DNA of 64,000 nucleotides from Oscillospiraceae bacterium (GTDB lineage Bacteria > Bacillota > Clostridia > Oscillospirales > Acutalibacteraceae). The notes below the pieces were generated by a model. The model had not been told where the DNA came from. It saw only the letters and a list, made by a program, of their open reading frames with translations, and ran no database searches. Of the stretch, positions 1 through 64,000 are shown piece after piece (positions within the stretch are counted from its first letter, which is position 1; each line of letters begins with the position of its first letter). The stretch lies in NCBI GenBank assembly GCA_029098185.1, contig JAQXNV010000017.1, forward strand, positions 66-64,065. Reading direction: 5' to 3'. The position numbers and the translations under genes are program-made.

Positions 1-1
1 T

Positions 2-445
2 GTCGATGAATCCTGCGGTAAATGTACTGCCTGCCGGATCGGTACCCGGCGCCTGCTGGAGATCCTGGAGAAGATCACCTCCGGCAGAGGCGAGCATGGC
101 GACATTGAGCGTTTGGAGAGCCTTTCTTATTACATTAAGGAAAACTCTCTCTGCGCCCTGGGCCAGACTGCGCCAAACCCTGTTCTTTCTACCCTTCGCT
201 ATTTCCGGGATGAATATATTGCTCACGTGGAAGAGCATCGTTGTCCGGCCGGCGCCTGCAAAGCGCTGACCACCTACACCATCATCGAGGACAAATGCAA
301 AGGCTGTACGGCCTGCGCCAGAGTTTGTCCGGTTGGTGCCATCAGCGGCAGCGTAAAGCAGCCCCACGTTATCGACCAGGAGAAGTGCATCAAGTGCGGC
401 GCCTGCTTCGAGAAGTGCAAATTCGATTCTATCCTGGTCCGTTAA
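2..445 (+). CDS. hydB: NuoF-like flavoprotein subunit of a multimeric [FeFe]-hydrogenase, C-terminal part (5' end lies outside the window)
   Basis: The frame is open from nt 2 (VDESCGKCTACRIGT...). It has the SLCALGQTAPNPV motif of the NuoF/51-kDa family and two CxxCxxCxxxCP 4Fe-4S motifs. It sits directly upstream of hydA. Confidence 0.8.
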   Translation, partial: VDESCGKCTACRIGTRRLLEILEKITSGRGEHGDIERLESLSYYIKENSLCALGQTAPNPVLSTLRYFRDEYIAHVEEHRCPAGACKALTTYTIIEDKCKGCTACARVCPVGAISGSVKQPHVIDQEKCIKCGACFEKCKFDSILVR

Positions 446-463
446 GAAAGGGGGGTTCCAAGA

Positions 464-2206
464 ATGTATCAGATTAAAATTAACGATATTGCCTATTCCG
501 TACCGGAAGGTTCTACGATTTTGGAGGCCGCCAGATATGCCGGTATCAACATTCCGACGCTGTGTTACTTAAAGGACCTCAATGAGATCGGTGCCTGCCG
601 TGTCTGTGTTGTGGAGGTCAAGGGCGCCCGTTCTCTGGTAGCCGCCTGTATGTATCCCGTCAACGACGGCATGGAGATCTACACCAACAGCCCGGCCGTG
701 CTCGAATCGAGAAAAACGACGCTGCAATTGCTGTTGTCGGTCCACAACCGGAAATGCCTTTCCTGCGTCCGCAGCGGCAACTGTGAGTTCCAAACATTGT
801 GCCATGATCTGGGCGTCGAGGATGAGGGCGCTTACGACGGCGCATGGCCGGAGATTACCTATGATGACTCTACTGCCCACATGATCCGGGACAACAGCAA
901 ATGTGTCCTGTGCCGCCGCTGTGTGGCGGCCTGTGAGGGCCAGACAGCGGTCATTGGCCCCAACGGCCGTGGCTTTGATACCCATATCGCTTGCGCATTT
1001 GAGCAGGATCTGGCAGACGTAGCCTGTATTTCCTGCGGTCAGTGTATCGTCAATTGCCCCACCGGCGCATTGACGGAAAAGGACAGCACAGCAGAGGTCA
1101 TGGCAGCTATTGCCGACCCGGACAAGTTTGTCGTTGTGCAGACAGCGCCGGCCATCCGGGCAACCCTGGGCGAATGCTTCGATCTGCCCATTGGCACCAA
1201 TGTCAAGGGCAAGATGGTAGCGGCCCTGCGCCGTCTGGGCTTTGACCGTGTTTTTGATACCAATTTTGGCGCAGACCTGACCATTATGGAGGAAGGCACA
1301 GAATTTCTCCACAGAATGCAGGAGGGCGGCGTTCTGCCCATGATCACCTCCTGTTCTCCCGGATGGGTCAAGTACATCGAGTATTTCTATCCGGAGCTGC
1401 TGCCGCATCTGTCTAGCTGTAAGTCGCCCCAGTCGATGCAGGGCGCGGTGACAAAGAGCTGGTTTGCGGAAAAGGCCGGCATCGACCCGAAGAAGATCGT
1501 CAGCGTTTCGATCATGCCCTGTACGGCGAAGAAATTCGAGATCCATCGGGACGATATGAACGGCGCCGGGGAAGATTTGATGGACAACGATTATGTCCTG
1601 ACGACCCGGGAACTGGGTCGTCTCATCAAGCAGTGCGGCATTGACTTTGTGAACCTTCCCGACGAGGAATTCGATCCCTGCATGGACATCGCCAGCGGCG
1701 CCGGCGCGATCTTTGGCACAAGCGGCGGCGTAATGGAAGCTGCCCTGCGGACCGTTGCCGACAATCTTACCGGCGAGGATCTGAAGGCTGTCGATTATCA
1801 CGAAGTCCGGGGCATGGAGGAGATCAAGGAAGCCAGCTATGAGATCGCCGGTCAAACGATCAAGGTAGCCGTGGCCAGCGGCATGAAGAACGCCAAAGTC
1901 CTGTTGGAGAAGATCAAGCATGGCGAAGCGGACTATCAGTTCATCGAGATCATGGGCTGTCCCGGCGGCTGCATCAACGGCGGCGGCCAGCCGATCCAGC
2001 CGGCAGTGGTGCGCAATTTCACCGATTACCGTGGCAAGCGTGCTGAAGCGCTCTATGCGGAGGACAGGAATCTGCCGTTGCGCAAGAGCCATGACAATCC
2101 GCTGATCCAGCAGATCTACAAGGAATATCTGGGCGAGCCAGGCAGCGAAAAAGCACATCATCTGCTCCACACAACGTACATTGCCCGCCCAAAATATAAG
2201 AAATAA
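464..2206 (+). CDS. hydA: [FeFe]-hydrogenase catalytic subunit (2Fe-2S and 4Fe-4S N-terminal domains plus H-cluster domain)
   Basis: H-cluster signatures TSCSPGW, MPCTAKKFE and EIMGCPGGCINGGGQP are present, plus N-terminal ferredoxin-like Cys clusters. The RBS gaaagggggg lies upstream of the ATG. Confidence 0.93.
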   Translation: MYQIKINDIAYSVPEGSTILEAARYAGINIPTLCYLKDLNEIGACRVCVVEVKGARSLVAACMYPVNDGMEIYTNSPAVLESRKTTLQLLLSVHNRKCLSCVRSGNCEFQTLCHDLGVEDEGAYDGAWPEITYDDSTAHMIRDNSKCVLCRRCVAACEGQTAVIGPNGRGFDTHIACAFEQDLADVACISCGQCIVNCPTGALTEKDSTAEVMAAIADPDKFVVVQTAPAIRATLGECFDLPIGTNVKGKMVAALRRLGFDRVFDTNFGADLTIMEEGTEFLHRMQEGGVLPMITSCSPGWVKYIEYFYPELLPHLSSCKSPQSMQGAVTKSWFAEKAGIDPKKIVSVSIMPCTAKKFEIHRDDMNGAGEDLMDNDYVLTTRELGRLIKQCGIDFVNLPDEEFDPCMDIASGAGAIFGTSGGVMEAALRTVADNLTGEDLKAVDYHEVRGMEEIKEASYEIAGQTIKVAVASGMKNAKVLLEKIKHGEADYQFIEIMGCPGGCINGGGQPIQPAVVRNFTDYRGKRAEALYAEDRNLPLRKSHDNPLIQQIYKEYLGEPGSEKAHHLLHTTYIARPKYKK

Positions 2207-2324
2207 TCCAGTTTTCACCTCTCTTTTGGCAGGATACCCTGACGCTTTTACAGGAGCGCCAGGGTTTCTTTTTGCAATTTTTCGTGGTATAATGGGACAT
2301 ACTACTGCGAAAGGGGCATTCGGA

Positions 2325-3104
2325 ATGAAACGGGCTGGGCGGGTCAGCGCAACGATCCTTTTTTTGCTTTCGGCAATACTGCTCTTCTGGTTTTTGCTGC
2401 CCCTCACCAGCGGGATCTTCGATCTTGGCAACGGACTGGGGATAGCCTTTTCGCTGTCCTCCGTGGCAGTTATTGGGCTGGTCGTCCGATGGAACCGGCA
2501 GGGAAGGAGGAAGCGTGCCATGCTATTGACTTGGATCGGCGGGATCATCGCGGGGATTATTTTGGCGTGGGCCGCTGTGCTCAGCGGACTGATGATCTCC
2601 GGCGCTATGGAAAAACCCCATTCTCCGCAAGCTACGGTGGTGGTGCTGGGGTGCAAAGTCAAGGGCGAAACGCCCAGCCTGCATCTGTCCCGGCGCATCG
2701 AGGCAGCAGCAGAATACTTAAAGGCCCACCCGGATGCCCATTGTGTTGCCAGCGGCGGCAAAGGAAACGGTGAGCGGATCTCCGAAGCAGAGGCCATCGC
2801 CAGAGGACTGACCGCAGCAGGGATCTCCCCGGAGCGGATCGCGCTGGAGGATGCTTCTGTCAACACGCTGGAAAACCTGACCTTTTCCAAAGCGCTGATC
2901 GAACAGCAGGGCTGGGACCCGGAGCTGGTGCTCATTACCGATGACTTTCACCAGTACCGGGCCGGGCATATCGCAAAAGGTTTGGGCTTGACTGTGAGCC
3001 CTGTCAACGCAAAGCATACCTGGCACACCTTTCCGGCAAACTACGCCCGGGAATTGCTGGCCATTACAAAAGAATTGCTCTTTCCCGCAAAAAGTACTTC
3101 TTAG
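2325..3104 (+). CDS. Membrane-anchored DUF218 (YdcF/SanA/ElyC-like) protein
   Basis: Three hydrophobic N-terminal segments precede VVVLGCKV...ASGGKG...LITDDFHQYRA, typical of DUF218. I chose the ATG at 2325 (RBS gaaagggg) rather than the ORF-track start at 2181, which overlaps hydA. An extended -10 (TGGTATAAT) lies at 2285-2293. Confidence 0.72.
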   Translation: MKRAGRVSATILFLLSAILLFWFLLPLTSGIFDLGNGLGIAFSLSSVAVIGLVVRWNRQGRRKRAMLLTWIGGIIAGIILAWAAVLSGLMISGAMEKPHSPQATVVVLGCKVKGETPSLHLSRRIEAAAEYLKAHPDAHCVASGGKGNGERISEAEAIARGLTAAGISPERIALEDASVNTLENLTFSKALIEQQGWDPELVLITDDFHQYRAGHIAKGLGLTVSPVNAKHTWHTFPANYARELLAITKELLFPAKSTS

Positions 3105-3114
3105 CGGGCATCGG

Positions 3115-3140
3115 CCTCCACTTCAGGGTGGAGGTTTTTT
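3115..3140 (+). terminator. Rho-independent terminator after the DUF218 gene
   Basis: CCTCCAC-ttcagg-GTGGAGG stem followed by TTTTTT. Confidence 0.8.
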
Positions 3141-3259
3141 GCGAAGAAAAACGGTGAACTTCGTCTTTTCTAGTGCAATTCTCATGAATTTATGCTATAA
3201 TCGTACAGAATAGAGTTTTTATGCCCTTTTATACACTTTTGAGAGAACGGAGTGGTTTT

Positions 3260-4543
3260 TTGCGTAAGATTTTAATCCAAAACGGAACACTGATCGACCC
3301 GAAAACAGAGCAGGTGCAGCAGGGTGACATCCTGGTAGAGGATGGCGTCATTGCAGCTATCGGGCAGGATCTGCCAGAGGAGGGCGCCCAGGTCATCGAC
3401 GCCACAGGCTTAGTGGTAGCGCCGGGACTGATCGATATGCACGTTCATCTGCGGGATCCAGGCCAGACGAAGAAGGAGGACATCTACACCGGATGCAAAG
3501 CGGCGGCGGCCGGCGGCGTGACGGGAATGCTGGCCATGCCCAATACCTATCCCACCATCGATTCCCCGGAGACCATCCGCTACATTCTGGATAAAGCGGA
3601 GGAAGCTGACAGCCGGGTGTATGTGGCGGCGGCCATCACCCACAATTTGGAGAGCGGCGAGCTCAATGATCTGAAAGCCTTGCGGGATGCCGGCGCGGTG
3701 GCCCTCAGCGATGACGGCAGGCCGGTAAAAAATACCCGCTTTATGGCACAGGCCATGAAGGAAGCGCCAACGCTGGGGATGCGGGTCGTGTCCCACTGCG
3801 AGGATTTAGACCTGGCCAAAGGCGGCATCATGAACGAGGGAGAGGTTTCCCGGGATCTGGGCGTGCCGGGCATTCCGGCAGCGGCAGAGGATTGCGGCAC
3901 TGCCAGAGAGATCGCCTTGGCAGCAGCGTACAACGTTCCCATTCACATCTGCCACGTCAGCACCAGAACGTCAGTAGCCCTGATCCGGGACGCAAAACGC
4001 CGGGGCGTGCAGGTTACGGCGGAAACAGCGCCCCACTACCTGACCCTGACCGATGAAGCGCTGCGGACGATGGACGCAAATTATCGGATGAATCCGCCCT
4101 TGCGGACAGAAGCGGATCGTCTTGCCATGATCGAGGGCATTCAGGACGGCACCATCGACGCCATTGCCACAGATCATGCCCCCCATACGCCGGAGGAAAA
4201 ATCGGACTTTCGCAAAGCGCCCAACGGCGTCATCGGCATGGAGACCTCGTTTGCGGCCAGCTATACCGCACTGGTGCACAGCGGCATTTTGACGCTGCCT
4301 CGCCTGCTGAGAGTCATGTCGTACAATCCGGCGAAGATCCTGGGGATCCCCGGCGGTGTTCTGCAGGTTGGGGAGATCGGCGATCTGATCCTCATTGACG
4401 AAAATCAGCAGTGGATCGTCGATGAAAACAAGCTTCACGGCAAGAGCAAGAACGCCGTGTTTAAAGGCGCCGCGCTGCAGGGTAAGGTCAAGCTGACCAT
4501 CTGTAAGGGCCGTGTCGTTTATCAGGATGAAACAGAAGCATAA
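3260..4543 (+). CDS. pyrC: Dihydroorotase
   Basis: DMHVHLRDPG and ATDHAPH metal-ligand motifs are present. The likely start is the TTG at 3260 (RBS acggagtgg), which gives an N-terminus RKILIQNGTLIDP typical of the family. The ATG at 3221 is an alternative with a weak RBS. Confidence 0.9.
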   Translation: MRKILIQNGTLIDPKTEQVQQGDILVEDGVIAAIGQDLPEEGAQVIDATGLVVAPGLIDMHVHLRDPGQTKKEDIYTGCKAAAAGGVTGMLAMPNTYPTIDSPETIRYILDKAEEADSRVYVAAAITHNLESGELNDLKALRDAGAVALSDDGRPVKNTRFMAQAMKEAPTLGMRVVSHCEDLDLAKGGIMNEGEVSRDLGVPGIPAAAEDCGTAREIALAAAYNVPIHICHVSTRTSVALIRDAKRRGVQVTAETAPHYLTLTDEALRTMDANYRMNPPLRTEADRLAMIEGIQDGTIDAIATDHAPHTPEEKSDFRKAPNGVIGMETSFAASYTALVHSGILTLPRLLRVMSYNPAKILGIPGGVLQVGEIGDLILIDENQQWIVDENKLHGKSKNAVFKGAALQGKVKLTICKGRVVYQDETEA

Positions 4544-4558
4544 AAGGAGAGAAATCGT

Positions 4559-5488
4559 ATGTCAATGGATCGACTCATTGAGGGCATCCTCAAAACACAA
4601 AACCCAACGGTAGCGGGTCTGGACCCAAAACTTAGCTATATTCCGGAGCACATCAAAGCAGAGTGCTTCCAGAAATACGGCAAGACCTTGGACGGTGCGG
4701 CGGCGGCTCTGCTGGCGTTTAATCGAGGGCTCATCGACGCTTTGTGCGACATTGTGCCGGCGGTGAAGCCCCAGTGCGCTTACTACGAAATGTACGGCTG
4801 GCAGGGCATGAAAGCGCTCCATGACACCATTGCGTATGCCCGGGAAAAAGGGATGTTCGTCATCACAGACGGCAAGCGCAACGATATTGGCAGCACCATG
4901 GAAGCCTATGCCACAGCCCATTTGGGCAAGGTGGACGTAGAAGGAGAATTGCAGATTCCCTTTGACGGCGACTGCTTGACGGTCAACGGCTATCTTGGCT
5001 CCGATGGCATCGTGCCCCTGCTGAACATCTGCAAGGAGCAGGATAAGGGCATCTTTGTCCTGGTCAAAACGTCCAACCCTTCCTCCGGCGAACTGCAAAA
5101 CCTGAAGCTGGAGGGCGGCGATACCGTCTATCTCACCATGGGCAAGAAGTGCGAGCAGTGGGGTGAGAGCACCATGGGCAAGTACGGCTACAGCGGCGTA
5201 GGCGCTGTGGTGGGCGCAACGTATCCGCAGCAGTTGGGCGAGCTGCGCTCTGCCCTCAAGACGACCTTCTTCCTGGTGCCGGGTTACGGCGCCCAGGGCG
5301 GCGGTGCCGACGATGTTCTGCCGGCCTTTGACGAAAAGGGCCTGGGCGCAGTCATCAATTCCTCCAGAGGGATCATGTGCGCTTACCAGAAAAGGGGATT
5401 GCCCGGCGAGGATTTTGCAAAAGCGGCCCGGGAAGAAGCTATCCGGATGCGGGATGAGATCGTGGGCAAGCTGGGGAAGATCGGCTGA
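4559..5488 (+). CDS. pyrF: Orotidine-5'-phosphate decarboxylase (long, type 2 form)
   Basis: DGKRNDIGST and KTSNPSS motifs, RBS aaaaggagag, and position within the pyr operon. Confidence 0.9.
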   Translation: MSMDRLIEGILKTQNPTVAGLDPKLSYIPEHIKAECFQKYGKTLDGAAAALLAFNRGLIDALCDIVPAVKPQCAYYEMYGWQGMKALHDTIAYAREKGMFVITDGKRNDIGSTMEAYATAHLGKVDVEGELQIPFDGDCLTVNGYLGSDGIVPLLNICKEQDKGIFVLVKTSNPSSGELQNLKLEGGDTVYLTMGKKCEQWGESTMGKYGYSGVGAVVGATYPQQLGELRSALKTTFFLVPGYGAQGGGADDVLPAFDEKGLGAVINSSRGIMCAYQKRGLPGEDFAKAAREEAIRMRDEIVGKLGKIG

Positions 5489-5517
5489 GACAACGGAAGA
5501 AAGCAAGGAGAGATTCG

Positions 5518-6279
5518 ATGAAATACGATGTAAAACAATGCAAGATCCTAAGTAAGCAGGAACTTACTAAAGGCATCTTCAGTTTTGTGGTACAGGCAGG
5601 GGAGATGGCCAAAACGGCACAGCCGGGCCAATTTGCTAATCTTTTGGCGCCAGGGAAAACACTGCGCCGGCCCATCTCCATCTGTGAGATCGACAAAGAG
5701 CAGGAAACACTGCGCTTTGTTTTTGAGATCCGCGGCGAAGGCACACAGCTTCTGTCAGAATTTGCCGTAGGCGATAGCTTTGACATCCTGGGGCCTCTGG
5801 GCAACGGCTTTCAGCTTGGCGACACCAAACGCAAAGCCCTGTTTGTGGGCGGCGGCATCGGTGTTCCGCCTCTGCTCCAGGGGGCAAAAGCCTTTGGGGA
5901 GAACGCCACTGTTGTGCTGGGGTTCCGCAGCCAGAACGCCATGATCCTCCGGGAAGATTTTGAACAGGCCGGCTGTAAGGTCATCGTGGCCACAGATGAC
6001 GGCAGCTACGGTCATCACGGCCTTGTCACCGACTGTATTGGCGATGTGGAAGCCGACGTCATTTTTGCCTGCGGTCCCATGCCCATGCTCAAAGCGCTGA
6101 CAAAGGTGGCCGATGACAGAAAGATCGAATGTCAGATCTCTCTGGAAGAGCGGATGGCCTGCGGCATCGGCGCTTGCCTTGGCTGTGCCTGCCGCATCCG
6201 CCGGGAGGATGGCAGCGAGACCTTTGGCCACGTTTGCAAGGACGGCCCGGTGTTTGATTATCATAAGGTCGTATTTTAG
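5518..6279 (+). CDS. pyrK: Dihydroorotate dehydrogenase B electron-transfer subunit
   Basis: FAD/NAD-binding fold (RRPISI, GGGIGVPP) and the C-terminal 2Fe-2S motif CGIGACLGCAC. It sits directly upstream of pyrD. Confidence 0.9.
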   Translation: MKYDVKQCKILSKQELTKGIFSFVVQAGEMAKTAQPGQFANLLAPGKTLRRPISICEIDKEQETLRFVFEIRGEGTQLLSEFAVGDSFDILGPLGNGFQLGDTKRKALFVGGGIGVPPLLQGAKAFGENATVVLGFRSQNAMILREDFEQAGCKVIVATDDGSYGHHGLVTDCIGDVEADVIFACGPMPMLKALTKVADDRKIECQISLEERMACGIGACLGCACRIRREDGSETFGHVCKDGPVFDYHKVVF

Positions 6280-6291
6280 GAGGGACAGCAA

Positions 6292-7203
6292 ATGGCAGAT
6301 ATGAAAGTAACGGTAGCGGGCGTTGATTTTTCCAACCCCATCATCGCTGCCTCCGGCACCTTTGGATTTGGCCGGGAATATATGGAATTTTATCCCCTGA
6401 GCACATTGGGCGGTATTTCGTGTAAGGGCATCACGCTCCATGAGCGGGCAGGCAATCCGCCGCCCCGTATTGCGGAAACACCGGGCGGAATGCTCAATGC
6501 GGTGGGACTGCAAAATCCCGGCGTCGATTATTTCATCGAGCACGATCTGCCCTGGCTCAAGACCCAGGGCACCACGATCATCGCCAACATCGCCGGCAAT
6601 ACCTATGAAGATTACTGCGCCATGGCAGAAAAGCTGTCCGATACCGATGTGGATATGCTGGAGCTGAATATTTCCTGCCCCAACGTAAAAGAAGGCGGCG
6701 TCCAGTTTGGCACCTCTTGCCTGGGCGTAGAGGAGATCACGAAGCAGGTCCGCGCCCACTGCAAAAAGCCGCTGATGGTCAAGCTTTCTCCAAATGTCAG
6801 CGACATCGGAGAGATCGCCGCGGCAGCGGAGCAGGGCGGCGCAGACGCCATCTCCATGATCAATACCATCACCGGTATGCGCATCGACATCCGCACCCGG
6901 CGGCCCATTATCCGCAACAATACAGGTGGACTGTCCGGCCCGGCGCTGCTGCCGGTGGCTGTCCGCATGATCTCCCAGGCGTATCAGCGGGTGAAGATCC
7001 CCATCGTGGGCATGGGCGGCGTCAGCAAATGGCAGGATGCCGTAGAGCTGATGCTGGCCGGTGCTGCCGCGCTGCAGGTGGGCACAGCGTTCTTTACGAA
7101 CCCCTATGCGCCGGTAGAGATTTTGGAAGGACTGGAAGCATATCTTGATGAAAATCACATTGCTTCCGTTACAGAATTGACAGGAAAGGTGCAGCTTTGG
7201 TAA
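6292..7203 (+). CDS. pyrD: Dihydroorotate dehydrogenase B catalytic subunit
   Basis: NISCPN, GGLSGPA and GMGGV motifs; RBS taggaggg. Confidence 0.92.
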   Translation: MADMKVTVAGVDFSNPIIAASGTFGFGREYMEFYPLSTLGGISCKGITLHERAGNPPPRIAETPGGMLNAVGLQNPGVDYFIEHDLPWLKTQGTTIIANIAGNTYEDYCAMAEKLSDTDVDMLELNISCPNVKEGGVQFGTSCLGVEEITKQVRAHCKKPLMVKLSPNVSDIGEIAAAAEQGGADAISMINTITGMRIDIRTRRPIIRNNTGGLSGPALLPVAVRMISQAYQRVKIPIVGMGGVSKWQDAVELMLAGAAALQVGTAFFTNPYAPVEILEGLEAYLDENHIASVTELTGKVQLW

Positions 7204-7886
7204 TGACACGAATCATATTAGTACGCCACGCCGAGGCCCAGGGCAACGCCCAGCGGATGTTTCAGGGCCATAGCAATGCCGCCATCAGTGAAAAGGGACG
7301 CAAGCAGTTAGCGCTTTTGTCTATCCGATGCCGCAATATGGCCCGGGACGCCATTTATACTAGTCCGCTGCGCCGGGCAAAGGAGACCGCCGAAGCCATC
7401 AATCAATTTCGCCCGGTGCCGCTGTATTTTCGAGAAGGCTTAATGGAGATCAACGGCGGCGTCTGGGAGAACAAACCATGGAAGGATCTGCCGGAGCTGT
7501 ATCCGGAAGAAGCCCGCCATTGGAACGAGGAGCCGTGGGCTTTTGCGCCGGAAGGCGGCGAGACCATGACCCATCTATACAATCGGATCTACAGCGCAGT
7601 GTTGCAGATCGCCCGGGAAAACCAGGGCAAAACGGTCTTTGTCGTGTCTCATGGCTGTGCCATCCGCAATTTGTTGTGCCGGCTGAAATATAACGACATC
7701 AACCGTCTCAACGACGTTGCATGGTGCGATAATACGGCCATCAGCTACATTGATTTTGACGAGGATCTCCGTCCCACCCTGACCATGGAAAGCGATGCTT
7801 CTCACCTGGATGAAACCACCTCCACTTTGGCCCATCAGGTCTGGTGGCGCCCCGAATACCGGGGCAAAAAGGAGGCCTGGCAATGA
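7203..7886 (+). CDS. Histidine phosphatase family protein (phosphoglycerate-mutase-like)
   Basis: N-terminal LVRHAEAQGN (RHG motif) and VSHG. The ATG at 7203 overlaps the pyrD TAA (TAATG). Confidence 0.8.
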   Translation: MTRIILVRHAEAQGNAQRMFQGHSNAAISEKGRKQLALLSIRCRNMARDAIYTSPLRRAKETAEAINQFRPVPLYFREGLMEINGGVWENKPWKDLPELYPEEARHWNEEPWAFAPEGGETMTHLYNRIYSAVLQIARENQGKTVFVVSHGCAIRNLLCRLKYNDINRLNDVAWCDNTAISYIDFDEDLRPTLTMESDASHLDETTSTLAHQVWWRPEYRGKKEAWQ

Positions 7887-8305
7887 AGATCATGGCAGTA
7901 GACCTGGGGAAAGCCCGGACTGGCCTGGCGGTGTGTGATGAAGGGGAGCTGCTCGCTTCTCCGCTGACCGTTCTGCCTTCCTACAATCAGGAGAAACTGC
8001 TGGAACAGATCGCGTTGCTGGCAAAAGAACAGGGCACACAACTGCTGGTCGTGGGGCTGCCGCTGAATATGGACGGCACAAAAGGAGAAAGCGCGCAAAA
8101 TGCGCTGGCCTTTGCACAAACGCTGCGGCAGCGCACCGGATTGCCTGTGGAGATGAAGGATGAGCGGGGCACCACCATCAGCGCCCACAATTACCTGAAC
8201 ACGACAGATACAAGGGGCAAAAAGCGGAAGGCCGTCGTTGACGCCGTAGCCGCAACGATCATTCTCCAGGACTATCTGGACTACCGGCGCAACCAGCGCA
8301 AATAA
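7883..8305 (+). CDS. ruvX: Holliday junction resolvase-like protein RuvX/YqgF
   Basis: MKIMAVDLGKARTGLAV N-terminus, RBS aaaaaggagg, and an ATGA overlap with the upstream stop. Confidence 0.88.
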   Translation: MKIMAVDLGKARTGLAVCDEGELLASPLTVLPSYNQEKLLEQIALLAKEQGTQLLVVGLPLNMDGTKGESAQNALAFAQTLRQRTGLPVEMKDERGTTISAHNYLNTTDTRGKKRKAVVDAVAATIILQDYLDYRRNQRK

Positions 8306-8337
8306 AAAGATCCACATCCCAGCGATGTGGATTTTTT
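8305..8337. terminator. Bidirectional terminator between ruvX and the convergent membrane-protein gene
   Basis: ATCCACAT-cccagcg-ATGTGGAT stem flanked by an A-tract and a T-tract. Confidence 0.8.
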
Positions 8338-8713
8338 ACTTGTGGCAAAAGGGGAGCTTTCGGCATAACCGGCACAGTCCCACTGCCGGGATGGATAAAA
8401 AGAACCATAGGATCGTAAAGGGGAGACAGATCTGTCCCAGCAGGTTGCCGGGGACATGGGAATAATCCCAGACCTTTCGATGGCCGATGAGGTTGAGCGC
8501 CACGCCAAAACCAAATTCCACAGCGGTGATGCAGATAGCGCAAAGGGCACATTGCTTCCACAGGGGACGGCGAGCGTTATCACAAGTCCGGTCGATGAGA
8601 CAAAGGCATATGCCGCCGGCCAATCCCATAGCCCGATGGGTCCAGCCCCGCCAGGCAATCTCCAAAAGGGGATACAAGACCCCGCCTGTGCAAAATAATA
8701 AGAGACGCCGCAT
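8336..8713 (-). CDS. Small polytopic membrane protein (resembles the DUF1113/CmpB-like family)
   Basis: 125 aa with four hydrophobic segments and a VWDYS motif. RBS aggaggg lies 7 nt upstream of the ATG. Confidence 0.6.
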   Translation of the reverse strand: MRRLLLFCTGGVLYPLLEIAWRGWTHRAMGLAGGICLCLIDRTCDNARRPLWKQCALCAICITAVEFGFGVALNLIGHRKVWDYSHVPGNLLGQICLPFTILWFFLSIPAVGLCRLCRKLPFCHK

Positions 8714-8886
8714 GATGGATCCCTCCTAAGTTGTGACTACAAGTAGTATCGACCGTTGGGTGTCCTTTATGCGCTGGCGGGAATTTCATAGAAAATCAGC
8801 GGGTTTCGCACCTTTTTTGATGCACAGTATTGTCATTTGTGGTATACTATACTTATATCGTTTCTGAAAAGAAAGGAAGCATTGAG

Positions 8887-9903
8887 ATGAAGATCTTGGT
8901 TACCGGCGGTGCCGGATATATTGGAAGCCATACCTGTGTCCAGCTTTTGCAGGCGGGACATGAGGTGGTGATCGTTGATGATCTGAGCAATAGCCATCGT
9001 GCTGTGATCCATCGCATAGAATCCCTGGGCGGCAGTCCTGTGCGTTTTTATGAAGAGGATGTCTGCGATAAAAAAGCCCTCTCCCGTATTTTTGCGGTGG
9101 GACATTTTGACGCCGTCATCCATTTTGCCGGCTACAAAGCGGTAGGCGAGTCGGTGGAACAGCCTTTGCGCTACTACCGCAATAATCTGGACAGTACCCT
9201 GACCCTGTTAGAGGTCATGGAGAAATTCAGCGTTCACAATTTGATTTTCAGTTCCTCCGCTACGGTTTACGGAGAATCACAGGTCATGCCGATCACGGAG
9301 GACCAGCCTCTGGGCGAAACGACCAACCCTTACGGTACGTCCAAAAAGATGCAGGAGCAGATCCTCATGGACATTGCCAAGGCAGACCCATCCTTCAACC
9401 CGATCCTGCTTCGGTATTTTAACCCGGTGGGCGCCCACGAAAGCGGCGAGATCGGCGAGGACCCCAACGGGATCCCCAACAATCTGATGCCATACATTTC
9501 TCAGGTCGCCATCGGCCATCTGGAAAAGCTCCGGGTCTTTGGCGACGATTACCCCACGCCGGACGGCACCGGTGTCCGGGATTACATTCATGTGGTAGAT
9601 CTGGCAGCAGGACACGTTGCGGCGCTGCAATTGTTCCAGCAAAACTGCGGCTTACAGATCTACAATCTGGGTACGGGCAGAGGCTATTCCGTGCTGGAGG
9701 TCCTTCACGCCTATGAACAAGCGGTGGGGAAGGAACTGCCTTATGAGATCGTCGGCCGTCGGGCCGGAGATATTGCCATCTGTTATGCGGACCCGGAAAA
9801 AGCGGCCAGAGAACTGCATTGGCGGGCGGAGAGAACGCTGGAGCAGATGTGTCGCGATGCCTGGAATTGGCAGACAAAAAACCCGAATGGATACAAGGAG
9901 TGA
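8887..9903 (+). CDS. galE: UDP-glucose 4-epimerase
   Basis: MKILVTGGAGYIGSH Rossmann motif and the YGTSK catalytic motif. An extended -10 (TGGTATACT) lies upstream. Confidence 0.92.
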   Translation: MKILVTGGAGYIGSHTCVQLLQAGHEVVIVDDLSNSHRAVIHRIESLGGSPVRFYEEDVCDKKALSRIFAVGHFDAVIHFAGYKAVGESVEQPLRYYRNNLDSTLTLLEVMEKFSVHNLIFSSSATVYGESQVMPITEDQPLGETTNPYGTSKKMQEQILMDIAKADPSFNPILLRYFNPVGAHESGEIGEDPNGIPNNLMPYISQVAIGHLEKLRVFGDDYPTPDGTGVRDYIHVVDLAAGHVAALQLFQQNCGLQIYNLGTGRGYSVLEVLHAYEQAVGKELPYEIVGRRAGDIAICYADPEKAARELHWRAERTLEQMCRDAWNWQTKNPNGYKE

Positions 9904-9908
9904 CACTG

Positions 9909-11306
9909 TTGGAATTTGGATACCATATCAGAGAATACCGGGAAGAAATTCTGGAATACCTGGCAGAATTGATCGCCATTCCATCTGTTTCTGACCCAAA
10001 CGCAAAGACCCCCGGCAGACCCTATGGTGAAGCGTCGGCAAGAGCGCTGGAGTCTATTTTGCGAAAAGGAGATGAAATGGGCTTTTCGATTAAAAATGTA
10101 GGCAATTACGCCGGCCATGTCGCCTATGAATGTGGAGACAGGGACGAGTATGCAGCCGTGCTGAGTCATGTGGATGTGGTACCGGCCGGCGCCGGCTGGG
10201 AGACAGATCCCTTTGCGCTGACAGAGCGAAACGGATTGCTGTACGGCCGTGGTGTTCTGGATGACAAGGGCGCAGCGGTAGTCTCCCTGTTCTGCTTAAA
10301 AGCCCTCAAGGACCACGGCATCTTGGGCAAACGGTCCCTTCGCTGCATTTTTGGCGCCGGAGAAGAAGTGGGCATGAGCGACCTGGAGCATTATTTTGCA
10401 GAAGAGCCGCTGCCGGTCTTTGCCTTTACGCCGGACGGCGACTACGGCATCTGCAACCGGGAAAAAGGCATCCTCCACTTTACGCTGCAGGGCAAAAATA
10501 ACAGCGTTGTCCTGCAATCGCTGCAGGGCGGACAAGTCGTCAACGCAGTACCGGATCTGGCCCTGGCCATTCTTCGCTGCACCAAAAAAGAGGTGGAGCG
10601 TTTGGAAGAGGCCGCAAAGGTTTCTGGGGAGCAGTACACGCTGCAGTGGAACGATGGGGAAGGCACGGCAGAGTTTTCCGTCCGTGGCCGTGCCGCCCAC
10701 GCCAGAGAGCCAGCCCAGGGCCACAACGCTGTACTGCATCTGCTGGACCTGCTGGGACAGGTCTTTGCGCCGGAAACATTAGGCGTTCTGCCGTCCTTTT
10801 TGCGAAAAGCTGTTGGTCTGGAAACCGATGGCCGCTCTTTGGACATCCACCAGGCCGACGAACCGTCCGGCCCGCTGACCATGAACGTTGGCATCGTGCG
10901 GATCGACAGCCGTGATGCCATGGCCGGGTTAGACATCCGCTACCCGGTCACAGGGGATGGGGACGCCATTATCGCAAAGCTGAAAGACCGCGCGGAAGCG
11001 GAAGGCCTATCTTATCGCACGATGGAGGATCTCAAGCCCTTGTACGCTAAGGAGGATTCTCCACTGGTGTCGGTGTTGTCCGACGCTTATCGGGCGGCCA
11101 CAGGGGAAGAGGCACTATTGTATGCCACTGGCGGCGGTTCCTATGCCCGCTGTATTCCCGGAAGATGCGTTGCCTTTGGCCCTGTTTTCCCCGGCGAGCC
11201 AGACCGCAAAATGCACCAGAGCGGCGAACATATCGATCCGGAGCTGTTTTTCCGTCATGCAGAGATCTGCCTGGAAGCTATGTACCGGATGCTCCTTACA
11301 CCGTAA
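9909..11306 (+). CDS. pepV: M20-family dipeptidase (PepV/Sapep-like)
   Basis: HVDVVPAG and GRGVLDDKG motifs. The start is uncertain: TTG at 9909 or GTG at 9900, just after the aaggag at 9895-9900. The ORF-track start at 9819 overlaps galE. Confidence 0.85.
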   Translation: MEFGYHIREYREEILEYLAELIAIPSVSDPNAKTPGRPYGEASARALESILRKGDEMGFSIKNVGNYAGHVAYECGDRDEYAAVLSHVDVVPAGAGWETDPFALTERNGLLYGRGVLDDKGAAVVSLFCLKALKDHGILGKRSLRCIFGAGEEVGMSDLEHYFAEEPLPVFAFTPDGDYGICNREKGILHFTLQGKNNSVVLQSLQGGQVVNAVPDLALAILRCTKKEVERLEEAAKVSGEQYTLQWNDGEGTAEFSVRGRAAHAREPAQGHNAVLHLLDLLGQVFAPETLGVLPSFLRKAVGLETDGRSLDIHQADEPSGPLTMNVGIVRIDSRDAMAGLDIRYPVTGDGDAIIAKLKDRAEAEGLSYRTMEDLKPLYAKEDSPLVSVLSDAYRAATGEEALLYATGGGSYARCIPGRCVAFGPVFPGEPDRKMHQSGEHIDPELFFRHAEICLEAMYRMLLTP

Positions 11307-11316
11307 AAGTGACATA

Positions 11317-11357
11317 GAAAAAGACCAGTATCGAGTGCTTGATGCTGGTCTTTTTTG
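11317..11357. terminator. Bidirectional terminator between pepV and abrB
   Basis: AGACCAG...CTGGTCT stem flanked by AAAAA and TTTTTT. Confidence 0.75.
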
Positions 11358-11363
11358 CTATTG

Positions 11364-11603
11364 TCATCTGTGCAGTTCTTTAATGCAGTTGGCGCAGATG
11401 GTTTTGTCTTTGAATTTTTGCACATCCTCTGTGCTGTTGCAGAAGATGCAGGATGGCTGGTATTTTTTGAGCAGAATGGAATTTTCATCTACAAAAAGCT
11501 CGAAGGGATCGTCTGTTTTGATATGCATGGAATCTCTAAGGTTTTTTGGTAGAAGGATCCGACCAAGATCATCAATACGTTTTACGATACCAATTGGTTT
11601 CAT
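11364..11603 (-). CDS. abrB: AbrB/SpoVT-family transition-state regulator (clostridial type with a C-terminal CxxC...CxxC)
   Basis: MKPIGIVKRIDDLGRILLPKNLR matches the SpoVT_AbrB swapped-hairpin N-terminus, and the C-terminus reads CIFCN...CANC. I chose the start at M15 of the ORF-track protein. Confidence 0.85.
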   Translation of the reverse strand: MKPIGIVKRIDDLGRILLPKNLRDSMHIKTDDPFELFVDENSILLKKYQPSCIFCNSTEDVQKFKDKTICANCIKELHR

Positions 11604-11756
11604 TAGTAATACCTTCTTTTTGAAATGATGACAAAATGATACCATTTCCTGGTAATTTTGTCAATCGAATGCAAAAAAAATTCACAATTTCAAAACCCTT
11701 TACTCATAATTTTGGGGCGCAGACATACCTATCAAACAGGAAAGGCGGTGGGAGCC

Positions 11757-12356
11757 ATGATGAATATGATCTGGCTGTTTTTGATTTTGGTGAGTTTTGT
11801 CTGTGCCATTTTTACCGGGCATATGGAACAGTTGTCCCAGGCGGTGATGGAGGGGGCCAACAGCGGCGTCACCCTGGTTTTGACAACAGCAGGCGTCATG
11901 TGTCTCTGGACAGGTCTGATGAAGATTGCCGACAGCGGCGGGCTCACCAAACGATTGGCGCACCTGTTCTCCCCGATTTTGCATCGCCTGTTTCCCGATT
12001 ATCCGCCGGACAGCCCGGCCATCGGCGCCATCAGCCTCAATGTTACCGCCAATCTGTTGGGACTGGGCAATGCGGCAACGCCGTTTGGGCTTTCCGCCAT
12101 GCGGGAGATGCAAAAAGCACGGCCGGATCCCCATGCGAAAACGGCCAACGACAGCATGGTGCGCTTTGTGGTCCTGAATACTGCCAGTATCCAGCTTATT
12201 CCCACCTTTTTGGGCGCCATTCGTATGCAGTACGGCTCCAGCGCACCCTTTGGGATGCTGCCCGCAGTGTGGATCACTTCCTTTTCTGCCCTGGTGGTGG
12301 GCATTGCCGGCGCTTATCTGTTTCGCGGAAAAAAGGACGGGGAGCGGTTGCAATGA
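11757..12356 (+). CDS. spmA: Spore maturation protein A (nucleoside-recognition-domain membrane protein)
   Basis: MMNMIWLFLILVS...NLLGLGNAATPFGL is typical of SpmA. The RBS (ggcggtgggag) precedes the ATG at 11757. Confidence 0.88.
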   Translation: MMNMIWLFLILVSFVCAIFTGHMEQLSQAVMEGANSGVTLVLTTAGVMCLWTGLMKIADSGGLTKRLAHLFSPILHRLFPDYPPDSPAIGAISLNVTANLLGLGNAATPFGLSAMREMQKARPDPHAKTANDSMVRFVVLNTASIQLIPTFLGAIRMQYGSSAPFGMLPAVWITSFSALVVGIAGAYLFRGKKDGERLQ

Positions 12357-12889
12357 GCAGTTCCTTAACGTCGTTTACCGCCTACCTGATCCCCTCTGTC
12401 GTCGTCATTATTTTGCTGTTTGGCATGGTCAAGCGGGTACCGGTATTCGAAACCTTTCTCGCCGGCGCAAAGGAGGGGCTGCATTCCTGCGTCTCGATCT
12501 TGCCGTCCCTCATTGGCTTGCTGATGGCCGTCCATATGCTGCAAGCTTCCGGCGCACTGGATCTCTTTACCCAGTGGATCACGCCGCTGGCAACGCAGAT
12601 CGGTTTCCCGCCGGAGGTGACGCCGCTGCTTTTGCTGCGTCCCGTTTCCGGCAGTGGCTCTACGGCTATCCTGACCCAGATCTTTGACCAATGCGGCCCG
12701 GATAGTCTTGCCGGCTGGACAGCGTCGGTGATGGCCGGTTCTACGGAAACCACCTTTTATGCCATTGCCGTTTATTACGGCGCTGTAGGCATCAAAAAGA
12801 CACGCCATACGATTCCCGCTGCTCTGCTGGCCGATTTTGCCTGCGGCGTGTTTGCCGTCTTGACGACCCGTCTCTTTTTTGGGCAATAG
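12353..12889 (+). CDS. spmB: Spore maturation protein B
   Basis: ATGA overlap with the spmA stop. It is a membrane protein with the LRPVSGSGSTA motif. Only this part of the long ORF 11636..12889 is credible. Confidence 0.88.
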   Translation: MSSSLTSFTAYLIPSVVVIILLFGMVKRVPVFETFLAGAKEGLHSCVSILPSLIGLLMAVHMLQASGALDLFTQWITPLATQIGFPPEVTPLLLLRPVSGSGSTAILTQIFDQCGPDSLAGWTASVMAGSTETTFYAIAVYYGAVGIKKTRHTIPAALLADFACGVFAVLTTRLFFGQ

Positions 12890-12912
12890 GTGAGAACATG
12901 AAAGCAAAAAGA

Positions 12913-12939
12913 AAAAGCTGTGGCGGTTCCACAGCTTTT
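12913..12939. terminator. Bidirectional terminator between spmB and mscS
   Basis: AAAAGCTGTGG-cggtt-CCACAGCTTTT. Confidence 0.8.
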
Positions 12940-12949
12940 GGCAGATTGT

Positions 12950-13933
12950 TTAGTCGAAGTGGGCTGTCTTTTCGGGATCGCCGCCGGAGTCGCCGGTGGG
13001 ATTGCAGATATGTACATCCAGTTGGCTGAACGGAACCCGAATATCCTTTTCCCGGAAGGTGTCACTGATGGACTCGTTGATGGCCCAGAATACCAGCCAG
13101 TAATTTTCCGGATGGACATAGACCCGCAGAGAGCAGGCAATGCCGTCGGCTTCCTGGCCCAGCACTACGAACATAGGCGCCGGTTCCTCCAGGACCATGT
13201 CATTTGCTTTGGCAATGGCCAGTACTGTTTCCCGGATCTCCTGTAAATTGGTGCCGTACTGTAAATTAAAGTTGTACGAGATCCGGCGCACGCCGAGAAT
13301 GGTGAAGTTGGTCACCGTACCGGCAGTCAGGGTAGAGTTGGGGATGATGACCCGCGAGCTGTCCACCGTTTTGATGGTGGTGTGCATGATCTCCACACGT
13401 TCCACCGTACCTTCCACATCGCCGATGGAGATGTAGTCCCCGGAGCTAAAGGGCTTTGTGACGATAATGGTGATGCCGCTGGCAACGTTGGAAACGAATT
13501 CCTTGAGGCCAAGACCAAGACCGATACCAGCAGCGCCCAGTGCGGCGAACACGCTGGAGAACTGCATACCGAATGGATACAGGCAGAAGATGATGACCAC
13601 AAAGCGCAGCAGATATTTGGTGACGGATGTGATGAAGGTGATGGCGCTGGTCTCAATGCCGGCTTTTTTCATTCCCTGCTTCATCAGCCGGACCAGCAGG
13701 GTGACGGCCCACCAGCCGCCGACGAGAATGATGGCGCAGAACAGGAAGCTGGGCCAGTTGGTGCTCAGCCAGTGCCAGATGTTGTCCCAGACCGTTACAA
13801 CATTTTCCACTGTTGTTTCAACGACTTCCTCTGCCGAAGAAGCGACCCCGGTGGTCGCAGCTTCCGAGACGACTTCTGATGCGGCCTCCGAAACAGCCGA
13901 AGCGGCGGCTGCGGCCTTTGCAAAAAGAAACAT
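12950..13933 (-). CDS. mscS: Small-conductance mechanosensitive channel (MscS family)
   Basis: Three TM helices followed by the beta-domain motif PFSSGDYISIGDVEGTVERVEIMHTTIKT. The start is at M24 of the ORF-track protein, with RBS ggagga 7 nt upstream. Confidence 0.85.
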   Translation of the reverse strand: MFLFAKAAAAASAVSEAASEVVSEAATTGVASSAEEVVETTVENVVTVWDNIWHWLSTNWPSFLFCAIILVGGWWAVTLLVRLMKQGMKKAGIETSAITFITSVTKYLLRFVVIIFCLYPFGMQFSSVFAALGAAGIGLGLGLKEFVSNVASGITIIVTKPFSSGDYISIGDVEGTVERVEIMHTTIKTVDSSRVIIPNSTLTAGTVTNFTILGVRRISYNFNLQYGTNLQEIRETVLAIAKANDMVLEEPAPMFVVLGQEADGIACSLRVYVHPENYWLVFWAINESISDTFREKDIRVPFSQLDVHICNPTGDSGGDPEKTAHFD

Positions 13934-14006
13934 CGCAAATTCCTCCAATCTAAAAAAGTTCTTATGAACAGCATAGCATACTTTGCTGACAAAAGATAGC
14001 ATATTT

Positions 14007-14088
14007 TGTGGTTTTCCGGCATATTACGAAACTGTAACCACAGATTAAAGAGAATTTACCACATTTAGGCAGTGGTTATTGGTATAAT
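14007..14088 (+). promoter_or_regulatory. Divergent promoter region with four GTGGT/ACCAC half-sites and an extended -10
   Basis: Half-sites are TGTGGTT (14007-13), AACCACA (14036-42), TACCACA (14057-63) and GTGGTTA (14072-78). TGgTATAAT follows at 14080-88, 41 nt before the ATG at 14129. Confidence 0.45.
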
Positions 14089-14128
14089 TGAAGCAGAACA
14101 AGAACTTGAATAGAGGGGAGAACTGTGC

Positions 14129-15310
14129 ATGTCCAACGAAAAACTACATGTGTATACGATCTGCTTCCCAGCATATGACAGCACAACACAGCTTCACGGC
14201 TGTTTATATCAGATTCGGCGGAATTTTTTTGAAAACGGCGTATCGGAAAAGAAAGTGATCACCGACACCACCGATGGTGTCTGCACCAAATACAGCTATT
14301 ATATCTCCCAGTGGGGGATGGGCTGGAAAAAGACCGTAGACGGTCATCTGCTAGAGTACTCAGTGCCGGAGCCGGACGGCTGTTCGATCTTATTCCAGGA
14401 CAGCGATTCGCACCATTATGAGAAGATCATTTATGACAATAATCTGGATTGGGTCAAGACGTATTACTACCATAAATTCAACGATTCCCAGATCCCGGCC
14501 CACTCTCTGGAACTGCTGGATGAACGGGGCGTTTTGCTGCTGCGGAGCTATGACGAGCAGGGTGATCCGAAATCCAGCTTAAAGCTGTATCCGGGCTATT
14601 CGGAGGTCAGCTCCGAGATCAATGAGGTGCTCGATCAGGAATCGGGCAAGCCGATCATCTACGCGGCCACCAGCCGGGGAGAGGTATGCTTCTGCACCGC
14701 CCAGCAGGCCAGACTGCGGGACAGCGCCATGGAGATGCTGGATCCGTCCTTGGCGCCGCTGGATCTGGAGGACATCATGGTTTCCACCTTCGATTGGGAC
14801 GAGCGAGGCGCGCAGCTTTTCGCAGAATGCGTTTTGCTGTTGCGGGGCGCCGACGCCGATGCGGAATCGGCGCAGGCAGAGATGGAACAGATCGCCAAAA
14901 ACGAAGAAGCGGCCCTGCGAGAGAACAGGGATGTCACGTCGGAATACCGCCGCACCATTGCGGAAACGGAAGATTGGATCCGGCAGTTAAAAGCATCCCA
15001 GCAGCCGAGTGACATTCAACAAGCGCAGGAGCTGTTCTCCTATTCCAGCGAAGAAGCGCGGGAGCAGGACAGCGATCTTTCGGAGATTTTGGCGCTCATC
15101 CATCACATTGAAGAAAAGGATCATCCCCAGACAGTGCACCATAAACGGGTAGAATCCGAGGGCAGAAGTCTTTCGAAAGAAATGCAGAGCCTGCAAAAGG
15201 CCGGCAAAAAGATGCCGTCCCGCTATACGGTGGCCGGGAAAAAATCCCATTCCAAAATGGTCCACGCTTCCGATGTGTTTGACCAGGAATCCGAAAGCTG
15301 TGCCGGTTGA
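14129..15310 (+). CDS. Hypothetical protein (about 220-aa N-terminal globular part plus an acidic, helix-prone C-terminal half)
   Basis: 393-aa ORF with RBS agaggggag. I recognise no family motif. It is in tandem, 21 nt upstream of the MBL-fold gene. Confidence 0.6.
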   Translation: MSNEKLHVYTICFPAYDSTTQLHGCLYQIRRNFFENGVSEKKVITDTTDGVCTKYSYYISQWGMGWKKTVDGHLLEYSVPEPDGCSILFQDSDSHHYEKIIYDNNLDWVKTYYYHKFNDSQIPAHSLELLDERGVLLLRSYDEQGDPKSSLKLYPGYSEVSSEINEVLDQESGKPIIYAATSRGEVCFCTAQQARLRDSAMEMLDPSLAPLDLEDIMVSTFDWDERGAQLFAECVLLLRGADADAESAQAEMEQIAKNEEAALRENRDVTSEYRRTIAETEDWIRQLKASQQPSDIQQAQELFSYSSEEAREQDSDLSEILALIHHIEEKDHPQTVHHKRVESEGRSLSKEMQSLQKAGKKMPSRYTVAGKKSHSKMVHASDVFDQESESCAG

Positions 15311-15331
15311 TTTTCATGGAGGAGAGCAGCG

Positions 15332-16609
15332 ATGGAATGGGTAAAGCTCCATGACGTTGGCTTTGGCGAATGTGTCGTTGTTGGCGGCAGCCACGGAGAG
15401 ATCTTGATGGTGGATTGCGGCACGCTGCGGCCCCGGCTAGACGATCAGCGGTTGTTCCGGGAAGATGTGCCGGTGATCGCATCCCAGTATGCAAACGCCA
15501 GTGAACGGAGTTTTCTGCTTTCTCATTTTCATAAAGATCATTACTGCGGGTTGCCGTTGCTTTTGCGGGGCGATCCGCAGTATTTTGACCGGATCTATGT
15601 GCCGTGTTGTCCCGTGGATCGAAAGGGCGTGCCGCTGTTGATGGAGCTGGCGATTTTCATTGAATCCTTTGTCACGGGGCCGGGGGCAGAGACGGTGCGG
15701 ATGAACGGCGCAAATCTTCGATTCTTCCGGGAGATCTGCACGCTTGCCACCACCGAGACGATCTATACGCTGTCTGCCGGCGATCTTTTGGAATTTGATG
15801 ACGAAATGTATGAAGTCCTCTGGCCGCCAAAGGAAAACTATCCGTTTTCGCCGGAACTGATCGGGCTGGTGGATGAGGCCAACCGTATCCTCAGCACCAG
15901 CCGGGATTCCTGTGCCGATGCGTTTCTGGTGCTGAAGGACCAGCTTTGTGCAGCGTATATTCGCTGCATGGATGCTTTTGCCTATGAAACGACGGCTGAC
16001 CAGCAGGAGCGGCAGGACTGTGTGGAGGATCTTTTCCATCTGCTGGACGAGCTAAACGATTTGCTGCCCTATCTGCATACGCTGCGCGTTGCCCAGCGTG
16101 TCAGCGAGCTGCTCAAGGACCGCTCCAAGGTCCTAGCAGTAGGACGGGAGATCAACGGTTCCAGCCTGATCTTATCTTCGGAAAGGCTGCTGCTCACCGG
16201 CGACGCCACACCGGAAACGATGGGCCGCATCGCGCCGATGCTCCACGACAGCTACGAGGTGGTCAAAGCACCCCACCACGGGACGCAATCCTGCTGGTGG
16301 GATGGCTTTACCGATCTGGGCATCACCCACCTGCTCATCAGCAATGGGCGGGTGAGAGGCGGCGGGAAGATCGCCAGGGCATATGGCAGTCTCAATGCCC
16401 TTCACCATTGTACCGGCGTCAATCACTGCGCCTGTTACGAGGAGACCGGCCGCTGCTGCAATGAAGGGCTGTATTGCCCGCTGTGTGTTCCGGAAACGGC
16501 GGACCCCACCCGCTGCCGGATCCGGGGCTGTCCCATTTATGTAGGATCCTTTTGGGAACTGCATCCCTGTCGCTGTACAGAAAAGCGGCTGGACTGGGAT
16601 GCTGTTTAA
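15332..16609 (+). CDS. Metallo-beta-lactamase-fold protein with a Cys-rich C-terminal tail
   Basis: It has SHFHKDHYCG (HxHxDH), a later TGDA, and KAPHHG as in ComEC/Rec2-type MBL domains. The last 60 aa or so carry 11 Cys (HHCTGVNHCACYEETGRCCNEGLYCPLC...CRIRGC...CRC). Confidence 0.65.
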   Translation: MEWVKLHDVGFGECVVVGGSHGEILMVDCGTLRPRLDDQRLFREDVPVIASQYANASERSFLLSHFHKDHYCGLPLLLRGDPQYFDRIYVPCCPVDRKGVPLLMELAIFIESFVTGPGAETVRMNGANLRFFREICTLATTETIYTLSAGDLLEFDDEMYEVLWPPKENYPFSPELIGLVDEANRILSTSRDSCADAFLVLKDQLCAAYIRCMDAFAYETTADQQERQDCVEDLFHLLDELNDLLPYLHTLRVAQRVSELLKDRSKVLAVGREINGSSLILSSERLLLTGDATPETMGRIAPMLHDSYEVVKAPHHGTQSCWWDGFTDLGITHLLISNGRVRGGGKIARAYGSLNALHHCTGVNHCACYEETGRCCNEGLYCPLCVPETADPTRCRIRGCPIYVGSFWELHPCRCTEKRLDWDAV

Positions 16610-16679
16610 AAAAAGAAAATCCGCTCCATTGTATAAATCTTCCGCTGTTGGTGCAATATAACAGCGGGAGGTGTTTTGC

Positions 16680-17363
16680 ATGAAAGAAACAGAGCAAAAG
16701 AAGGGACATAAAAAAGGAAATTGGGGTGTGCGCGGTGTTTACGCAGCGTTAGCGGTTTGCCTGGTGGCGGTGGGCGCAGCGGCATGGACGACTTTTGACA
16801 GTATCTCCACCACGCTGCGCAGCAACACACAGAGTCAAAAGCAAACGGAGCCAACGACCCAGACGGTCAGCGGCGTGATCCAGTCCACAACATCGGAAGC
16901 AGTGTCCGCTGAAGAAACGGATCTTGATGCAGAAACTGCGTCTACAGCGGCAGAGGTAACGGCACTGCAATTGCCCTTGTCTAACGGCATCAGCCGGTCT
17001 TTCAGCGGAGAAGAACTGATCTATTCCGAAACACTGAAGGATTGGCGCACCCATAACGGTACCGATTTTTCCGGTGAAGAAGGAGAAGCGGTGCTCTCTG
17101 CTGCTGACGGCACAGTCAAGGAAGTCCGGGAGGACAGCCTCATGGGCAATGTGGTCGTTGTCACGTCGGGCACGCTGGAGCTGTCTTACTGCGGGTTGAA
17201 CGAGACCGATGTCCAAACGGGGGACAAGGTAACGGCAGGCCAAACATTGGGCAGTCTGGGGATCATCCCGGCAGAGCAGGCAGAAGGCGTCCATCTCCAT
17301 CTGGAGATCCAGCAGGACGGCGCGTATGTCGATTGTGAATCGCTGCTTTCTGGCAATGGATAA
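16680..17363 (+). CDS. Membrane-anchored M23 (LytM-domain) metallopeptidase, possibly SpoIIQ-like
   Basis: An N-terminal TM helix, then HNGTDF (HxxxD) and HLHLEI (HxH). RBS gggag lies 9 nt before the ATG at 16680. Confidence 0.82.
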   Translation: MKETEQKKGHKKGNWGVRGVYAALAVCLVAVGAAAWTTFDSISTTLRSNTQSQKQTEPTTQTVSGVIQSTTSEAVSAEETDLDAETASTAAEVTALQLPLSNGISRSFSGEELIYSETLKDWRTHNGTDFSGEEGEAVLSAADGTVKEVREDSLMGNVVVVTSGTLELSYCGLNETDVQTGDKVTAGQTLGSLGIIPAEQAEGVHLHLEIQQDGAYVDCESLLSGNG

Positions 17364-17439
17364 CAAACGAGCTGTCACAATTTATTTACAAAGACACAAC
17401 AGTTTGTTTTGAACTTTTTGCTGTCGGTCTGGTATACTG

Positions 17440-17579
17440 AGATCAGTAAGCGGGACAAGGTGTTCCGGCAGAGGACAGCCCTTCCCACTTGCAGCAGCAG
17501 CCCCCATCTGCTGCTCGTCATTGAATTATACCCTAAAACCCCTATCTAAGCGGCAGGATAACCTGTCGCTCCTTTTTTT
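17440..17579 (+). ncRNA. Candidate small RNA 1, bounded by a promoter and a terminator
   Basis: The promoter is TTGAAC (17409-14), an 18-nt spacer, then TGgTATACT (17430-38). An internal hairpin GCAGCAG-cagcccccat-CTGCTGC is present, along with C-rich tracts CCCTTCCC, CCCCC and CCCC. The terminator is AGCGGCAGG-ataa-CCTGTCGCT followed by T7 (17549-79). There is no credible ORF. Confidence 0.4.
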
Positions 17580-17664
17580 GTTTGCCCGTCACAAATGCTT
17601 TACGAAAAAAACAAAGTTTGTTTTTGCTTTGTTTAAAGATCGGTCACAACCATCCGATATACTA

Positions 17665-17830
17665 AAAGCAGTGAACGAAACAACACCGTCTGCGCAGATG
17701 GCGTCTCGTTCCTCACCGTCAGCAGTCCTTCATCTGCTGCCGGGGGTTCCCAAAATCAATAAAAATAAGAAACAAAGCGCGAAACGAAAGGTTTCCGCCA
17801 TCCCACCTTGCTTACAGGGTGGGATTTTTT
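17665..17830 (+). ncRNA. Candidate small RNA 2
   Basis: A TATACT -10 lies at 17658-63, but the -35 is weak. It has hairpins GAACGA...TCGTTC and CAGCAG-tccttcat-CTGCTG and an A-rich linker. The terminator is ATCCCACC-ttgcttacag-GGTGGGAT followed by T6 (17800-30). Confidence 0.33.
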
Positions 17831-17853
17831 GTTGCACACAGAAGTTCACCAAC

Positions 17854-17888
17854 AAAAAAACCGGCAATGCCTCTATGGACAATGCCGG
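17854..17888 (-). terminator. Probable terminator of the HTH regulator gene
   Basis: On the minus strand it reads CCGGCA-16 nt-TGCCGG followed by T7. The stem is only 6 bp. Confidence 0.45.
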
Positions 17889-17906
17889 GAAGATCACAAC
17901 GATCGT

Positions 17907-19406
17907 TTATCGTTCCAATTCTTCGATCAAATGGATGAGCCGAATGCGGATTTTCGTCCGATGGATACCCTCATAGCCTGTTTGCTCGGCACTGCGCAGC
18001 AGATGCTCCCGGCAGGCCATGACCAGCTCCGGCCGGCGAAGCTCCAGCATCAACGGCGGCAGAGAGATACGAAACAGCAGGGCCAGTCCTTCCTCGTTGA
18101 CCATCAGGTTGTAGTCGGGCCAGGGATCCCGCTCTAAGGGGAGGAAACAGTAATTTTCATACTGGTCCATGAGCCGGACGATGTTGCGCAGGTGCATGGC
18201 GTACGTTTTCGGCGTGTAAAATAGGTGAGAAGCGCAAGATTTGTATGGCGTGCCGATGCGGATGGTCCCAGAGCGGATCTCCTCCACAGAGGGCAGACGG
18301 GAAATTTCCAGATAGTGGTACTGGGAGAGCCGTTGTTCAAACTGAGGGATCCCCTTGAGAAACGCTGCGAAGGTCTGTTTCCAAACGGGGTCACGCTCTT
18401 CCCGAACACATTGTTCCAGCAGTGCCCTAGGGATGGTGTTGGGCGACAGGGGCACTACCTGGTGGATCACATCGCCGGGCTGGGCGAGCAGCTCTTGGGT
18501 AAAGGGGAGGAATTCCTCAAACTTGGTGTAACCGTTCAGCGCCGGGCGGCAGGTGTATAGATGCTCCTGGAACTGTTCGGTGTATGCTTTTACGAGCTTT
18601 GGATCTGTAGAAAACAGGGTGATAAAATTATTGCTGGGCCCTATGCTGGAGGATACCCGGACGCAGTGGCCGGGAACGATCAAGGTAGAGCGGCGGTACA
18701 AGTTATCCCGCAGCCGTGGATAGTAATAGACCTTCATTTTCCCCGTGCTGTAGGCGGGCAGCCAAAAGCGCATGGCTTCCGTGTAGCGGGAAAGAAAATT
18801 GATGGCCGGCATGATCTGATAAAAGGTAAAGCCCTGACGCAGGACGTCCAGCAGACCATTCTGTATTCGTTTTGACAACTGGTAGTCAGAAAGGAGCCAT
18901 TCCAGGTTATCGTCGGAAGCGAGCAAAATGGAACATGGCGTTTTGGCTTCCCGAATCGCTTGGAAAACATGGTTGGTCACTTCCCGCCGGCCTTCTTCAC
19001 CGTAGAAAAACATGGTCTGCTCTTTCGGCATCGGCGCAGGAGCTTCCTGCTGGGTAGATACCGGCAACTCGGTGTGCTGCAATTCCTCGGTGATGGAATC
19101 GATGAGGTCATTTTCCGATTTCATCCAATGGGCCAGCCGGTTTGCCAGCAGCTCTGTCGGCATGGAGGAACGCAGATCCGAATAGCCCAGCATCTCCGCC
19201 AATGCCCGGCGCTGAAAGTCAGCCGTGCAGCGACCTGCGAAAAACAGGGCCATCTTTTGCAGCCGCTCCCAATCTCGTGGCAGCTGCCGTTTGCCGGTAC
19301 GCAGCAGACTGATTAAAGAAGGGTCCACAGAGATCCCTTCTGCCAGCTCTTTGTTGGAGGTCTGGGTGATCTGCATCAAAAAAACTAATTTATCTTTAAA
19401 CTGCAT
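17907..19406 (-). CDS. Large XRE-type helix-turn-helix protein (about 60-aa HTH plus about 440 aa of unknown function)
   Basis: The N-terminus (QTSNKELAEGISVDPSLISLLRTGKRQLP) looks like an HTH_3/XRE domain. The start is at M11 of the ORF-track protein (RBS gggagaag). I recognise nothing in the remainder. Confidence 0.7.
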   Translation of the reverse strand: MQFKDKLVFLMQITQTSNKELAEGISVDPSLISLLRTGKRQLPRDWERLQKMALFFAGRCTADFQRRALAEMLGYSDLRSSMPTELLANRLAHWMKSENDLIDSITEELQHTELPVSTQQEAPAPMPKEQTMFFYGEEGRREVTNHVFQAIREAKTPCSILLASDDNLEWLLSDYQLSKRIQNGLLDVLRQGFTFYQIMPAINFLSRYTEAMRFWLPAYSTGKMKVYYYPRLRDNLYRRSTLIVPGHCVRVSSSIGPSNNFITLFSTDPKLVKAYTEQFQEHLYTCRPALNGYTKFEEFLPFTQELLAQPGDVIHQVVPLSPNTIPRALLEQCVREERDPVWKQTFAAFLKGIPQFEQRLSQYHYLEISRLPSVEEIRSGTIRIGTPYKSCASHLFYTPKTYAMHLRNIVRLMDQYENYCFLPLERDPWPDYNLMVNEEGLALLFRISLPPLMLELRRPELVMACREHLLRSAEQTGYEGIHRTKIRIRLIHLIEELER

Positions 19407-19472
19407 GAAACTTCTCCCATCCCGCCGGAAGTCCAATGGGATCTCCTGGCGCGTTTCCAGTCATTTTTCCTT

Positions 19473-19501
19473 ATTATAGGGGATTTTTCAGCACAAATCA
19501 A
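19473..19501 (-). promoter_or_regulatory. Sigma-A type promoter for the HTH gene
   Basis: The minus strand reads TTGATT, a 17-nt spacer, then TATAAT. Confidence 0.7.
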
Positions 19502-20017
19502 GGGCCACCCTTTTGGGCAAAAAGAAAGACGGACAGCGTAAAACTGTCCGCCTGGCACTACGGTATTCCCCAGAGGGTGTTTTTCCAAAGTGTGGGAAAG
19601 AAGGAACAACTTTCGGAAAAGAAAGCGTTGAAGAAAAGCGATCAAAACCCCTTTGTTATTCCTTTGGGAGTGAACACTTTAGAAAGAAAACGGAACAAAA
19701 CGCCTGCAAAGAGCAGCACGGCGCAATACGGCGTTTTTCCGCAAATGAAAGAAGGTGTTGTATCATGGGCGTCGGTTAAGCCCCATGATGATACCGCAAC
19801 GCCCAGTATGGCTGAAAAGAAGAAAAATGTACCATACCACTTATAGTATAAAACATCAAGTAGGACAACTTCGGGACAAATTGTCCCTGATTTTATGAAC
19901 TTTTTGTAAATTTTTGAAAAAGCGTGTAAAATATTCACAATCATTTTCACTTCTGCCCCAAACGACGATTTTTGTTGCGTTTGCCTTGGCATCATGCAGG
20001 TGGAAACAAAACCAAAC

Positions 20018-20083
20018 TGCTTCATTACAGAGCGCCCTGCCGCTTTTGGAAAGCAGGAGACAGAGCGCCCTGCCGCTTTTGGA
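20018..20083. repeat. Perfect tandem duplication, 2 x 33 bp
   Basis: ACAGAGCGCCCTGCCGCTTTTGGAAAGCAGGAG occurs twice, head to tail. Each copy contains the hairpin CCTGC-N12-GCAGG. Confidence 0.95.
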
Positions 20084-20365
20084 AAGCAGGAGCAAAGCCG
20101 TCAAACACGGGCAGCAGACACCGCAAAATGGAGCAAGAAAGCCATCTGAAGGATTTATGCAAATTGCTGATGAAGGTTAAAAAATTTATAAATATTGCAC
20201 AAATAAAATCGACAGCAAAATATGAACAAATTGTAAAGTTTTCAAAAACTGGAAAAAACGGATCGATTTGTCATGGGTTTGTCCTGGGTTGTGCTCTTGC
20301 GTTCTCAGGGGCGGTCTGCTATAACTAATGCAAACATAAAAATGACGAAGGAGAGTTGTTGCTTT

Positions 20366-21835
20366 ATGAAATCTAATCGTGTACTGAAATCCATTCTTTG
20401 CGCAGCCCTGGCAGCTATGCTGACTGTAGGCGCAACCTCTGTCACCGCCTTTGCAGCAGAGGCAAACACTACGACGCAGAGCACTGTGGACGCTACCCAG
20501 AATGGAGACGGCGAAAGCGTAGAAGATCAGGTCAAGAATGAGTTTGAAGAATGCCTCAGTATGCCAGAAGCAAGAGTCGTTGCCGGTTTCAGCTTTAATC
20601 TGCCGGTATTTAGCAACTATAAGATCGAGGCGGCCAGCCCAGAAAAGGTCACCGGCGGCATGATCACCGTCACTGTGCCAAACGGCAATGACAGTGAAGA
20701 GCCTTACATGAACAATACGTATTTCATCAAGAGCGGTGATAAGGCCAGTTTCTATGAGGAGATCAAAAATTATAAGCAGTATAATTTGACCCGTCTGGAA
20801 GATGAAAAGCTGGAAAAGGACAACATCATCGCTGCTTGCACCAAGGGAACAGACGGCAAGATCCGTGCTGTCATGTGGGCTATTGAGGACGACGATTGCA
20901 AATATGGTTACAGCGTGATGGATCTGTCCGGTATGACCGAGGAACAAGCCATCAAGTTGATCAGACAGATCACTGCTTACAACGAGTTTAGCCATATCAA
21001 CGGCCAGCCCAACCTGATGCAGGCCGAGATCGAACCATTGTCCTGCCAGAACTTTGCCGGCGGCAGAGACGTCTTTGTGCCGGATGAGGACATCGTTGTC
21101 ACCTACAAGGGCAAGAAGCTGGTAAAAGATAAGGACTACTATGTTTTTTATCTTCGGAACAGCGAGATCGGCCAGGCAGTTCTGGGTATCCGCCCAACAG
21201 AGGACAGCGAATATCAGGGCTTTAACATTGCATCATTCCAGATCACCTCTCAGACGCCGGCTAATGTACAGCAGTCCAAGCAGCGTGCCACCTCTGTGCA
21301 GCTTGCCATTGACGCAGTTTACGGCGCAGACGGTTATGTGATCTTCAACACAGACGGCGAGATTCCCCAAAAGGTCGCCACCGCAACGACCCAGAACGGT
21401 GCCGCAACCATCTACAAGACCATCGACGGTCTGGAGCCAGGCAAGACCTATCATTATTTCGTCCAGTCCTTCACTACAGATGAGAACGGCAAAAACTGGT
21501 ACAGCGATGCAAGTGACGTCGTCGCAGCTTCCACAACAGATGTGACCATTCCGGCTGCTGTTAAGAATCTGAAGCAAGTAAAGCAGACAAAGACCTCCGC
21601 GCAGATCTCGTTCAGCAAGGTCAAGGGTGCAAACGGCTATTTCATTTATAACGCAAACGGCAAGAGAATTGCCACTGTCACCACACAAAATGGCGCCGCA
21701 ACACTGAAAAAGACCATTAGCGACCTGAAGGCGAACAAGTCCTACAAGCTGACTGTAAAGCCTTACACCACGGCCTCTAACGGCGAAAAGGTAACAGGCG
21801 CTGGCAAGACCATTACGGTTAAGACCACAAAATAA
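20366..21835 (+). CDS. Secreted protein with two C-terminal FN3-like repeats
   Basis: Signal peptide MKSNRVLKSILCAALAAMLTVGATSVTAFAAEA, RBS gaaggagag. There are two repeats of about 90 aa (..GADGYVIF...QNGAATIYKTIDGLEPGKTYHY.. and ..GANGYFIY...QNGAATLKKTISDLKANKSYKL..). Confidence 0.78.
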   Translation: MKSNRVLKSILCAALAAMLTVGATSVTAFAAEANTTTQSTVDATQNGDGESVEDQVKNEFEECLSMPEARVVAGFSFNLPVFSNYKIEAASPEKVTGGMITVTVPNGNDSEEPYMNNTYFIKSGDKASFYEEIKNYKQYNLTRLEDEKLEKDNIIAACTKGTDGKIRAVMWAIEDDDCKYGYSVMDLSGMTEEQAIKLIRQITAYNEFSHINGQPNLMQAEIEPLSCQNFAGGRDVFVPDEDIVVTYKGKKLVKDKDYYVFYLRNSEIGQAVLGIRPTEDSEYQGFNIASFQITSQTPANVQQSKQRATSVQLAIDAVYGADGYVIFNTDGEIPQKVATATTQNGAATIYKTIDGLEPGKTYHYFVQSFTTDENGKNWYSDASDVVAASTTDVTIPAAVKNLKQVKQTKTSAQISFSKVKGANGYFIYNANGKRIATVTTQNGAATLKKTISDLKANKSYKLTVKPYTTASNGEKVTGAGKTITVKTTK

Positions 21836-21855
21836 AAAATAGATCATGAAATAAG

Positions 21856-21899
21856 GCGAAAACGTCGCGGGAGTTCTACGGCGTTTTCGTCTGTTTTTT
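21856..21899 (+). terminator. Terminator after the secreted FN3 protein gene
   Basis: GCGAAAACGTCG...CGGCGTTTTCG stem with one mismatch, followed by a T-rich tail. Confidence 0.6.
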
Positions 21900-22000
21900 A
21901 ACAAAAATTTCCATCAGTTTTTGCTTTCCCTGGAAAAAGGAATGTGTTACAATGGAACTAGTTTCCATTGGAATTGTTCAAAAAAAGGGGGGCATCATCG

Positions 22001-23293
22001 TTGAATTTGTTGAAAGCGGTGAATATTTCCATCGAGCTGTGCGGCATCTCCTTGTGCATCATGGGGATCATAGCGGTGCTGATCGGCACAAAGATCGAGA
22101 AAAAAGACAGCCGTTATTTTATCTGTCTGTTTCTCTGTCTGCTCATTGATCTGCTGTCTAATATGAGCGGTCAAATTTTTCGAGGTGCTGCGGGAACAGT
22201 TGGATTTTATGCGGTGCGGATCTCCAATTTCTCAGAATTTTTCTTTGGCTATCTGCTGACCTTCTGCGTGACCTGGTATCTGCTTTATTGCATCGACCCC
22301 CAGTGGAAAAAGAAAGAACTGCGTGTCGGCATTGGCATTTTTTATGGCGGACAGCTCGGGCTCTTGGTTCTTTCCCAGTTCAACAAGATGTATTATTACA
22401 TAGACAGCAGCAACGTGTACCATCGGGGCGAGCTGTTCTGGCTGTCTCAGGCTGTCAGTATCTGCTCCTTTTTGCTGGATGCTGTCCTGCTTGTTTGGGA
22501 ACGCGCGTCTCTGTCCAAAAAACAAAAGCTGGCCTTTGGCAGCTATTTGCTGCTGCCCACAGCGGCATTGATCGGGCAGCTATTTTATTACGGACTGGTA
22601 CTGACGTTGATCGCATCTATTTTGGGCGCGTTTGTCATGTTTCTGTTCATCCTCAATGACCAGGTGGAGCGCTATTGCGCCAAGGAGCGGGAAAACACCA
22701 ATATGCAGACAGCCATCATGCTCAGTCAGATCCAGCCGCATTTTCTGTATAATGTGTTGAATACGATTTACTATCTGTGCGGGAAAGACCCGAAGGAAGC
22801 CCAAAATGTCGTGGCGAATTTTTCCGATTACCTGCGGGGCAACCTGGATTCCTTAAACTGTAAGGAGCCGGTTCCCTTTGCAACGGAGCTGGAACACGTT
22901 AAGAAATACCTTTCCCTGGAGGAAGCCCGATTCCGGGAGGAATTGCAGGTGGTTTACGATATTGAGGCCACCGGGTTTATGGTGCCCACATTGACGGTGC
23001 AGCCTCTAGTTGAAAACGCCGTGCGTTACGGCCTGGGGAAAAAACCGGGCGGCGGCACGGTGCGCATTGCCACACGGGAGGAGCCGGATCGTTATGTCAT
23101 CACCATTGATGATGACGGCGTAGGCTTTGACCCGGAACATTTGGAGTTTCATGACAATCGCAGCCATATCGGTATCTCCAACGTGCGCAGCCGCCTGGCC
23201 ACCATGTGCGGCGCATCGCTGGACATTCAAAGTGAGATCGGCCGCGGAACGACCGCAGTCATTACTGTACAAAAGAAGGAGGACCGCCTGTGA
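22001..23293 (+). CDS. Sensor histidine kinase, LytS/YehU-type (polytopic N-terminal sensor plus His_kinase plus HATPase)
   Basis: QIQPHFLYNVLNTIYYL (phospho-acceptor His box of the LytS family), PLVENAVRYG and a DDDGVGF ATPase. The start is ambiguous: TTG at 22001 after GGGGGG, or TTG at 21968. Confidence 0.85.
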   Translation: MNLLKAVNISIELCGISLCIMGIIAVLIGTKIEKKDSRYFICLFLCLLIDLLSNMSGQIFRGAAGTVGFYAVRISNFSEFFFGYLLTFCVTWYLLYCIDPQWKKKELRVGIGIFYGGQLGLLVLSQFNKMYYYIDSSNVYHRGELFWLSQAVSICSFLLDAVLLVWERASLSKKQKLAFGSYLLLPTAALIGQLFYYGLVLTLIASILGAFVMFLFILNDQVERYCAKERENTNMQTAIMLSQIQPHFLYNVLNTIYYLCGKDPKEAQNVVANFSDYLRGNLDSLNCKEPVPFATELEHVKKYLSLEEARFREELQVVYDIEATGFMVPTLTVQPLVENAVRYGLGKKPGGGTVRIATREEPDRYVITIDDDGVGFDPEHLEFHDNRSHIGISNVRSRLATMCGASLDIQSEIGRGTTAVITVQKKEDRL

Positions 23294-24081
23294 ACATTCT
23301 GGCAGTCGACGACGAAAAACTGGCGCTGGAGAATATGATGGAGGCCATCCGGGAAGTTGCGCCCAGGGCAACACTGGCAGGAGCCCGAGACGGGGAGCAG
23401 GCCTTGGCGCTTGCGGAAAAGACCCGGTTCGATCTTGCGTTTCTGGATATTGAAATGCGAGGGATCTCCGGACTGGAGCTGGCCAAGCGGCTAAAAGAGC
23501 GGAACCGGCGGGTCAATGTGATCTTTGCCACCGGCCACGATCAATATCCGCTGGATGCGTTTTCTCTGGCGGCCAGCGACTATCTCCTCAAGCCCATCAC
23601 ACCGGAAAAGGTGCGCCGTGCCATGGGAAACCTGCGGTTTCCGCTGCGCCCCACAGGGACCAAAAAGCTGCAGATCCATTGCTTTGGCAGCTTTGAGGTG
23701 TACGCTAACGGCGAGCCCCTGCTTTTTGGCCGGGCCAAGACAAAGGAGATGCTGGCCTATCTGGTGGACCGGAAAGGCAGTACCTGTTCCATGGGGGAAC
23801 TTTTGGCCGTGCTGTGGGAGGATAAGCCCAACAGCTCGTCCCAGCAGAGCAACCTGCGCAATCTGATCTCCGATCTGAAAAATACGCTGGCCAGTGTCGA
23901 TGCAGAGGATGTGATCCTGAAAGGGCGCAACGTTATCAGCATCCGGGAAAATATGGTGGACTGCGACTATTATGATTTTCTGAAAGGCGTTCCCTATGCG
24001 GTCCATCTGTACCAGGGGGCATACATGGAACAATATTCCTGGGCCGAGGAGACGCTGGCGTCTCTGCCGCTGGTGGAATAA
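23290..24081 (+). CDS. Response regulator: receiver domain plus SARP/OmpR-type winged-helix domain (RR1)
   Basis: Receiver residues (VDDE...DIEM...ATGH..K) are followed by LQIHCFGSFEVYANGEPLLFGRAKTKEMLAYLV...NLRNLISDLKNTL, typical of SARP-type wHTH domains. The GTG start overlaps the kinase stop (GTGA). Confidence 0.85.
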   Translation: MNILAVDDEKLALENMMEAIREVAPRATLAGARDGEQALALAEKTRFDLAFLDIEMRGISGLELAKRLKERNRRVNVIFATGHDQYPLDAFSLAASDYLLKPITPEKVRRAMGNLRFPLRPTGTKKLQIHCFGSFEVYANGEPLLFGRAKTKEMLAYLVDRKGSTCSMGELLAVLWEDKPNSSSQQSNLRNLISDLKNTLASVDAEDVILKGRNVISIRENMVDCDYYDFLKGVPYAVHLYQGAYMEQYSWAEETLASLPLVE

Positions 24082-24105
24082 ACGGGAGATCCTCCTAACG
24101 AAAAA

Positions 24106-24141
24106 CCGGAAGCCTCTATTCCTGCGGCCTCCGGCTTTTTT
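24106..24141 (+). terminator. Terminator of the kinase/RR1 operon
   Basis: CCGGAAGCC...GGCCTCCGG stem with one mismatch, followed by CTTTTTT. Confidence 0.65.
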
Positions 24142-24280
24142 GCTTGTCTGACGCTGCTCAAGAAATTGCCCATTTTTTGTAGGAGCGATGGAGGGGAAGG
24201 CTTTCTGTAGACGATTGGATGTCCGGCGATGATATTCCCCAAAAAGCGCATAGGTATCGGATTTTTCGGCGGTTTGCGCC

Positions 24281-24309
24281 TTGACCGGCACAGGAAAATA
24301 GATTATAAT
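24281..24309 (+). promoter_or_regulatory. Sigma-A type promoter of the partner-switch/export operon
   Basis: TTGACC (24281-86), a 17-nt spacer, then TATAAT (24304-09). Confidence 0.7.
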
Positions 24310-24366
24310 GAAAAGAAAATCAATTTGAAGTTGCGTTGGCAATGGAGAGCATTTGGAGGTTATCCC

Positions 24367-24663
24367 ATGACAATCGAAAAAAAGCAAAACGGAAACACTT
24401 TGGAGCTGAAGCTGACAGGTCGTCTGGATACGATGACGGCGCCGGAATTGGAAGCGGTTTTAAAAGAAACGATCGATGGAATGGAAAAGCTGGATCTCGA
24501 TTTCAGCGGACTGGAATATCTGTCCTCTGCAGGCCTTCGGGTATTGCTGACGGCGCAGAAGATCATGAATAAGCAGGGAGAAATGGTTATCCATAACGTC
24601 AACGACACCATCATGGAAGTGTTTGAAGTGACCGGATTTGTGGATATTTTGACCATTGCGTGA
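24367..24663 (+). CDS. STAS-domain anti-sigma-factor antagonist (SpoIIAA/RsbV-like)
   Basis: 98 aa. DFSGLEYLSSAGLRVLL contains the conserved phosphorylatable Ser context. RBS tggagg. Confidence 0.88.
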   Translation: MTIEKKQNGNTLELKLTGRLDTMTAPELEAVLKETIDGMEKLDLDFSGLEYLSSAGLRVLLTAQKIMNKQGEMVIHNVNDTIMEVFEVTGFVDILTIA

Positions 24664-24699
24664 TCCCATTTTGACAAAAGCCACGGAAGGGGTAACAGG

Positions 24700-27135
24700 G
24701 TGACGATTTTCATTTTAGCGGTCACAGCCGCCGTACCGATTCTGCTGTCTGCCGGCTTATTTTTGCTGGATAGACGAACACGGTTCGGTAAACTGCACTA
24801 CATAAAAAAGCAAATCATATACGGGCTCCTTTTTGGCGCACTGGCTGTGTGCGGCACAGAATTCGGTATCGATACCGGCGGCGCCATCATCAATGTGCGG
24901 GATGCTGCGCCCCTTTGTGCCGGCTTGTTTTTTGGGGCGCCATCGGGCGTCATTGCCGGAGTTATCGGCGGAGTGGAACGCTATTTGGCCGTTTTTTGGG
25001 GCGCGGGGGAATATACGCAGTTAGCCTGTTCCATCGCAACGGTGTTTGCCGGATGCTTTGGCGCTGCGCTGCGAAAATTCCTGTTTGACAACAAACGCGC
25101 GCCCTGGTATCACGCCATGACCATCGCGGCAGTCACAGAGATCCTGCACATGCTGCTGATCTTTTTGACCAATATGCACGACGTCAGCACAGCCTTCTCC
25201 TTTGTGCGCACCTGTGCGCTGACCATGATCCTGCTCAATACCGCATCGGTCACCGGCGCGGCGCTGGTCCTGTATTTTCTGGAGTCAGACCAGCGGCAGG
25301 ACCGTCACGGGCCGCTGCAGCTATCGCAAAAGTTTTCTATCTGGTTGATGTTCAGCGTGGTTGCGGCGTTTTTGGCGGCGACGACACTGTCCTTTGTCCT
25401 ACAGACGCAAATGTCGGAAAACAATGCCAATGAACTATTGCGGCTGAACATCGACGACGTGAAGGAGGACATCAACGACGCTTCAGACAAGAACCTGTTG
25501 ACCATTACGAGATCGGTTGCCGATGAAGTAGAATCTTTGACAAACGTCGACACACAAACGCTGGATACGCTGCGAAAAAAGTATGATATTGCCGAGATCA
25601 ATATCATCGACAAATGGGGCGTTATCCGCACGTCTACCAATCCGGACTTTATTTTCTATAATATGAACGGCGGTTCCCAGTCGTCAGAATTTTTACAACT
25701 GCTGGACGGAACGACGACAGAATTTGTGCAGGGCTACGGCCCTACGTCCTCAGACAGTAGCGTGCTGCGGAAATATGGCGCCGTTACCTTAAAGGATGGC
25801 GGATTTGTCCAGGTGGCCTACGATGCCAAGCGATTCCAAAAGGACATCGACGGCCAGGTCATCGGCATCACGAGAAACCGCCATGTGGGCGAGGGCGGAT
25901 TCATCCTCATCGCCAACGAATCGGGAGAGATCGTCAGTGACCGGAACCAGAACGAGGGCACTAGTCTGGAGACAGCCGGCATTCAGATCAAGGAAAACGC
26001 CATCCAGCAAGAGCAGCGGTTTGAAGCGGAGGTTTATGGGGAAAAGAGCTATTGTATGTATGTAAAGTCGGAGGGCTATTACATCATCTCGGTCCTGCCG
26101 CGGCAGGAGGCTGTTTTCTCCAGAGATGTTTCCTCTTATATTACGCTGTTTATGGAGATCGTCGTCTTTGGTCTGCTGTTCATGCTGGTATTCCTGCTCA
26201 TCAAGCATCTGATCCTGGACAATCTTCGCAAGGTGAACCATTCCCTGTCGGAGATCACCAACGGCAATTTGGATATTGTGGTAGATGTCCGCAGTAACCA
26301 GGAATTTGCAAAGCTGTCCGATGACATCAACGCCACGGTCACTACGCTCAAGCATTATATCGAAGCGGAGGCAGCCCGGATCGACAAGGAGCTGGAGTTT
26401 GCCAAATCCATTCAGCATTCGGCACTGCCCAGCGTGTTCCCACCTTATCCTAACCGGACAGAGTTCGACATTTACGCCACCATGGATACGGCCAAAGAGG
26501 TCGGCGGCGACTTCTATGATTTCTATCTGCTGGATCAGGACCATCTGGCGTTTCTCATTGCGGACGTTTCCGGTAAGGGCATTCCGGCGGCGCTGTTCAT
26601 GATGACGGCCAAAACGCTGATCAAGAGTCTCGCAGAGGCCGGAAACGCAGTCAACGATGTGTTTACGCTGGCCAATGAAAAGCTGTGCGAAAACAATGAA
26701 GCCGGGATGTTTGTAACGGCCTGGATGGGCATTTTGGATCTAAAGACCGGACTGGTAGAATTTGCTAACGCCGGCCACAATCCGCCGCTGATGCGAAAGA
26801 AGGGCGGCGAATTTACCTATCTGAAGAGCCGCGCCGGTTTTGTGCTGGCCGGTATGGAGGGCATCCACTACCGGAAAAACGAATTGCAACTGGAGCCGGG
26901 GGATGAGATCTATCTCTACACCGACGGCGTGACCGAAGCCACCGATCTCAACGAGGCCCTTTAGGGAGAGGAACGGCTGCAAAGCTTCCTCAATTCTATC
27001 GGGACGCCGGACGCAAAAACGCTGTGTGCAGGCGTCAAGGCAGATGTGGATCGGTTTGTGCGGACAGCGCCGCAGTTTGACGATATTACCATGGTTTCTC
27101 TGCAATATAAAGGGAACAAGGAGGAAGAAGAATGA
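24700..27135 (+). pseudogene. Membrane sensor PP2C phosphatase (5TM LytS-like N-domain, extracytoplasmic region, HAMP, SpoIIE/PP2C), interrupted by an in-frame TAG at 26962-26964
   Basis: PP2C motifs AKEVGGDFYDFY, ADVSGKGIPAALFM and YLYTDGVTEA precede the TAG. The same frame then continues GEERLQSFLN...APQFDDITMVSLQY (the family's C-terminal metal-binding Asp region). It ends in a TGA that overlaps the ATG of the next gene (ATGA at 27132-35). Confidence 0.8.
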
Positions 27136-27539
27136 AAAAGCTGACAGTAGACGCGATCAAAGAAAATATCGAAGTGGTCACCCAGTTTGTCGATGAGCAG
27201 TTGGAGGAATTCAATTGTTCCATGAAAGCGCAGATGCAGATCAATATCGCCATCGACGAGCTGTTTGGCAATATTGCCGCCTATGCGTACAATCCGGAAA
27301 TTGGACCGGCCACAGTCTGTGTTCAGGTAGTGGGGGAGCCGCTGTCGGTGGTGATCACCTTTATGGACCACGGCGTGCCTTTCGACCCGCTGCAGCAAAA
27401 ATCGCCAGACACGACCCTTTCTGCGGAGGAGCGGGAAATTGGCGGCCTGGGCATTTACATGGTCAAACAGAGCATGGACGATATTTCTTATGAATATAAA
27501 GATGGCAAAAACATTTTGACGATTCAGAAAACGATTTAA
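27132..27539 (+). CDS. RsbW/SpoIIAB-like anti-sigma-factor serine kinase (HATPase_c_2)
   Basis: 135 aa with N-box AIDELFGNIAAYAY and G-box EIGGLGIYMV. It is translationally coupled to the phosphatase frame. Confidence 0.85.
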   Translation: MKKLTVDAIKENIEVVTQFVDEQLEEFNCSMKAQMQINIAIDELFGNIAAYAYNPEIGPATVCVQVVGEPLSVVITFMDHGVPFDPLQQKSPDTTLSAEEREIGGLGIYMVKQSMDDISYEYKDGKNILTIQKTI

Positions 27540-27550
27540 GGGAGTGCGGT

Positions 27551-28024
27551 ATGGATCATAAAATTTTCAGAAAAAAGAGTCTTGAAAAGGTTTCCTCGCC
27601 AGAGCAGCTCAACGACTACGTCCGGGTGTCCAATCCCAGCGTTTGGATGATTATGGTGGGCGTAATCATCCTGCTCATCGGCGTTTGCGTGTGGGGGATC
27701 TTCGGCCGGCTGGATACCCAGATCAGCACCGTTGGCGTCTGCAAGGATGGGGTGCTGACCTGTTATGTGAAGGAGGAGAACATCTCCTCTGTAAAGGAAG
27801 GCATGACGCTGGAGGCCGACGGCCAGCAACTTAAGGTAGAGGGCATCAGCCGGGAAGCGAGCCAGGATACCAATGAGATGAGTGATTATACGCTTCATGT
27901 GGGCAACCTGCAAAAAGGAGAGTGGGTCTACCATGTGACGACGCCGGCTGACCTGGATGACGGCACTTACAACGTAAAGATCACGACAGAAAGTATTGCG
28001 CCGATGTCATTTGTGTTGAATTGA
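27551..28024 (+). CDS. Short HlyD-like membrane-fusion/secretion accessory protein (NHLM-system type)
   Basis: The N-terminus FRKKSLEKVSSPEQLNDYV plus a single TM matches the start of HlyD-type bacteriocin secretion proteins. Only about 100 aa of beta-rich periplasmic part follows, with no long coiled-coil hairpin. Confidence 0.6.
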   Translation: MDHKIFRKKSLEKVSSPEQLNDYVRVSNPSVWMIMVGVIILLIGVCVWGIFGRLDTQISTVGVCKDGVLTCYVKEENISSVKEGMTLEADGQQLKVEGISREASQDTNEMSDYTLHVGNLQKGEWVYHVTTPADLDDGTYNVKITTESIAPMSFVLN

Positions 28025-28034
28025 GGGACGCCCT

Positions 28035-30221
28035 ATGCAGAAGAAAAAGACGAAAATCAAACATCCTGTGCAGGGGGGCGTGGTGAAGGTGCCGGTCGTT
28101 ATGCAGATGGAGGCGCTGGAATGCGGCGCTGCATCGCTGGCGATGGTGATGGCCTACTATGACAAGTGGATCCCGCTGGAGCAGGTCCGTACCGACTGCG
28201 GCGTGTCGAGAGATGGTTCCAATGCGAGAAATATGCTCAAAGCTGCCAGAAGCTATGGGATGATCGCAAAGGGCTATCGGTTCGAGCCGGAAGAGCTGCG
28301 GGAAAAGGGGACGTTTCCCTGTATCATCCACTGGAACTTTAACCACTTTGTGGTGCTGGACGGGTTCCGGGGCAATAAAGCCTATCTCAATGACCCTGCC
28401 AGAGGCAACTATACGGTTTCTATGGAAACCTTTGACGAATCGTTTACCGGCATTTGCCTGATGATGGAGCCGGGGGACGATTTTGAACCGGGCGGCAAGC
28501 AGAAGAGCATCCTCAGCTTTGCCAAAAAGCGGTTGATCGGCACCGGAGCGGCAGTAGCTTTTGTGGTGCTCACCACCTGTATTTCATCGCTGATGGGCAT
28601 CATCAATCCGGCCTTCTCACGGATCTTTCTGGACCGGCTGCTCACGGGGCAAAACCCAGAATGGGTGATTCCCTTCTTCATCGCCCTAGGCGGCATGGGG
28701 ATTATCCAACTGGTGGTGGCGTGGATCCAGGCCGTGTACTCTCTGCGGATCAACGGCAAAATGTCTGTGGTGGGCAATACCAGCTTTATGTGGAAGGTCC
28801 TGCGCTTGCCCATGGAGTTTTTCTCCCAGCGCATGGCCGGTGACATCCAGCAGCGCCAGGGCACCAATGCTTCTATTGCGGAGGGACTGGTCAATACCTT
28901 TGCGCCGCTGGTGCTGGAAACCATCATGATGATCTTTTATCTGGTGGTCATGCTGCGGTATAGCTGGGTGCTGACGATGATCGGCCTGGTGGCTATCGTG
29001 GTCAACTTGATCGTTTCCAATATCATCTCCAAAAAGCGGATCAATATCACCCGTGTGCAGATGCGGGATTCCGGTAAGCTGGCCAGCGCCACCGTTGCGG
29101 GCATCGAGATGATCGAGACCATTAAGGCCAGCGGCGCCGAGAACGGTTACTTCGAAAGATGGTCCGGCTACCAGGCCAGCGTCAATACGCAGCAGGTCCG
29201 GTTTGCCCGGCTCAATCAGTATCTCGGCATGATCCCCACGTTGGTCTCGTCCCTGGCAGGCACCGCCGTGTTGATGATCGGCGTATACCTGACCATGCAG
29301 GGAGAGTTTACTGTCGGTATGATCGCCCAGTTCCAGGGCTTGCTCAGCTCCTTCACTGCCCCTGCCATGACGCTGATCAGCGCCGGACAGACGCTGCAGG
29401 AGATGCGCACCGAAATGGAACGGGTAGAGGATGTGATGGAATATCCCACAGACGTGAACTACGAAAGCGAAGAGGAAGAAAAAGACGCAGAATACAGTAA
29501 GCTGTCCGGCAATGTGGAGATGAAAAACGTCACCTTTGGCTATTCCCGCCTGGGTGAGCCGCTGATCAAAGATTTTAATCTGACGCTGAAAACCGGCAGC
29601 CGGGTGGCTTTTGTCGGCTCGTCGGGCTGCGGTAAATCGACGCTCTCTAAGCTGATCTCCGGCCTATACCAGCCCTGGAGCGGCGAGATCCTATTTGACG
29701 GCAAGCCCATCAAAGACATTGACCGCAGTGTGTTCCGGGGTTCTCTGGCCGTTGTGGATCAGGATATTATTTTGTTTGAGGATACCATCGCCAACAATAT
29801 CAAGATGTGGGATGACTCCATCGAGGACTTTGAGATGATCATGGCGGCCCGTGATGCGCAGATCCACGACGACATCATGCAGCGGGACGGCGGTTATCAG
29901 TATAAGCTGACTGAGGACGGCAAAGACTTTTCCGGCGGTCAGCGGCAGCGGATGGAGATCGCCCGGGTGCTGGCGCAGGATCCGACCATCATCATTTTGG
30001 ATGAGGCCACCAGCGCCTTGGACGCAAAGACAGAGTACGAGGTCGTCAAGGCCATCAAGGACCGGGGCATTACCTGTATCGTCGTTGCCCACCGGCTGTC
30101 CACCATTCGGGACTGTGACGAGATCATCGTACTGGATCACGGCAATGTAGTAGAGCGGGGTACCCATGACGAATTGTACGCTAAAGGCGGCGTTTACACC
30201 GAGCTGGTGTCCAATGAATAA
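28035..30221 (+). CDS. Bacteriocin-type ABC exporter with an N-terminal C39 peptidase domain (peptidase/permease/ATPase)
   Basis: C39 catalytic context QMEALECGAASLAMV, HFVVL, NDP. It has six TM helices, Walker A GSSGCGKST, signature FSGGQRQR and Walker B IIILDEATSALD. Confidence 0.92.
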   Translation: MQKKKTKIKHPVQGGVVKVPVVMQMEALECGAASLAMVMAYYDKWIPLEQVRTDCGVSRDGSNARNMLKAARSYGMIAKGYRFEPEELREKGTFPCIIHWNFNHFVVLDGFRGNKAYLNDPARGNYTVSMETFDESFTGICLMMEPGDDFEPGGKQKSILSFAKKRLIGTGAAVAFVVLTTCISSLMGIINPAFSRIFLDRLLTGQNPEWVIPFFIALGGMGIIQLVVAWIQAVYSLRINGKMSVVGNTSFMWKVLRLPMEFFSQRMAGDIQQRQGTNASIAEGLVNTFAPLVLETIMMIFYLVVMLRYSWVLTMIGLVAIVVNLIVSNIISKKRINITRVQMRDSGKLASATVAGIEMIETIKASGAENGYFERWSGYQASVNTQQVRFARLNQYLGMIPTLVSSLAGTAVLMIGVYLTMQGEFTVGMIAQFQGLLSSFTAPAMTLISAGQTLQEMRTEMERVEDVMEYPTDVNYESEEEEKDAEYSKLSGNVEMKNVTFGYSRLGEPLIKDFNLTLKTGSRVAFVGSSGCGKSTLSKLISGLYQPWSGEILFDGKPIKDIDRSVFRGSLAVVDQDIILFEDTIANNIKMWDDSIEDFEMIMAARDAQIHDDIMQRDGGYQYKLTEDGKDFSGGQRQRMEIARVLAQDPTIIILDEATSALDAKTEYEVVKAIKDRGITCIVVAHRLSTIRDCDEIIVLDHGNVVERGTHDELYAKGGVYTELVSNE

Positions 30222-30233
30222 GGAGGTGGAAAC

Positions 30234-32468
30234 ATGGGTTGGTTTGATGAACAGATAAAACAAAGAAAACAACACGACGACGATGTTTTCACAGATTCCT
30301 TTCTCAACATCGCCCGGTCTGTCGTCGGCAACAAGGCGGGCTCTCAGTTTCAGGATGACCAGAAGATTGCCAAGAGCACCTTTGACCAGATCTTAAAATA
30401 TTACCATGTCAAGACCCGGGAAGTGCCGGAGAGCATCAAAAACCGGGACGATCAATTGGAATATCTCCTGCGGCCCTACGGCATCATGCGGCGGAACGTC
30501 AATTTAGACGATGGCTGGTATAAGGACGCCATCGGCGCTATGCTGGGCGTGCGCAAAAGCGACGGGACCGTTGTGGCGCTGATCCCCTCGGGACTGTCGG
30601 GCTATAGCTACATTGACCCGGATACAGGCAAACGGATGCGGGTCAATAAGAAACGGCAAAAGCTGTTTGAAAAGGAAGCTGTGGCGTTTTATAAGCCGTT
30701 CCCGCTGAAGAAGCTGGGTATCCCGGCACTGCTAAAGTATATCGTCGAAACGCTGTCGATCTCCGACTTTGTGCTGTTGGGCATCGTAACGCTGGCCGTT
30801 ACCCTTATCGGTATGCTGACGCCAAAGCTGAACAGCCTGCTGTTTTCCGACGTCATCAATTCGGGCAGTATGCGGCTATTGATCTCCATCACCATCTTTA
30901 TGGTGTGCGTGACCATTACTCAGCTTTTGATCTCGGCGGCAAAATCTTTGGTAACGGCCCGGATCAATACGAAGATGAGTATTTCCGTTGAGGGCGCAAC
31001 GATGATGCGGGTGCTGTCGCTGCCGGCGGATTTCTTTAAACAGTACAGCGCCGGTGAATTGTCCTCCCGTGCCTCCAGCATCAATACGCTGTGTAATATG
31101 CTGGTGTCCACCATTTTATCCTCCGGCCTGAGCTCTCTGTTTTCTCTGCTGTATATTACGCAGATCTTCGCTTACGCACCATCATTGGTCATCCCAGCGC
31201 TGGTGATCATCGGGATCACATTGGCCTTTTCTCTGGCATCCACGCTGATGCAGATGAAGATCAGTAAGCGCCAGATGGAGCTGTCCTCTAAGGAGAGCGG
31301 CATGACGTATGCGCTGCTCACCGGTATCCAGAAAATCAAGCTGGCCGGCGCGGAAAAACGTGCTTTTGCCCGCTGGGGCAACCTGTACGCCAAGGAGGCG
31401 GAGCTATCCTATCGTCCGCCGGTTTTCCTGCGGATCAACAGCGTGATCTCCACCGGTATTTCTTTGGCCGGCAGCTTTGTCATGTACTTTATGGCCGTTC
31501 AGTCGGGGATCTCCATTGCCGACTACTACGCCTTTAACGCCGCTTACGGCATGGTGTCGGGCGCGTTTTTGTCGGTGCAGTCCATTGCACTGACCGTGGC
31601 CCGCATCAAACCGGTTTTGGAGATGGTGAAGCCGCTGCTGGAAACGGTCCCGGAAATCTCCGAGGGCAAGCAGGTGATCACACGGCTCAGCGGCGGCATC
31701 GAGCTGAACAATATCTCCTTCCGCTACCAGGAAAATATGCCGCTGGTCATCGACGATCTTTCGCTGAAGATCCGGCCTGGCCAATATGTGGCCATCGTCG
31801 GTGCAACGGGCTGCGGCAAGTCCACGCTGATGCGTTTGATGCTGGGTTTTGAAAAGCCCCAAAAGGGCGCCATCTTTTACGATGGAAAGGACCTGAGCAA
31901 TATCGACCTTAAATCTCTGCGGAAAAATATCGGCACCGTGATGCAAAACGGCAAGCTGTTCCAGGGCGACATCTATTCCAATATCGTCATTTCTGCGCCG
32001 CGCCTTACGATGGACGAAGCGTGGGAGGCGGCGGAGCTGGCCGGCATTGCCGAGGATATTCGCCAGATGCCCATGGAGATGCACACCGTGATCTCTGAGG
32101 GGCAGGGCGGTATTTCCGGCGGTCAGCGGCAGCGCTTGATGATCGCCCGTGCCGTGGCGCCAAAGCCGAAGATCCTGATGTTTGACGAGGCCACCAGCGC
32201 CCTGGATAACCTGACCCAGAAGAAGATCTCCGAATCGCTGGCCAATCTCAAATGCACACGGATCGTCATTGCCCACCGGTTGTCCACCATCCAGCAGTGT
32301 GACCGGATCATCGTGCTGGATAAGGGCAAGATCATTGAGGACGGCAAGTATGATGAGCTGATCGCCCAGAATGGATTCTTTGCGGAATTGGTCGCAAGAC
32401 AACGGCTGGATCTGGGCCAGGAAGCGGTGACAGAAGCGCCAAAGCAGGCGGCAAAAGCGACTTGTTGA
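30234..32468 (+). CDS. Second ABC exporter subunit with a degenerate, Cys-free C39-like N-domain (permease/ATPase)
   Basis: Walker A GATGCGKST, signature ISGGQRQR and Walker B ILMFDEATSALD. The first 165 aa or so contain no Cys, and TVVALIP replaces HFVVL. Confidence 0.9.
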   Translation: MGWFDEQIKQRKQHDDDVFTDSFLNIARSVVGNKAGSQFQDDQKIAKSTFDQILKYYHVKTREVPESIKNRDDQLEYLLRPYGIMRRNVNLDDGWYKDAIGAMLGVRKSDGTVVALIPSGLSGYSYIDPDTGKRMRVNKKRQKLFEKEAVAFYKPFPLKKLGIPALLKYIVETLSISDFVLLGIVTLAVTLIGMLTPKLNSLLFSDVINSGSMRLLISITIFMVCVTITQLLISAAKSLVTARINTKMSISVEGATMMRVLSLPADFFKQYSAGELSSRASSINTLCNMLVSTILSSGLSSLFSLLYITQIFAYAPSLVIPALVIIGITLAFSLASTLMQMKISKRQMELSSKESGMTYALLTGIQKIKLAGAEKRAFARWGNLYAKEAELSYRPPVFLRINSVISTGISLAGSFVMYFMAVQSGISIADYYAFNAAYGMVSGAFLSVQSIALTVARIKPVLEMVKPLLETVPEISEGKQVITRLSGGIELNNISFRYQENMPLVIDDLSLKIRPGQYVAIVGATGCGKSTLMRLMLGFEKPQKGAIFYDGKDLSNIDLKSLRKNIGTVMQNGKLFQGDIYSNIVISAPRLTMDEAWEAAELAGIAEDIRQMPMEMHTVISEGQGGISGGQRQRLMIARAVAPKPKILMFDEATSALDNLTQKKISESLANLKCTRIVIAHRLSTIQQCDRIIVLDKGKIIEDGKYDELIAQNGFFAELVARQRLDLGQEAVTEAPKQAAKATC

Positions 32469-32506
32469 CCCATTGTGTTATCGGAAGAAAGGACAGGTGA
32501 GATGGG

Positions 32507-33403
32507 ATGAGATCCAAAAGGGCGCACAGGGATGCCAAACATTGGGGGAAGAGGTCCCGCAAAAAAACGGCAGTGCTGCTGCTTTGCTGTATCTGTCTGT
32601 CCGCATTCTGGCTGTCTGGCTGCGGCACCAAAGATATTACCGGGGAAATTGATCTTGACCGGGTTTATGAAGCCAATAAGACAAGCAATCTGCTGCAAAA
32701 CCATCGCAGTATTCGGCAGACGGTAGGGTCGGAGGATTTTACGGTCTACATTGATCGGGAGCGGTATTTCTATGAGCTCGGCGATGATTACCGGCAATTG
32801 GTCGGCGATGATTTTTCCTTCGTTTACTATGACGGCAAATTTTCCGGCGTGCTCTATGCAGACAGCGGAAAATACCGTGAGACCTATACAAGCATTTTTC
32901 TGACAGACAGCTTCCGGGAGGAAACACTGGTCAGCGCCACGGATGACGGTACACAGATCCATCTCAAGACCCAGTATGACGCAAAGCAGGATGAACCAGA
33001 TTTGGGATTATCCAAAGGCGATCACTGTGACTACGTTTATGTGCTGGACAGCAAGACGTATGAGCTGATTGAGGGTAGGCAGACGCTCACAGACGCTGAC
33101 GGCAAGATGACGGTGGACTATCGCTCGAAAATCACTTATGATACCCCGTTGCCCAAAGAGGCAGCGGAGATGGAGGAGCGCTCCAAGCCGGACACAGACC
33201 TGCGTACGTTGACGGTCGTGCTGGACCCGAATACGAAAAAGGAAAAGGTATATTCTCGAACCGTGCGCAAGGGAGACTACTTCAGCGTTGTCATTCCCGA
33301 CGGTTATACGATGTATGAGGATGAAGATTGTACGATCCCCTATGAAGAGGATCTGGATGACAACGAGCATCATCTCTTACTCTTTGCAAAACCATCTGCA
33401 TAG
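32507..33403 (+). CDS. Lipoprotein of unknown function
   Basis: A basic N-terminus is followed by LLLCCICLSAFWLSGC (lipobox LSGC). I recognise no family. Confidence 0.7.
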   Translation: MRSKRAHRDAKHWGKRSRKKTAVLLLCCICLSAFWLSGCGTKDITGEIDLDRVYEANKTSNLLQNHRSIRQTVGSEDFTVYIDRERYFYELGDDYRQLVGDDFSFVYYDGKFSGVLYADSGKYRETYTSIFLTDSFREETLVSATDDGTQIHLKTQYDAKQDEPDLGLSKGDHCDYVYVLDSKTYELIEGRQTLTDADGKMTVDYRSKITYDTPLPKEAAEMEERSKPDTDLRTLTVVLDPNTKKEKVYSRTVRKGDYFSVVIPDGYTMYEDEDCTIPYEEDLDDNEHHLLLFAKPSA

Positions 33404-33414
33404 CCAGAATAAAG

Positions 33415-33463
33415 AGCAGCGAAAGATCACGGCAATTTGCGGTGAGAAAATCGCTGCTTTTTT
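33415..33463 (+). terminator. Terminator at the end of the export operon
   Basis: AGCAGCGA...TCGCTGCT stem with a structured loop, followed by TTTTTT. Confidence 0.65.
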
Positions 33464-33526
33464 GCTGTGTGGCCATAAAAAAGAAAAAATTTTAAAATTT
33501 TTTTGTTTTTAGCCCATTTTATTGCG

Positions 33527-33564
33527 ATTTTGTTGCAGTTTTGTTGCACTTCGGGGTGTAGAAT
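33527..33564 (+). promoter_or_regulatory. Promoter of the GG-leader gene, with two direct TTTTGTTGCA repeats over the -35 region
   Basis: TTTTGTTGCA occurs at 33528-37 and 33539-48 (11-bp period). TG plus TAGAAT follows at 33557-64. Confidence 0.55.
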
Positions 33565-33618
33565 AAACATCATAAGGGAAAGTATGATGAGACATGAAAT
33601 AGAATGGAGTGAATGGCT

Positions 33619-33930
33619 ATGGCAGAAAAGGACACAGCGCTATGGAAAAATGAATTGGAAGAATCAGAACTGGACACGATTTCCGGTGGTACTACAGAGG
33701 AAGTGCGGGGAAATCTGTTCCATTTGCAGGATTCTGTTCTGGTAGATACCTGGTCGGGCAAGCAGGAACCGGCAACGATCGTTGGCGTATCCTATCGCAT
33801 CATTGGAGGCCAGCGGAAGATCACTTATGCGGTGCAGTATGATGTGGATAACGTGATCGAGGAAAACATTTTTGAAGATGCCTTAAAGCGAAATCCAAAC
33901 AAAAAGCATGACCGAGCATTACAGCAATGA
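33619..33930 (+). CDS. Double-glycine-leader precursor (24-aa leader plus 79-aa hydrophilic Cys-free core)
   Basis: The leader MAEKDTALWKNELEESELDTISGG fits the LSxxELxxIxGG consensus. GGAG lies 9 nt upstream of the ATG at 33619; the ATG at 33613 is an alternative. The predicted cleavage is after nt 33690. Confidence 0.7.
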   Translation: MAEKDTALWKNELEESELDTISGGTTEEVRGNLFHLQDSVLVDTWSGKQEPATIVGVSYRIIGGQRKITYAVQYDVDNVIEENIFEDALKRNPNKKHDRALQQ

Positions 33931-33975
33931 TCGCAAGGCAAAACGTGATGATTTCCAAGAAAGGAGGAAGGCAGC

Positions 33976-34803
33976 ATGAAGATTTTGATCGCTGATGACG
34001 AACGACTTTCTTTGGCGCATCTGGAGGAGACAGTGGAAAAAGCGTATCCCGACGCTTTTGTCAAGGGGTTCCGCGATCCAGAGGATCTGCTTTCCTATGC
34101 CGGAGAAAAGGGGTGTGACATCGCCCTGCTGGATATTGAAATGCGGTCTATGAACGGCGTGGAAGCTGCCCAGCGGTTACAGGCGTTACAGCCAAAGGTG
34201 AACATTATTTTTGTCACGGCCCACAGCGGCTATACGGGAGACGCCATGCGGATGCACGCCAGCGGATACCTGCTCAAGCCGGTGACGCTGGAAGCAGTGC
34301 GCAGGGAGCTATGTGACCTTCGTTATCCGGTCACACCGGGAAAACCCACCGTTCTGCAGATCCGCTGCTTTGGCAATTTTGCGGTATTTTGTCCCGACGG
34401 AACACCCGTCGCCTTTCGGCGCTCCAAAGCAAAGGAAGCGCTGGCGTATCTTGTCCATCTTGGCGGCGCATCCTGTACCGTAAAGGAACTGGCGGCTGTG
34501 TTGTTTGAAGATCGCCCCTATGACAAGCGGGCACAGGGATATATTCAGAAGATCATCTCCTCCATGATGGCGACGCTGAAAGCAGTCGGTGCAGAGGAAG
34601 CGATTCTCAAGTGTTACAACAGTCTGGCGTTAAATCGGGAAGTGGTAGACTGCGATCTTTATGATTGTCTGGAGCGAGAGGACGAGGAGACGATCCGCAC
34701 TCTGCCCTATATGACCCAGTATTCCTGGGGAGAGGGGACTTCCGCCCGGTTAAAAGAAGGGGAAACGCCGACAAAAGATGAGCCGCAAGGCCCTTCGACA
34801 TAA
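33976..34803 (+). CDS. Response regulator, receiver plus SARP/OmpR-type winged helix, paralog of RR1 (RR2)
   Basis: It is collinear with RR1: DIEMRSMNGVE, IIFVTAHSGY, ASGYLLKPVT, LQIRCFGNFAVFCPDG...SKAKEALAYLVHLGG. RBS aaaggagga. There is no terminator between the GG-leader gene and this gene. Confidence 0.85.
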   Translation: MKILIADDERLSLAHLEETVEKAYPDAFVKGFRDPEDLLSYAGEKGCDIALLDIEMRSMNGVEAAQRLQALQPKVNIIFVTAHSGYTGDAMRMHASGYLLKPVTLEAVRRELCDLRYPVTPGKPTVLQIRCFGNFAVFCPDGTPVAFRRSKAKEALAYLVHLGGASCTVKELAAVLFEDRPYDKRAQGYIQKIISSMMATLKAVGAEEAILKCYNSLALNREVVDCDLYDCLEREDEETIRTLPYMTQYSWGEGTSARLKEGETPTKDEPQGPST

Positions 34804-34807
34804 TGGA

Positions 34808-34836
34808 AAACCTCCCAAAACGGGAGGCTTTTTTTG
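34808..34836. terminator. Bidirectional terminator between RR2 and the LysR gene
   Basis: CCTCCC-aaaac-GGGAGG followed by a T-tract. Confidence 0.8.
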
Positions 34837-34842
34837 TGGTGG

Positions 34843-35739
34843 TCATTGGGCAGCGTCGATATACTGCTTTAGTTCCCGGAAGATCCCTTCATATTCACTG
34901 CTAAAAGCGCTGCCCTTGTTCCAGAGAAAGGTGAAGTCCCGTTGCAGCTCAAATCCGGACAGGGGGATCTTTTGGAGGATGCCGTCAGCAATTTCCTGCG
35001 CTACAGCGGAGCGGTACAAAAAGGAGATGCCACAGTCATCGCAGAGCAGACGGACAATACAGTGGATGCTTTCCAGTTCCACCCGGTGATGAAAATCGCT
35101 GACCGATAAATTTTGCAATGCCAGCGCTTTAGCCAGAACAGCCCGAGTGCCAGAACCGGCTTCCCGCAGGAGCAGTCGTTCCCGGGTCAGATCCTGGAGC
35201 GTGTGGATCGGCTGCGCAAACCGGTGGTGGCTGGAGCATACGGCAATATATTCTTCCTGCTTGAATTGCCGTGTCTCGTAGTGGTCTGGCTTAAAATAGC
35301 CTTCCACAATGGCAAAATCCATATTGCCCTCTCGCAGATAGGATAGGAGCGTCTGGGTATTGCCGTAGCGAATGCGAAGATCCGTGTCGGGATGGGCGGA
35401 AATCAGCTTGCTAATGGCTGGCGGGATGATGTATTCGCCAATGGTCATGGTGACGCCAAAGGTCAGGATCTTTTTGTCCGATAGACTTTCCCGCATCCGA
35501 TTTTTCAGCGTCGTTTCATCGTTGCGCAGCGTTTCCAGGGTGGCGCGCAGTAATTCTCCGGCAGGGGTCAGGCGCAGCTTTTTCTTTTCCCGCAGGAACA
35601 GCGGCGTTTCATATTTTTCTTCCAGATAGCGAATGTGCTGAGAAACAGCCGGCTGTGTCAGGTTTAAAGCGGCGGCCGCCCGGGTAAAATTCATATATTC
35701 GCAGACCGTTAAAAATGTCTCGGTTCGAAAATCCAGCAT
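34843..35739 (-). CDS. LysR-family transcriptional regulator
   Basis: The HTH reads FLTVCEYMNFTRAAAALNLTQPAVSQHIRYLE. The start is at M9 of the ORF-track protein (RBS aggagg). It is divergent from the YeiH-like gene. Confidence 0.88.
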   Translation of the reverse strand: MLDFRTETFLTVCEYMNFTRAAAALNLTQPAVSQHIRYLEEKYETPLFLREKKKLRLTPAGELLRATLETLRNDETTLKNRMRESLSDKKILTFGVTMTIGEYIIPPAISKLISAHPDTDLRIRYGNTQTLLSYLREGNMDFAIVEGYFKPDHYETRQFKQEEYIAVCSSHHRFAQPIHTLQDLTRERLLLREAGSGTRAVLAKALALQNLSVSDFHHRVELESIHCIVRLLCDDCGISFLYRSAVAQEIADGILQKIPLSGFELQRDFTFLWNKGSAFSSEYEGIFRELKQYIDAAQ

Positions 35740-35775
35740 AAAAAGCCTCCTGTCCATGGGCAAATACCACGTTTG

Positions 35776-35803
35776 TTCCTATTATAAGAAATATTTATGG
35801 GAA
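35776..35803. promoter_or_regulatory. Candidate LysR-type operator
   Basis: Inverted repeat TTCCTAT-N14-ATGGGAA enclosing ATAA-N7-TTAT (T-N11-A pattern), in the divergent intergenic region. Confidence 0.45.
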
Positions 35804-35888
35804 TATCAAGATTTATCATTTTACAAAATCGTAAAAAACGGGTATAGTAGATAGTGCAAGAGAGAGTTTTTCAGAAAGGAACAAAAAC

Positions 35889-36935
35889 ATGAAGGAGTTT
35901 ATTCGAACAAGCTGGATGGGTATCCTATTCTGTCTGGCCGTAGCGGTACCGTGTTACTTTTTGGGGCAGTTGGTGCCGGTCATCGGCGGACCAGTGTTTG
36001 CGATCATCGCCGGTATCCTGCTGGGACTGCTGCTCAAGCGGAACGATACCATCGCACGCACGCTGGCACCCGGCGTCAAATTCACAGCAAAGAAAGTGCT
36101 GCAATACGCCGTCATCCTGTTGGGCTTTGGCATGAATTTGGAGGTCGTGTTGCAAACGGGCACCCAGTCTCTGCCCATCATCCTCTGTACCATCACCGTA
36201 TCGTTGCTGCTGGCCTTTATTTTACAGCGGGTACTGAAAATGCCCGGTAAGATCGCCACGCTCATTGGTGTGGGCTCGTCCATCTGCGGTGGTTCCGCCA
36301 TTGCGGCCACCGCTCCGGTCATCGACGCCGACGAGGACGAGGTAGCCCAGTCTATTTCCGTCATTTTCCTGTTCAACATTTTGGCGGCATTGATTTTCCC
36401 GTGGCTGGGAACAGCTCTGGGCTTTTCCACAACTACCGGCGATGCCTTTGGCGTCTTTGCCGGTACAGCTGTCAACGATACGTCCTCTGTGACAGCGGCT
36501 GCTTCTACCTGGGACAGTATGTACAATTTGGGCAGCCAGACGCTGGACAAGGCCGTTACGGTCAAGCTGACAAGAACGCTGGCCATCATCCCCATCACAC
36601 TGGGACTGGCTTTCTTCCGCACCCGCAAGACAAAGCAGCAGGGCGGCGAGAAGATCCCCTTTAAGAAGATCTTCCCCTTTTTCATTTTGTTTTTCATCGC
36701 TGCCAGCGTGATCACCACCATTGCGGTTGCCTGCGGCGTTCCGGCAAACTTTTTCACGCCGGCAAAAACACTGTCGAAGTTCCTCATCGTCATGGCCATG
36801 GCCGCCATCGGCTTTAACACAGACGTCGTAAAGCTCATCAAGAGCGGCGCCAAACCCATCCTGCTTGGGTTTTGCTGTTGGGCAGGCATCACCGGCACTA
36901 CGCTGGGATTGCAATCGCTCCTGCACATTTGGTAA
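35889..36935 (+). CDS. YeiH/UPF0324-family membrane protein (putative sulfate-exporter family)
   Basis: About 10 TM helices with GSSICGGSAIAA and FAGTAVNDTS motifs. It shows the classic divergent LysR (YeiE-like) pairing. Confidence 0.82.
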   Translation: MKEFIRTSWMGILFCLAVAVPCYFLGQLVPVIGGPVFAIIAGILLGLLLKRNDTIARTLAPGVKFTAKKVLQYAVILLGFGMNLEVVLQTGTQSLPIILCTITVSLLLAFILQRVLKMPGKIATLIGVGSSICGGSAIAATAPVIDADEDEVAQSISVIFLFNILAALIFPWLGTALGFSTTTGDAFGVFAGTAVNDTSSVTAAASTWDSMYNLGSQTLDKAVTVKLTRTLAIIPITLGLAFFRTRKTKQQGGEKIPFKKIFPFFILFFIAASVITTIAVACGVPANFFTPAKTLSKFLIVMAMAAIGFNTDVVKLIKSGAKPILLGFCCWAGITGTTLGLQSLLHIW

Positions 36936-37048
36936 GAAGAGACAGCGCAAAAATAACGATCCCCTGCCTGATTCCTACGGCACGCAAAAACGTGGGCAAA
37001 GGAAATCGGGCAGGGGACGTTGTGGCTTTAATCGAAAGGGACTTAAGC

Positions 37049-37483
37049 TCAGATCACATAGTCGTGGGTATATCGTTCTCGCTGCTGGTCCAGTAGGTCC
37101 TGCAAGGTAACGCTGTCCAGATATTCGTTGATGATGCGGTCCAGCCCTTTCCAGACGGGAAGGGTTGCCGGTTCATTGCCGGGACCATTGGCAATTTCGC
37201 TGTAGTCCATGGGAATGGGCCGCAGATCCCCTTCGGTCAGCCGAAAGATCTCGCCGACGGTGCAGTGGTCGGGACTTTTGGCCAGTTGGTAGCCGCCCTG
37301 GAATCCCCGGGTCGTTTTGAGCAGGTCAGATTTATTGAGGATCGGCACGATCTGCTCCAAATATTTTTTGGAAATTTTCTGCCGCGATGCGATCTCCTTC
37401 AGCGAAATAAAGCCGTCTGCCTGATGCTCCGCCAGATCCAGCAGCATACGCAGCGCGTAACGTCCTTTGGTGGATATTTTCAT
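37049..37483 (-). CDS. Rrf2-family transcriptional regulator
   Basis: MKISTKGRYALRMLLDLA...ISLKEIASRQKISKKYLEQI. Confidence 0.88.
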   Translation of the reverse strand: MKISTKGRYALRMLLDLAEHQADGFISLKEIASRQKISKKYLEQIVPILNKSDLLKTTRGFQGGYQLAKSPDHCTVGEIFRLTEGDLRPIPMDYSEIANGPGNEPATLPVWKGLDRIINEYLDSVTLQDLLDQQRERYTHDYVI

Positions 37484-37692
37484 TGGAAGCTCACCTCATC
37501 CTTGTAATACACCTATAATAACATCTTTTTAGTAGGTTTTCAAGAGGGGGAGGATGAAAAAATGGAAGATTCCCTCGACAATGCTTGACAAGGTGGTCAG
37601 GATATGATACCTTTATAGTACAGTATTCATATATGTAAACTAGTATTTTGCAAAATTCACTTTTCCATCAGGAAGAATCAGGAGGAATGTTT

Positions 37693-38460
37693 ATGTGTGA
37701 GATTCTTGGATTTTCAGCCCAGGATCCACAAAATATCAACGGCTATCTGCGTACCTTCTACAGTCACAGCGTCGCCCATCCCGATGGCTGGGGGCTGGCC
37801 ACCTTCGAAAAAGGCCATGTCTGCATCCGAAAGGAGCCGGTCCGCGCCATCGACAGCCAGCGCTTGCCGAAGGTCCTGGACCATCTGGGCACCCATCAGG
37901 TCCTGATGGCGCACATCCGTTTGGCTACCGTTGGCAGCATCAATCCGAAAAACTGCCATCCTTTTTCCAGGCGGGACAACAGCGGCGTGGAGTGGACGCT
38001 GATCCACAACGGGACCATCTTCAACGGACTGGAGCTGTTTCCTTACGAATCCCAGCAAAAGGGCAGTACCGACAGCGAGCGGGTACTGCTGTACCTGGTA
38101 GATCAGATGAACCACGCCATCGGGAAAAACGGCGGGCCCCTGTCACCGGAAGAGCGATTTTTGCTGTTGGAGCAGGCGGTGAAACGGCTGTCTTACCGGA
38201 ATAAATTAAACCTGCTTTTGTACGATGGAACATTTCTTTATGTGCACACCAATATGCTGGGGACGCTCCACTACAAGACCTGGGAAAACAGTGTGCTTTT
38301 CTCCACAGCGCCCCTGGAAGAAACGGGGTGGCATCAGGTGCCCATGACGACGCTGTTGGTGTATCGGGACGGAAAGCTGTTGCGGCAGGGCGAAAATCAT
38401 CACACAGAATTTTTTGATACGCTGCACATCAGCAGCATGGAATTTGAGTATAACATCTAG
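37693..38460 (+). CDS. Class II (Ntn-type) glutamine amidotransferase-like protein
   Basis: The start MCEILGF places the nucleophilic Cys right after Met. RLATVG...NCHPF is present. GGAGG lies 7 nt upstream of the ATG at 37693. Confidence 0.78.
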   Translation: MCEILGFSAQDPQNINGYLRTFYSHSVAHPDGWGLATFEKGHVCIRKEPVRAIDSQRLPKVLDHLGTHQVLMAHIRLATVGSINPKNCHPFSRRDNSGVEWTLIHNGTIFNGLELFPYESQQKGSTDSERVLLYLVDQMNHAIGKNGGPLSPEERFLLLEQAVKRLSYRNKLNLLLYDGTFLYVHTNMLGTLHYKTWENSVLFSTAPLEETGWHQVPMTTLLVYRDGKLLRQGENHHTEFFDTLHISSMEFEYNI

Positions 38461-38471
38461 GGGGAATCCAC

Positions 38472-39854
38472 ATGATTGCTGCAACACCATTGGATAAGGC
38501 AATTTATCAGAAATATATCGAACCGACCGAGCGGAAAAGACGATCTCATGTTGGCGTGGAATTTGAACTGCCCATTGTCAACCTGAAAAAAGAACCGGTG
38601 GATTTCGCAGTGATCCACCAACTGACAGATGCTTTTCTGAAGCAGTTCCCCTTTGACCAGATCAGCCGGGACGATGAGGGCCATATCAACGCAGCCGCTT
38701 CCTCCAAAACAGGAGACAGCCTGTCCTATGATTGCAGCTACAATACCCTGGAGCTTTCCTTTGGCGTGGAAGATGATCTTTCTGTTCTGCACCGGAGATT
38801 TACGGAATACTATACCTTTTTGCAGGAGCAGTTACAGCGGTCACACCATATGCTGACCGGAATGGGCATCAACCCGTATCATGAATACAATCGAAAGGAG
38901 CCCATCCCCAATGGCCGTTACCGGATGCTGTTCCATCATTTGCAATCTTACCAAAACTATGGCGATGTGATCCCGTTCCATACCCATCCGGATTTTGGCC
39001 TGTTTTCCTGCGCCTCTCAGGTACAGTTGGATGTAGAGCGGGATGATATTCCCGAAACGCTCAATACGTTCAATCGTCTGGAGCCGCTGAAAACACTGCT
39101 GTTTGCCAATTCTCTCTGGGGAGAGCAGCACACGCTTTTGTGCAGCCGGGACCAGTTTTGGAAGAACAGTCTCCACGGCCTCAACCGCCGTAACGTGGAT
39201 CTATACGAGGTGGAATTCCAGTCTGTAGCGGAAGTGGTCGATTATCTGAAATCCATGAGCCTTTACTGCGTGGAGCGGGGGGACAAGTATCTCAATTTCC
39301 GGCCAACGCCTCTGGAAACGTACTTTGCTTTTCGCCAGATCACCGGAGAATATTTTGACGGCCAGGGCTATCAAACGCTTGCCTTTACGCCGGAGCTGGA
39401 GGACCTTGCCTATCTGCGTTCTTTTAAGCTGGTCGACCTGACGTTCCGGGGCACCATCGAGTATCGAAGCATCTGCGCGCAGCCCGTTGCAGAGATCATG
39501 GCGCCGGCGGCGTTCCATGCGGGATTGGCGGAAAAGCTGCCGGAGCTGACACAGCTTTTGGCAGAGGATACAGCGCTGTACGGCAGCGGATACAGTCCCA
39601 TTGCCCTGCGGGAGCGGCTGAACCAGCGGGGGTGGCCATCCTTTTTGGAGAAGGAGAAGATCTCCAAGCTGCTGCTGCAAGTGCTGTCTCTGGCAGAGGA
39701 CGGATTGCGCAAGCGGGGGAAAGGCGAGGAACGGTTTTTGCAGTCTTTGTACCGCCGGGCAGAGCAACTGAAAAGTCCCGCCCTGGAGATGGCAGAGGGC
39801 TTAGAAAGCGGCAAAACGGTAGAGGATTACATCATCGCCTACGCAAAACCATAA
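38472..39854 (+). CDS. Glutamate-cysteine-ligase-like carboxylate-amine ligase (GCS2-type)
   Basis: HVGVEFELPIV matches the N-terminal motif of the family, and the 460-aa size fits. The assignment is from memory, not from a search. Confidence 0.6.
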   Translation: MIAATPLDKAIYQKYIEPTERKRRSHVGVEFELPIVNLKKEPVDFAVIHQLTDAFLKQFPFDQISRDDEGHINAAASSKTGDSLSYDCSYNTLELSFGVEDDLSVLHRRFTEYYTFLQEQLQRSHHMLTGMGINPYHEYNRKEPIPNGRYRMLFHHLQSYQNYGDVIPFHTHPDFGLFSCASQVQLDVERDDIPETLNTFNRLEPLKTLLFANSLWGEQHTLLCSRDQFWKNSLHGLNRRNVDLYEVEFQSVAEVVDYLKSMSLYCVERGDKYLNFRPTPLETYFAFRQITGEYFDGQGYQTLAFTPELEDLAYLRSFKLVDLTFRGTIEYRSICAQPVAEIMAPAAFHAGLAEKLPELTQLLAEDTALYGSGYSPIALRERLNQRGWPSFLEKEKISKLLLQVLSLAEDGLRKRGKGEERFLQSLYRRAEQLKSPALEMAEGLESGKTVEDYIIAYAKP

Positions 39855-39867
39855 GAAAATAGCGCAG

Positions 39868-39903
39868 CACCTCCCAGGGAATCATGCCGTGGGAGGTGTT
39901 TTT
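39868..39903. terminator. Terminator between the ligase gene and the convergent ttcA
   Basis: CACCTCCCA-N13-TGGGAGGTG followed by TTTTT. Confidence 0.8.
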
Positions 39904-39915
39904 GCGTTGCAAAGG

Positions 39916-40734
39916 TCAATAGCGCTCTAAAAAGCTGTGGATGGTGTCGCTGTCACTGGTTCGGTAGCCGATGATCGTTTCCAGGTTGACGTTGTGGACG
40001 CTGGCAAAAATATTTTTGTCCACATTGGGAGAATCCTTTCGGAGCTGCCGGATCAGTTGCTTTACAAACTGTCGCTTGGAATCGGCGATCATCTCGGCAC
40101 TGGCGGTAAAATGGCAGGCGCACTGCAAAAAGGTCAGGTCGTTGTAATTTTTCCAACTGATGATCTGCTCCTCTTTCACCAGGTACAGGGGACGGATCAG
40201 CTCCATGCCGGGGAAATTGGTGCTGTGGAGCTTTGGCATCATGGTTTTGTATTCGCCAGCGTACAGGGTGCTCATGAGGATCGTCTCCACCACATCGTCA
40301 AAATGGTGACCCAGGGCGATCTTATTGCAGCCCAGCGATTTTGCAAATTTATACAGGTATCCCCGCCGCATCCGCGCGCAAAGATAACAAGGGCTTTGTT
40401 GGATGTTATCCACCACATTAAAAATGGGCGCTTCAAAAATATGGATGGGGATCTGTAAGCATTGGGCATTGTATTCGATCTGCCGGCGATTTTCCGGCGC
40501 ATAGCCCGGATCCATGACAAGATACTCTACAGAAAAAGCAAAATCGCTGTATTTTTGCAGGTGCTGCATACATTTTGCCAGCAGCATGGAATCCTTTCCG
40601 CCGGAGATGCACACCGCTACCTTGTCGCCTTCCTGCAAAAGCTGGTAATCTTTAATGCCACCGATAAACCGGTTCCAAATTGTTTTGCGGTATTTTTTGA
40701 TGATGCTCCGCTCCACTTCCAAGTGTTTTTCCAT
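39916..40734 (-). CDS. ttcA: TtcA-family tRNA 2-thiocytidine synthetase (PP-loop ATPase)
   Basis: SGGKDS PP-loop and CYLCARMRRG. Confidence 0.85.
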   Translation of the reverse strand: MEKHLEVERSIIKKYRKTIWNRFIGGIKDYQLLQEGDKVAVCISGGKDSMLLAKCMQHLQKYSDFAFSVEYLVMDPGYAPENRRQIEYNAQCLQIPIHIFEAPIFNVVDNIQQSPCYLCARMRRGYLYKFAKSLGCNKIALGHHFDDVVETILMSTLYAGEYKTMMPKLHSTNFPGMELIRPLYLVKEEQIISWKNYNDLTFLQCACHFTASAEMIADSKRQFVKQLIRQLRKDSPNVDKNIFASVHNVNLETIIGYRTSDSDTIHSFLERY

Positions 40735-40823
40735 AGTGGGACCTCTTTTCTGAAAACTTCTGCTTTTATTTTACAGGATTTTGCCGGGAGATACAAGTTT
40801 GTGTAAAGAAAAGAAATTTTCCA

Positions 40824-40884
40824 TTGACAAATCGATGAGACGAGGGTATACTAAGAGCAATACACCCCCAGGGGGTGGGGGTAT
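40824..40884 (+). promoter_or_regulatory. cop promoter with a CsoR-type operator
   Basis: TTGACA (40824-29), a 17-nt spacer, then TATACT (40847-52). It is followed by the G/C-tract pseudo-palindrome ATACACCCCCAGGGGGTGGGGGTAT (40860-84). Confidence 0.75.
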
Positions 40885-40898
40885 TGGAGGTGATTTTT

Positions 40899-43535
40899 AT
40901 GCAGCAACGCTATCGGGTGACCGGCATGAGCTGTGCGGCTTGCTCGGCAAAAGTGGAGCGGGTAGTCGATCATCTGCCGGGCGTGGAAAAAGCGCAGGTC
41001 AACCTGTTAGCGAATACCATGGTCGTATCCTATGACGAAACGGTCGTCACAGAGGAATCCATTATAGAGGCCGTAGCCCATGCCGGCTATGGCGCTGTCC
41101 CGGTGCGGGAGGAAGCAGAGCTGGGTCCGTTGCCGTTGTCCCAGCGGGAAAAGGCGTCGGCGGAAGAAGAAAAGACGGTGCGTAAGATGCGCAACCGCTT
41201 GCTGCTTTCCATCGGGTTTTTGGTCCCGCTCATGTATCTTGCCATGCACCATATGCTGTGGGAATGGTTTCGTTTGCCCATCCCGCCCTTTATGACATCC
41301 TGGTTTCACGGCCCAGAAAACGGCCTGACCTTTGCGTTCACCCAGCTTTTGCTGGTGACGCCGATTTTATATCTCAACCGAAAGTATTTTCAAAACGGGT
41401 TTCGTGCCCTGATTCATTTGTCGCCCAATATGGATACCCTGATCGCTGTCGGTTCGTCAGCGTCTGTGCTGTACGGCATCTACACGATTTACGTCATCGG
41501 TATCGCCTTAGGGCACGGCGATCTTGCCACGGTGTCGGATCATACCATGGACCTTTACTTTGAGTCGGCGGGAACGATCTTAACGCTGATCACCCTGGGC
41601 AAATATCTGGAGACCCGCTCCAGGGGCAAAACGACAGAGGCCATCACCAAGCTGATGGATCTTGCGCCAAAGACAGCTACCGTTTTGCGGGACGGCATAG
41701 AGACAGAGCTGCCCATTTCGTCGGTGCAGGTAGGGGATACCGTGGTGGTCCGCACAGGGCAGAGCATCCCCGTAGACGGCACTGTGCTCAGCGGAACAGC
41801 TTCTGTGGACCAGTCGGCCATTACGGGAGAGAGCATCCCGGTGGAAAAACAGGCGGGGGACAGTGTGACCGGCGCAACGATGAACCAGTCAGGCTACCTA
41901 CAGATCCGGGCCGACAAGGTAGGCAAGGATACCACGTTATCCCAGATCATTCAACTGGTGGAGGAGGCCAGCGCCTCGAAAGCGCCCATTGCAAAGCTGG
42001 CCGATCAGATCAGCGGGATCTTTGTGCCCATCGTCATTTCCATCGCCATCCTCGCCATGATCGTATGGCTTATGGTGGGACAACCTTTTTCTTTTGCGCT
42101 GTCCATCGCCATTGCGGTGCTGGTCATTTCCTGTCCCTGCGCACTGGGTCTGGCCACACCGGTGGCCATTATGGTCGGCACCGGAAAAGGCGCCGCCAGC
42201 GGCATACTGGTCAAATCATCAGAAGCGCTGGAAACGGCCCACAAGATCGATACTGTTGTGCTGGATAAGACCGGCACCATCACCGAGGGCAAGCCGCAGG
42301 TGACGGATGTGTACTATGGCGACTGTTTCTCGCTGGAAGAATTTTTGCAGATCGCCGTGTCGCTGGAGATTGGCTCAGAGCATCCTCTGGCCGACGCTGT
42401 TGTAGCCTACGGAAAAGCGCAGGGGATCCAGGCAGAGCCGGTAAGCTTTTTCCAGTCCATAGCCGGGCGGGGCGTTGCCGGACAGCTTCAGGGAAAGCAG
42501 TATCTGGCCGGCAATTTACAGATGATGCAACAGCGGGGCATTTCTGTTTCCCAGTGCGCACAGACGGCGGATCGTCTGGCAGATCAGGGCAAAACAGCGC
42601 TGTATTTTGCTGAGGACGACCATCTTATCGGCCTCATCGGCGTAGCGGATACCGTAAAGCCCTCCAGCGTGTCGGCTGTACGGTCGTTGAAGGCCATGGG
42701 GATCTCTGTCGTGATGCTCACCGGTGATAACCGGCGCACAGCCGAGGCGATCTGCCGTCAGGTGGCGGTGGATCGTGTCGTGGCAGAGGTTTTGCCGCAG
42801 GAGAAAGAGCAGGAGATCCGCAAGCTCCAGTCAGAGGGGAAACGGGTGGCCATGGTAGGTGACGGCATCAACGATGCCCCGGCGTTGACCCGGGCAGATG
42901 TGGGCATTGCCATCGGTGCCGGAACAGACATCGCCATAGAATCTGCCGACATTGTGCTGATGAAGAATTCTCTGCAAGATGTCGTTACCGCCATCCAATT
43001 GAGCAAGGCGGTACTGCGCAATATCAAAGAAAACCTGTTTTGGGCATTTTTCTATAATACCTGTGGGATCCCCCTGGCAGCCGGCGTATTTTACGGATTG
43101 CTGGGCTGGAAATTAAATCCCATGTTTGCCGCAGCAGCCATGAGCTTCAGCTCTGTCTGCGTGGTGCTCAATGCGCTGCGCCTGAAGTTCTTCCGGCCAA
43201 AACCGGTAGAGGACAGCGTAGAGAACGATACACAACCGGTTGGATCCGTTGCGCAAGCGACGTTTTCCATTGCAAATCCCAAAGCATCAGAGAAAAAGGA
43301 GTGCATCACCATGAAAAAAGTAATGACGATCGAAGGCATGAGCTGCAATCACTGCAAAATGGCCGTGGAGCGAGCGCTGAAAAAGGTTTCCGGCGTTACC
43401 GATGCCATTGTAGACCTGGCGGAAAAGCAGGCTGTCATCACGTTGTCCGAAGCCGTTGCGGACCAGGCGTTGATGGATGCGGTCAACGAAGAAGGCTTTA
43501 CCGCTGTGCGTGTAGAAAGCGCGTGTGACCGATGA
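40899..43535 (+). CDS. copA: Copper-translocating P1B-type ATPase with N-terminal and C-terminal HMA domains
   Basis: [29 protein letters not shown] and GDGINDAP motifs. The C-terminal 74 aa form a second HMA domain ([12 protein letters not shown]). GGAGG lies 8 nt upstream of the ATG. Confidence 0.92.
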
Positions 43536-43804
43536 CAGGGGATAAGACAGCAATTCAGCGGCTGATCAAAACGGCCCGTGGGCAGTTGGACGGCATTTTG
43601 CGGATGATCGAGGAGGATCGTTACTGCGTGGATATTTCCAACCAGCTCATGGCGACCCAGGCCATATTGCGAAAAGCCAATCAGGAGATCATTCTTGCCC
43701 ATCTCAATTGCTGTGTCCGCAAGGCGTTTGCCAGCGGCAGCGAAGATGAGCAAAAGGAAAAGCTGGAAGAGATCAAGCGCATCCTGGACAAAATGGCAAA
43801 ATAA
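43532..43804 (+). CDS. csoR: CsoR-family copper-sensing repressor
   Basis: 90 aa with [10 protein letters not shown]...AHLNCC (the C-H-C ligand pattern). ATGA overlap with copA. Confidence 0.9.
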
Positions 43805-43828
43805 TACAAATAAGCACCTTGTGTTAAA

Positions 43829-43866
43829 AAGCCCTCCCGCCGTTTGATGGAACGATGGGAGGGCTT
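43829..43866 (+). terminator. Terminator after csoR
   Basis: AAGCCCTCCC-N18-GGGAGGGCTT. The T-tract is weak. Confidence 0.6.
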
Positions 43867-44021
43867 ATGATATTTTCAGACAAAACTAGATTTTTGGGGT
43901 GTGTTATTGGCTAAAATTTATCATGAAAGCGTTAATGATAAAAATTAGGCAATAGCTTATTGACAGGTATCTTTTTGTCCGATTATAGTAAAATAAATCA
44001 TATCACAAAGGGGTGCGCTTC

Positions 44022-45605
44022 ATGAAAGGAAGTAAAAAAGTATTGTCTGTCGGTATGGGGGTCATCCTTGCGGCAAGCATAACCAGTGTGTTAGCGGGAT
44101 GCGGGGAAACTGCTGCTCCGGCGGCAACACAGAGTGCCAGCACAGATCAGTCTGCAACGTAAAAGGTCATCAATTACGGCATCAGCTATCACAGTGAAGA
44201 AGGCGTTGATCCGCAGGTTGGTTACACGGGATGGTACACGGTTCGATTTGGCATCGGTGAGACGTTGGTGAAAATTTCCGACACAGGTACACTGGAGCCA
44301 TGGCTGGCCGAAAGCTGGAAGATGGACGGCAATACCTGGACGATCCAGCTAAAAGACGGGATCAAGTTTTCTAACGGCAAACCAGTTGATGCCGCTGCGG
44401 TAAAGGCTTGCTTTGAGCGTCTCTTGTCCCAGCATGAAAGAGCAAAAGGGGATCTGAATATCCAGTCCATGTCGGCCGATGGCCTGACGCTGACCATCAA
44501 AACAAAGGGTGAGAACATCACGCTGATGAATGATCTTTGCGACCCATATGCGTCCATCATCGACGTATCAGAAAAGATCGATACCAATACTTCCGTAGTG
44601 GGCACTGGTCCATATAAATTGATCGAGAGCAACCTGGAAGGCGTTTATGTTGAGAAGAATGAAAACTACTGGAATGGAGAAGCAAAGGTCGACAAGATCA
44701 ACTTTATTTCCTTCTCCGATCCCGACACCCTTGGCATGGCGCTGCAAAATGGAGATCTCGATGCGGCGTACGGCCTTACGGGAACCGATTATGTAGACCT
44801 GATCCAAAAAACAGACGGCTACAAGATCAGCCAGGTGCCAACATCTACAAGAAATATCGGTGTTTTTTATAATACTGCCAGCGGTTTTATGCAGGATGCA
44901 GCAGTCCGTCGCGCAATCTCCATGTGTTTTGATAAGGAGAGCTTCTGCGAGATGATCATGAGCGGTGACGCGGAAGTGGCAACCTCTGCGTTCCCCTCTA
45001 CCTTCCCTTATGGCGATGGCAAGGTGAGCGATGTTTCCTTTGACATTGACGGAGCGAAAAAGGTGCTTTCTGAGGCTGGTTATGTGGATACAGACGGAGA
45101 CGGCTATGTGGATAAAGACGGAAAGAATGTCACGATCAAATGGGTCACCTACGGATCAGAAGATTCCCTGCCAAAGCTTGCAGAAGTTACACAGGCAAAC
45201 CTGAAACAGGTTGGGATCAAGGCAGACATTGAAGTGGTGGATAGCCTTGCGCCACGGCTGCAGGAAGGAAAATTCGATCTGTTTGGCATGGTTTACACCT
45301 CTACCGCTACCGGCGATCCCCAATACTACTTCACTAACTTTTTTGAAAAGGGCGGCGGATATTCTTACACCAACTTTGAGGATAAGGAATTTAGTCAGCT
45401 CTTAGAGGAATTAAAGCAGGAAACCGATACCGAAAAGCGTGGGGAATTGTCTGTAAAGCTGGAACAGATCCTTCTGGACAAAAATGTCTGCACACAGATC
45501 GGACATAAAAAATCTGTAACGCTGATGAAGGCAGGCGTTACAGGCATGGATGCCAGTATGTCAGACTTCTACATCACCACAGTGGATACAGACATCAATC
45601 AATAA
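44022..45605 (+). pseudogene. ABC transporter substrate-binding lipoprotein (family 5, peptide/nickel type), interrupted by an in-frame TAA at 44160-44162
   Basis: A lipoprotein signal (MKGSKKVLSVGMGVILAASITSVLAGC) runs in frame into TAA. The same frame then continues KVINYGISYHSEEG...WYTVRFGIGETLVKI... through a complete SBP_bac_5-like domain. No permease or ATPase genes are adjacent. Confidence 0.8.
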
Positions 45606-45626
45606 GCAATAGGACAGCTATACTCG

Positions 45627-45659
45627 GTCTGCCGTATTCGTTTACGGCAGGCTTTTTTT
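45627..45659 (+). terminator. Terminator after the SBP gene
   Basis: CTGCCGTA-ttcgtt-TACGGCAG followed by a T-tract. Confidence 0.8.
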
Positions 45660-45734
45660 ATTTGTGCAGCAAAAAAGAGGCCGTGCCCCTTATCGGAACA
45701 CGACCTCCCTAGCAAACTATGTAAGTTTTCTAGC

Positions 45735-46277
45735 TTATTTGAGTCTCTCCAGCAGGCCTTTGAAGCCAGCGCCGTGACGAGCCTCGTCCTTAGCCATCTC
45801 ATGAACGGTGTCATGGATTGCATCGTAGCCCAGCTGCTTTGCCAGAGTAGCGATTGCCAGCTTAGCCTCGCAAGCGCCAGCCTCAGCCTCAGCGCGCATC
45901 TCCAGGTTCTTCTTGGTGCAAGGTGTTACAACCTCGCCCAGCAGCTCAGCAAATTTTGCTGCGTGCTCAGCCTCTTCGTAAGCATACTTCTCAAAGGCCA
46001 GACCAACTTCTGCATAGCCTTCTCTGTGTGCCTGACGAGCCATTGCCAGGTACATACCAACTTCGCAACATTCGCCGTTGAAGTGTGCAACGAGCTCGTT
46101 GTAAACTCTCTCGTCGATCTTATCTTTTGCGCCAACGCCGATCTCGTGCTCGCAAGCGAAGCCAGCACCCTCTACAACTTCCTTAAACTTCTCAGCAGGA
46201 GCCTTGCAGATTGGGCATACTGCAGGGATTTCGCCTTCAGCAATGTAACCGCAAACGGTGCAAACAAACTTTTTCAT
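45735..46277 (-). CDS. rbr: Reverse rubrerythrin (N-terminal rubredoxin-like domain plus diiron ferritin-like domain)
   Basis: CTVCGY...CPICKAP at the N-terminus, with ExxH diiron motifs ([14 protein letters not shown]). Confidence 0.9.
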
Positions 46278-46327
46278 GACAAATTCCTCATTTCTTTAAA
46301 AATTTGAGATTTATAGTTTAAGACGCG

Positions 46328-46750
46328 TTAATCGCGTTCAACTATACGACAGTCAGGGCATAGTCCATAAAAGACCAGCTCATGGTTTTCGATTTCGACG
46401 CCCAGGGCGTCCTCGACGGAAGCGATGGTTTTCGGCGCCACATGATCTTCCAGAATATCCATGACCCGGTTGCATTTTTTGCAGATGAAGTGGCCATGGG
46501 GAACGGTCATTGCGTCAAAACGCTCATGACCGTTAATGATGCCGACACTGATGATCAGTCCGTCCTCTTTAAACTGGGCGATGTTCCGGTATACGGTTCC
46601 AAGGCTCAGGTTAGGGAACTGGGGCTTTAGCTGCTGGTAGACCCATTCTGCGCTGGGATGACAGTTCGTCGATCGGATCGTTTCCAAAATCGCTTGCCGC
46701 TTGACGCTGAAATTCTGTTTTCGCACAGGCGTCCTGGCGACTCCTTCCAT
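46328..46750 (-). CDS. perR: Fur-family repressor, probably PerR
   Basis: HGHFICKKC...CPDC structural Zn site and a winged-helix N-domain. It is immediately upstream of, and co-oriented with, rubrerythrin. Confidence 0.78.
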   Translation of the reverse strand: MEGVARTPVRKQNFSVKRQAILETIRSTNCHPSAEWVYQQLKPQFPNLSLGTVYRNIAQFKEDGLIISVGIINGHERFDAMTVPHGHFICKKCNRVMDILEDHVAPKTIASVEDALGVEIENHELVFYGLCPDCRIVERD

Positions 46751-46852
46751 GACAAACCATCCTTTCCTTTTGGTATGATCCCATTACCATTATACCACGC
46801 CCTGTGCAAAATGCAAATACTTTGTGCTGATGCCATTAGCGGTAGAAATAAG

Positions 46853-46867
46853 TAATGATTATCATTA
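46853..46867. promoter_or_regulatory. Perfect 7-1-7 Fur/PerR-type box upstream of perR
   Basis: TAATGAT-T-ATCATTA, about 100 nt upstream of the perR start. Confidence 0.7.
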
Positions 46868-47101
46868 TTTGCATTATACCACGGAAGGGCCTGTTTGTAA
46901 ATCCTCAATTCAGCTAAAATTTGAAAAATAATTTTGAGCAAACCATCGAAACCATGGCGGTTTTCCGGTCGAAAAAGGAGAGGCACTGTTTTCTAGGGGA
47001 ATGATTTTTTAGGAATTTGCAAAAAAATCCGTTTTTGCGCTAGTGCAATTTGGAAAAAGCCGTGGTATAATAAGCCTATCAAACCGATTGAGAGGGGCAA
47101 C

Positions 47102-48091
47102 ATGATGGAAAAAATCAGATTTGGTATTGCATGCTATGGCAATTTAGGCAGAGGCGTAGCGCTTTCGATCCGGCAAAATCCGGACATGGAGCTGGTTGGC
47201 GTATTCACCCGGCGGGATCCGTCTAAGGTGCAGGTGGTGACCGGTGCGCCGGCCTATCGTATCGACGACCTGGATCAGCACGCATCCGACATCGATGTGC
47301 TGATCCTGTGCGGCGGCAGCGCCACCGATCTGCCAAAGCAGACGCCGGAATTGGCAAAGCATTTCAAAGTTGTGGACAGCTTTGATACCCATGCCAGCAT
47401 TCCGGAGCACTTTGCCAACGTGGACAAGTCGGCCAAAGCCGGCGGCCATGTGGCGATCATTTCCATTGGTTGGGACCCGGGTCTGTTCTCCCTGAACCGG
47501 ATGATGGCGGGAGCGATCCTGCCGGAGGGCAGTGATTACACCTTCTGGGGCAAGGGCGTCAGCCAGGGACATTCCGACGCGGTGCGCCGCATCCCCGGCG
47601 TCATCGATGCCAGACAGTACACGATCCCGGTAGAGAGCGCTGTGCAGGCGGTGCGCAACGGCGAGAACCCGACGCTGACTACCCGGGAAAAGCACGTTAG
47701 AGAGTGCTTTGTCGTGGCGGAAGAAGGGGCAGACCAGTCGAAGATCGAGGAAGCCATCAAGACTATGCCGAAGTACTTTGCCGACTACGACACGACAGTA
47801 CACTTTATTTCCAAGGAGGAGATGGAGCGGGAGCACAGCGGGATCCCCCATGGCGGCTGCGTGATCCGCACCGGCAAGACAGGCCTTGCAAAAGAGCATT
47901 CCCATGTGGTGGAGTTTTCGCTGAAGCTGGATTCCAATCCGGAGTTTACCGCCAGTGTACTGGTGGCCTATGCGCGGGCAGCCTACAAGCTGTCTAAGGA
48001 AGGCGCTCACGGCGCAAAGACGATTTTTGACATTGCGCCGGGATACCTTTCGCCCAAGACGCCGGAAGAGCTTCGTGGGACATTGCTGTAA
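47102..48091 (+). CDS. ddh: meso-Diaminopimelate D-dehydrogenase
   Basis: It is collinear with the Corynebacterium Ddh as I remember it: GYGNLGR, GWDPGLFS, FWGKGVSQGHSDAVRRIPGV, PHGG and DSNPEFTAS. Confidence 0.92.
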   Translation: MMEKIRFGIACYGNLGRGVALSIRQNPDMELVGVFTRRDPSKVQVVTGAPAYRIDDLDQHASDIDVLILCGGSATDLPKQTPELAKHFKVVDSFDTHASIPEHFANVDKSAKAGGHVAIISIGWDPGLFSLNRMMAGAILPEGSDYTFWGKGVSQGHSDAVRRIPGVIDARQYTIPVESAVQAVRNGENPTLTTREKHVRECFVVAEEGADQSKIEEAIKTMPKYFADYDTTVHFISKEEMEREHSGIPHGGCVIRTGKTGLAKEHSHVVEFSLKLDSNPEFTASVLVAYARAAYKLSKEGAHGAKTIFDIAPGYLSPKTPEELRGTLL

Positions 48092-48165
48092 CAGCGTTTC
48101 TTTTTGCGGATAAAGTAGAGTGCGGCGCCGAAAAGGTGTCGCATTTGTTTTCGGGAGAATTGCGT

Positions 48166-48861
48166 ATGCGATATGATAACTGGAGAAAAGGGATCTTTTG
48201 CAGTCGGCCCAACCGATTTATCGCCCATGTGGAACTGGATGGAGAGATGGTCGTTTGTCATGTCAAAAATACCGGGCGCTGCAAAGAACTGCTCCTGCCT
48301 GGCGCGACGGTCTATCTGGAGGAGCACGATTCCCCTAAGCGGAAAACAAAATATTCTCTTGTGGCCGTGGAGAAAGGGGAGATACTCATCAATCTGGATT
48401 CTCAGGCGCCCAACAAAGCGGTGGAGGAGTGGCTGCCCAACAGCGGACTGTTTAGACACTTGACCCAGCTTCGGCGAGAGGTGACCTACGGCAGCTCCCG
48501 GTTTGACTTTTATGTGGAATCTGACGGCAAAAAATGCTTTTTGGAGGTCAAGGGCGTAACGCTGGAGGAAAACGGCGTGGTGCTGTTTCCCGACGCGCCG
48601 ACAGAGCGGGGCGTAAAGCACCTGCGGGAGCTGCTGCGCTGTGTGGGCGAGGGGTACGATGCCTATGTGCTGTTTGTGGTGCAGATGCGTCCCGTGCGCT
48701 ATTTTACGCCGAACCGGGAGCGGGATCCGGCGTTTGCCAAGGCGCTGAAAGAGGCGTTTGACGGCGGCGTAAAGGTTTTGGCCGTGGATTGCGCAGTGAC
48801 GCCGGATACCATGGAGATCCGGGAATTTGTGCCGGTGCAGCTTGACGGAAAGGAGAGATGA
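48166..48861 (+). CDS. sfsA: SfsA-family protein (sugar fermentation stimulation/nuclease-like)
   Basis: RPNRFIAHVELDG...CHVKNTGRCKELL...FLEVKGVTL. The ATG at 48166 is preceded by gggagaa. Confidence 0.85.
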   Translation: MRYDNWRKGIFCSRPNRFIAHVELDGEMVVCHVKNTGRCKELLLPGATVYLEEHDSPKRKTKYSLVAVEKGEILINLDSQAPNKAVEEWLPNSGLFRHLTQLRREVTYGSSRFDFYVESDGKKCFLEVKGVTLEENGVVLFPDAPTERGVKHLRELLRCVGEGYDAYVLFVVQMRPVRYFTPNRERDPAFAKALKEAFDGGVKVLAVDCAVTPDTMEIREFVPVQLDGKER

Positions 48862-49703
48862 ACATGGATCCGCTCCAGAAAAAATATCACCGCCTGCAAG
48901 AGATCCTGCGCCAAAAGGGCCGGGTTGCCGTAGCGTTTTCCGGCGGGGTAGATTCGTCCTTTCTGCTGTGGAGCGCATACCAGACGTTGGGTGAGGACGC
49001 CATGGCCATCACGGTGACTGGCGCTATGGTGCCGGAGGAGGAAGCGCTCAAGGCAAGTCTTTTTGCGGCTCGCTATGGCATCGGGCAATTGCTTTTGCCG
49101 GTAGATGTGTTTTTATTGCCGGGCTTTTATCAAAACCCGCCGGACCGGTGCTATCATTGCAAACGATTCCTGTTCCAGAAGATCATCGCTGAGGCGTCGG
49201 CCCGGGGCATGACGGTGGTGGAGGGCAGCAATGTGGACGACCTGGCCGATTATCGTCCGGGCCGTCAGGCGCTGCTGGAGCTGTCTGTTGCGTCTCCGCT
49301 GCTGGAAGCCGGCTTAACGAAAGCGGACATTCGGCAGTTATCGAAGGAATTTGGGCTGGAAAGCTGGGATCAGCCCTCCTGCGCGTGTCTGGCATCCCGC
49401 ATCCCTTACGGAACCGCCATCACCCCGGAAGCGCTGCGCCGCATCGACCAGGCCGAAGCATATCTGCATTCCCTGGGCGTTTTGCAGGTGCGGGTGCGCA
49501 CCCACGGTCAGGTTGCCCGCATCGAGACAGACGCAGAAGGGTTTTCCCTGATTTGCGCAGCGCGGGAGAGCATTGCGGAGCAGCTAAGATCTCTGGGCTA
49601 TGGGGCGGTATCTCTCGATCTGGAATTGTATCGCACCGGGCGGCTCAATGGGATGGGAGTTGCGCCAAAAGAAAATTGCATAGACCCTGTTGACAAGATT
49701 TGA
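48858..49703 (+). CDS. LarE-like PP-loop ATP pyrophosphatase (sulfur-transferase family)
   Basis: AFSGGVDSS PP-loop and CACLASRIPYG. ATGA overlap with sfsA. No larB or larC is present in the window. Confidence 0.72.
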   Translation: MNMDPLQKKYHRLQEILRQKGRVAVAFSGGVDSSFLLWSAYQTLGEDAMAITVTGAMVPEEEALKASLFAARYGIGQLLLPVDVFLLPGFYQNPPDRCYHCKRFLFQKIIAEASARGMTVVEGSNVDDLADYRPGRQALLELSVASPLLEAGLTKADIRQLSKEFGLESWDQPSCACLASRIPYGTAITPEALRRIDQAEAYLHSLGVLQVRVRTHGQVARIETDAEGFSLICAARESIAEQLRSLGYGAVSLDLELYRTGRLNGMGVAPKENCIDPVDKI

Positions 49704-49718
49704 CAAGTTCGTTATAAT
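49690..49718 (+). promoter_or_regulatory. Sigma-A promoter driving the riboswitch leader
   Basis: TTGACA (49690-95), a 17-nt spacer, then TATAAT (49713-18). Confidence 0.75.
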
Positions 49719-49726
49719 GAAAACGA

Positions 49727-49845
49727 AATAAAGGGGAGTAGCTCGTCATCCTGGTTCAGCCGGGATGTTGTACGGTATCGTCAATCACGTTGCGTCTGCA
49801 TCCGTGCCGTACATAATACCTGTGTATTAGAGCAAGACTTTTATT
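49727..49845 (+). promoter_or_regulatory. yybP-ykoY (Mn2+) riboswitch aptamer
   Basis: AAAGGGGAGUAGC at the 5' side, AUCGUCAAUCAC in the middle, and UUAGAGCAAGACUUUU at the 3' side match the conserved L1/L3 elements of the family as I recall them from the L. lactis and B. subtilis examples. P1 pairs AAUAAAGG with CUUUUAUU. Confidence 0.82.
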
Positions 49846-49877
49846 GTAGCTTTGTGTTGCAATAAAAGTCTTTTTTT
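49836..49877 (+). terminator. Riboswitch expression-platform terminator
   Basis: GACTTTTATTG-N13-CAATAAAAGTC followed by T7. Its 5' arm overlaps the 3' strand of aptamer P1, which gives ON-switch logic. Confidence 0.8.
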
Positions 49878-49903
49878 ATTGCAATCGGAAAGGAGGAACC
49901 CTT

Positions 49904-50899
49904 ATGTCTTATGTATTGCCCTACATTTTTCTGCTCGGCGGCTTTGTCCTGCTGGTAAAGGGCGCCGATGTATTTGTTGAGGGCAGTTCCGGCATCGCCC
50001 GATTCTTTAAGATCCCATCGCTCATCATCGGCCTGACCATCGTAGCCTTTGGCACCAGCGCTCCAGAAGCGGCCGTCAGCATCACGGCGTCCATCACCGG
50101 CCAGACCGGTATCGCTGTTGGCAATGTGTCCGGCTCCAACATTTTCAATATTTTGGCGGTGCTGGGCGTCTGCGCCATGATCCGGCCGATCCACGTCCAT
50201 CGGTCCATCATGAACCGGGATTATCTGCTCATGCTCATTGCCTGCGCCATGTTCTTTGCGGTCAGCGCCGATATGTGGCTGGGCACCAGCAGTACGGGCA
50301 TCGTTTCCCGGGGCGACGGCATCGTGCTGGCGCTGCTGTTCTGCGTCTTTATGTATATGACGATCCAGTCTGGCCTCAAGGGCCGCAAGGAAGCGCCAAA
50401 GCTGCCGGACGAGCCTCACGAAGCGCCGCAGCCGGAAAAAGCAGAAAAACCGGTGAAGCTGCCAAAAAGCATCATCATGGCGGTGCTGGGATTGGCCGGC
50501 GTCATCATCGGCGGCCAGTTGGTCGTCAACGGCGCAAGTGCCATCGCCAAATCCTTTGGCGCCAGCGAAACGTTGATCGGCGTTACGGTGGTGGCCATCG
50601 GGACCTCGCTGCCAGAGCTGGTCACCAGCATCATGGCGTCGAGAAAAGGCGAAAACGATATGGCTGTGGGCAACGTTATCGGCTCCAATCTCTTTAACGT
50701 TCTGTTCGTCATCGCAGCGTCGTCCATCATCAGCCCGCTGACCCTGGATATGGAATCGGTCATCGACATGATCATCATGCTGGGCGTTTCCATTATGGTT
50801 TATTTCTTTGCGGTCACCAAGCAGAAGATCAACCGGGTCGAAGGCGGCATTATGACAGCGCTGTATATCGCTTATACGGCTTTCGCCATCGTCCGGTAA
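49904..50899 (+). CDS. CaCA-family cation/Ca2+ (Na+/Ca2+) antiporter, YrbG-like
   Basis: Two alpha-repeats are present: GTSAPE...GNVSGSNIFNIL and GTSLPE...GNVIGSNLFNVL. RBS aaaggagga. Confidence 0.88.
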   Translation: MSYVLPYIFLLGGFVLLVKGADVFVEGSSGIARFFKIPSLIIGLTIVAFGTSAPEAAVSITASITGQTGIAVGNVSGSNIFNILAVLGVCAMIRPIHVHRSIMNRDYLLMLIACAMFFAVSADMWLGTSSTGIVSRGDGIVLALLFCVFMYMTIQSGLKGRKEAPKLPDEPHEAPQPEKAEKPVKLPKSIIMAVLGLAGVIIGGQLVVNGASAIAKSFGASETLIGVTVVAIGTSLPELVTSIMASRKGENDMAVGNVIGSNLFNVLFVIAASSIISPLTLDMESVIDMIIMLGVSIMVYFFAVTKQKINRVEGGIMTALYIAYTAFAIVR

Positions 50900-50910
50900 C
50901 GGAAAAAGAA

Positions 50911-50936
50911 GTCTCGCTTTCGGGCGGGGCTTTTTT
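50911..50936 (+). terminator. Terminator after the antiporter gene
   Basis: GTCTCGC-tttcgg-GCGGGGC (includes G-U pairs) followed by TTTTTT. Confidence 0.6.
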
Positions 50937-51009
50937 CTTTTTTATTGGTTGCGCTTTTGCCCTGCGTGTGATAAAATGAGGCAAATAAAAAGAAGAAAGA
51001 GGGGATCTT

Positions 51010-52002
51010 ATGCAAAAACGACGGGGGATCAAGCTCTCCCTGCTGGCATTGGCATCGGCTATGGCGGTATCGCTGGCCGGATGCGGAAACCAGGCAGCAG
51101 ACCTTAGCACCATCGACGCCAATGCAGTAATGGAGCAGGTATCGGCCAATATGTCCGATGTCCGTTCCATGGACGTTTCCATGGCGGTCCGTGTCGATAT
51201 GACCAACGAGCTGGCCCAGCAGGATAACCAGTATCAGCTCCAGGCAGACGCCGACCTTGCGATGAAAGAGGAGCCGCTGCAGTTTGCCATGACAGCGAAG
51301 GTGTCCGGCAACGATATGGAGGGAAGGGAAAGTCAACTGTATCTGGTGCCGCAGGAGAAGGAATATGTTTGCTACTACGGCGCAACGGAGGAAGATAACA
51401 CCGTCCACTGGGCAAAACAGACCGTGACCCAGCAGGAAGCGGAAAAGCTAAAAGAGCAGTATTCGCTCCAGCTTGCAGAGGGCGATACGCAGCAGGACGA
51501 AACAAACGAGATCGGCAAGCTGCTGACGCAGTCCATGGCGCTGCAGGTCACCGGCCGGGAACAGGTCGATCAGAAGAACAATTTGGTCCTGGAGGGCACC
51601 TTGAAGATAGGTGATGTGCTGGCGCTTTTGCCGTCCAGCGGCACAGAGGAGATGCTGGGAGGCCTTTCCGGCTTATCGGAGGAAGTCCTGTCCCTTTACC
51701 AAAACATGACGATCCCCCTCCGGTTTTCTGTGGAGGAGGAGACAAAGCTGCTGACCAAATGCACCATTGATTTTAAGCCGGCTGTCGATGAAATCCTCCA
51801 GGGGATGATGCAGTCCTTCCAAACATCGTCAGACGATACGGCGGTGACCAGTATGCCGATCCCCGTCACCGTGAACCAGGCGGAGATCTCTGTCATCGTC
51901 AATGGCATCAACGAAACGGTCAAGGAGATCACCGTTCCGCAGGAGGCGCTCCAAAACGCCAAAGAGGAGGATGCCATCAGCGGGATCATGACAAATGTAT
52001 AA
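51010..52002 (+). CDS. Lipoprotein of unknown function
   Basis: Signal peptide with lipobox LSLLALASAMAVSLAGC. The mature part is acidic, and I recognise no family. Confidence 0.7.
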   Translation: MQKRRGIKLSLLALASAMAVSLAGCGNQAADLSTIDANAVMEQVSANMSDVRSMDVSMAVRVDMTNELAQQDNQYQLQADADLAMKEEPLQFAMTAKVSGNDMEGRESQLYLVPQEKEYVCYYGATEEDNTVHWAKQTVTQQEAEKLKEQYSLQLAEGDTQQDETNEIGKLLTQSMALQVTGREQVDQKNNLVLEGTLKIGDVLALLPSSGTEEMLGGLSGLSEEVLSLYQNMTIPLRFSVEEETKLLTKCTIDFKPAVDEILQGMMQSFQTSSDDTAVTSMPIPVTVNQAEISVIVNGINETVKEITVPQEALQNAKEEDAISGIMTNV

Positions 52003-52020
52003 CGCGTAACGCGCCAAAGG

Positions 52021-52060
52021 AAAAGCCGCCCCGATGTTTACACCGGAGCGGCTTGTTTTT
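52021..52060. terminator. Bidirectional terminator between the lipoprotein gene and the PAP2 gene
   Basis: AAGCCGC-N18-GCGGCTT flanked by A and T tracts. Confidence 0.7.
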
Positions 52061-52064
52061 GCGA

Positions 52065-52661
52065 TCAATGGAACATAAAATAGGAGATCGGGACAAAGTG
52101 GAGAAACAGCCGGACGATCTGAATGGCGATGACGCCGATGGCTGCGCCGGAGAGGATCCCGAAGATGATGTCGGTGGGATAGTGGACGAACAGGTACAGC
52201 CGGGAAAAGGCGATGATAAACGCCAGGAACAAAGCGATCAGTCCCAGCCGGGCGTCCATGTGGATCAGCGTGACGGCACAAGCAAAGGAGGTTGCCGTGT
52301 GGCCGGAGGGGAACGAGGAACCAAAGGGACGCTTGATGAGCAGGGGGACATTTTTATAAATATCGCAGGGCCGGTCCCGGTCCACCAGGGATTTAAAGAT
52401 CACATTGTTGCACAGGGCGCACAGCAGCAGCGCAATGACCATATATAAGCCGTAGCGGCTGGTGCTGGGATTAAAAATGAGGAAACCGGAGAGGATCGCC
52501 CAGATGAGGCCGCCGTTTCCCATGATGGTAAAGGCGAGCATCGCAATGCTCAATCGCTTGGATTGATTGCGCTGAACGGAAAATAAGAGCGCCTCATCAA
52601 AGCGCTTTAGCTTGAGCTTCAACGGAATCACATCCTTTCTCAAAACGAAGCTGTCTTGCAT
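52065..52661 (-). CDS. PAP2-family phosphatase (undecaprenyl-diphosphatase-like)
   Basis: The three PAP2 motifs are present: KSLVDRDRP, SFPSGHT and SRLYLFVHYPTD. Confidence 0.88.
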   Translation of the reverse strand: MQDSFVLRKDVIPLKLKLKRFDEALLFSVQRNQSKRLSIAMLAFTIMGNGGLIWAILSGFLIFNPSTSRYGLYMVIALLLCALCNNVIFKSLVDRDRPCDIYKNVPLLIKRPFGSSFPSGHTATSFACAVTLIHMDARLGLIALFLAFIIAFSRLYLFVHYPTDIIFGILSGAAIGVIAIQIVRLFLHFVPISYFMFH

Positions 52662-52914
52662 CTTTTTCTTACAAAAGCGTATAAAAGTCTTATTTTATTT
52701 CATTATAGAGCATCGCAAAGAAAAAATCCAGTCCTTTTGCGGAATTTCTCGCAAAAATTTCCCTGGAAATTTCTTTTGAAAAGCAAGGGCGTTAAACCGT
52801 CGAAAAAGAAGGACTTTGCCGGGAAAAATCAAAGAATTGTATTGCAATCGGGCGTAAGGGGTATTATAATAAAACAATAAGATTGTAAAAGATCAGAAAA
52901 TGGAGGAATCAACA

Positions 52915-53115
52915 ATGGCAGCAATTACAAAAGATACGATCATCGGTGATGTTCTGGATCTGGATCCTACCACAGCAGAGTTTTTCCTCAACATGGGAAT
53001 GCACTGCCTGGGCTGCCCGGCATCCCGGGGCGAGACCGTTGAGGAAGCTTGTCAGGTACACGGCGTAGATTGCGACGAGCTGGTTGCAAAGATCAACGCC
53101 CACATGGCAAAATAA
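52915..53115 (+). CDS. DUF1858-domain small redox protein (hybrid-cluster-protein-associated type)
   Basis: 66 aa with IIGDVL...MHCLGCPASRGETVEEAC. GGAGG lies 8 nt upstream of the ATG at 52915. Confidence 0.78.
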   Translation: MAAITKDTIIGDVLDLDPTTAEFFLNMGMHCLGCPASRGETVEEACQVHGVDCDELVAKINAHMAK

Positions 53116-53135
53116 ACAGCATACCGTTTCATCAG

Positions 53136-53170
53136 CCGCCCGGCACCAGGAGAAAGCCGGGCGGTTTGTT
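53136..53170 (+). terminator. Terminator after the DUF1858 gene
   Basis: CCGCCCGGC-N11-GCCGGGCGG followed by TTTGTTT. Confidence 0.75.
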
Positions 53171-53217
53171 TCGATTTTAACGCTTCCACATTGTGGCAGA
53201 AAGGGGGAAAGACCACC

Positions 53218-53949
53218 GTGCTTCCAAAACGAAAACGAAAGCTGGATGATCGTCTGGCGGCCTGCGCGTCGCTGGTGCGGGAAAACTGCAAATTGGCCGA
53301 CATCGGCACCGACCACGCTTACCTGCCCATTGCGCTGGCCCAGGAGGGACGGATACAGCAGGCCATTGCGTCGGACATTCACGTTGGGCCGCTGCAAAAG
53401 GCGGCGATGCACGTGCGAAAATACGGCCTTGAAGAGAAGATCCAGACCCGCATTTCCGATGGTCTGGAGGTGATCTTCCCCAATGAGGCCGACGATATTG
53501 TCATTGCCGGCATGGGCGGCGAATTGATCGCCCGCATTATCGACAGCGCACCCTGGCTGCAGGACCCAGACAAGCATCTGATCCTGCAGCCCATGACTGC
53601 CCCGGAAGAGCTGCGGTGCGCTTTGCGGGAGCACGGGTTTTCTGTCCGGGAAGAAACGGCTGTGCTGGTAGAAGAAAAGGTCTATGGGGTAATGCTGGCA
53701 GTCTATGACCCGGAGCATCCCAATACAGACCCGCTGTTTCCCTACCTTGGTCTGCTTAACGGCACAACACCCCAAGGGGCAGCGTATATAGAGCGGCAGA
53801 TCCGTTTTTACCGCAACAAGGCAGAAGGGCTAAAACGAGCAGGCAAACTGGCACAAGCGGCTCCGGTAGAACAGCTTTTATGCCAGATGGAACAACGATT
53901 AAACGAAACAAAAGGAGGAAGCGTACATGACAACGGTACAGCAGATTGA
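53218..53949 (+). CDS. trmK: tRNA (adenine22-N1)-methyltransferase
   Basis: LADIGTDHAYLPI and IAGMGGELI motifs. The likely start is the GTG at 53218 after aaggggga; the TTG at 53191 is an alternative. Confidence 0.83.
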   Translation: MLPKRKRKLDDRLAACASLVRENCKLADIGTDHAYLPIALAQEGRIQQAIASDIHVGPLQKAAMHVRKYGLEEKIQTRISDGLEVIFPNEADDIVIAGMGGELIARIIDSAPWLQDPDKHLILQPMTAPEELRCALREHGFSVREETAVLVEEKVYGVMLAVYDPEHPNTDPLFPYLGLLNGTTPQGAAYIERQIRFYRNKAEGLKRAGKLAQAAPVEQLLCQMEQRLNETKGGSVHDNGTAD

Positions 53950-54697
53950 CAGAGCGATCAATGCGTTAGCGCCCTTTGACACCGCTATGTCTTTCGACAA
54001 TGTAGGCACGCTGGTTGGCGACCCGCAGAAGGTGGTGACAAAGGTCCTTGTTTCGCTGGATGTGACAGAGACCGTTCTGGCAGAAGCCATCGCCGTAGGC
54101 GCCCAGTTGATCGTCACCCATCATCCGGTGATCTTTACCCCCCTCAAGCGCCTTTCTGCCGATTCCCTGCCGTATCGTCTGGCAGAAAGCGGCATCGCTG
54201 TCATCAGCGCCCATACCAATTACGATCTAGCGCCTGAAGGCGTCAACTGCTGCCTTGCCAATGCGCTTTCCTTGATCGACGTGGAGCCCTTGGCCCTGGA
54301 GGAAAAGACCGGTCTGGCAGAAGGGCTCATCGGTACGCTCCCCGGAGATGCGATGGCGCCGGAACAGTTTGCAATGTTTGTCAAAGAGCGGCTGGGGTGC
54401 GGCGGCGTTAAATATACTGTGGGCCGTGGTCCGGTAAAACGGGTTGCCGTAGGCTGTGGCGCCGGGTCGTACCTGGTGTTTGATGCCATTTCTCACGGCG
54501 CTGACGGTTTTGTGACGGGAGAGAGCAAACACCACGAACTGCTGGCTGCCGTTCAGGGCGGCCTGACCATGGTGGATGCCGGCCACTTCTGCACAGAGGA
54601 TGTGGCCATGATGCCGCTGCTGGAGAAGCTGCGCGCTCAGTTTCCCGCTGTGCAGTTCCAAAAATCCAGTCAGCGGGAGCCGGTGCGCTATGTGTGA
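53927..54697 (+). CDS. Nif3-like dinuclear metal-centre protein (YqfO/GTP cyclohydrolase 1 type 2 family)
   Basis: LIVTHHPVIF...AVISAHTNYD...DAGHF. It follows trmK, as in the conserved yqfN-yqfO arrangement. Confidence 0.88.
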   Translation: MTTVQQIDRAINALAPFDTAMSFDNVGTLVGDPQKVVTKVLVSLDVTETVLAEAIAVGAQLIVTHHPVIFTPLKRLSADSLPYRLAESGIAVISAHTNYDLAPEGVNCCLANALSLIDVEPLALEEKTGLAEGLIGTLPGDAMAPEQFAMFVKERLGCGGVKYTVGRGPVKRVAVGCGAGSYLVFDAISHGADGFVTGESKHHELLAAVQGGLTMVDAGHFCTEDVAMMPLLEKLRAQFPAVQFQKSSQREPVRYV

Positions 54698-54733
54698 TGA
54701 CAGCCCAGCGTAGGGGGAAAGGAGGGGATCGCT

Positions 54734-56482
54734 ATGGCGTTGGACGGAATTTTTCTGCGCCATCTCCGACAGGAGATAGAGGAGACGGCACAAAACGCCA
54801 AAGTCGATAAAATTTATCAGCCGAACCGGGAGGAGCTGGTGCTGTCTCTCCGGACACGGTACGAAACGTATAAATTATTGTTGTCTGCCCGTGCCAACAG
54901 CGCCCGGGTCCACTTTACCACAGAATCTATTGAAAATCCCAAGCAGCCGCCCATGCTGTGTATGCTACTGCGGAAACGTCTCACTAGCGCTAAGCTGGTA
55001 AAGGTGCGGCAAAACGAGCTGGAACGGGTACTGTTCCTCGATTTTGACGTTTACAACGAGCTGGGGGATCTGGTGCGGCTGACGCTGGTCATCGAGATCA
55101 TGGGGCGGTACAGCAACGTGATCTTCCTGGATGGCAATGGGGTGATCTTAGACGCCCTCAAGCGGGTGGATGAGGACATGAGCTCTGAGCGGCTCGTCCT
55201 GCCGGGACTGCCCTATCGTTCTCCGCCGCCGCAGCATAAGCTGTCTCTGCTGGAAACGGCGCCGGAACAAGTTTTGCATATCATGGAGGAGAGCGCCAAA
55301 CAGCGGTCCCTTTCCAATCAATTGCTGGATACGCTCCAAGGCGTGTCTCCCGTCGTCTGCCGGGAACTGGAAAGCCGTGTGTGCGGTGCTGTCCCAACGA
55401 CGGTCCCTCTGCTCTCTGCGCCGCAGCGGCAGGTGTTGTTGTCTCTGCTCAAAGACCTTGCGGACAAAGCCAAAGAGGTGAGCGGTACGCCGTTTTTAGC
55501 GGTCAATGTGACGACGGGCAAGCCTTTGGACTTCTCGTTTTTGCCCATTACCCAGTACGGTGCTCTGGGGCAATGCCGTGAGGAGCCGTCGTTTTCCGCG
55601 CTGCTGGATGACTTTTACCAGGAGCGGGACCGCTTAGAGCGGATGAAGGTCAAGACCCAGGGACTGCACCGGGTCTTGACTACAGCCTCTGAGCGATTGA
55701 GCCGAAAGGTCAATTTACAGCAGGGCGAGCTGCGCCAATGCACCCAGCGGGAGCAGCTAAAGATCTGCGGTGACTTGATCAACGCCAATTTGTACCGGCT
55801 GAAAAAGGGGGATACCCTGGTGTCCCTGTGCAATTTTTACGAGCCGGAGCAGCCCATGGTGGCGGTCAAGCTGAACCCACTGCTGACGCCATCCCAAAAC
55901 GCGCAGAAGTATTATAAAGAATACCGGAAGGCGAAAACGGCAGAGGAAAAATTACAGGAGCAGATCGCCATGGCCCAGGAAGAGCTGCAATATCTGGACA
56001 CGGTGCAGGAGGAGCTTTCCCGGGCGTCTACAGAGCAGGAGCTGTCGGAGATCCGTCAGGAGCTTTTGGAGCAGGGCTACATCCGCCAAACTAAGCAGAA
56101 AAAGCAAAAGGGGAAGATCCCCGCTGCGTCGGCGCCCATGGAATTTTCTTCCAGCGACGGCTTTCGGATCCTGGTGGGCCGGAACAACCGTCAAAATGAC
56201 CGGCTCACCATGAAGATGGCCAATAATAACGATCTCTGGCTCCATGTAAAGGACCATCCCGGTTCCCATACGGTCATCGTCTCCGACCATAAAGCCATCT
56301 CGGAAACAGCCATTTTGGAGGCAGCACAGATCGCCGCTTATTTCAGCCGGTGCCGGGAATCTTCTCAGGTGCCGGTAGATTACACAGAGGTCCGCCATGT
56401 CAGCAAGCCCAACGGCGCAAAGCCCGGCATGGTCATCTATACACATCAAAAAACGGTGTACGTCACACCAAAGCAACCATAA
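54734..56482 (+). CDS. rqcH: Ribosome quality-control factor RqcH (NFACT/FbpA family)
   Basis: It has an NFACT-N N-terminus (MALDGIFLRHL..., KIYQP), a long coiled coil, and an NFACT-R region with DLWLHVKDHPGSHTVI. Confidence 0.9.
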   Translation: MALDGIFLRHLRQEIEETAQNAKVDKIYQPNREELVLSLRTRYETYKLLLSARANSARVHFTTESIENPKQPPMLCMLLRKRLTSAKLVKVRQNELERVLFLDFDVYNELGDLVRLTLVIEIMGRYSNVIFLDGNGVILDALKRVDEDMSSERLVLPGLPYRSPPPQHKLSLLETAPEQVLHIMEESAKQRSLSNQLLDTLQGVSPVVCRELESRVCGAVPTTVPLLSAPQRQVLLSLLKDLADKAKEVSGTPFLAVNVTTGKPLDFSFLPITQYGALGQCREEPSFSALLDDFYQERDRLERMKVKTQGLHRVLTTASERLSRKVNLQQGELRQCTQREQLKICGDLINANLYRLKKGDTLVSLCNFYEPEQPMVAVKLNPLLTPSQNAQKYYKEYRKAKTAEEKLQEQIAMAQEELQYLDTVQEELSRASTEQELSEIRQELLEQGYIRQTKQKKQKGKIPAASAPMEFSSSDGFRILVGRNNRQNDRLTMKMANNNDLWLHVKDHPGSHTVIVSDHKAISETAILEAAQIAAYFSRCRESSQVPVDYTEVRHVSKPNGAKPGMVIYTHQKTVYVTPKQP

Positions 56483-56516
56483 CCGTCCAGAATCATTTTG
56501 TTAGGAGGTATTCCCG

Positions 56517-56891
56517 ATGGGTAGTCGAATTTTATCTTTTGTCACGCTGGCACTCAGCTTTGCCGCGTCTCTTTTATTGATCCTAGCCGCCATTCTCCCA
56601 ACGCCCCAGACCCTGGGCGAAACAGCGTCCATCACGCTGTGCCTGGTGAGCGCGGCCATGTTCCTGCTGGCGCTGCGGTTCAACATCACCGCTCTGCGCC
56701 ACGATTTGACCAGCCGGATGATCATGCCCAATGCCGGTTTGCTGTGCGTTTCCGCCTTCTTGATCTTCCTGTTTATCCGCCATTTTGTCGTCATTCCGCA
56801 GATCGCCACCTACATCGTGCTGGGCGGCCTGGTCGCCTGCTTCCTGGTGATTTTTGTAGGCTACTGGGTCCAGAGAAGAAGGAGCTACTGA
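56517..56891 (+). CDS. Small membrane protein (four predicted TM segments)
   Basis: 124-aa hydrophobic ORF in the gap between rqcH and pgeF. The RBS (taggaggt) is upstream. Confidence 0.55.
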   Translation: MGSRILSFVTLALSFAASLLLILAAILPTPQTLGETASITLCLVSAAMFLLALRFNITALRHDLTSRMIMPNAGLLCVSAFLIFLFIRHFVVIPQIATYIVLGGLVACFLVIFVGYWVQRRRSY

Positions 56892-56892
56892 G

Positions 56893-57744
56893 ATGACATC
56901 CACACCACTGTGCAACATGACGCTCCGAACCGAAAAGGACGTTTCTTATCTCACCTTTCCCTGCTATGACGAGCTGCCCTTTGTGCGCCACAGCTTTTCC
57001 ACAAAGCTGGGGGGCGTCAGCGAGGGCGTATTTGCCACCATGAACCTCAGCTTTCACCGGGGCGACCCGGAGGAGAAGGTGCTGGAAAATTACCACCGCA
57101 TCTGCGACGCGGTAGGCTATGATTTTGAAAAGCTGGTGGCCTCGGCCCAGGATCACCATACGGTGGTGCGCCGGGTCACGTCTGCCCAGGCAGGCATTGG
57201 CATCTGGAAGGAGCGGGATCTGCAAAGCGTAGATGGCCTCATCACCAATGTGCCCGGCGTCGTGCTGGTGACGTATTACGCCGACTGCACGCCCCTTTAT
57301 TTTGTAGACCCGGTAAAAAAAGCCATCGGCCTATCCCATGCGGGCTGGCGGGGCACTGTGGCGGAGATGGGCAAGCATACCGTCAAAGCCATGACAGAGG
57401 CATTTGGCACCGATCCAAAGGATTTGATCGCCGCCATCGGTCCATCGATCGGCCAGTGCTGCTATGAGGTGGACGGCCCGGTCATCGAGGCGGTGCGAAA
57501 GCTTACTTATGTGCCGGAAGCAGCAGTGCTGCAGCCCAAAGCCAACGGTCGCTGTCAGCTTGACCTGTGGGAGCTCAACCGGCGTATCCTGCTGGAATCC
57601 GGCATCCCCGCAGAGCAGATCCATGTGGGCGGGGTGTGTACCCGGTGCCACAGCGATCTGCTCTACTCCCACCGTGTCATGGGGGCGCAGCGGGGCGGCA
57701 TGGCCGCTATGCTGTCCATCCGGGAACCGGGGGAGCCATCATGA
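56893..57744 (+). CDS. pgeF: Peptidoglycan editing factor PgeF (YfiH/DUF152 laccase-domain protein)
   Basis: HSFSTKLGGVS, DCTPLYF, SHAGWRGT and CTRCHSDLLYSHR. Confidence 0.88.
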   Translation: MTSTPLCNMTLRTEKDVSYLTFPCYDELPFVRHSFSTKLGGVSEGVFATMNLSFHRGDPEEKVLENYHRICDAVGYDFEKLVASAQDHHTVVRRVTSAQAGIGIWKERDLQSVDGLITNVPGVVLVTYYADCTPLYFVDPVKKAIGLSHAGWRGTVAEMGKHTVKAMTEAFGTDPKDLIAAIGPSIGQCCYEVDGPVIEAVRKLTYVPEAAVLQPKANGRCQLDLWELNRRILLESGIPAEQIHVGGVCTRCHSDLLYSHRVMGAQRGGMAAMLSIREPGEPS

Positions 57745-58640
57745 TAGAGAGACTGGAACACTGTACGATTTGTCCCAGAAACTGCGGTGCCAGACGAGAA
57801 AACGATCACGGAAGCGGCTTTTGCGGCATGGGGGTCCTGCCTTCTCTCGCGAGAGCTGCGCTTCATTTTTGGGAGGAACCGTGTATCAGCGGTACCCGCG
57901 GCTCCGGGACCGTTTTTTTCACCGGCTGCGCTTTGCGGTGTGTGTTCTGCCAAAACGCCGAGATCTCTAACGCTGGGTTTTCCGGCAAGATCTATAGGCC
58001 AAAAGAGCTGTCTGCGCTGTTTTTCCGTTTGGTGGAGCAGGGGGCCCACAATATCAATCTGGTCAATCCCACCCATTTTGCGCCTGCTGTGGCAGAAGCG
58101 CTGGCGTACCGGAAATTGCCGGTGCCGGTGGTGTACAACTGCGGCGGCTACGAATCGGTGAAAACGCTTAGGGAACTGGAGGGTCTGGTGGACATCTATC
58201 TGCCGGACTTTAAATATGGCAAAAACGATGTGGCAAAGCGGTATTCCCGCGCACCGGATTATGTGGAGGTGGCCCTTTTGGCCATTGCGGAAATGGTGCG
58301 CCAGCGGGGAGGGCCTGTCTTTGACGAAGCGGGGATGCTGCAAAGTGGCGTGCTGGTGCGGCATCTGCTGTTGCCGGGCAACACCCAAAACGCCATGGAA
58401 GCGCTGAGACTGCTAAAGGAACATTTTGGCAGTGAGATCCTGGTGAGCTTGATGGCCCAGTATGTGCCCTGCGGCAAGGTGAATGATGAGCAGTACAGCG
58501 AGCTCAATCGCCGGATCACCAAACGGGAGCTTTCAAAGGTAGAAGCGTACCTTTATGGGTTGGGCATGGAGGGGTTTGTGCAGGAGCGTTCCTCGGCGCA
58601 AAAAGACTTTATTCCCTCGTTTCATTTGGAAGGGCTTTGA
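57741..58640 (+). CDS. Radical SAM protein, PflX-like (pyruvate formate-lyase-activase-related)
   Basis: The N-terminus CTICPRNCGARR...GFCG and CALRCVFCQN (CxxxCxxC). ATGA overlap with pgeF. The longer ORF-track start at 57567 lies inside pgeF. Confidence 0.85.
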   Translation: MIERLEHCTICPRNCGARRENDHGSGFCGMGVLPSLARAALHFWEEPCISGTRGSGTVFFTGCALRCVFCQNAEISNAGFSGKIYRPKELSALFFRLVEQGAHNINLVNPTHFAPAVAEALAYRKLPVPVVYNCGGYESVKTLRELEGLVDIYLPDFKYGKNDVAKRYSRAPDYVEVALLAIAEMVRQRGGPVFDEAGMLQSGVLVRHLLLPGNTQNAMEALRLLKEHFGSEILVSLMAQYVPCGKVNDEQYSELNRRITKRELSKVEAYLYGLGMEGFVQERSSAQKDFIPSFHLEGL

Positions 58641-58739
58641 GTTCTGACAGATTTTGACAGAAAAGAAAGCTTGGTTCGTTGCATTTTTCGCGGTAAGGTG
58701 TTATAATAAAACTGTATTTTGCATTTTTGGAGGATTATT

Positions 58740-59555
58740 ATGGGTGATCTGAACAGTATTTGTGCCAGAGTGAGAGAAAATGTCATTACCACCATCGGTA
58801 CCCTCGGCGTTGGACATATTGGCGGCAGCCTGTCCATCGTGGACCTGTTGGTGGTGCTATATGAGAAGCATATGCACGTAGACCCTGCCAACCCGAAGAT
58901 GGAGGGCAGAGACCGGCTCATCGTCTCAAAAGGCCATGCGGGACCGGCGGTTTATGCCATGCTGGCGGAGAAAGGATTTTTTGACAAATCCTGGCTTTTG
59001 ACCCTGAATCAGTCCAACACCAACCTGCCCAGCCATTGCGATATGCACAGAACACCCGGTATCGATATGACGACCGGTTCGCTGGGACAGGGATTTTCCT
59101 GTGCCATGGGCGTGGCCAAGGCCTCGAAGATCCGCAGGGATGGCGCGACGATCTACACGATTATCGGTGACGGTGAAAGTCAGGAGGGGCAGATCTGGGA
59201 AGCAGCCATGTTCGCAGCCCAGCAGAAGCTCGACAATGTGATCGCCTTTACCGACTACAATAATATGCAGATCGACGGCAATGTGGACGATATTTGTGAC
59301 ATTGGGCCCCTTGCAGATAAATGGCGTGCTTTTGGCTGGAATACCATCGAGGTAGAGGACGGCCATGATGTAGACGCCATCGACAGCGCTATCGTGGAGG
59401 CCAAGCAGTCGGACAAGCCATCGATGATTATTCTCAAGACAGTCAAGGGAAAGGGCGTCAAGTTCATCGAGGAAATGGGCTATGGCAATCACAGTATTCC
59501 CATGACACCGGAATTGGTAGAGCAGGCATTGGCAGAAGTAAGGGGGACAAAGTAA
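58740..59555 (+). CDS. Transketolase, N-terminal (TPP-binding) subunit
   Basis: GHIGGSLS and GDGESQEGQIWEA motifs. GGAGG lies 5 nt upstream of the ATG at 58740. Confidence 0.9.
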   Translation: MGDLNSICARVRENVITTIGTLGVGHIGGSLSIVDLLVVLYEKHMHVDPANPKMEGRDRLIVSKGHAGPAVYAMLAEKGFFDKSWLLTLNQSNTNLPSHCDMHRTPGIDMTTGSLGQGFSCAMGVAKASKIRRDGATIYTIIGDGESQEGQIWEAAMFAAQQKLDNVIAFTDYNNMQIDGNVDDICDIGPLADKWRAFGWNTIEVEDGHDVDAIDSAIVEAKQSDKPSMIILKTVKGKGVKFIEEMGYGNHSIPMTPELVEQALAEVRGTK

Positions 59556-60487
59556 TGGAAATTCGCCAGGTATTGTGTACAGAGCTGGAAAAAATGATGA
59601 CGGAAAACGAGAATATCGTTGTCATCGACGCGGATCTTTCCAAACCAAACGGCACGTTTCCGCTGCGGAAAAAGTTCCCGGAGCGTGCCTTTGACGTAGG
59701 CATTGCCGAGCAGAACATGGCCAGCGTTGCGGCAGGCATGAGCAGCTATGGGTTTATTCCGTTTATTACGTCGTTCACGCCGTTTGCCAGCAGAAGAATT
59801 TGTGACCAGATCGCGATCTCCATCGCTTACGCAAAGCAGAACGTGAAGATCATCGGTTCTGACCCGGGCATTTCGGCAGAGTTCAACGGCGGTACCCACA
59901 TGAGCATGGAGGATGTGGGCGTGCTGCGGAGCATTCCGAACCTGGTCATCTACGAGGTGGTAGATGCCAACCAGTTCCGTCAGGCGCTGCCGCAGATCGT
60001 AGCGTACGATGGCCCGGTCTATATCCGGATGTTCCGAAAGACCATCGACGATGTGTTTACCGACGACAAATATCAGTTCGACTTGTTCCACGCAGACCAG
60101 CTCCAGGAAGGTAAGGACGTTTCCATTTTCTGTAGCGGCATCATGGTCCAGGAGACCATCAAGGCCAACGAATTGCTCAAGGCAGAGGGGATCGAAGCAG
60201 ACATCGTCAGCATCCATACCGTAAAGCCCATCGACCGGGAAGCGATTGTGGCCTCGGCCAAAAAGACCGGCGCAGTTGTCACGGCGGAGAACCATAACGT
60301 GATCGGCGGGCTGCGTTCTGCAGTTTCGGAGGTGCTTTGCGAGGAATGTCCCACACCGCTTCGTGCTGTGGGCGTAAAGGATCAGTTTGGTCAGGTGGGC
60401 AAGATGCCATTCCTGAAAGAAGTGTACCAGATGCGCGCTGAGGATATTGTGGCAGCAGTCAAAGAAGTAATGACCTTGAAAAAATAA
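59555..60487 (+). CDS. Transketolase, C-terminal (pyrimidine-binding) subunit
   Basis: FDVGIAEQNM is present, and the C-terminal domain is intact. The start abuts the stop of the N-terminal subunit (TAATG). Confidence 0.9.
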   Translation: MEIRQVLCTELEKMMTENENIVVIDADLSKPNGTFPLRKKFPERAFDVGIAEQNMASVAAGMSSYGFIPFITSFTPFASRRICDQIAISIAYAKQNVKIIGSDPGISAEFNGGTHMSMEDVGVLRSIPNLVIYEVVDANQFRQALPQIVAYDGPVYIRMFRKTIDDVFTDDKYQFDLFHADQLQEGKDVSIFCSGIMVQETIKANELLKAEGIEADIVSIHTVKPIDREAIVASAKKTGAVVTAENHNVIGGLRSAVSEVLCEECPTPLRAVGVKDQFGQVGKMPFLKEVYQMRAEDIVAAVKEVMTLKK

Positions 60488-60515
60488 ATCTATTTTCTGA
60501 GCCAATGCTCGAAAA

Positions 60516-60566
60516 AAAGCGCTTTTGCCCCAATGGATCGGGAGATCAAAGCGCTTTTTCTTTTTT
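60516..60566 (+). terminator. Terminator after the transketolase genes
   Basis: Two copies of the self-complementary AAAGCGCTTT (60516-25 and 60548-57) can pair. A T-rich tail follows. Confidence 0.6.
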
Positions 60567-60600
60567 GAGATGCGTTACAATTGTAGAGGCGTATGTTTAG

Positions 60601-60780
60601 ACAGAATATCCCTAGTCGCATATCCCATCTTATGGTATAATCAAAGAGACAAAACGACGCTAGGGGAGAATCACCGAAGCGCAAGACGGGAAAAGCAAAA
60701 GGCGATAAAACGGCGCACGCGCAGGGGTACGGGCTTATCCACCGGGCCATAGAGGAAACGATAGAGGGGGACAGGGGGTG
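60601..60780 (+). pseudogene. Promoter plus decayed remnant of an RHH gene, homologous to 63509-63830
   Basis: ACAGAATAT..CTAGTCGCATATC..TATGGTATAAT parallels ACAGAATAT..CTAGTCGTATATC..TATGGTACAAT. Downstream blocks ACCGAAGCGCAAGACGGGAAAAGCAAAAG, AACGGCGCAC and TTATCCACCGGGCCATAGA match the intact RHH gene. This copy has deletions, and the equivalent reading frame hits TAA. Confidence 0.65.
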
Positions 60781-60790
60781 AGTGCAAGAG

Positions 60791-61117
60791 ATGAATGAAA
60801 TAACACTTGAAAAACTGCGCACACTATGTCATGATGATACCATCCGCATCACACAGCATCTGACGTTGCGCTGTCGTGAAAGAAAGATACGATTTGCGGA
60901 CATCAAACACGCAATCATGACAGGAGAACTCATTGAGACATACCCAGATGATTTTCCACAGCCCAGTTGTCTGATTCTCGGCAAAACTGTCAGCGGAAAC
61001 CCGCTCCACGTGGTTGTTGGCGTTGAAAATAGTTGCTTGTGGCTCATCACAGCATATTATCCGGATAGCGATAACTGGGAACCCGATTTAAAAACGAGAA
61101 AGGGGCAGCAACGATGA
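60791..61117 (+). CDS. DUF4258-family putative toxin
   Basis: 108 aa with ITQHLTLRCRERKIRFADIKHAI..GELIETYPDD.PQPSCLILG...PLHVVV, typical of DUF4258. Confidence 0.78.
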   Translation: MNEITLEKLRTLCHDDTIRITQHLTLRCRERKIRFADIKHAIMTGELIETYPDDFPQPSCLILGKTVSGNPLHVVVGVENSCLWLITAYYPDSDNWEPDLKTRKGQQR

Positions 61118-61350
61118 ATTGCTTTATGTGTAAAGGCGAATTGCAGGAAGGAACTACAAATCATGTTGTCACGTTGGAGAGCGGCTGCATTGTGATCGTG
61201 AAGAATGTGCCCTGTTTGCGCTGTAAACAGTGCGGGGAAACGTATTACACCGGCACTGTGACGGAACAGCTGGAGGTCATTCTGGACACATTGGAAACCA
61301 ATCTGACGGAGATCGCTGTAGTGGAATATTCCCGTGTCAACGTCGCGTAA
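61114..61350 (+). CDS. YgiT-type zinc-finger protein (MqsA N-domain-like putative antitoxin)
   Basis: CFMCKG...CLRCKQCGE is a four-Cys zinc ribbon. ATGA overlap with the DUF4258 gene. Confidence 0.78.
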   Translation: MNCFMCKGELQEGTTNHVVTLESGCIVIVKNVPCLRCKQCGETYYTGTVTEQLEVILDTLETNLTEIAVVEYSRVNVA

Positions 61351-61362
61351 TAAAACGTTAGG

Positions 61363-61390
61363 GGTCTGCAAATGCAGGCCTTTTTCTTTT
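61363..61390 (+). terminator. Terminator after the toxin-antitoxin pair
   Basis: GGTCTGCA-aa-TGCAGGCC followed by TTTTTCTTTT. Confidence 0.7.
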
Positions 61391-61395
61391 GCCTC

Positions 61396-61664
61396 CTCAT
61401 AGGGGAGCCGAGAATGGATTAGGCGCAAAGCCCCTTGCCTCCCCTTAAAGGGGAGGTGGATGCCGTCGTAAGACGGCGGAGGGGTAACACGGGAGTGGCT
61501 ATCCCAAATACCCCTCAGTCTGCTTTGCAGACAGCTCTGCAAATCACCCCTCAGTCACCTTCGGTGACAGCTCCCCTACAAGGGGAGCCGAGAAAAAGCT
61601 GAGCGCAAGCTATGCCGAAAGGGTGACACGGGAGCGGCTACCCCAAATACCCCCCAGTCAGATA
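61396..61664. repeat. Hairpin-rich REP-like repeat cluster (two copies of a composite unit)
   Basis: GGGGAGCCGAGAA occurs twice. ACACGGGAG(T/C)GGCTA(T/C)CCCAAATACCCC(T/C)CAGTC occurs twice. ACCCCTCAGTC also appears a third time, in a partial copy. Tight hairpins are CCTCCCCTT-AA-AGGGGAGG, GCCGTC-GTAA-GACGGC, GTCTGC-TTT-GCAGAC, GTCACC-TTCG-GGTGAC and CTCCCCT-ACA-AGGGGAG. Confidence 0.85.
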
Positions 61665-63140
61665 CTACGCCTGTTTCAAACAGTCTGCTGCAATATAATA
61701 CGTCTTGCCGTTCATCTTGATTTGGTACCAAGTATGCCCGCTGGCTTTTTTGCTGTAGCCCTTCACCACATTCACTGTTTTTCCTTTGGCCAATATTCCT
61801 TTCACAGCGCCGCTGGTGCTGGGATTTGCCCGATAATTGACAACGGTTTTGGTCTGATACTTTGCATAGCTTACGGTAATCGATTTGGCAGAAGACATCT
61901 TGCTCCGCACCGTTTTGCCGTTAGCTTTGGCATAAGCCCGCACGGTATAAGTATACCGCTTTCCGCTGACAGCGGTTTTGTCGACGTAGCTGCTGCCCGA
62001 AACTGTCGCGATTTTTTGGGCCTTTCCGTTCTCGGTTTTGCGGTAAATTTCATAGCCGGAAGCGCCCTTTATCTTGGACCACTGAAGCTGTACCCCCTTG
62101 GTCACATTCTTCACAGCAGTAAAGCTCGGTTTTGATGAAGAAATCGACGATGCTTGATGACGGATCGTATACTGCACCGCGTCATAATTGTGCAGTTCAA
62201 AGGGACGAATCCGGATAGTTTCTCCCTTCTCCAGTGAAAAAGAACACTGCTTTGTTTGTCCATCCAATCGGTAGCCTTGCGTGGTATTGCCATAAATCAT
62301 CGTTCCGCACAACAGATAGGAATCTTTCGGATCTTTGACCGTTCCGCTATAAGATAACGTGTATGTTCCATCGGCCGGTGCAGTGTAGGTTAAATCGTCG
62401 CCGACGAGCACCGGCTTTGAGGCAACGCCCTCTTTCAAGATCTCGTTGGTTGTTTTTGTCACGATACCCGTTGGGTTTTCATAGCCGCTCCAGGAGACGA
62501 GAATCGTCACAGGTTCCCCTTTTTTACAGGAGAAAGGCTTGTGATGCAGTCCAAAGGTGATGCAATAGCCTTCTGCGCTGCTGTCAATTCCCACATAGCT
62601 TCCCGCTTTCGCATCACCGGAGAACGTGAATCGATAATTACCGCTTTCCGGTGGTGTGAAGGTGTATACCGCAAACGGACTGGAAATCGAGACCGATTTT
62701 CCTAAGTTGACAGTTTGGGGAGCCGCAGCCTTTCCGATCTCCACTTGATACGATCCGTTGACTTCCAAATAGTAAGTCTGCCCGGCAACCAATTCCTTTG
62801 CAAAACAATACAGATAACCGGGATGATACAATTCATAGCTGGAACCCTGATCGCCAGGATCCGCAGCGTAAAATTGAAACCCAAATTCATCGTCTCCTTG
62901 CAAACTAAATTGATAATAGCCGCTTTCCGATGGTGTAAATTGATAAATGCTGCTCTGCTCCTCACTGCCTTCTGCTAGATTTTGTTTTCCCATTTCCAGC
63001 ACGGGGTAATCCTGGCCGGATACCTCTATGTTGGCAAGTGTTTCCGCACCAACGGTCATTGCTGTAGCAGGTACCATTGCCGCAGTGATCAAGCTGGCGC
63101 AAAGCATTGCAAGGATTCTTTTTTTGGTAGATTGTTTCAT
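61665..63140 (-). CDS. Secreted protein with repeated beta-rich modules, an FN3-like domain and a C-terminal SH3b domain
   Basis: Signal peptide MKQSTKKRILAMLCASLITAAMVPATAMTVGAE. The FN3-like block is KGVQLQWSKIKGASGYEIYRK...GKRYTYTVRAYA. The SH3b-like tail is YQTKTVVNYRANPSTSGAVKGILAKGKTVNVV...WYQIKMNGKTYYI. The start is at M22 of the ORF-track protein. Confidence 0.8.
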   Translation of the reverse strand: MKQSTKKRILAMLCASLITAAMVPATAMTVGAETLANIEVSGQDYPVLEMGKQNLAEGSEEQSSIYQFTPSESGYYQFSLQGDDEFGFQFYAADPGDQGSSYELYHPGYLYCFAKELVAGQTYYLEVNGSYQVEIGKAAAPQTVNLGKSVSISSPFAVYTFTPPESGNYRFTFSGDAKAGSYVGIDSSAEGYCITFGLHHKPFSCKKGEPVTILVSWSGYENPTGIVTKTTNEILKEGVASKPVLVGDDLTYTAPADGTYTLSYSGTVKDPKDSYLLCGTMIYGNTTQGYRLDGQTKQCSFSLEKGETIRIRPFELHNYDAVQYTIRHQASSISSSKPSFTAVKNVTKGVQLQWSKIKGASGYEIYRKTENGKAQKIATVSGSSYVDKTAVSGKRYTYTVRAYAKANGKTVRSKMSSAKSITVSYAKYQTKTVVNYRANPSTSGAVKGILAKGKTVNVVKGYSKKASGHTWYQIKMNGKTYYIAADCLKQA

Positions 63141-63244
63141 GATCTTCACTCCAAGTTTTATTTTCCCAGGCAACAGACAGTTGTCTAATTCAAATCGTAC
63201 CAAAACACACCAATACTGTCAAGAAAAATCGGAATTTGTTCCAT

Positions 63245-63272
63245 TAAAGTCTCATTGGTAAAGTCTCATTGG
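63245..63272. repeat. Perfect tandem repeat, 2 x 14 bp, upstream of the secreted-protein gene
   Basis: TAAAGTCTCATTGG occurs twice, about 105-130 nt upstream of the minus-strand start at 63140. Confidence 0.9.
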
Positions 63273-63458
63273 GATGGCTTCTTGTAAAAAGAGGCGCTGA
63301 TGTATGCAATTCACCCCGTTTGTGCTGACCTTTCTCGACTTCATTCTGGCAGACCGGATAGAGGGAAAAGGGCGGGGAAGTGGAGGTATGGCGCAGCAAG
63401 GGGCAGTCTGTTGTCACCGGTGTATTGCCTTGACTGTGATTATAGCATAATATATGGA

Positions 63459-63531
63459 GTCGTATATATCAACAGGCAAACAGTACAAATATGGGGTCGT
63501 ATATTTGTACAGAATATATCTAGTCGTATAT
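63459..63531 (+). repeat. Three direct GTCGTATAT repeats (iteron/operator-like) upstream of the RHH gene
   Basis: Copies lie at 63459-67, 63496-504 and 63523-31. A related GTCGCATAT sits at the equivalent place in the decayed copy, near 60615. Confidence 0.8.
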
Positions 63532-63540
63532 CATATACTA

Positions 63541-63549
63541 TGGTACAAT
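63541..63549 (+). promoter_or_regulatory. Extended -10 promoter of the RHH cassette
   Basis: TGGTACAAT. The homologous site at 60633-41 reads TGGTATAAT. Confidence 0.55.
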
Positions 63550-63613
63550 GGTATTTGTAAAAAAAGACACAGAACGAAATCCCCCTTTGCAAGAGGTGAT
63601 ATCAAGAGGTGAT

Positions 63614-63835
63614 ATGATGATAGAAGAAAAGAAGAAAACCACAGAAGCGCAAAAACGGGCCAAGCAAAAGTATATGGAACGCTTCGTAGAGGTCAAAGTG
63701 AGAATGACGCCGGAACGGCGCACAGAGGTGCAGGAACACGCCCAGCGCCACGGCGAAAGCGCCACAGCCTTTATCAACCGGGCCATCGACAACCAAATCG
63801 AACGAGATCGGAAAGGAGCTGCATCCAATGAGTAA
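63614..63835 (+). CDS. Ribbon-helix-helix (CopG/Arc-like) DNA-binding protein, probable antitoxin or cassette regulator
   Basis: FVEVKVRMTPERRTEVQEHAQRHGESATAFINRAI fits a beta-strand/helix/helix pattern. The ATG at 63614 follows a duplicated AGAGGTGA Shine-Dalgarno. Confidence 0.72.
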   Translation: MMIEEKKKTTEAQKRAKQKYMERFVEVKVRMTPERRTEVQEHAQRHGESATAFINRAIDNQIERDRKGAASNE

Positions 63836-64000
63836 CCGTGAAAGAGTAATTGCCCTGCTGGACAGTGTTCCAGACTACAAGATGGGCTATGTACTGGCCT
63901 ATATCCAAGGAATTATCGCCGATGAAGAAGCGGATGACGCTTTTTGTCAACGAATGTGGGAGAACTACGAAAATGACCCCGATCCCGAAAAAGACAAGGG
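63828..64000 (+). CDS. Small protein of unknown function, 5' part only (continues beyond the window)
   Basis: The ATG overlaps the RHH stop (ATGAGTAA) and is preceded by aaaggag. The frame (MSNRERVIALLDSVPDYKMGYVLAYIQGIIADEE...) stays open to the window end. Confidence 0.5.
   Translation, partial: MSNRERVIALLDSVPDYKMGYVLAYIQGIIADEEADDAFCQRMWENYENDPDPEKDK

Follow-up and report, generated by a model that had tools for sequence, protein, structure and literature searches.

The question raised by this locus is what a partner switch could act on when its three genes (for a STAS protein, a membrane PP2C phosphatase and an RsbW-like kinase) stand beside those of a peptide exporter. The locus lies in a 64-kb window (the whole stretch of DNA that was analysed) and comprises eleven genes (21968-34838), all on the + strand in the list of open reading frames. 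Domains were assigned by Pfam and NCBIfam profile searches (Table 1). A previous sequence-only reading had described eleven co-directional genes: a LytS-type kinase and a REC/winged-helix regulator (RR1) followed by a terminator, a STAS antagonist and an RsbW-like kinase under a TTGACC-17-TATAAT promoter, an NHLM-type export trio (a mini HlyD-like protein, a C39-ABC and a C39-like ABC), a lipoprotein, and a double-glycine-leader ORF followed, with no terminator between, by a second RR paralogue. All of these were borne out by the profile, structure and terminator analyses, the trio being of NHLM/N11P type. In gut Clostridia, loci for the export of double-glycine peptides form a widespread family, and the present one is a locally remodelled member. 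The conserved core of the family is a single operon for the STAS protein, the membrane PP2C, the RsbW-like kinase, ABC1, ABC2 and a mini HlyD-like adaptor.

Table 1. Features of the locus, with their positions in the window
Feature	Position	Strand	Basis
Sensor histidine kinase (HK), LytS/YehU class	21968..23293	+	Multi-TM N-terminus, His_kinase PF06580, HATPase_c; Pfam
RR1, REC + SARP-type (AfsR/EmbR-like) winged helix	23290..24081	+	Pfam REC 8e-23, Trans_reg_C 3.5e-4 (weak)
Intrinsic terminator 3' of RR1	24099..24142	+	RNA fold -23.6 kcal/mol, z -2.9, then U-run
Promoter of seven-gene operon, TTGACC-17-TATAAT, sigma-70-type, near-consensus	24281..24309	+	11/12 match
STAS anti-sigma-antagonist-type protein, 98 aa	24367..24663	+	PF01740 2e-15; TIGR00377 76 bits (cut-off 53)
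Membrane sensor phosphatase: 5TMR_LYT, weak dCache (Cache-like), HAMP, PP2C/SpoIIE	24700..27135	+	Pfam; premature stop inside
In-frame TAG in PP2C gene, Tyr755 to stop	26962..26964	+	Sequence reading
RsbW/SpoIIAB-like serine kinase, 135 aa	27132..27539	+	HATPase_c_2 PF13581 1.6e-19; RsbW NF003144 1.8e-10, under its cut-off
Mini HlyD-like adaptor, 157 aa	27551..28024	+	TIGR03794 on N-terminal 52 aa only, 34.5 bits (cut-off 156)
ABC1, peptidase-containing ABC transporter	28035..30221	+	TIGR03796 964 bits (cut-off 853)
ABC2, ABC permease/ATPase, degenerate N-terminal C39-like domain	30234..32468	+	TIGR03797 742.7 bits (cut-off 709.4)
Lipoprotein, 298 aa, lipobox LSGC, last operon gene	32507..33403	+	No Pfam/NCBIfam family
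Strong intrinsic terminator 3' of lipoprotein gene	33411..33462	+	-27.7 kcal/mol, z -6.3; terminator scan agrees
Tandem direct repeat TTTGTTGCA x2, exact, 11-bp period	33529-33548 (element 33529..33564)	+	Sequence reading and exact-copy listing
Orphan precursor, canonical double-glycine leader of 24-26 aa + 79-aa core	33619..33930 (start 33613 or 33619)	+	
RR2, REC-SARP paralogue of RR1	33976..34803	+	Pfam REC
Terminator closing cargo-RR2 operon	34811..34827	+	Terminator scan and fold

The promoter of the seven-gene operon, separated from the STAS ATG by 58 nt, was the top scorer of the 14 kb scanned (21.5-35.5 kb). All three terminators have good predicted folds. The gaps between the genes that follow (36, -4, 11, 10, 12 and 38 nt) agree in their coordinates with those read previously; it should be noted that the -4 ATGA overlap of the PP2C and kinase genes exists only if the TAG is read through. 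The STAS protein, whose true start is the ATG at 24367, carries its phosphorylatable Ser within the motif LEYLSSAGLRVL, and the N-box, G1 and G2 motifs of the kinase are all present. The 5TM-HAMP-PP2C architecture of the phosphatase also stood, but the stop at Tyr755, by which the gene is truncated, had been missed. It removes the last 56 PP2C residues, including the FDDITMV metal-binding motif, and beyond it the frame runs on to a TGA (27133-27135). In another sample, a contig of 99.7% identity (L001) has TAT (Tyr) at this position and an unbroken PP2C frame. The stop may stem from an error in the assembly or consensus of the metagenome-assembled genome; with PP2C truncated in this strain, the copy of the switch here may not switch at all.

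Further analysis of the export trio revealed that the mini adaptor has a conserved N-terminus in the cytoplasm, a single TM helix and, on the extracytoplasmic side, a small beta-barrel; in the AF2 model (pLDDT 73.7) this barrel gave weak Foldseek matches to MacA, BesA and EmrA (E 0.015-0.05). The C39 domain of ABC1 is an active one, with its Cys in ECGAASL and its His in NHFVVL, and is 73% identical to LahT150 (PDB 6mpz; E 4.7e-72). Judged by sequence, ABC1 is a LahT orthologue and the core of the trio a LahT-type double-glycine exporter. The C39-like domain of ABC2 has no Cys or His among the invariant columns of the alignment, and no sequence-level C39 signal could be detected at its N-terminus; the top Foldseek match of its AF2 model was nevertheless the C39-like domain of HlyB (3zua, E 1.1e-4). 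LahT150 requires just the last 13 leader residues and accepts varied cores (PMC6363468). By analogy with LahT, PCAT1 and HlyB, ABC1, ABC2 and the mini adaptor would most likely form a heterodimeric exporter that cleaves the leader C-terminal to Gly-Gly and exports the cargo. Homologues of the lipoprotein were found only in two of the 80 related loci (L004 and L011), at the cluster ends.

The related loci usually encode Nif11-leader precursors (33 loci) and a radical-SAM/SPASM maturase (27 loci), whereas the window offers one orphan protein as the putative cargo of its exporter. Its leader follows the pattern L-12, E-8, L-7, I-4 and GG at -2/-1, the only canonical one of any small ORF in the 64 kb, and its core is hydrophilic, acidic and Cys-free (pI 5.6, GRAVY -0.66). 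Searches of 5.8e9 proteins and of 1.84e9 representatives gave no homologue, which leaves both its expression and its export putative. Such an exporter is paired with short-leader protein-like cargo elsewhere too (cluster c67, L075 and L079).

The cargo gene appears to have a regulatory circuit of its own. The HK and RR1 genes overlap by 4 nt, and the C-terminal half of RR1 matches AfsR (8hvr, 2e-4) and EmbR (2fez, 2.6e-4). RR2, which shares 44% identity with RR1 along its whole length, lies 45 nt behind the precursor gene; the terminator scan found no terminator in this gap, and the two genes are predicted to be co-transcribed. The separate promoter previously assigned to the precursor gene matches the consensus at 9/12 positions only. 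A better candidate is TAGAAT (33559-33564), 10 nt past the tandem repeat, which occurs as a single instance. By comparison with the known SARP-box layout, the whole element (33529..33564) is a candidate for a SARP-type activator site, which RR1/RR2 may bind, together with the promoter of the cargo operon. RR1 and/or RR2 would probably activate the cargo-RR2 operon via this 11-bp-spaced repeat under the LytS-class kinase, in a circuit resembling the three-component systems found at class II bacteriocin loci.

How general is the pairing of switch and exporter? More than 546 species have the export trio, and the mini adaptor family comprises 1612 protein clusters. Among 80 fetched loci from different species, 26 of which had full flanks, at least one orthologous STAS, PP2C or RsbW-like gene was present within the fetched flanks of 49, often in the same operon; for loci with full flanks, the corresponding number was 17, and 11 had all three. 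The orthologues (STAS, kinase and PP2C catalytic domain) are 45-77% identical to those of the window across bacterial families. STAS orthologues adjoin the exporter in 35 loci (46-72% identity), PP2C catalytic domains could be identified in 34 and kinases in 33 (35-72% identity). The gene directly upstream of the mini adaptor encodes STAS in 12 loci and the kinase in 15; several independent arrangements exist, with STAS-adaptor gaps of ~15 nt. Thus, the coupling is conserved rather than a one-off of this genome, and the switch is co-inherited with the exporter. We found no paper describing this pairing, which agrees with the earlier impression of an undescribed architecture.

Our reading, held tentatively, is that a remodelled export locus carries the switch as a dedicated, co-inherited regulator acting on the export machine. 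The membrane PP2C would sense an envelope or extracellular cue and dephosphorylate STAS-P, unphosphorylated STAS would capture the RsbW-like kinase, and the state of another partner of the kinase or of STAS would change. That partner may be the export machine, through the ABC nucleotide-binding domains, the C39-like domain or the adaptor N-terminus. In this strain, loss of the last PP2C metal-binding motif through the stop should keep STAS in its phosphorylated form and the switch fixed in one state. In favour of the exporter as target, in none of the 33 loci is the kinase gene followed by a sigma gene, and the adaptor and ABC genes are there instead; in five loci a REC-like single-domain protein fills the same upstream slot. 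The nearest analogues of the pairing are MlaB, a STAS protein that uses its phospho-site face to bind the ABC ATPase MlaF and regulate it (PMC7367683), and the BtrU/W/V proteins of Bordetella, whose control over type III secretion has an unknown mechanism (PMC7498569). Against this reading, gene neighbourhood is evidence of co-inheritance and not of a physical target, and 31 of the 80 loci had no switch gene within the fetched flank.

The main competitor, somewhat unlikely in our view, is a classical switch with transcriptional output, in which the kinase serves as anti-sigma factor to a sigma whose gene lies elsewhere in the genome (SigB/SigF-like, or the ECF sigma of the family) and which drives cargo, maturase or exporter genes, the adjacency reflecting a regulator kept beside its regulon. 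RsbW-type kinases classically bind sigma factors, the STAS protein passes the anti-sigma-antagonist model, the best named matches of the kinase are RsbW and SpoIIAB, and the search space is only 64 kb of the genome. The upstream slot is taken in other loci by TetR (seven) or an ECF sigma (one), which fits a transcriptional role equally well. The absence of sigma and maturase genes noted previously holds for the locus and the whole window, but not for the system, as 19 relatives encode an ECF sigma; given this sigma, the Nif11 precursors and the maturase of the relatives, a non-sigma output has to be inferred and does not follow from the sequence. However, the ECF sigma varies independently of the switch (8 loci have sigma without switch, many have switch without sigma), which favours the export machine as target; it also comes with a small partner protein of its own, to which it is translationally coupled, and ECF sigmas are not usual partners of RsbW-type kinases. 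We slightly favour the exporter itself over a distant sigma factor.

It is improbable that the locus is a decaying remnant without a working circuit, its architecture an accident of the loss of Nif11 precursors, maturase and sigma, its phosphatase a pseudogene and its GG ORF a chance or dying one. The PP2C stop, the orphan status of the GG ORF and the 64 kb devoid of such precursors, maturase and sigma would fit this, but the STAS, kinase, adaptor, ABC1, ABC2 and lipoprotein genes are intact and tightly spaced, both ABC proteins exceed curated equivalog cut-offs, PP2C is intact in the sister strain, and the leader is canonical at -12, -8, -7, -4, -2 and -1, with comparable cargo beside the exporter elsewhere. 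Still less probable is that switch and exporter merely share a horizontally spreading cassette. Mobility is suggested by ABC1 identities of 71-82% across bacterial families, a few loci binned to Bacteroidota and several flanked by serine recombinases; hitch-hiking would not, however, maintain an association that persists through so many rearrangements (upstream, downstream, inverted, STAS alone, kinase alone) with operon-tight gaps. Finally, the earlier suggestion that the switch signals to RR1/RR2, with which it shares one 13-kb region, has very little probability, since HK, RR1 and RR2 are missing from all 80 related loci, where any two-component system is AgrC-like with a LytTR regulator and the switch is conserved without them.

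A peptide-export pump encoded beside a three-protein phosphorylation switch recurs across many species, and if the partner of this switch is the export machine, export would be gated post-translationally.

The locus at ∼21968-34838 on the plus strand of the window is a member of a LahT-type exporter family that has a dedicated partner switch (STAS protein, PP2C phosphatase and RsbW-like kinase); in the copy of the window, the phosphatase is broken and the cargo is an orphan. All eleven plus-strand genes proposed by the sequence-only reading were present, in the order histidine kinase, response regulator RR1, STAS protein, phosphatase, RsbW-like kinase, adaptor, ABC1, ABC2, lipoprotein, double-glycine (GG) ORF and response regulator RR2, and their domain assignments agreed with Pfam and NCBIfam (see table). 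The spacings of 36, -4, 11, 10, 12 and 38 nt could be derived from the gene coordinates, the TTGACC-17-TATAAT promoter was the top-scoring match of the region scanned, and the three terminators all folded well. Because this promoter would fall inside a longer ORF, the true start of the STAS gene is the ATG listed in the table. A compositional island was ruled out, as the GC content (0.48-0.55) was similar to that of the flanks. Two further features were observed nearby: a perfect intergenic tandem duplication upstream of the gene for a secreted fn3-domain protein, and, just upstream of the region, a 509-aa ORF with an N-terminus resembling an XRE-type helix-turn-helix, which matched no Pfam family and was not found in the related loci.

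Features of the locus, its surroundings and selected related loci (handles beginning with L denote loci fetched from other species; other positions refer to the window)
Feature	Position	Match or description
Histidine kinase, LytS-class		PF06580 and HATPase_c (Pfam)
RR1		REC and weak winged-helix match (Pfam)
STAS protein	start, ATG 24367	above anti-sigma-antagonist model TIGR00377 (76.1 bits, cut-off 53.45)
Phosphatase		5TMR_LYT, weak dCache, HAMP, SpoIIE (Pfam)
In-frame TAG in phosphatase gene	26962-26964	...DLNEAL(stop)GEERL...
RsbW-like kinase		HATPase_c_2 (Pfam)
Lipobox protein		no family in Pfam or NCBIfam
GG ORF	33613/33619-33930	double-glycine leader and 79-aa core
Tandem duplication	20027-20092	33 nt, ACAGAGCGCCCTGCCGCTTTTGGAAAGCAGGAG x2
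Secreted fn3-domain protein	20273-21835	
509-aa ORF	17907-19436 (-)	
REC-like protein	L032:3687-4049	∼119 aa
ECF-coupled small protein	L005:17302-17490	
ECF-coupled small protein	L007:17764-17943	
ECF-coupled small protein	L024:14930-15136	
ECF-coupled small protein	L048:14966-15202	
Tandem paralogous precursors	L051:16414-19738	
Large serine recombinase	L020:18644-20341	

The exporter is of an already known type, the LahT-type NHLM/N11P export system; Haft et al. (2010; PMC2887384) delineated this grouping of TIGR03796, TIGR03797 and HlyD-like proteins with precursors of the NHLP or Nif11 kind. ABC1, composed of peptidase, permease and ATPase domains, scored 964.1 bits against TIGR03796 (cut-off 853.3), and ABC2, the second ABC subunit, scored 742.7 bits against TIGR03797 (cut-off 709.4), both above the equivalog cut-offs. 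LahT150 (PDB 6mpz) is a crystallized double-glycine protease that tolerates diverse substrates, and LahT itself comes from a Lachnospiraceae C6A11 lanthipeptide operon with nine Nif11-type precursors (PMC6363468). The peptidase domain of ABC1 was identical to LahT150 at 103 of 142 residues (73%, E 4.7e-72), and the C39 Cys and His of both proteins aligned. The N-terminus of ABC2 had been guessed to be C39-like, which was borne out by an AlphaFold model and structure comparison: in the model of residues 1-180, residues 85-155 were confident, and the best matches were the C39-like domain of HlyB (3zua, E 1e-4), ComA, LahT150 and PCAT1. No C39 domain could be detected in ABC2 by sequence, no conserved Cys or His was present in its N-terminal alignment, and sequence homology to the C39 domain of ABC1 was rejected (hhalign probability 1.6%), the likeness in fold being seen by structure only. 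Judged from the model, this N-terminus is a degenerate C39-like domain, predicted to be without active peptidase. The adaptor also proved to be mini HlyD-like. It is a 157-aa miniature, whereas the HlyD-like protein of NHLM/N11P trios has ∼420 aa; only its N-terminal 52 aa (residues 13-64) aligned with TIGR03794, scoring 34.5 bits where the cut-off is 156.2, and the structure model (pLDDT 73.7) retained the transmembrane helix and a beta-barrel that weakly matched the barrel domain of MacA, BesA and EmrA. Neither of the two papers reports a partner-switch module or discusses a C39-like domain in the second ABC protein (PMC2887384; PMC6363468), and the LahT study mentions neither anti-sigma proteins nor a heterodimer (PMC6363468).

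The partner switch comprises the same three domain families as RsbV-RsbW-SigB (with RsbU/RsbP) and SpoIIAA-SpoIIAB-SigF (with SpoIIE) of Bacillus. The phosphorylatable Ser of the STAS protein lies in LSSAGL and is conserved in its orthologues, and the kinase has the expected motifs and matched PF13581 (70.6 bits, cut-off 27.4), although it fell below the anti-sigma equivalog cut-offs (RsbW NF003144, 40.4 vs 145; TIGR01925, 28.8 vs 135). Unlike the Bacillus switches, the window operon continues from STAS, PP2C and kinase into exporter genes without a sigma gene, and its phosphatase carries a 5TMR_LYT/Cache/HAMP membrane sensor. The domains of this membrane phosphatase were those proposed earlier, but its frame was not intact: the sequence-only reading, largely right otherwise, overlooked a premature TAG, past which the frame runs on to a TGA overlapping the kinase start. 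The SpoIIE match covered profile positions 2-142 of 192 before the TAG, leaving the PP2C domain incomplete. In a near-identical sequence from another sample (L001, a 1525-nt Logan contig, 99.7% identical), the codon was TAT (Tyr), the frame was uninterrupted within the segment and the SpoIIE domain was intact. Recoding of the TAG (pyrrolysine or suppression) was ruled out, as the sister strain has a Tyr codon and there was no other sign of recoding. The stop deletes the C-terminal 56 residues, including FDDITMV, a motif that contributes a metal-binding Asp in PPM phosphatases. Unless that base was assembled wrongly, the loss of this C-terminus means that the phosphatase is truncated and probably inactive.

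Homologs of the adaptor formed 1612 clusters, and its relatives were distributed in at least 546 species genomes. Among 80 related loci fetched from other species, which span Oscillospiraceae, Lachnospiraceae, Ruminococcus, Acutalibacteraceae, Erysipelotrichaceae and others, the order adaptor, ABC1, ABC2 was found in all 80 wherever the contig reached far enough, with identities to the window of 64-82% for ABC1 and 56-79% for ABC2. The coupling between partner switch and exporter also recurred: orthologues of STAS, kinase and the PP2C catalytic domain, mostly 45-77% identical to those of the window, were present in the fetched flanks of 49 loci. When only the 26 loci with full flanks were considered, 17 had at least one switch gene and 11 had all three. 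The full trio was located upstream of the exporter, as in the window, in several loci (for example, L004, L007, L017, L022, L048, L053, L057 and L070), whereas in others it was downstream, either co-directional or inverted; the STAS gene alone was ∼15 nt upstream of the adaptor gene in 12 loci, and the kinase gene was directly upstream of it in 15. Since the association persists through so many rearrangements, a functional link is supported over chance juxtaposition. In the literature on partner switching or STAS proteins together with bacteriocins, C39, ABC transporters, Nif11 or radical SAM, we found no description of such coupling. Directly upstream of the adaptor gene, five loci (L032, L061, L067, L076 and L078) encoded a stand-alone REC-like protein, which occupies the slot of the STAS or kinase gene in other loci; it scored 29.6 bits against Response_reg, just below the cut-off, and S-N-N replaced its N-terminal acidic pair.

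Recurrent neighbors of the 80 loci were identified by crude ORF clustering with family checks. Nif11-leader precursors with Cys-rich cores, above the TIGR03798 cut-off (for example, 39.7 bits vs 32.3 in L008), occurred in 33 loci (77 copies), a 465-aa radical-SAM/SPASM enzyme in 27, and an ECF sigma factor, preceded by a small translationally coupled protein, in 19; MATE, GH3, alkyl sulfatase, a TetR regulator and a divergent AgrC-like kinase with a LytTR regulator were also recurrent. In the 64-kb window, tblastn and HMM searches detected no Nif11 precursor, radical-SAM maturase, ECF sigma factor or small partner of the latter, nor any NHLP (TIGR03793) or Nif11-type (TIGR03798) precursor, and the GG ORF matched neither model; the lack of precursors and maturase sets the window apart from the NHLM/N11P system. 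The earlier statement that sigma factor and maturase are missing thus holds for the 64-kb window, but it describes this copy and not the system, because relatives carry sigma factor, maturase and Nif11 precursors.

Several additional observations were made in these loci. The protein coupled to the ECF sigma gene (59-78 aa; four examples in the table, others in alignment A4) has a ∼48-aa conserved N-terminus that closes with an invariant V-x-A-A-G; the 10-20 aa beyond it form a hypervariable tail. This resembles a leader plus a short core, and the protein could be an exported pheromone precursor or a BtrA-like exported anti-sigma factor. Downstream of the radical-SAM gene, L051 and L054 contained 8-9 paralogous precursors in tandem. 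Their leaders are long and Nif11-like, and their cores are short, amphipathic and poor in Cys (for example, GGGVVRKGASYVADKAEKFWEWFW), so that they resemble unmodified class II bacteriocins more than radical-SAM substrates. A secreted or lipoprotein-type alkyl sulfatase (∼690 aa; MBL fold, Alkyl_sulf_dimr and Alkyl_sulf_C) adjoined partner-switch genes in nine loci (L026, L029, L057, L069, L077, L075, L079, L010 and L038), often between the STAS and exporter genes. Copies of the exporter locus appeared in bins labelled Prevotella, Bacteroides, Bacteroidales or Spirochaetales (L012, L039 and hits P0213 and P0240), and large serine recombinases lay beside several Lachnospiraceae loci (for example, L020), indicating either mis-binning or horizontal spread of a cassette.

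The GG ORF was the sole small ORF in the window with a canonical double-glycine leader. Its leader, read directly as L-E-E-S-E-L-D-T-I-S-G-G, has Gly-Gly at -2/-1, hydrophobic residues at -4 (I), -7 (L) and -12 (L), and Glu at -8, as expected of such leaders; the core is acidic, hydrophilic and Cys-free. A word-indexed search of 5.8e9 proteins returned only the ORF itself, and full HMMER against 1.84e9 representatives added two low-complexity repeat proteins that were judged spurious. Short-leader, protein-sized cargo was also found beside the exporter at L075 and L079 (cluster c67). Considering this similar cargo, the canonical leader and the fact that LahT150 requires only the last 13 leader residues (PMC6363468), export of the GG ORF product by the exporter of the window is plausible. 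Faecalibacterium MAM is likewise a protein-sized GG-leader cargo, located near genes for a PCAT and a HlyD-like protein and near a 'sporulation cluster' whose genes are not specified (PMC8836110; PMC12184118); that system, however, has a single PCAT, and MAM shows no similarity to the GG ORF. This 'sporulation cluster' may be the same switch-exporter association.

RR1 and RR2 are paralogues (44% identity). The C-terminal half of RR1 appeared SARP-like (PDB matches to AfsR and EmbR at ∼2e-4; Trans_reg_C 21 bits, under the cut-off of 26.2), and that of RR2 had no Pfam match. An exact tandem pair of TTTGTTGCA with an 11-bp period was present just upstream of TAGAAT, ahead of the GG ORF, a layout known from SARP boxes. 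A regulon-wide role of TTTGTTGCA was rejected, as its count in the window (23) was that expected by chance (22 ± 5); only this exact pair, which a general repeat search did not list, was notable. Together, the paralogy, the SARP-like domain and the pair suggest that the two-component system acts via this candidate site to drive expression of the cargo-RR2 operon. A similar combination exists in class II bacteriocin loci under three-component regulation (for example, plnABCD), where a histidine kinase and a pair of paralogous response regulators accompany a GG-leader peptide, next to a PCAT (C39 ABC exporter) and its accessory protein. Their regulators and kinase are LytTR and AgrC-like, respectively, whereas those of the window are probably REC-SARP and LytS-class, and at 79 aa the product greatly exceeds a pheromone in length.

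With regard to the output of the switch, it is possible, although short of probable, that the switch gates the exporter directly. Such an exporter-directed, non-sigma output is favored because in none of the related loci is the kinase gene followed by a sigma gene (nor is one present in the window operon or the 64 kb), the occurrence of the ECF sigma factor does not track that of the switch and this factor has a small partner of its own, the REC-like single-domain protein takes the same upstream slot in five loci, and two precedents exist, MlaB-MlaF and Bordetella BtrU/W/V. More tentatively, the trio might be a post-translational gate on a heterodimeric peptidase-containing ABC exporter, in which unphosphorylated STAS protein, or kinase released by it, would bind to the nucleotide-binding domains or to the C39-like ones and turn peptide export on or off upon a membrane or extracellular cue. 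Alternatively, the partner of the kinase could be a distant sigma factor, which we consider only slightly less likely; three points count against an exporter-directed output, namely that sigma factors are the usual partners of RsbW-type kinases, that the visible part of the genome is 64 kb only and that TetR or sigma genes sit in this upstream slot at other loci. Cross-talk with the winged-helix regulators, as raised earlier, was unsupported, since the histidine kinase, RR1 and RR2 were absent from all 80 related loci and are a local addition, unlikely to be the output of the conserved switch.

Both precedents for direct gating of the exporter differ from the locus in part. The STAS protein MlaB binds the ABC ATPase MlaF and regulates it by way of the face that bears the phospho-site; in MlaFB, the conserved Ser/Thr of this site is turned towards the ATPase (PMC7367683). 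As in that system, a small STAS protein is encoded in an ABC transporter operon here, and alone before the exporter genes in the 12 related loci; however, MlaB has no known kinase or phosphatase, whereas the window encodes both, and the Mla transporter is a lipid importer-type ABC with demonstrated STAS binding, which at the window locus is hypothesized. The Bordetella btr system consists of BtrU (PP2C), BtrW (kinase), BtrV (STAS), the ECF sigma factor BtrS and BtrA, an anti-sigma factor that is secreted, and BtrU/W/V are required for type III secretion and control it by an unknown, apparently non-sigma mechanism (PMC7498569). It shares with our loci a STAS/kinase/PP2C trio encoded with a secretion machine and, in relatives of the window locus, an ECF sigma factor with a small partner nearby. 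On the other hand, a Gram-negative type III injectosome stands against a Gram-positive ABC exporter, and sequence orthology is limited to the shared domains.

Most peptide natural products of the Nif11 and NHLP types are processed by LahT-type exporters, which are common in gut Clostridia. What times export so that peptides leave the cell only once finished has been posed as an open question (PMC6363468), and a dedicated phospho-switch whose genes accompany those of the exporter in hundreds of species offers a concrete, testable candidate for such control. The value of the window itself is smaller: it is a pointer to the family but a poor model of it, because its phosphatase is truncated and its cargo is an orphan, and a carrier in culture, for example Murimonas intestini DSM 26524 (L011), would be a better test organism than the window strain. 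An exporter-linked switch would extend the poorly understood class of sigma-less partner switches by a well-defined case. If the post-translational gate is true, this would be the first ABC transporter under a complete STAS phospho-switch, supplying the kinase and phosphatase logic that was merely hypothesized for MlaB-MlaF, and a Gram-positive counterpart, in hundreds of gut Clostridia species, of the unexplained BtrUVW control of type III secretion.

Follow-up and report, generated by a model that had tools for sequence, protein, structure and literature searches.

Three adjacent genes in the window (the whole stretch of 64,000 nucleotides that was analysed) encode a STAS-domain protein, a PP2C phosphatase and an RsbW-like kinase and, based on their domain content, the trio is a partner-switching operon (Table 1). 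A LytS-type histidine kinase and a response regulator precede the trio and two ABC exporters follow it, the first of which has a peptidase-C39 domain (21968-32468). Eight neighbouring proteins from this interval were scanned and none matched a sigma-factor family. A separate GGAGG precedes the ATG of the kinase gene by 7 nt, and the exact kinase protein is also encoded in a Logan contig (L013) from another sample. Many close homologues of the phosphatase (P0007, P0048, P0111 and others; 943-949 aa) are fusions of PP2C with the RsbW-like kinase, with one cluster containing 376 sequences; in the window, unlike in these fused homologues, the phosphatase and kinase genes merely overlap by ATGA.

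Table 1 Features of the phosphatase locus, assembly-private differences and other in-frame stops. Positions without a prefix are those of the window.
Feature	Position	Strand	Description
STAS-domain protein, RsbV/SpoIIAA-like antagonist	24229..24663	+	Pfam STAS 55 bits, STAS_2 51 bits; start codon uncertain
Phosphatase, first 754 codons	24700..26961	+	5TMR-LYT; middle part without a Pfam match; weak HAMP; most of SpoIIE/PP2C
Second assembly-private difference	26949		15 nt upstream of the TAG; synonymous, CTC in the window and CTA in the others
In-frame TAG at the invariant Tyr755 codon	26962..26964	+	Private to the assembly
Last 56 codons of PP2C and natural TGA	26965..27135	+	Contains FDDITM with the metal-ligand Asp794
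RsbW/SpoIIAB-like serine kinase, 135 aa	27132..27539	+	Pfam HATPase_c_2 70.6 bits
Family-5 ABC substrate-binding lipoprotein, TAA	44160..44162	+	Stop between the signal peptide/linker and the mature domain
Third assembly-private difference	57063		A in SRR21376880 and ERR13801178, C in the window; synonymous, GGA and GGC
mutS	C31:9305 (L023)		TAG in MutS_V (domain V), just before FATHYHELT; inferred TTG>TAG (Leu)
trpB	C47:18909 (L035)		TAA in the PALP domain; inferred TAC>TAA
HD/HD_assoc dGTPase-like gene	C26:8878		TAA between the two domains; inferred AAA>TAA (Lys)

The phosphatase gene is interrupted by a TAG (26962-26964), which is in frame with the GTG at 24700, is real in the deposited sequence and lies in the context ...GAG GCC CTT TAG GGA GAG GAA.... 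The upstream ORF (24700-26964), where the ORF list ends the gene, encodes a product of 754 aa that is also the public gene call (P0002) on the 65,255-bp contig. Past the TAG the same frame continues as GEERLQSFLNSIGTPDAKTLCAGVKADVDRFVRTAPQFDDITMVSLQYKGNKEEEE for 56 codons and stops at a TGA (27133-27135) that overlaps the kinase ATG (27132-27134), giving ATGA at 27132-27135. The in-frame TAG, the 56-codon continuation and the ATGA overlap were all noted in a preliminary description of the locus and are all seen in the sequence.

When read through the TAG, the whole frame has 811 codons and encodes a 5TMR-LYT sensor, a HAMP and a SpoIIE/PP2C domain. The read-through product matches the Pfam models for 5TMR-LYT (96 bits), HAMP (20 bits, which is below the cut-off) and SpoIIE (PF07228; 165.4 bits, cut-off 25). 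The SpoIIE match runs from residue 613 to 803, corresponding to model positions 2-191 of 192, and as this single continuous match spans the TAG, the open frame beyond the stop is not a chance occurrence. The 754-aa form is represented in a collection of 5.8 billion sequences only by the window's own protein. No record was retrieved when the 754-aa product, the 811-aa Tyr form or full-length TrpB was looked up by exact sequence, and the cluster look-ups gave nearly all singletons.

The TAG falls on the codon for residue 755, which is Tyr in 119/119 of the closest database homologues. The residues that are invariant downstream of this position in the 119 homologues (R759, C776, D782, F786, Q792, D794, D795, T797 and M798) are kept in the window. 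Two full-length orthologues in related genomes (60% and 57% identity; L002 and L003) have no stop and the codon is TAC, and a stop at the TAG site is absent from every relative with a match. A profile alignment to the SpoIIE structure (5mqh_A) places D622, D742 and D794 of the phosphatase at D628, D746 and D795 of SpoIIE, respectively, which are metal-coordinating residues (PMC5468089). Since D794 is downstream of the TAG, the 754-aa product would be without one metal ligand and the C-terminal strands, in keeping with the earlier suggestion that truncation costs the phosphatase a metal-binding Asp.

On another explanation, the TAG would be a genuine nonsense mutation of very recent origin, confined to the strain that the MAG represents, and would leave the phosphatase inactive. 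This explanation is unlikely, although it has several points in its favour. The stop stands in the public record and is annotated as such (P0002), the undecayed frame downstream would fit a very young mutation equally well, and the equivalence of D794 to the SpoIIE metal ligand D795 (PMC5468089) means that truncation would inactivate the enzyme. The 754-aa product would be without the last two beta-strands in addition to Asp794, the kinase would keep the STAS protein phosphorylated and the switch would be locked in a kinase-dominant state. The kinase gene would lose its coupling to the phosphatase gene and would still be translated from its own GGAGG.

A search of a sequencing-run index identified pig-gut metagenome runs that hold the stretch, and the Logan contigs from these runs were compared with the window. 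Position 26964 is T in all six runs that cover the site (X1-X5 and X7, from two studies) and none reads G, so that the TAG allele (0/6 other runs) is private to this one MAG. In one of the Logan contigs (L013, from ERR13801246), the gene is called straight through the site, the codon is TAT and the sequence reads CTTTATGGA. A scan of JGI metagenome contigs for either allele gave no match. Position 26949 is A in runs X1-X5 and in L013, compared with C in the window, and the window combination CTC ... TAG was found in no run, the others having CTA ... TAT. Run X2 differs from the window only at 26949 and 26964 in 1101 nt.

These comparisons confirm that the original codon was TAY, as had been proposed: it is TAT in the same-strain contigs from six runs, TAC in the two orthologues and Tyr in 119/119 homologues. 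They also show a sense codon in related genomes, which had been named beforehand as the finding that would speak against a real or programmed stop. The earlier view of the interruption as 'evolutionarily very recent or not real' is borne out by the private TAG, the TAT elsewhere and the undecayed downstream frame. The absence of the allele from six other runs, one of which is identical at 1099 other positions, argues against a real nonsense mutation; the linked synonymous change 15 nt away could, however, mark a distinct haplotype. Elsewhere in the phosphatase gene, three strain polymorphisms (26787, 26791 and 26804) are clustered within 18 nt and are a synonymous change at Pro, Met>Val and Gly>Asp. 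The alleles of X1, X3 and X4 (Val and Asp) match the family consensus PPLVR.KDG, while the window and X2 have the rarer Met and Gly.

The full-length protein would also be made if the TAG were decoded in a programmed manner, whether by pyrrolysine, a suppressor tRNA or context-driven read-through, and in favour of this the frame stays open past the TAG with complete conservation. A tRNA with the anticodon CUA was not found among 42 tRNAs (0/42; ARAGORN), although the genome is 90.7% complete and the absence is thus not absolute. The best match to PylS (TIGR02367) scored 28.3 bits against a cut-off of 178. TAG ends 114/1009 ORFs of at least 300 codons. The lack of tRNA-CUA and PylS, the use of TAG as a common terminator and the absence of the stop in 119 homologues, six conspecific runs and two orthologues all count against recoding, which is effectively refuted and is excluded for practical purposes. 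The option of programmed read-through raised in the preliminary description is therefore not sustained, as suppressor and Pyl machinery were not found and the stop is unconserved.

The 'phase-like OFF state' considered earlier, in which phase variation would reversibly switch off the partner-switching module, is no more credible. The one point in its favour is that the stop lies in a regulatory gene. The change is a single-base transversion, neither a simple-sequence repeat nor an invertible element that could reverse it is visible in the sequence around the TAG, and the OFF allele occurs in one assembly only, with 6/6 other runs reading ON. This possibility is regarded as extremely improbable.

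The substitutions that set the window apart from the other samples were compared with ordinary strain variation. For this, 12,256 window bases were aligned with nine Logan contigs from three samples, which were fetched by exact-protein look-ups. The ordinary polymorphisms in these bases number 10, each found in one sample and all transitions, and a further 3 kb on another contig gave 16 transitions and 1 transversion. Only three sites (26949, 26964 and 57063) are private to the window relative to every covering sample. Each is an A:T>C:G transversion in the third position of a codon, and two are synonymous. Transversions thus account for 3/3 private changes and 1/27 ordinary SNPs (26 transitions to 1), a difference with an exact p of ~0.001 in a small sample. 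Ordinary young mutations are expected to resemble the population SNPs, that is, to be transitions, so that the private transversions fit an error better; the lack of any private transition, set against the 26:1 ratio of the natural SNPs, likewise counts against a real nonsense allele. The rate of private differences is near 2e-4 per base, a figure that rests on three events, and predicts roughly the number of in-frame stops observed in the genome.

The sequence context of the private sites is suggestive of miscalls but does not prove them. A>C and T>G are favoured Illumina miscalls, and such errors are concentrated near inverted repeats and in the 10 nt that follow a GGC (PMC3141275). On the strand that shows the change as T>G, a GGC precedes both 26964 and 26949 by 7 nt. 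Position 57063 is in the loop formed by an inverted repeat (CCGGG/CCCGG), and the GGC context is thus limited to two of the three private sites. The sites at 26949 and 26964 are also mirror-symmetric about the palindrome GGCC (26955-26958) and are mutually complementary in both alleles (A/T in the others and C/G in the window). This symmetry may reflect strand-symmetric miscalls in a GGC context, although two such errors, one on each strand, would not fall in a common k-mer. Template switching at a quasi-palindrome and a compensatory hairpin pair were also considered and were rejected, as pairing in the flanks is poor and both arms would need to change.

The genome bin that holds the window (1.63 Mb in 67 contigs, 90.7% complete) was scanned in full for other interrupted genes using a 3-periodic 4th-order Markov model, followed by Pfam checks. 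The scan recovered the PP2C site, detected the stops in mutS, trpB and the dGTPase-like gene and missed the stop in the substrate-binding protein gene, and its sensitivity is thus low; an earlier codon log-odds search for read-through candidates was too noisy, as antisense frames scored nearly as high. At least four conserved genes have further in-frame stops, namely mutS, trpB, a dGTPase-like gene and the gene for a substrate-binding lipoprotein (Table 1). A stop at the mutS site was found in 0/15 related genomes with a match and at the trpB site in 0/12, and the position of the trpB stop is Tyr in 111/120 homologues. The substrate-binding gene (44022-45605) has uninterrupted homologues of 517-541 aa, and the public call is 445 aa without the signal peptide. 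One further candidate (C43:47667) proved to be a natural stop, since the DUF3006 domain ends before it.

The original codons were inferred from the codons of the closest relatives. Including the PP2C site, there are four stops for which the original codon could be determined and the changes are T>G, T>A, C>A and A>T, all transversions. The five transition routes to a stop (from CAA, CAG, CGA and TGG) were used by none of the four. Since 18/23 single-base routes to a stop are transversions, the nonsense set alone is weak evidence for the spectrum.

The presence of stops in other conserved genes, including mutS, could mean that the lineage is accumulating loss-of-function alleles, which would favour a real nonsense mutation in the phosphatase gene. 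If the mutS stop is real the strain would be without mismatch repair; were the stops in general real, the genome would exemplify a mutator lineage in the wild. Loss of mismatch repair in mutS mutators gives almost only transitions. A MutS-null hypermutator was accordingly rejected as the single cause, as all of the determined changes (T>G, T>A, C>A and A>T at the four stops) are transversions, and the same mismatch weakens the case for a real stop in the phosphatase gene. It is also conceivable, though improbable, that the stops are real and belong to a natural pig-gut lineage in which a transversion-rich mutator phenotype is combined with a mutS nonsense allele. Such a lineage would be shedding genes by nonsense mutation, including the gene for the sensor phosphatase, whose partner-switching module would be sigma-less and lies beside a peptide exporter, and the STAS protein would be locked in its phosphorylated form.

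The best explanation for the TAG, with a probability of roughly two in three, is a base-call or consensus error in a low-coverage MAG. A technical cause rather than a real mutation is most likely given the substitution spectrum, the clustering and privacy of the changes and the sequencing depth. The TAG is private, the Tyr is invariant and the downstream frame is undecayed, and the private spectrum consists of transversions only and is rich in A>C/T>G; each of these points to an error. The two private differences that are 15 nt apart in a sequence otherwise identical to that of X2 fit one poor read. The k-mer depth of the species was ~4-7 in every run in which it was found and this, together with 67 contigs for 1.63 Mb, is consistent with a low-coverage bin.

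Some considerations weigh against an error. Singleton errors are normally discarded by a de Bruijn assembler, ~2e-4 per base is a high rate for a consensus built from Illumina reads, and it is normal for a real bacterial genome to contain a few pseudogenes with internal stops.

If the TAG is an error, the third base of the invariant Tyr755 codon would have changed from T to G (TAT to TAG) through a miscall carried into the MAG, and the same scatter of private transversions would have produced false stops in the mutS, trpB, dGTPase-like and substrate-binding protein genes. The organism would then make the full 811-aa phosphatase, an ordinary and intact-looking membrane sensor enzyme that would dephosphorylate the phospho-STAS protein, and the ATGA overlap would couple translation of the kinase gene to that of the phosphatase gene. 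The gene is thus best read as that of an intact 811-aa PP2C phosphatase, which removes a candidate signal for recoding or phase variation. The public annotation of the MAG is misleading at the phosphatase (754 aa) and the substrate-binding protein (445 aa), and probably also at mutS, trpB and the dGTPase-like gene. Comparison of the assembly-private substitution spectrum with that of ordinary strain SNPs provides a reusable test, which flags bins whose internal stops are best not given a biological interpretation.

The predicted operon resembles the modules of the SpoIIE/RsbU-type PP2C phosphatases (SpoIIE-SpoIIAA-SpoIIAB and RsbU-RsbV-RsbW in B. subtilis). Like these, it has a SpoIIE-family domain with conserved metal ligands, with a STAS gene on one side and a HATPase_c_2 kinase gene on the other, and the start of the kinase gene overlaps the phosphatase stop. 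It differs in that the sensor is a 5TMR-LYT membrane domain with a weak HAMP-like match instead of the SpoIIE or RsbU regulatory domains, and in that the operon continues into peptidase-C39 ABC exporters with no sigma-factor match among the eight neighbours.

An in-frame UAG in a conserved gene is also a feature of pyrrolysine decoding in Firmicutes such as Desulfitobacterium and Acetohalobium. The window differs from that system, as neither pylS nor tRNA-CUA was found, the position is an invariant Tyr and not Pyl or Lys, and the stop is shared by no relative. The closer parallel is with the internal-stop 'pseudogenes' that arise in MAGs from miscalls or minority alleles (PMC3141275). In the present case the evidence comes from assembled contigs and the GGC/inverted-repeat context is found at two of the three sites only. 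The likeness to such pseudogenes lies in a single-base stop confined to one assembly, where near-identical assemblies have a sense codon, an undecayed downstream frame, a private spectrum of transversions only and the occurrence of several stops in one bin.

Follow-up and report, generated by a model that had tools for sequence, protein, structure and literature searches.

The NHLP/Nif11 export system has been defined as a three-gene cluster, TIGR03794/03796/03797, whose cargo is found after the transporter and is hypervariable past the double glycine (Haft, Basu and Mitchell 2010, PMC2887384). Leader recognition by a C39 peptidase has been described for LahT, the exporter of the LahA precursors in Lachnospiraceae bacterium C6A11 (PDB 6MPZ; Bobeica et al. 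2019, PMC6363468), using truncation, mutagenesis and a co-crystal structure of LahT150. The final 13 residues of the leader are enough for cleavage by LahT150. Charged residues are not tolerated at substrate positions -4 and -7, and cleavage is impaired by Lys, Asp, Phe or Trp at position -12, where Ala is partly tolerated, while positions -3, -5 and -8 are unconstrained (PMC6363468). In LahA precursors, a long leader of the Nif11 type is combined with a short core, and a lanthipeptide synthetase accompanies them. A protein-sized cargo is known from Clostridium thermocellum, in which the exporter PCAT1 (PDB 4RY2, 6V9Z) translocates CtA, a 66-aa unstructured protein recognized through its leader only (PMC6959990).

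We analysed a stretch of 64,000 nucleotides from an Oscillospiraceae genome (hereafter the window), which contains an exporter of this kind (Table 1). Two of its genes, ABC1 and ABC2, encode proteins whose scores exceed the curated equivalog cut-offs for the NHLP export system. ABC1 combines Peptidase_C39 (4e-34), ABC_membrane and ABC_tran domains. Its protease domain is identical to LahT150 at 103 of 142 positions (72.5%) and the catalytic residues are shared, as Gln24/Cys30/His/Asp of ABC1 align with Gln21/Cys27/His101/Asp117 of LahT. PCAT1 is a more distant relative of ABC1 (343 bits over the full length and 59 bits for the protease domain), and it is a homodimer, whereas the exporter studied here is an ABC1+ABC2 pair. 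The third component departs from the described cluster (PMC2887384): its HlyD-like part is cut down to a protein of 157 aa that matches positions 1-52 of the 421 positions of the fusion-protein model, with 34.5 bits against a cut-off of 156.2. TOMM and lanthionine enzymes are lacking as well, and neither the NHLP (TIGR03793) nor the Nif11-like (TIGR03798) leader domain matches the putative cargo at E <= 1. Judged by these model matches, the exporter of this operon is an NHLP/Nif11 three-gene cluster with a truncated fusion protein. Such a truncation would suit a single-membrane organism.

The exporter operon successively encodes STAS, SpoIIE phosphatase, HATPase_c_2 kinase, the 157-aa protein, ABC1, ABC2 and a lipoprotein. 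It is preceded by a canonical promoter near positions 24282-24310 (TTGACC, 17 nt, TATAAT). The 5TMR-LYT/SpoIIE phosphatase gene exhibits an in-frame TAG at position 26962, which may reflect either decay of the locus or an assembly error.

Table 1. Position of the features described in the text, numbered from the first nucleotide of the window.
Feature	Position	Strand	Basis or remark
Histidine kinase (PF06580, polytopic N-terminus)	21968-23293	+	PF06580 and HATPase_c
Response regulator RR1, paralogue of RR2	23290-24081	+	Paired with PF06580 kinase; other end of the cluster
Partner-switching module: STAS; 5TMR-LYT/SpoIIE phosphatase; HATPase_c_2 kinase	24364-27539	+	Heads the exporter operon
Short membrane protein, 157 aa, HlyD-like TIGR03794 N-part	27551-28024	+	Conserved in 70 related loci
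ABC1, C39 peptidase/permease/ATPase (TIGR03796)	28035-30221	+	964.1 bits, cut-off 853.3
ABC2, permease/ATPase partner without peptidase (TIGR03797)	30234-32468	+	742.7 bits, cut-off 709.4
Lipoprotein-like protein, LSGC lipobox, no known family	32507-33403	+	Last gene of the exporter operon
Intrinsic terminator after the lipoprotein gene	33411-33468	+	33411-33462, -28.1 kcal/mol, z = -4.9, then T run
Perfect tandem direct repeat, TTTTGTTGCA twice, 11-bp period	33528-33548	+	Copies 33528-33537 and 33539-33548; putative function
-10-like hexamer TAGAAT	33559-33564	+	Read from the sequence; putative
Ribosome-binding site GGAG	33606-33609	+	9 nt before ATG 33619
Precursor ORF, 103 codons and stop, 11.7 kDa	33619-33930	+	Annotated as hypothetical protein in an Oscillospiraceae MAG; in-frame codon-usage score
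24-aa double-glycine leader MAEKDTALWKNELEESELDTISGG	33619-33690	+	Predicted cleavage after G24; LahT150 determinants (PMC6363468)
Mature core (predicted), 79 aa, 9.06 kDa, Cys-free, pI 5.6	33691-33927	+	Composition, AlphaFold, charge-hydropathy
Response regulator RR2, receiver and OmpR/PhoB-like output	33976-34803	+	Second gene of the bicistron; 44% identical to RR1
Intrinsic terminator closing the bicistron	34811-34837	+	Terminator prediction

The end of ABC2 is followed, 1.15 kb downstream, by an ORF which very probably encodes, as judged from its sequence and surroundings, a 9 kDa unmodified protein that would be cleaved and secreted by the neighbouring peptidase-ABC exporter. This ORF runs from ATG 33619 to TGA 33928-33930. 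It had been singled out in an earlier note made from the letters of this DNA, and re-reading the window returned the same coordinates and sequence. The alternative in-frame ATG 33613 is just 3 nt past the GGAG of the ribosome-binding site, and the public annotation of an identical sequence has the 103-aa form starting at ATG 33619. Codon usage of the ORF (0.29 bits per codon) falls within the range of the genes of the window (0.37 +/- 0.16), whereas wrong frames score much lower (-0.47 +/- 0.38), so that the ORF fits a real gene in this frame. The five remaining frames across the same stretch score -0.24 to -0.65, and an alternative-frame ORF (33585-33745) as well as minus-strand ORFs were rejected because of negative codon scores. 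GC3 is 0.50, compared with 0.66 in the other genes. No RNA family was matched in an Rfam scan of positions 20000-40000. The ORF occurs in one MAG and in two near-identical short contigs; as the only other copies are 99.9-100% identical, selection on it cannot be measured by dN/dS.

Several lines of evidence support a double-glycine leader at the N-terminus of the precursor. Checked by hand, the leader shows L-12, E-8, L-7, I-4, S-3, G-2 and G-1 (G23-G24 of the 103-aa precursor), so that the Leu, Glu, Leu, Ile and the two Gly listed in the earlier note are all present where it had placed them. As in other double-glycine substrates, GG (in some of them GA or GS) occupies positions -2/-1 within ~15-30 residues of the N-terminus, positions -4, -7 and -12 are hydrophobic on an acidic helix, and a cognate C39 ABC transporter whose catalytic site is intact is encoded nearby. 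A loose motif regex run on the six frames of the 64 kb yielded one correctly placed match, which lies in this ORF; it is thus the sole candidate cargo in the window. The 15-residue ends of leaders (110 distinct sequences), taken from double-glycine ORFs located downstream of the transporter in related loci, were also used to build a position matrix. The leader consensus of these loci is SGELSDEELDNVAGG, and the corresponding stretch in the ORF is KNELEESELDTISGG. The ORF leader scores 25.5 bits with this matrix, and none of the other 15-mers in the six-frame translation of the window (86,948 screened) exceeds 10 bits. Even at positions that were not used for picking the training set, the ORF leader ranks in the top 0.01% of the background. 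This score and this rank argue for homology with the leaders of the exporter clade rather than for coincidence, and on that basis the leader is a genuine double-glycine secretion leader.

The leader carries each determinant needed by LahT150 (positions -12, -7 and -4, and the double glycine), and, like the LahA leader, it has an ...EL.D.V/I.GG ending. Given in addition the 72.5% identity of the protease domains, sequence comparison strongly predicts that the precursor is cut after G24 and its core exported by ABC1/ABC2, in line with the earlier view of the leader as one recognised by C39 ABC exporters. An internal RIIGG was ruled out as a second cleavage site, its -7 residue being Ser and its -12 residue Thr. 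Unlike LahA, however, the precursor has a short leader (24 aa) and a long Cys-free core (79 aa), and no modifying enzyme is associated with it. With CtA it shares a leader of 24 residues with L(-12)...E(-8)L(-7)...GG and the character of an unmodified protein-sized cargo (66 aa compared with 79 aa), although there is no sequence similarity between the core and CtA.

The predicted core contains 12 D+E, 10 K+R, 2 His and no Cys, and its GRAVY is -0.66; length and absence of Cys are as previously reported, and the counts of acidic and basic residues agree with the rough manual count given earlier. It is much longer than known peptide pheromones. The top 19-residue Kyte-Doolittle mean is just 0.56, so that the core has no membrane-spanning stretch. 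The proposal that it lacks the hydrophobic or amphipathic stretch of class II bacteriocins, and that it is not a pore-forming peptide, is supported: the core is acidic and hydrophilic and contains neither a hydrophobic nor a long amphipathic stretch, and the next gene encodes a response regulator instead of an immunity protein, whereas class II bacteriocins have cationic, hydrophobic or amphiphilic cores and a small immunity gene next to them. Class II microcins share with it the lack of modification, a size of <10 kDa, double-glycine leaders and export by a peptidase-ABC transporter, but they are Gram-negative, TolC-dependent, Gly/Ala-rich and hydrophobic, with an adjacent immunity gene, and none of these features applies here. 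The suggestion that the product is not a RiPP also holds, as the core is Cys-free and modifying enzymes are absent within about 10 kb: no LanM/LanB/LanC, YcaO or radical SAM was found among the genes located at 12950-39854. On present evidence, which consists of gene content and core composition, RiPP identity is thus excluded.

No homologue of the core was found in any of the searches that we conducted. Among 5.8 billion clusters searched with a word index, the self-match was the only one. With HMMER, 1.84 billion representatives (15 billion proteins clustered) yielded, besides the core itself, two spurious matches, both of them compositionally biased repeat proteins. There was no match to PDB sequences, Pfam, NCBIfam, PHROGs or PADLOC, none to toxin or enzyme domain models, and none by local phmmer to the ORFs of the window and of 160+ fetched loci. 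As no core homologue was detected, conservation, and hence selection for function, is not demonstrable.

AlphaFold was run on single sequences, since there were no homologues to align, and gave a pLDDT of 49 for the full-length precursor and 57 for the core only. In the core-only model, three segments (core residues 15-19, 25-38 and 41-50) pair into an antiparallel sheet (pLDDT 61-77), and pLDDT falls below 50 beyond residue 52. A beta-rich core middle (residues about 15-50) is thus plausible. The core had previously been likened to SH3/Tudor-like barrels, and structure prediction followed by a fold search had been suggested as a check. The check did reveal strands, but only three, against five in such a barrel, and no fold match: Foldseek against PDB gave nothing below E = 0.5 (best E = 0.56), the few Tudor entries appearing among many unrelated folds with a probability of 0.2 or lower. 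No Pfam model matches the core even at E <= 10, nor was there an NCBIfam or PDB match, and the barrel assignment is unsupported. Likeness of the core to the cargo L065:9863 was also dropped, being statistically undetectable, and the LBR_tudor match of that cargo is itself weak (E = 0.14). A charge-hydropathy calculation classes core residues 9-65 as folded and the basic tail (residues 66-79), which is probably disordered, as disordered. The central 57 residues also show an alternating hydrophobic pattern.

For comparison, we used 80 loci from other genomes encoding a relative of ABC2 (65-75% identical). Double-glycine ORFs are located downstream of ABC2 in 68 of the 71 loci with enough downstream sequence. 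As in the NHLP/Nif11 cluster, cargo follows the transporter, and, as for LahT/LahA, related loci hold several precursors: the cargo is hypervariable and often multi-copy, and it gives sub-threshold Nif11 matches. The candidate cores (n=253) have a median length of 54 aa, and 144 of them are at least 50 aa long. Protein-sized cores are thus common in the exporter clade and a size of 79 aa is not exceptional; the core is indeed long, as first noticed, but how unusual this is had been overstated. Most candidate cores of related loci are Cys-rich. Only about 11 of the 253 are both Cys-free and at least 50 aa long, a few of these being false positives of a loose motif; long hydrophilic Cys-free examples are L017:12991 (84 aa), L008:7256 (72 aa) and L080:8381 (74 aa). 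The ORF therefore belongs to a minority class, that of long Cys-free cores, within an exporter family which routinely handles protein-sized cargo. It is an ordinary kind of cargo for a LahT/NHLM-type exporter, with an orphan core sequence, and the lesson for annotation is that the recognisable part of such genes is the leader, not the core. If secreted as predicted, the product would provide a further example, like CtA, of peptidase-ABC exporters of gut Clostridia handling unmodified small proteins, and not RiPPs or short bacteriocins.

The position of the gene differs from that observed in most related loci, where cargo comes directly after ABC2 and usually starts a few hundred bases past it. 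In the window, ABC2 and the ORF are separated by the lipoprotein gene and a strong terminator, and because of this terminator the ORF is outside the exporter operon. Only three relatives of the lipoprotein were found among 5.8 billion clusters (39-41% identical), and homologues are also present in 4 of the fetched loci. These homologues adjoin the STAS/SpoIIE/HATPase_c_2 module even in two loci without exporter or cargo (L167 and L168). In two others (L039 and L169), they are followed by double-glycine cargo unrelated to ours. Given such cargo, the site past the lipoprotein gene behaves, as far as sequence comparison indicates, as a cargo slot.

The ORF and RR2 are separated by 45 nt without a terminator, and terminators flank the gene pair, which agrees with the co-transcription with a response regulator that had been proposed. 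The intergenic region before the ORF is 215 nt long. It contains the tandem repeat, whose end is 10 nt from TAGAAT, and no -35 hexamer is found at a usable distance (16-18 nt) from the latter. Transcription is predicted to start near 33571. In PhoB-type activation, two direct repeats with an 11-bp period replace the -35 element about 10 bp from the -10 element. By analogy, the tandem repeat is a putative site for a winged-helix response regulator, RR2 or RR1. This repeat geometry of OmpR/PhoB-type activators, together with the lack of a -35 hexamer, suggests that the bicistron is probably switched on by phosphorylated RR2 or RR1. Other near-copies of the repeat unit in the window do not represent a regulon, as all of them lie in terminator hairpins or T runs.

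RR1 and RR2 both match PhoB/VanR/CreB-type models over their receiver and winged-helix parts, but weakly, and the output domain of RR2 is assigned from such weak matches; a LytTR domain was found in neither. At the other end of the cluster, the PF06580 kinase and RR1 form a candidate sensor pair, which may be connected to the cargo. Elsewhere, the proteins most similar to RR2 (53-56% identical) are all encoded directly behind a histidine kinase of the PF06580 kind, and no double-glycine ORF or exporter was detected near them. RR2 is thus an orphan regulator, with the ORF in the place of the kinase gene. The idea that the ORF is a remnant of a kinase gene was rejected, as no similarity was found.

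Arrangements of this type are known from the peptide-pheromone circuits comCDE, blpRHC and plnABCD of Gram-positive bacteria, in which a double-glycine precursor gene is co-transcribed with a response-regulator gene, promoters carry direct repeats and export relies on a C39 ABC transporter. These circuits use HPK10 kinases, LytTR regulators and pheromones of 17-30 aa. Similarly, our precursor is transcribed with a regulator and there are two paralogous regulators, as with PlnC and PlnD. However, the locus is not a three-component system of the ComC/BlpC/PlnA type: the kinase carries PF06580 and HATPase_c domains and is 10 kb away, the outputs are OmpR/PhoB-like and the mature product has 79 aa.

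Combining these data, we propose the following sequence of events. Phosphorylated RR2 or RR1 would activate the bicistron, with the PF06580 kinase as the probable phosphodonor, and activation by RR2 of its own bicistron would result in positive feedback on RR2. Both the signalling role and the autoregulation suggested in the earlier note may apply. The leader helix would dock L-12, L-7 and I-4 in a hydrophobic groove of the ABC1 peptidase domain (C39), which would cut the precursor after G24. ABC1/ABC2 and the short HlyD-like membrane protein would then push the unfolded 79-aa chain through the single membrane, releasing an unmodified, acidic protein of 9 kDa. Export as ABC1/ABC2 cargo, combined with regulation by the two-component circuit, is the best overall explanation of the locus and a likely one. 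Against it speak the orphan core of a gene that occurs in one MAG and two short contigs, the lipoprotein gene and terminator between exporter and ORF, the in-frame TAG of the phosphatase gene, the weak matches behind the output domain of RR2, and a product far exceeding peptide pheromones in length.

Supposing that the product is exported, we tentatively favour a reading in which it acts as a secreted cue or effector linked to the two-component circuit. In a narrower form of this reading, the product would be a folded protein-sized autoinducer, sensed by the PF06580 kinase directly or via the lipoprotein, and feeding back through RR1/RR2 on its own Pho-box-like promoter; we consider this improbable, but if true it would reveal a quorum-sensing circuit made of parts other than HPK10 and LytTR, in which a small protein takes the place of the peptide. 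An antagonistic role comes close in likelihood to that of a cue or effector, albeit doubtful too: an unmodified bacteriocin-like or microcin-like protein would use the same transporter, and the lipoprotein would confer immunity or self-protection. In favour of this role, competition factors typically show the hypervariability and frequent multi-copy occurrence seen in the cargo of the clade, the sizes of class II microcins and CtA-type cargo are similar, and homologues of the lipoprotein recur beside double-glycine cargo. Some lantibiotic immunity proteins (LanI) are lipoproteins as well. By contrast, the acidic, hydrophilic core lacks a membrane-active segment and matches no toxin or enzyme domain, there is no small immunity-type ORF 3' of the gene, where the response regulator comes next, and the lipoprotein is also found with the partner-switching module in loci devoid of exporter and cargo.

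Two further explanations question whether the product has such a function at all. The ORF might be a young or decaying cargo gene, with a retained or shortened leader and a core without evolved function; it might still be translated, and its product even exported, to no effect. The core is a complete orphan among the 15 billion proteins covered by our searches, the position of the gene is lineage-specific, a histidine kinase being found there next to relatives of RR2, its GC3 is low compared with other genes, and the phosphatase gene of the same locus carries a nonsense codon. Nevertheless, this explanation is hardly likely, as the frame of 103 codons is uninterrupted, its ribosome-binding site is well spaced and its codon usage gene-like, all functional determinants of the leader are kept, the central 57 residues combine an alternating hydrophobic pattern with charge-hydropathy values of the folded kind, and the promoter architecture looks purposeful. 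Alternatively, translational adjacency to RR2 and a hydrophilic, acidic composition like that of many small regulators could denote a cytoplasmic small protein, such as a partner or modulator of RR2, with a leader-like N-terminus by chance. This is very improbable given that the leader match is unique among 86,948 background 15-mers, that agreement of the leader with the clade-specific consensus ELSDEELDNVAGG extends further than the minimal motif, and that a cognate exporter without other cargo ends just upstream.

The link with an orphan response regulator provides a concrete and testable route to the function of the product. The wider context may nevertheless outweigh this single ORF, as the LahT-like exporter clade is conserved together with the partner-switching module and carries hypervariable cargo arrays (50-85 aa) in many gut Lachnospiraceae and Oscillospiraceae. 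A large group of the cores encoded by these related loci ends in ...YEKGLWLCNHPxN.

In the window, a partner-switching module (STAS, 5TMR-LYT-SpoIIE phosphatase and HATPase_c_2 kinase genes) lies directly 5' of the short HlyD-like gene and the genes of the ABC1/ABC2 exporter pair. Among the 80 related loci that encode an ABC2 relative (L003-L082), 37-39 show the same order, a count comprising loci with enough upstream sequence; these span Lachnospiraceae and Oscillospiraceae. Our literature search found no description of such a module paired with an ABC1/ABC2-type exporter.

The phosphatase gene of the window carries an in-frame TAG at 26962-26964, where homologues have Tyr (NEAL*GEERL in the window versus NELYGEERL in homologues). 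Past this stop, the frame stays open to 27135, overlapping the start codon of the next gene (ATGA), whereas a product ending at the TAG lacks the conserved APQFDDITM terminus of its PP2C domain. Either a nonsense mutation has arisen here or the assembly contains an error at this position.

Coordinates of features in the window and in loci from other genomes (L-numbers)
Feature	Locus	Position	Strand	Remark
Kinase/regulator pair	Window	21968-24081		
Module and exporter genes	Window	24364-32468		
Phosphatase gene	Window	24700-27135	+	
Lipoprotein family	Window	32507-33403		
Lipoprotein family	L039	14976-15848		
Lipoprotein family	L167, L168, L169			
Alternative-frame ORF	Window	33585-33745	+	53 codons
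Second response regulator	Window	33976-34803		
Double-glycine cargo	L065	9863-10198	+	Core RFAVGETVLYIHSWLGATRITATGKVVKRNYENGAWYYTLKIHDGSTIKMVESHV; LBR_tudor match, E = 0.14
ECF-type sigma factor gene and preceding 62-aa ORF	L039	12567-13249		Directly after first cargo gene
Cys-rich cargo family	L004-L006, L009, L013, L015, L016, L020, L026, L032, L046, L051, L052, L054 and others			

Pfam contains no match to the lipoprotein family, and a search of 5.8 billion clusters yielded only three relatives. The lipoprotein gene always adjoins the partner-switching module, and in three of the loci it is followed by a double-glycine cargo; homologous segments are also embedded in longer proteins, roughly 870-1065 aa in size (L017, L041). 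In L039, the ECF-type sigma factor might be the target controlled by the module in that genome. The 62-aa ORF 5' of its gene has a leader-like sequence (...ELSDEDVEIVSAAG) lacking Gly-Gly.

Cargo genes of the related loci include a large family of Cys-rich cores (60-80 aa, typically GGGCH.(G/K)DGRL(V/I)V(T/S)...C..C...YEKGLWLCNHP.N) behind Nif11-like leaders, which matched no curated family except for sub-threshold leader hits. Double-glycine ORFs are numerous in some of these loci (10 are listed for L032). The L065 core covers almost all of the LBR_tudor profile, but at no better than E = 0.14; this sequence match hints that small beta-barrel cargo may be present in the exporter clade. No statistical relationship was detected between the L065 cargo and the window ORF (33619-33930). 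The start of the latter is overlapped in another frame by an ORF (MMRHEIEWSEW...) behind AAGGGAAAG, whose codon score is negative (-0.45) and which is therefore probably not a gene.

Two paralogous response regulators (44% identical) flank the entire exporter cluster, but it has only one histidine kinase; among related loci, the kinase/regulator pair is present in L079 only.
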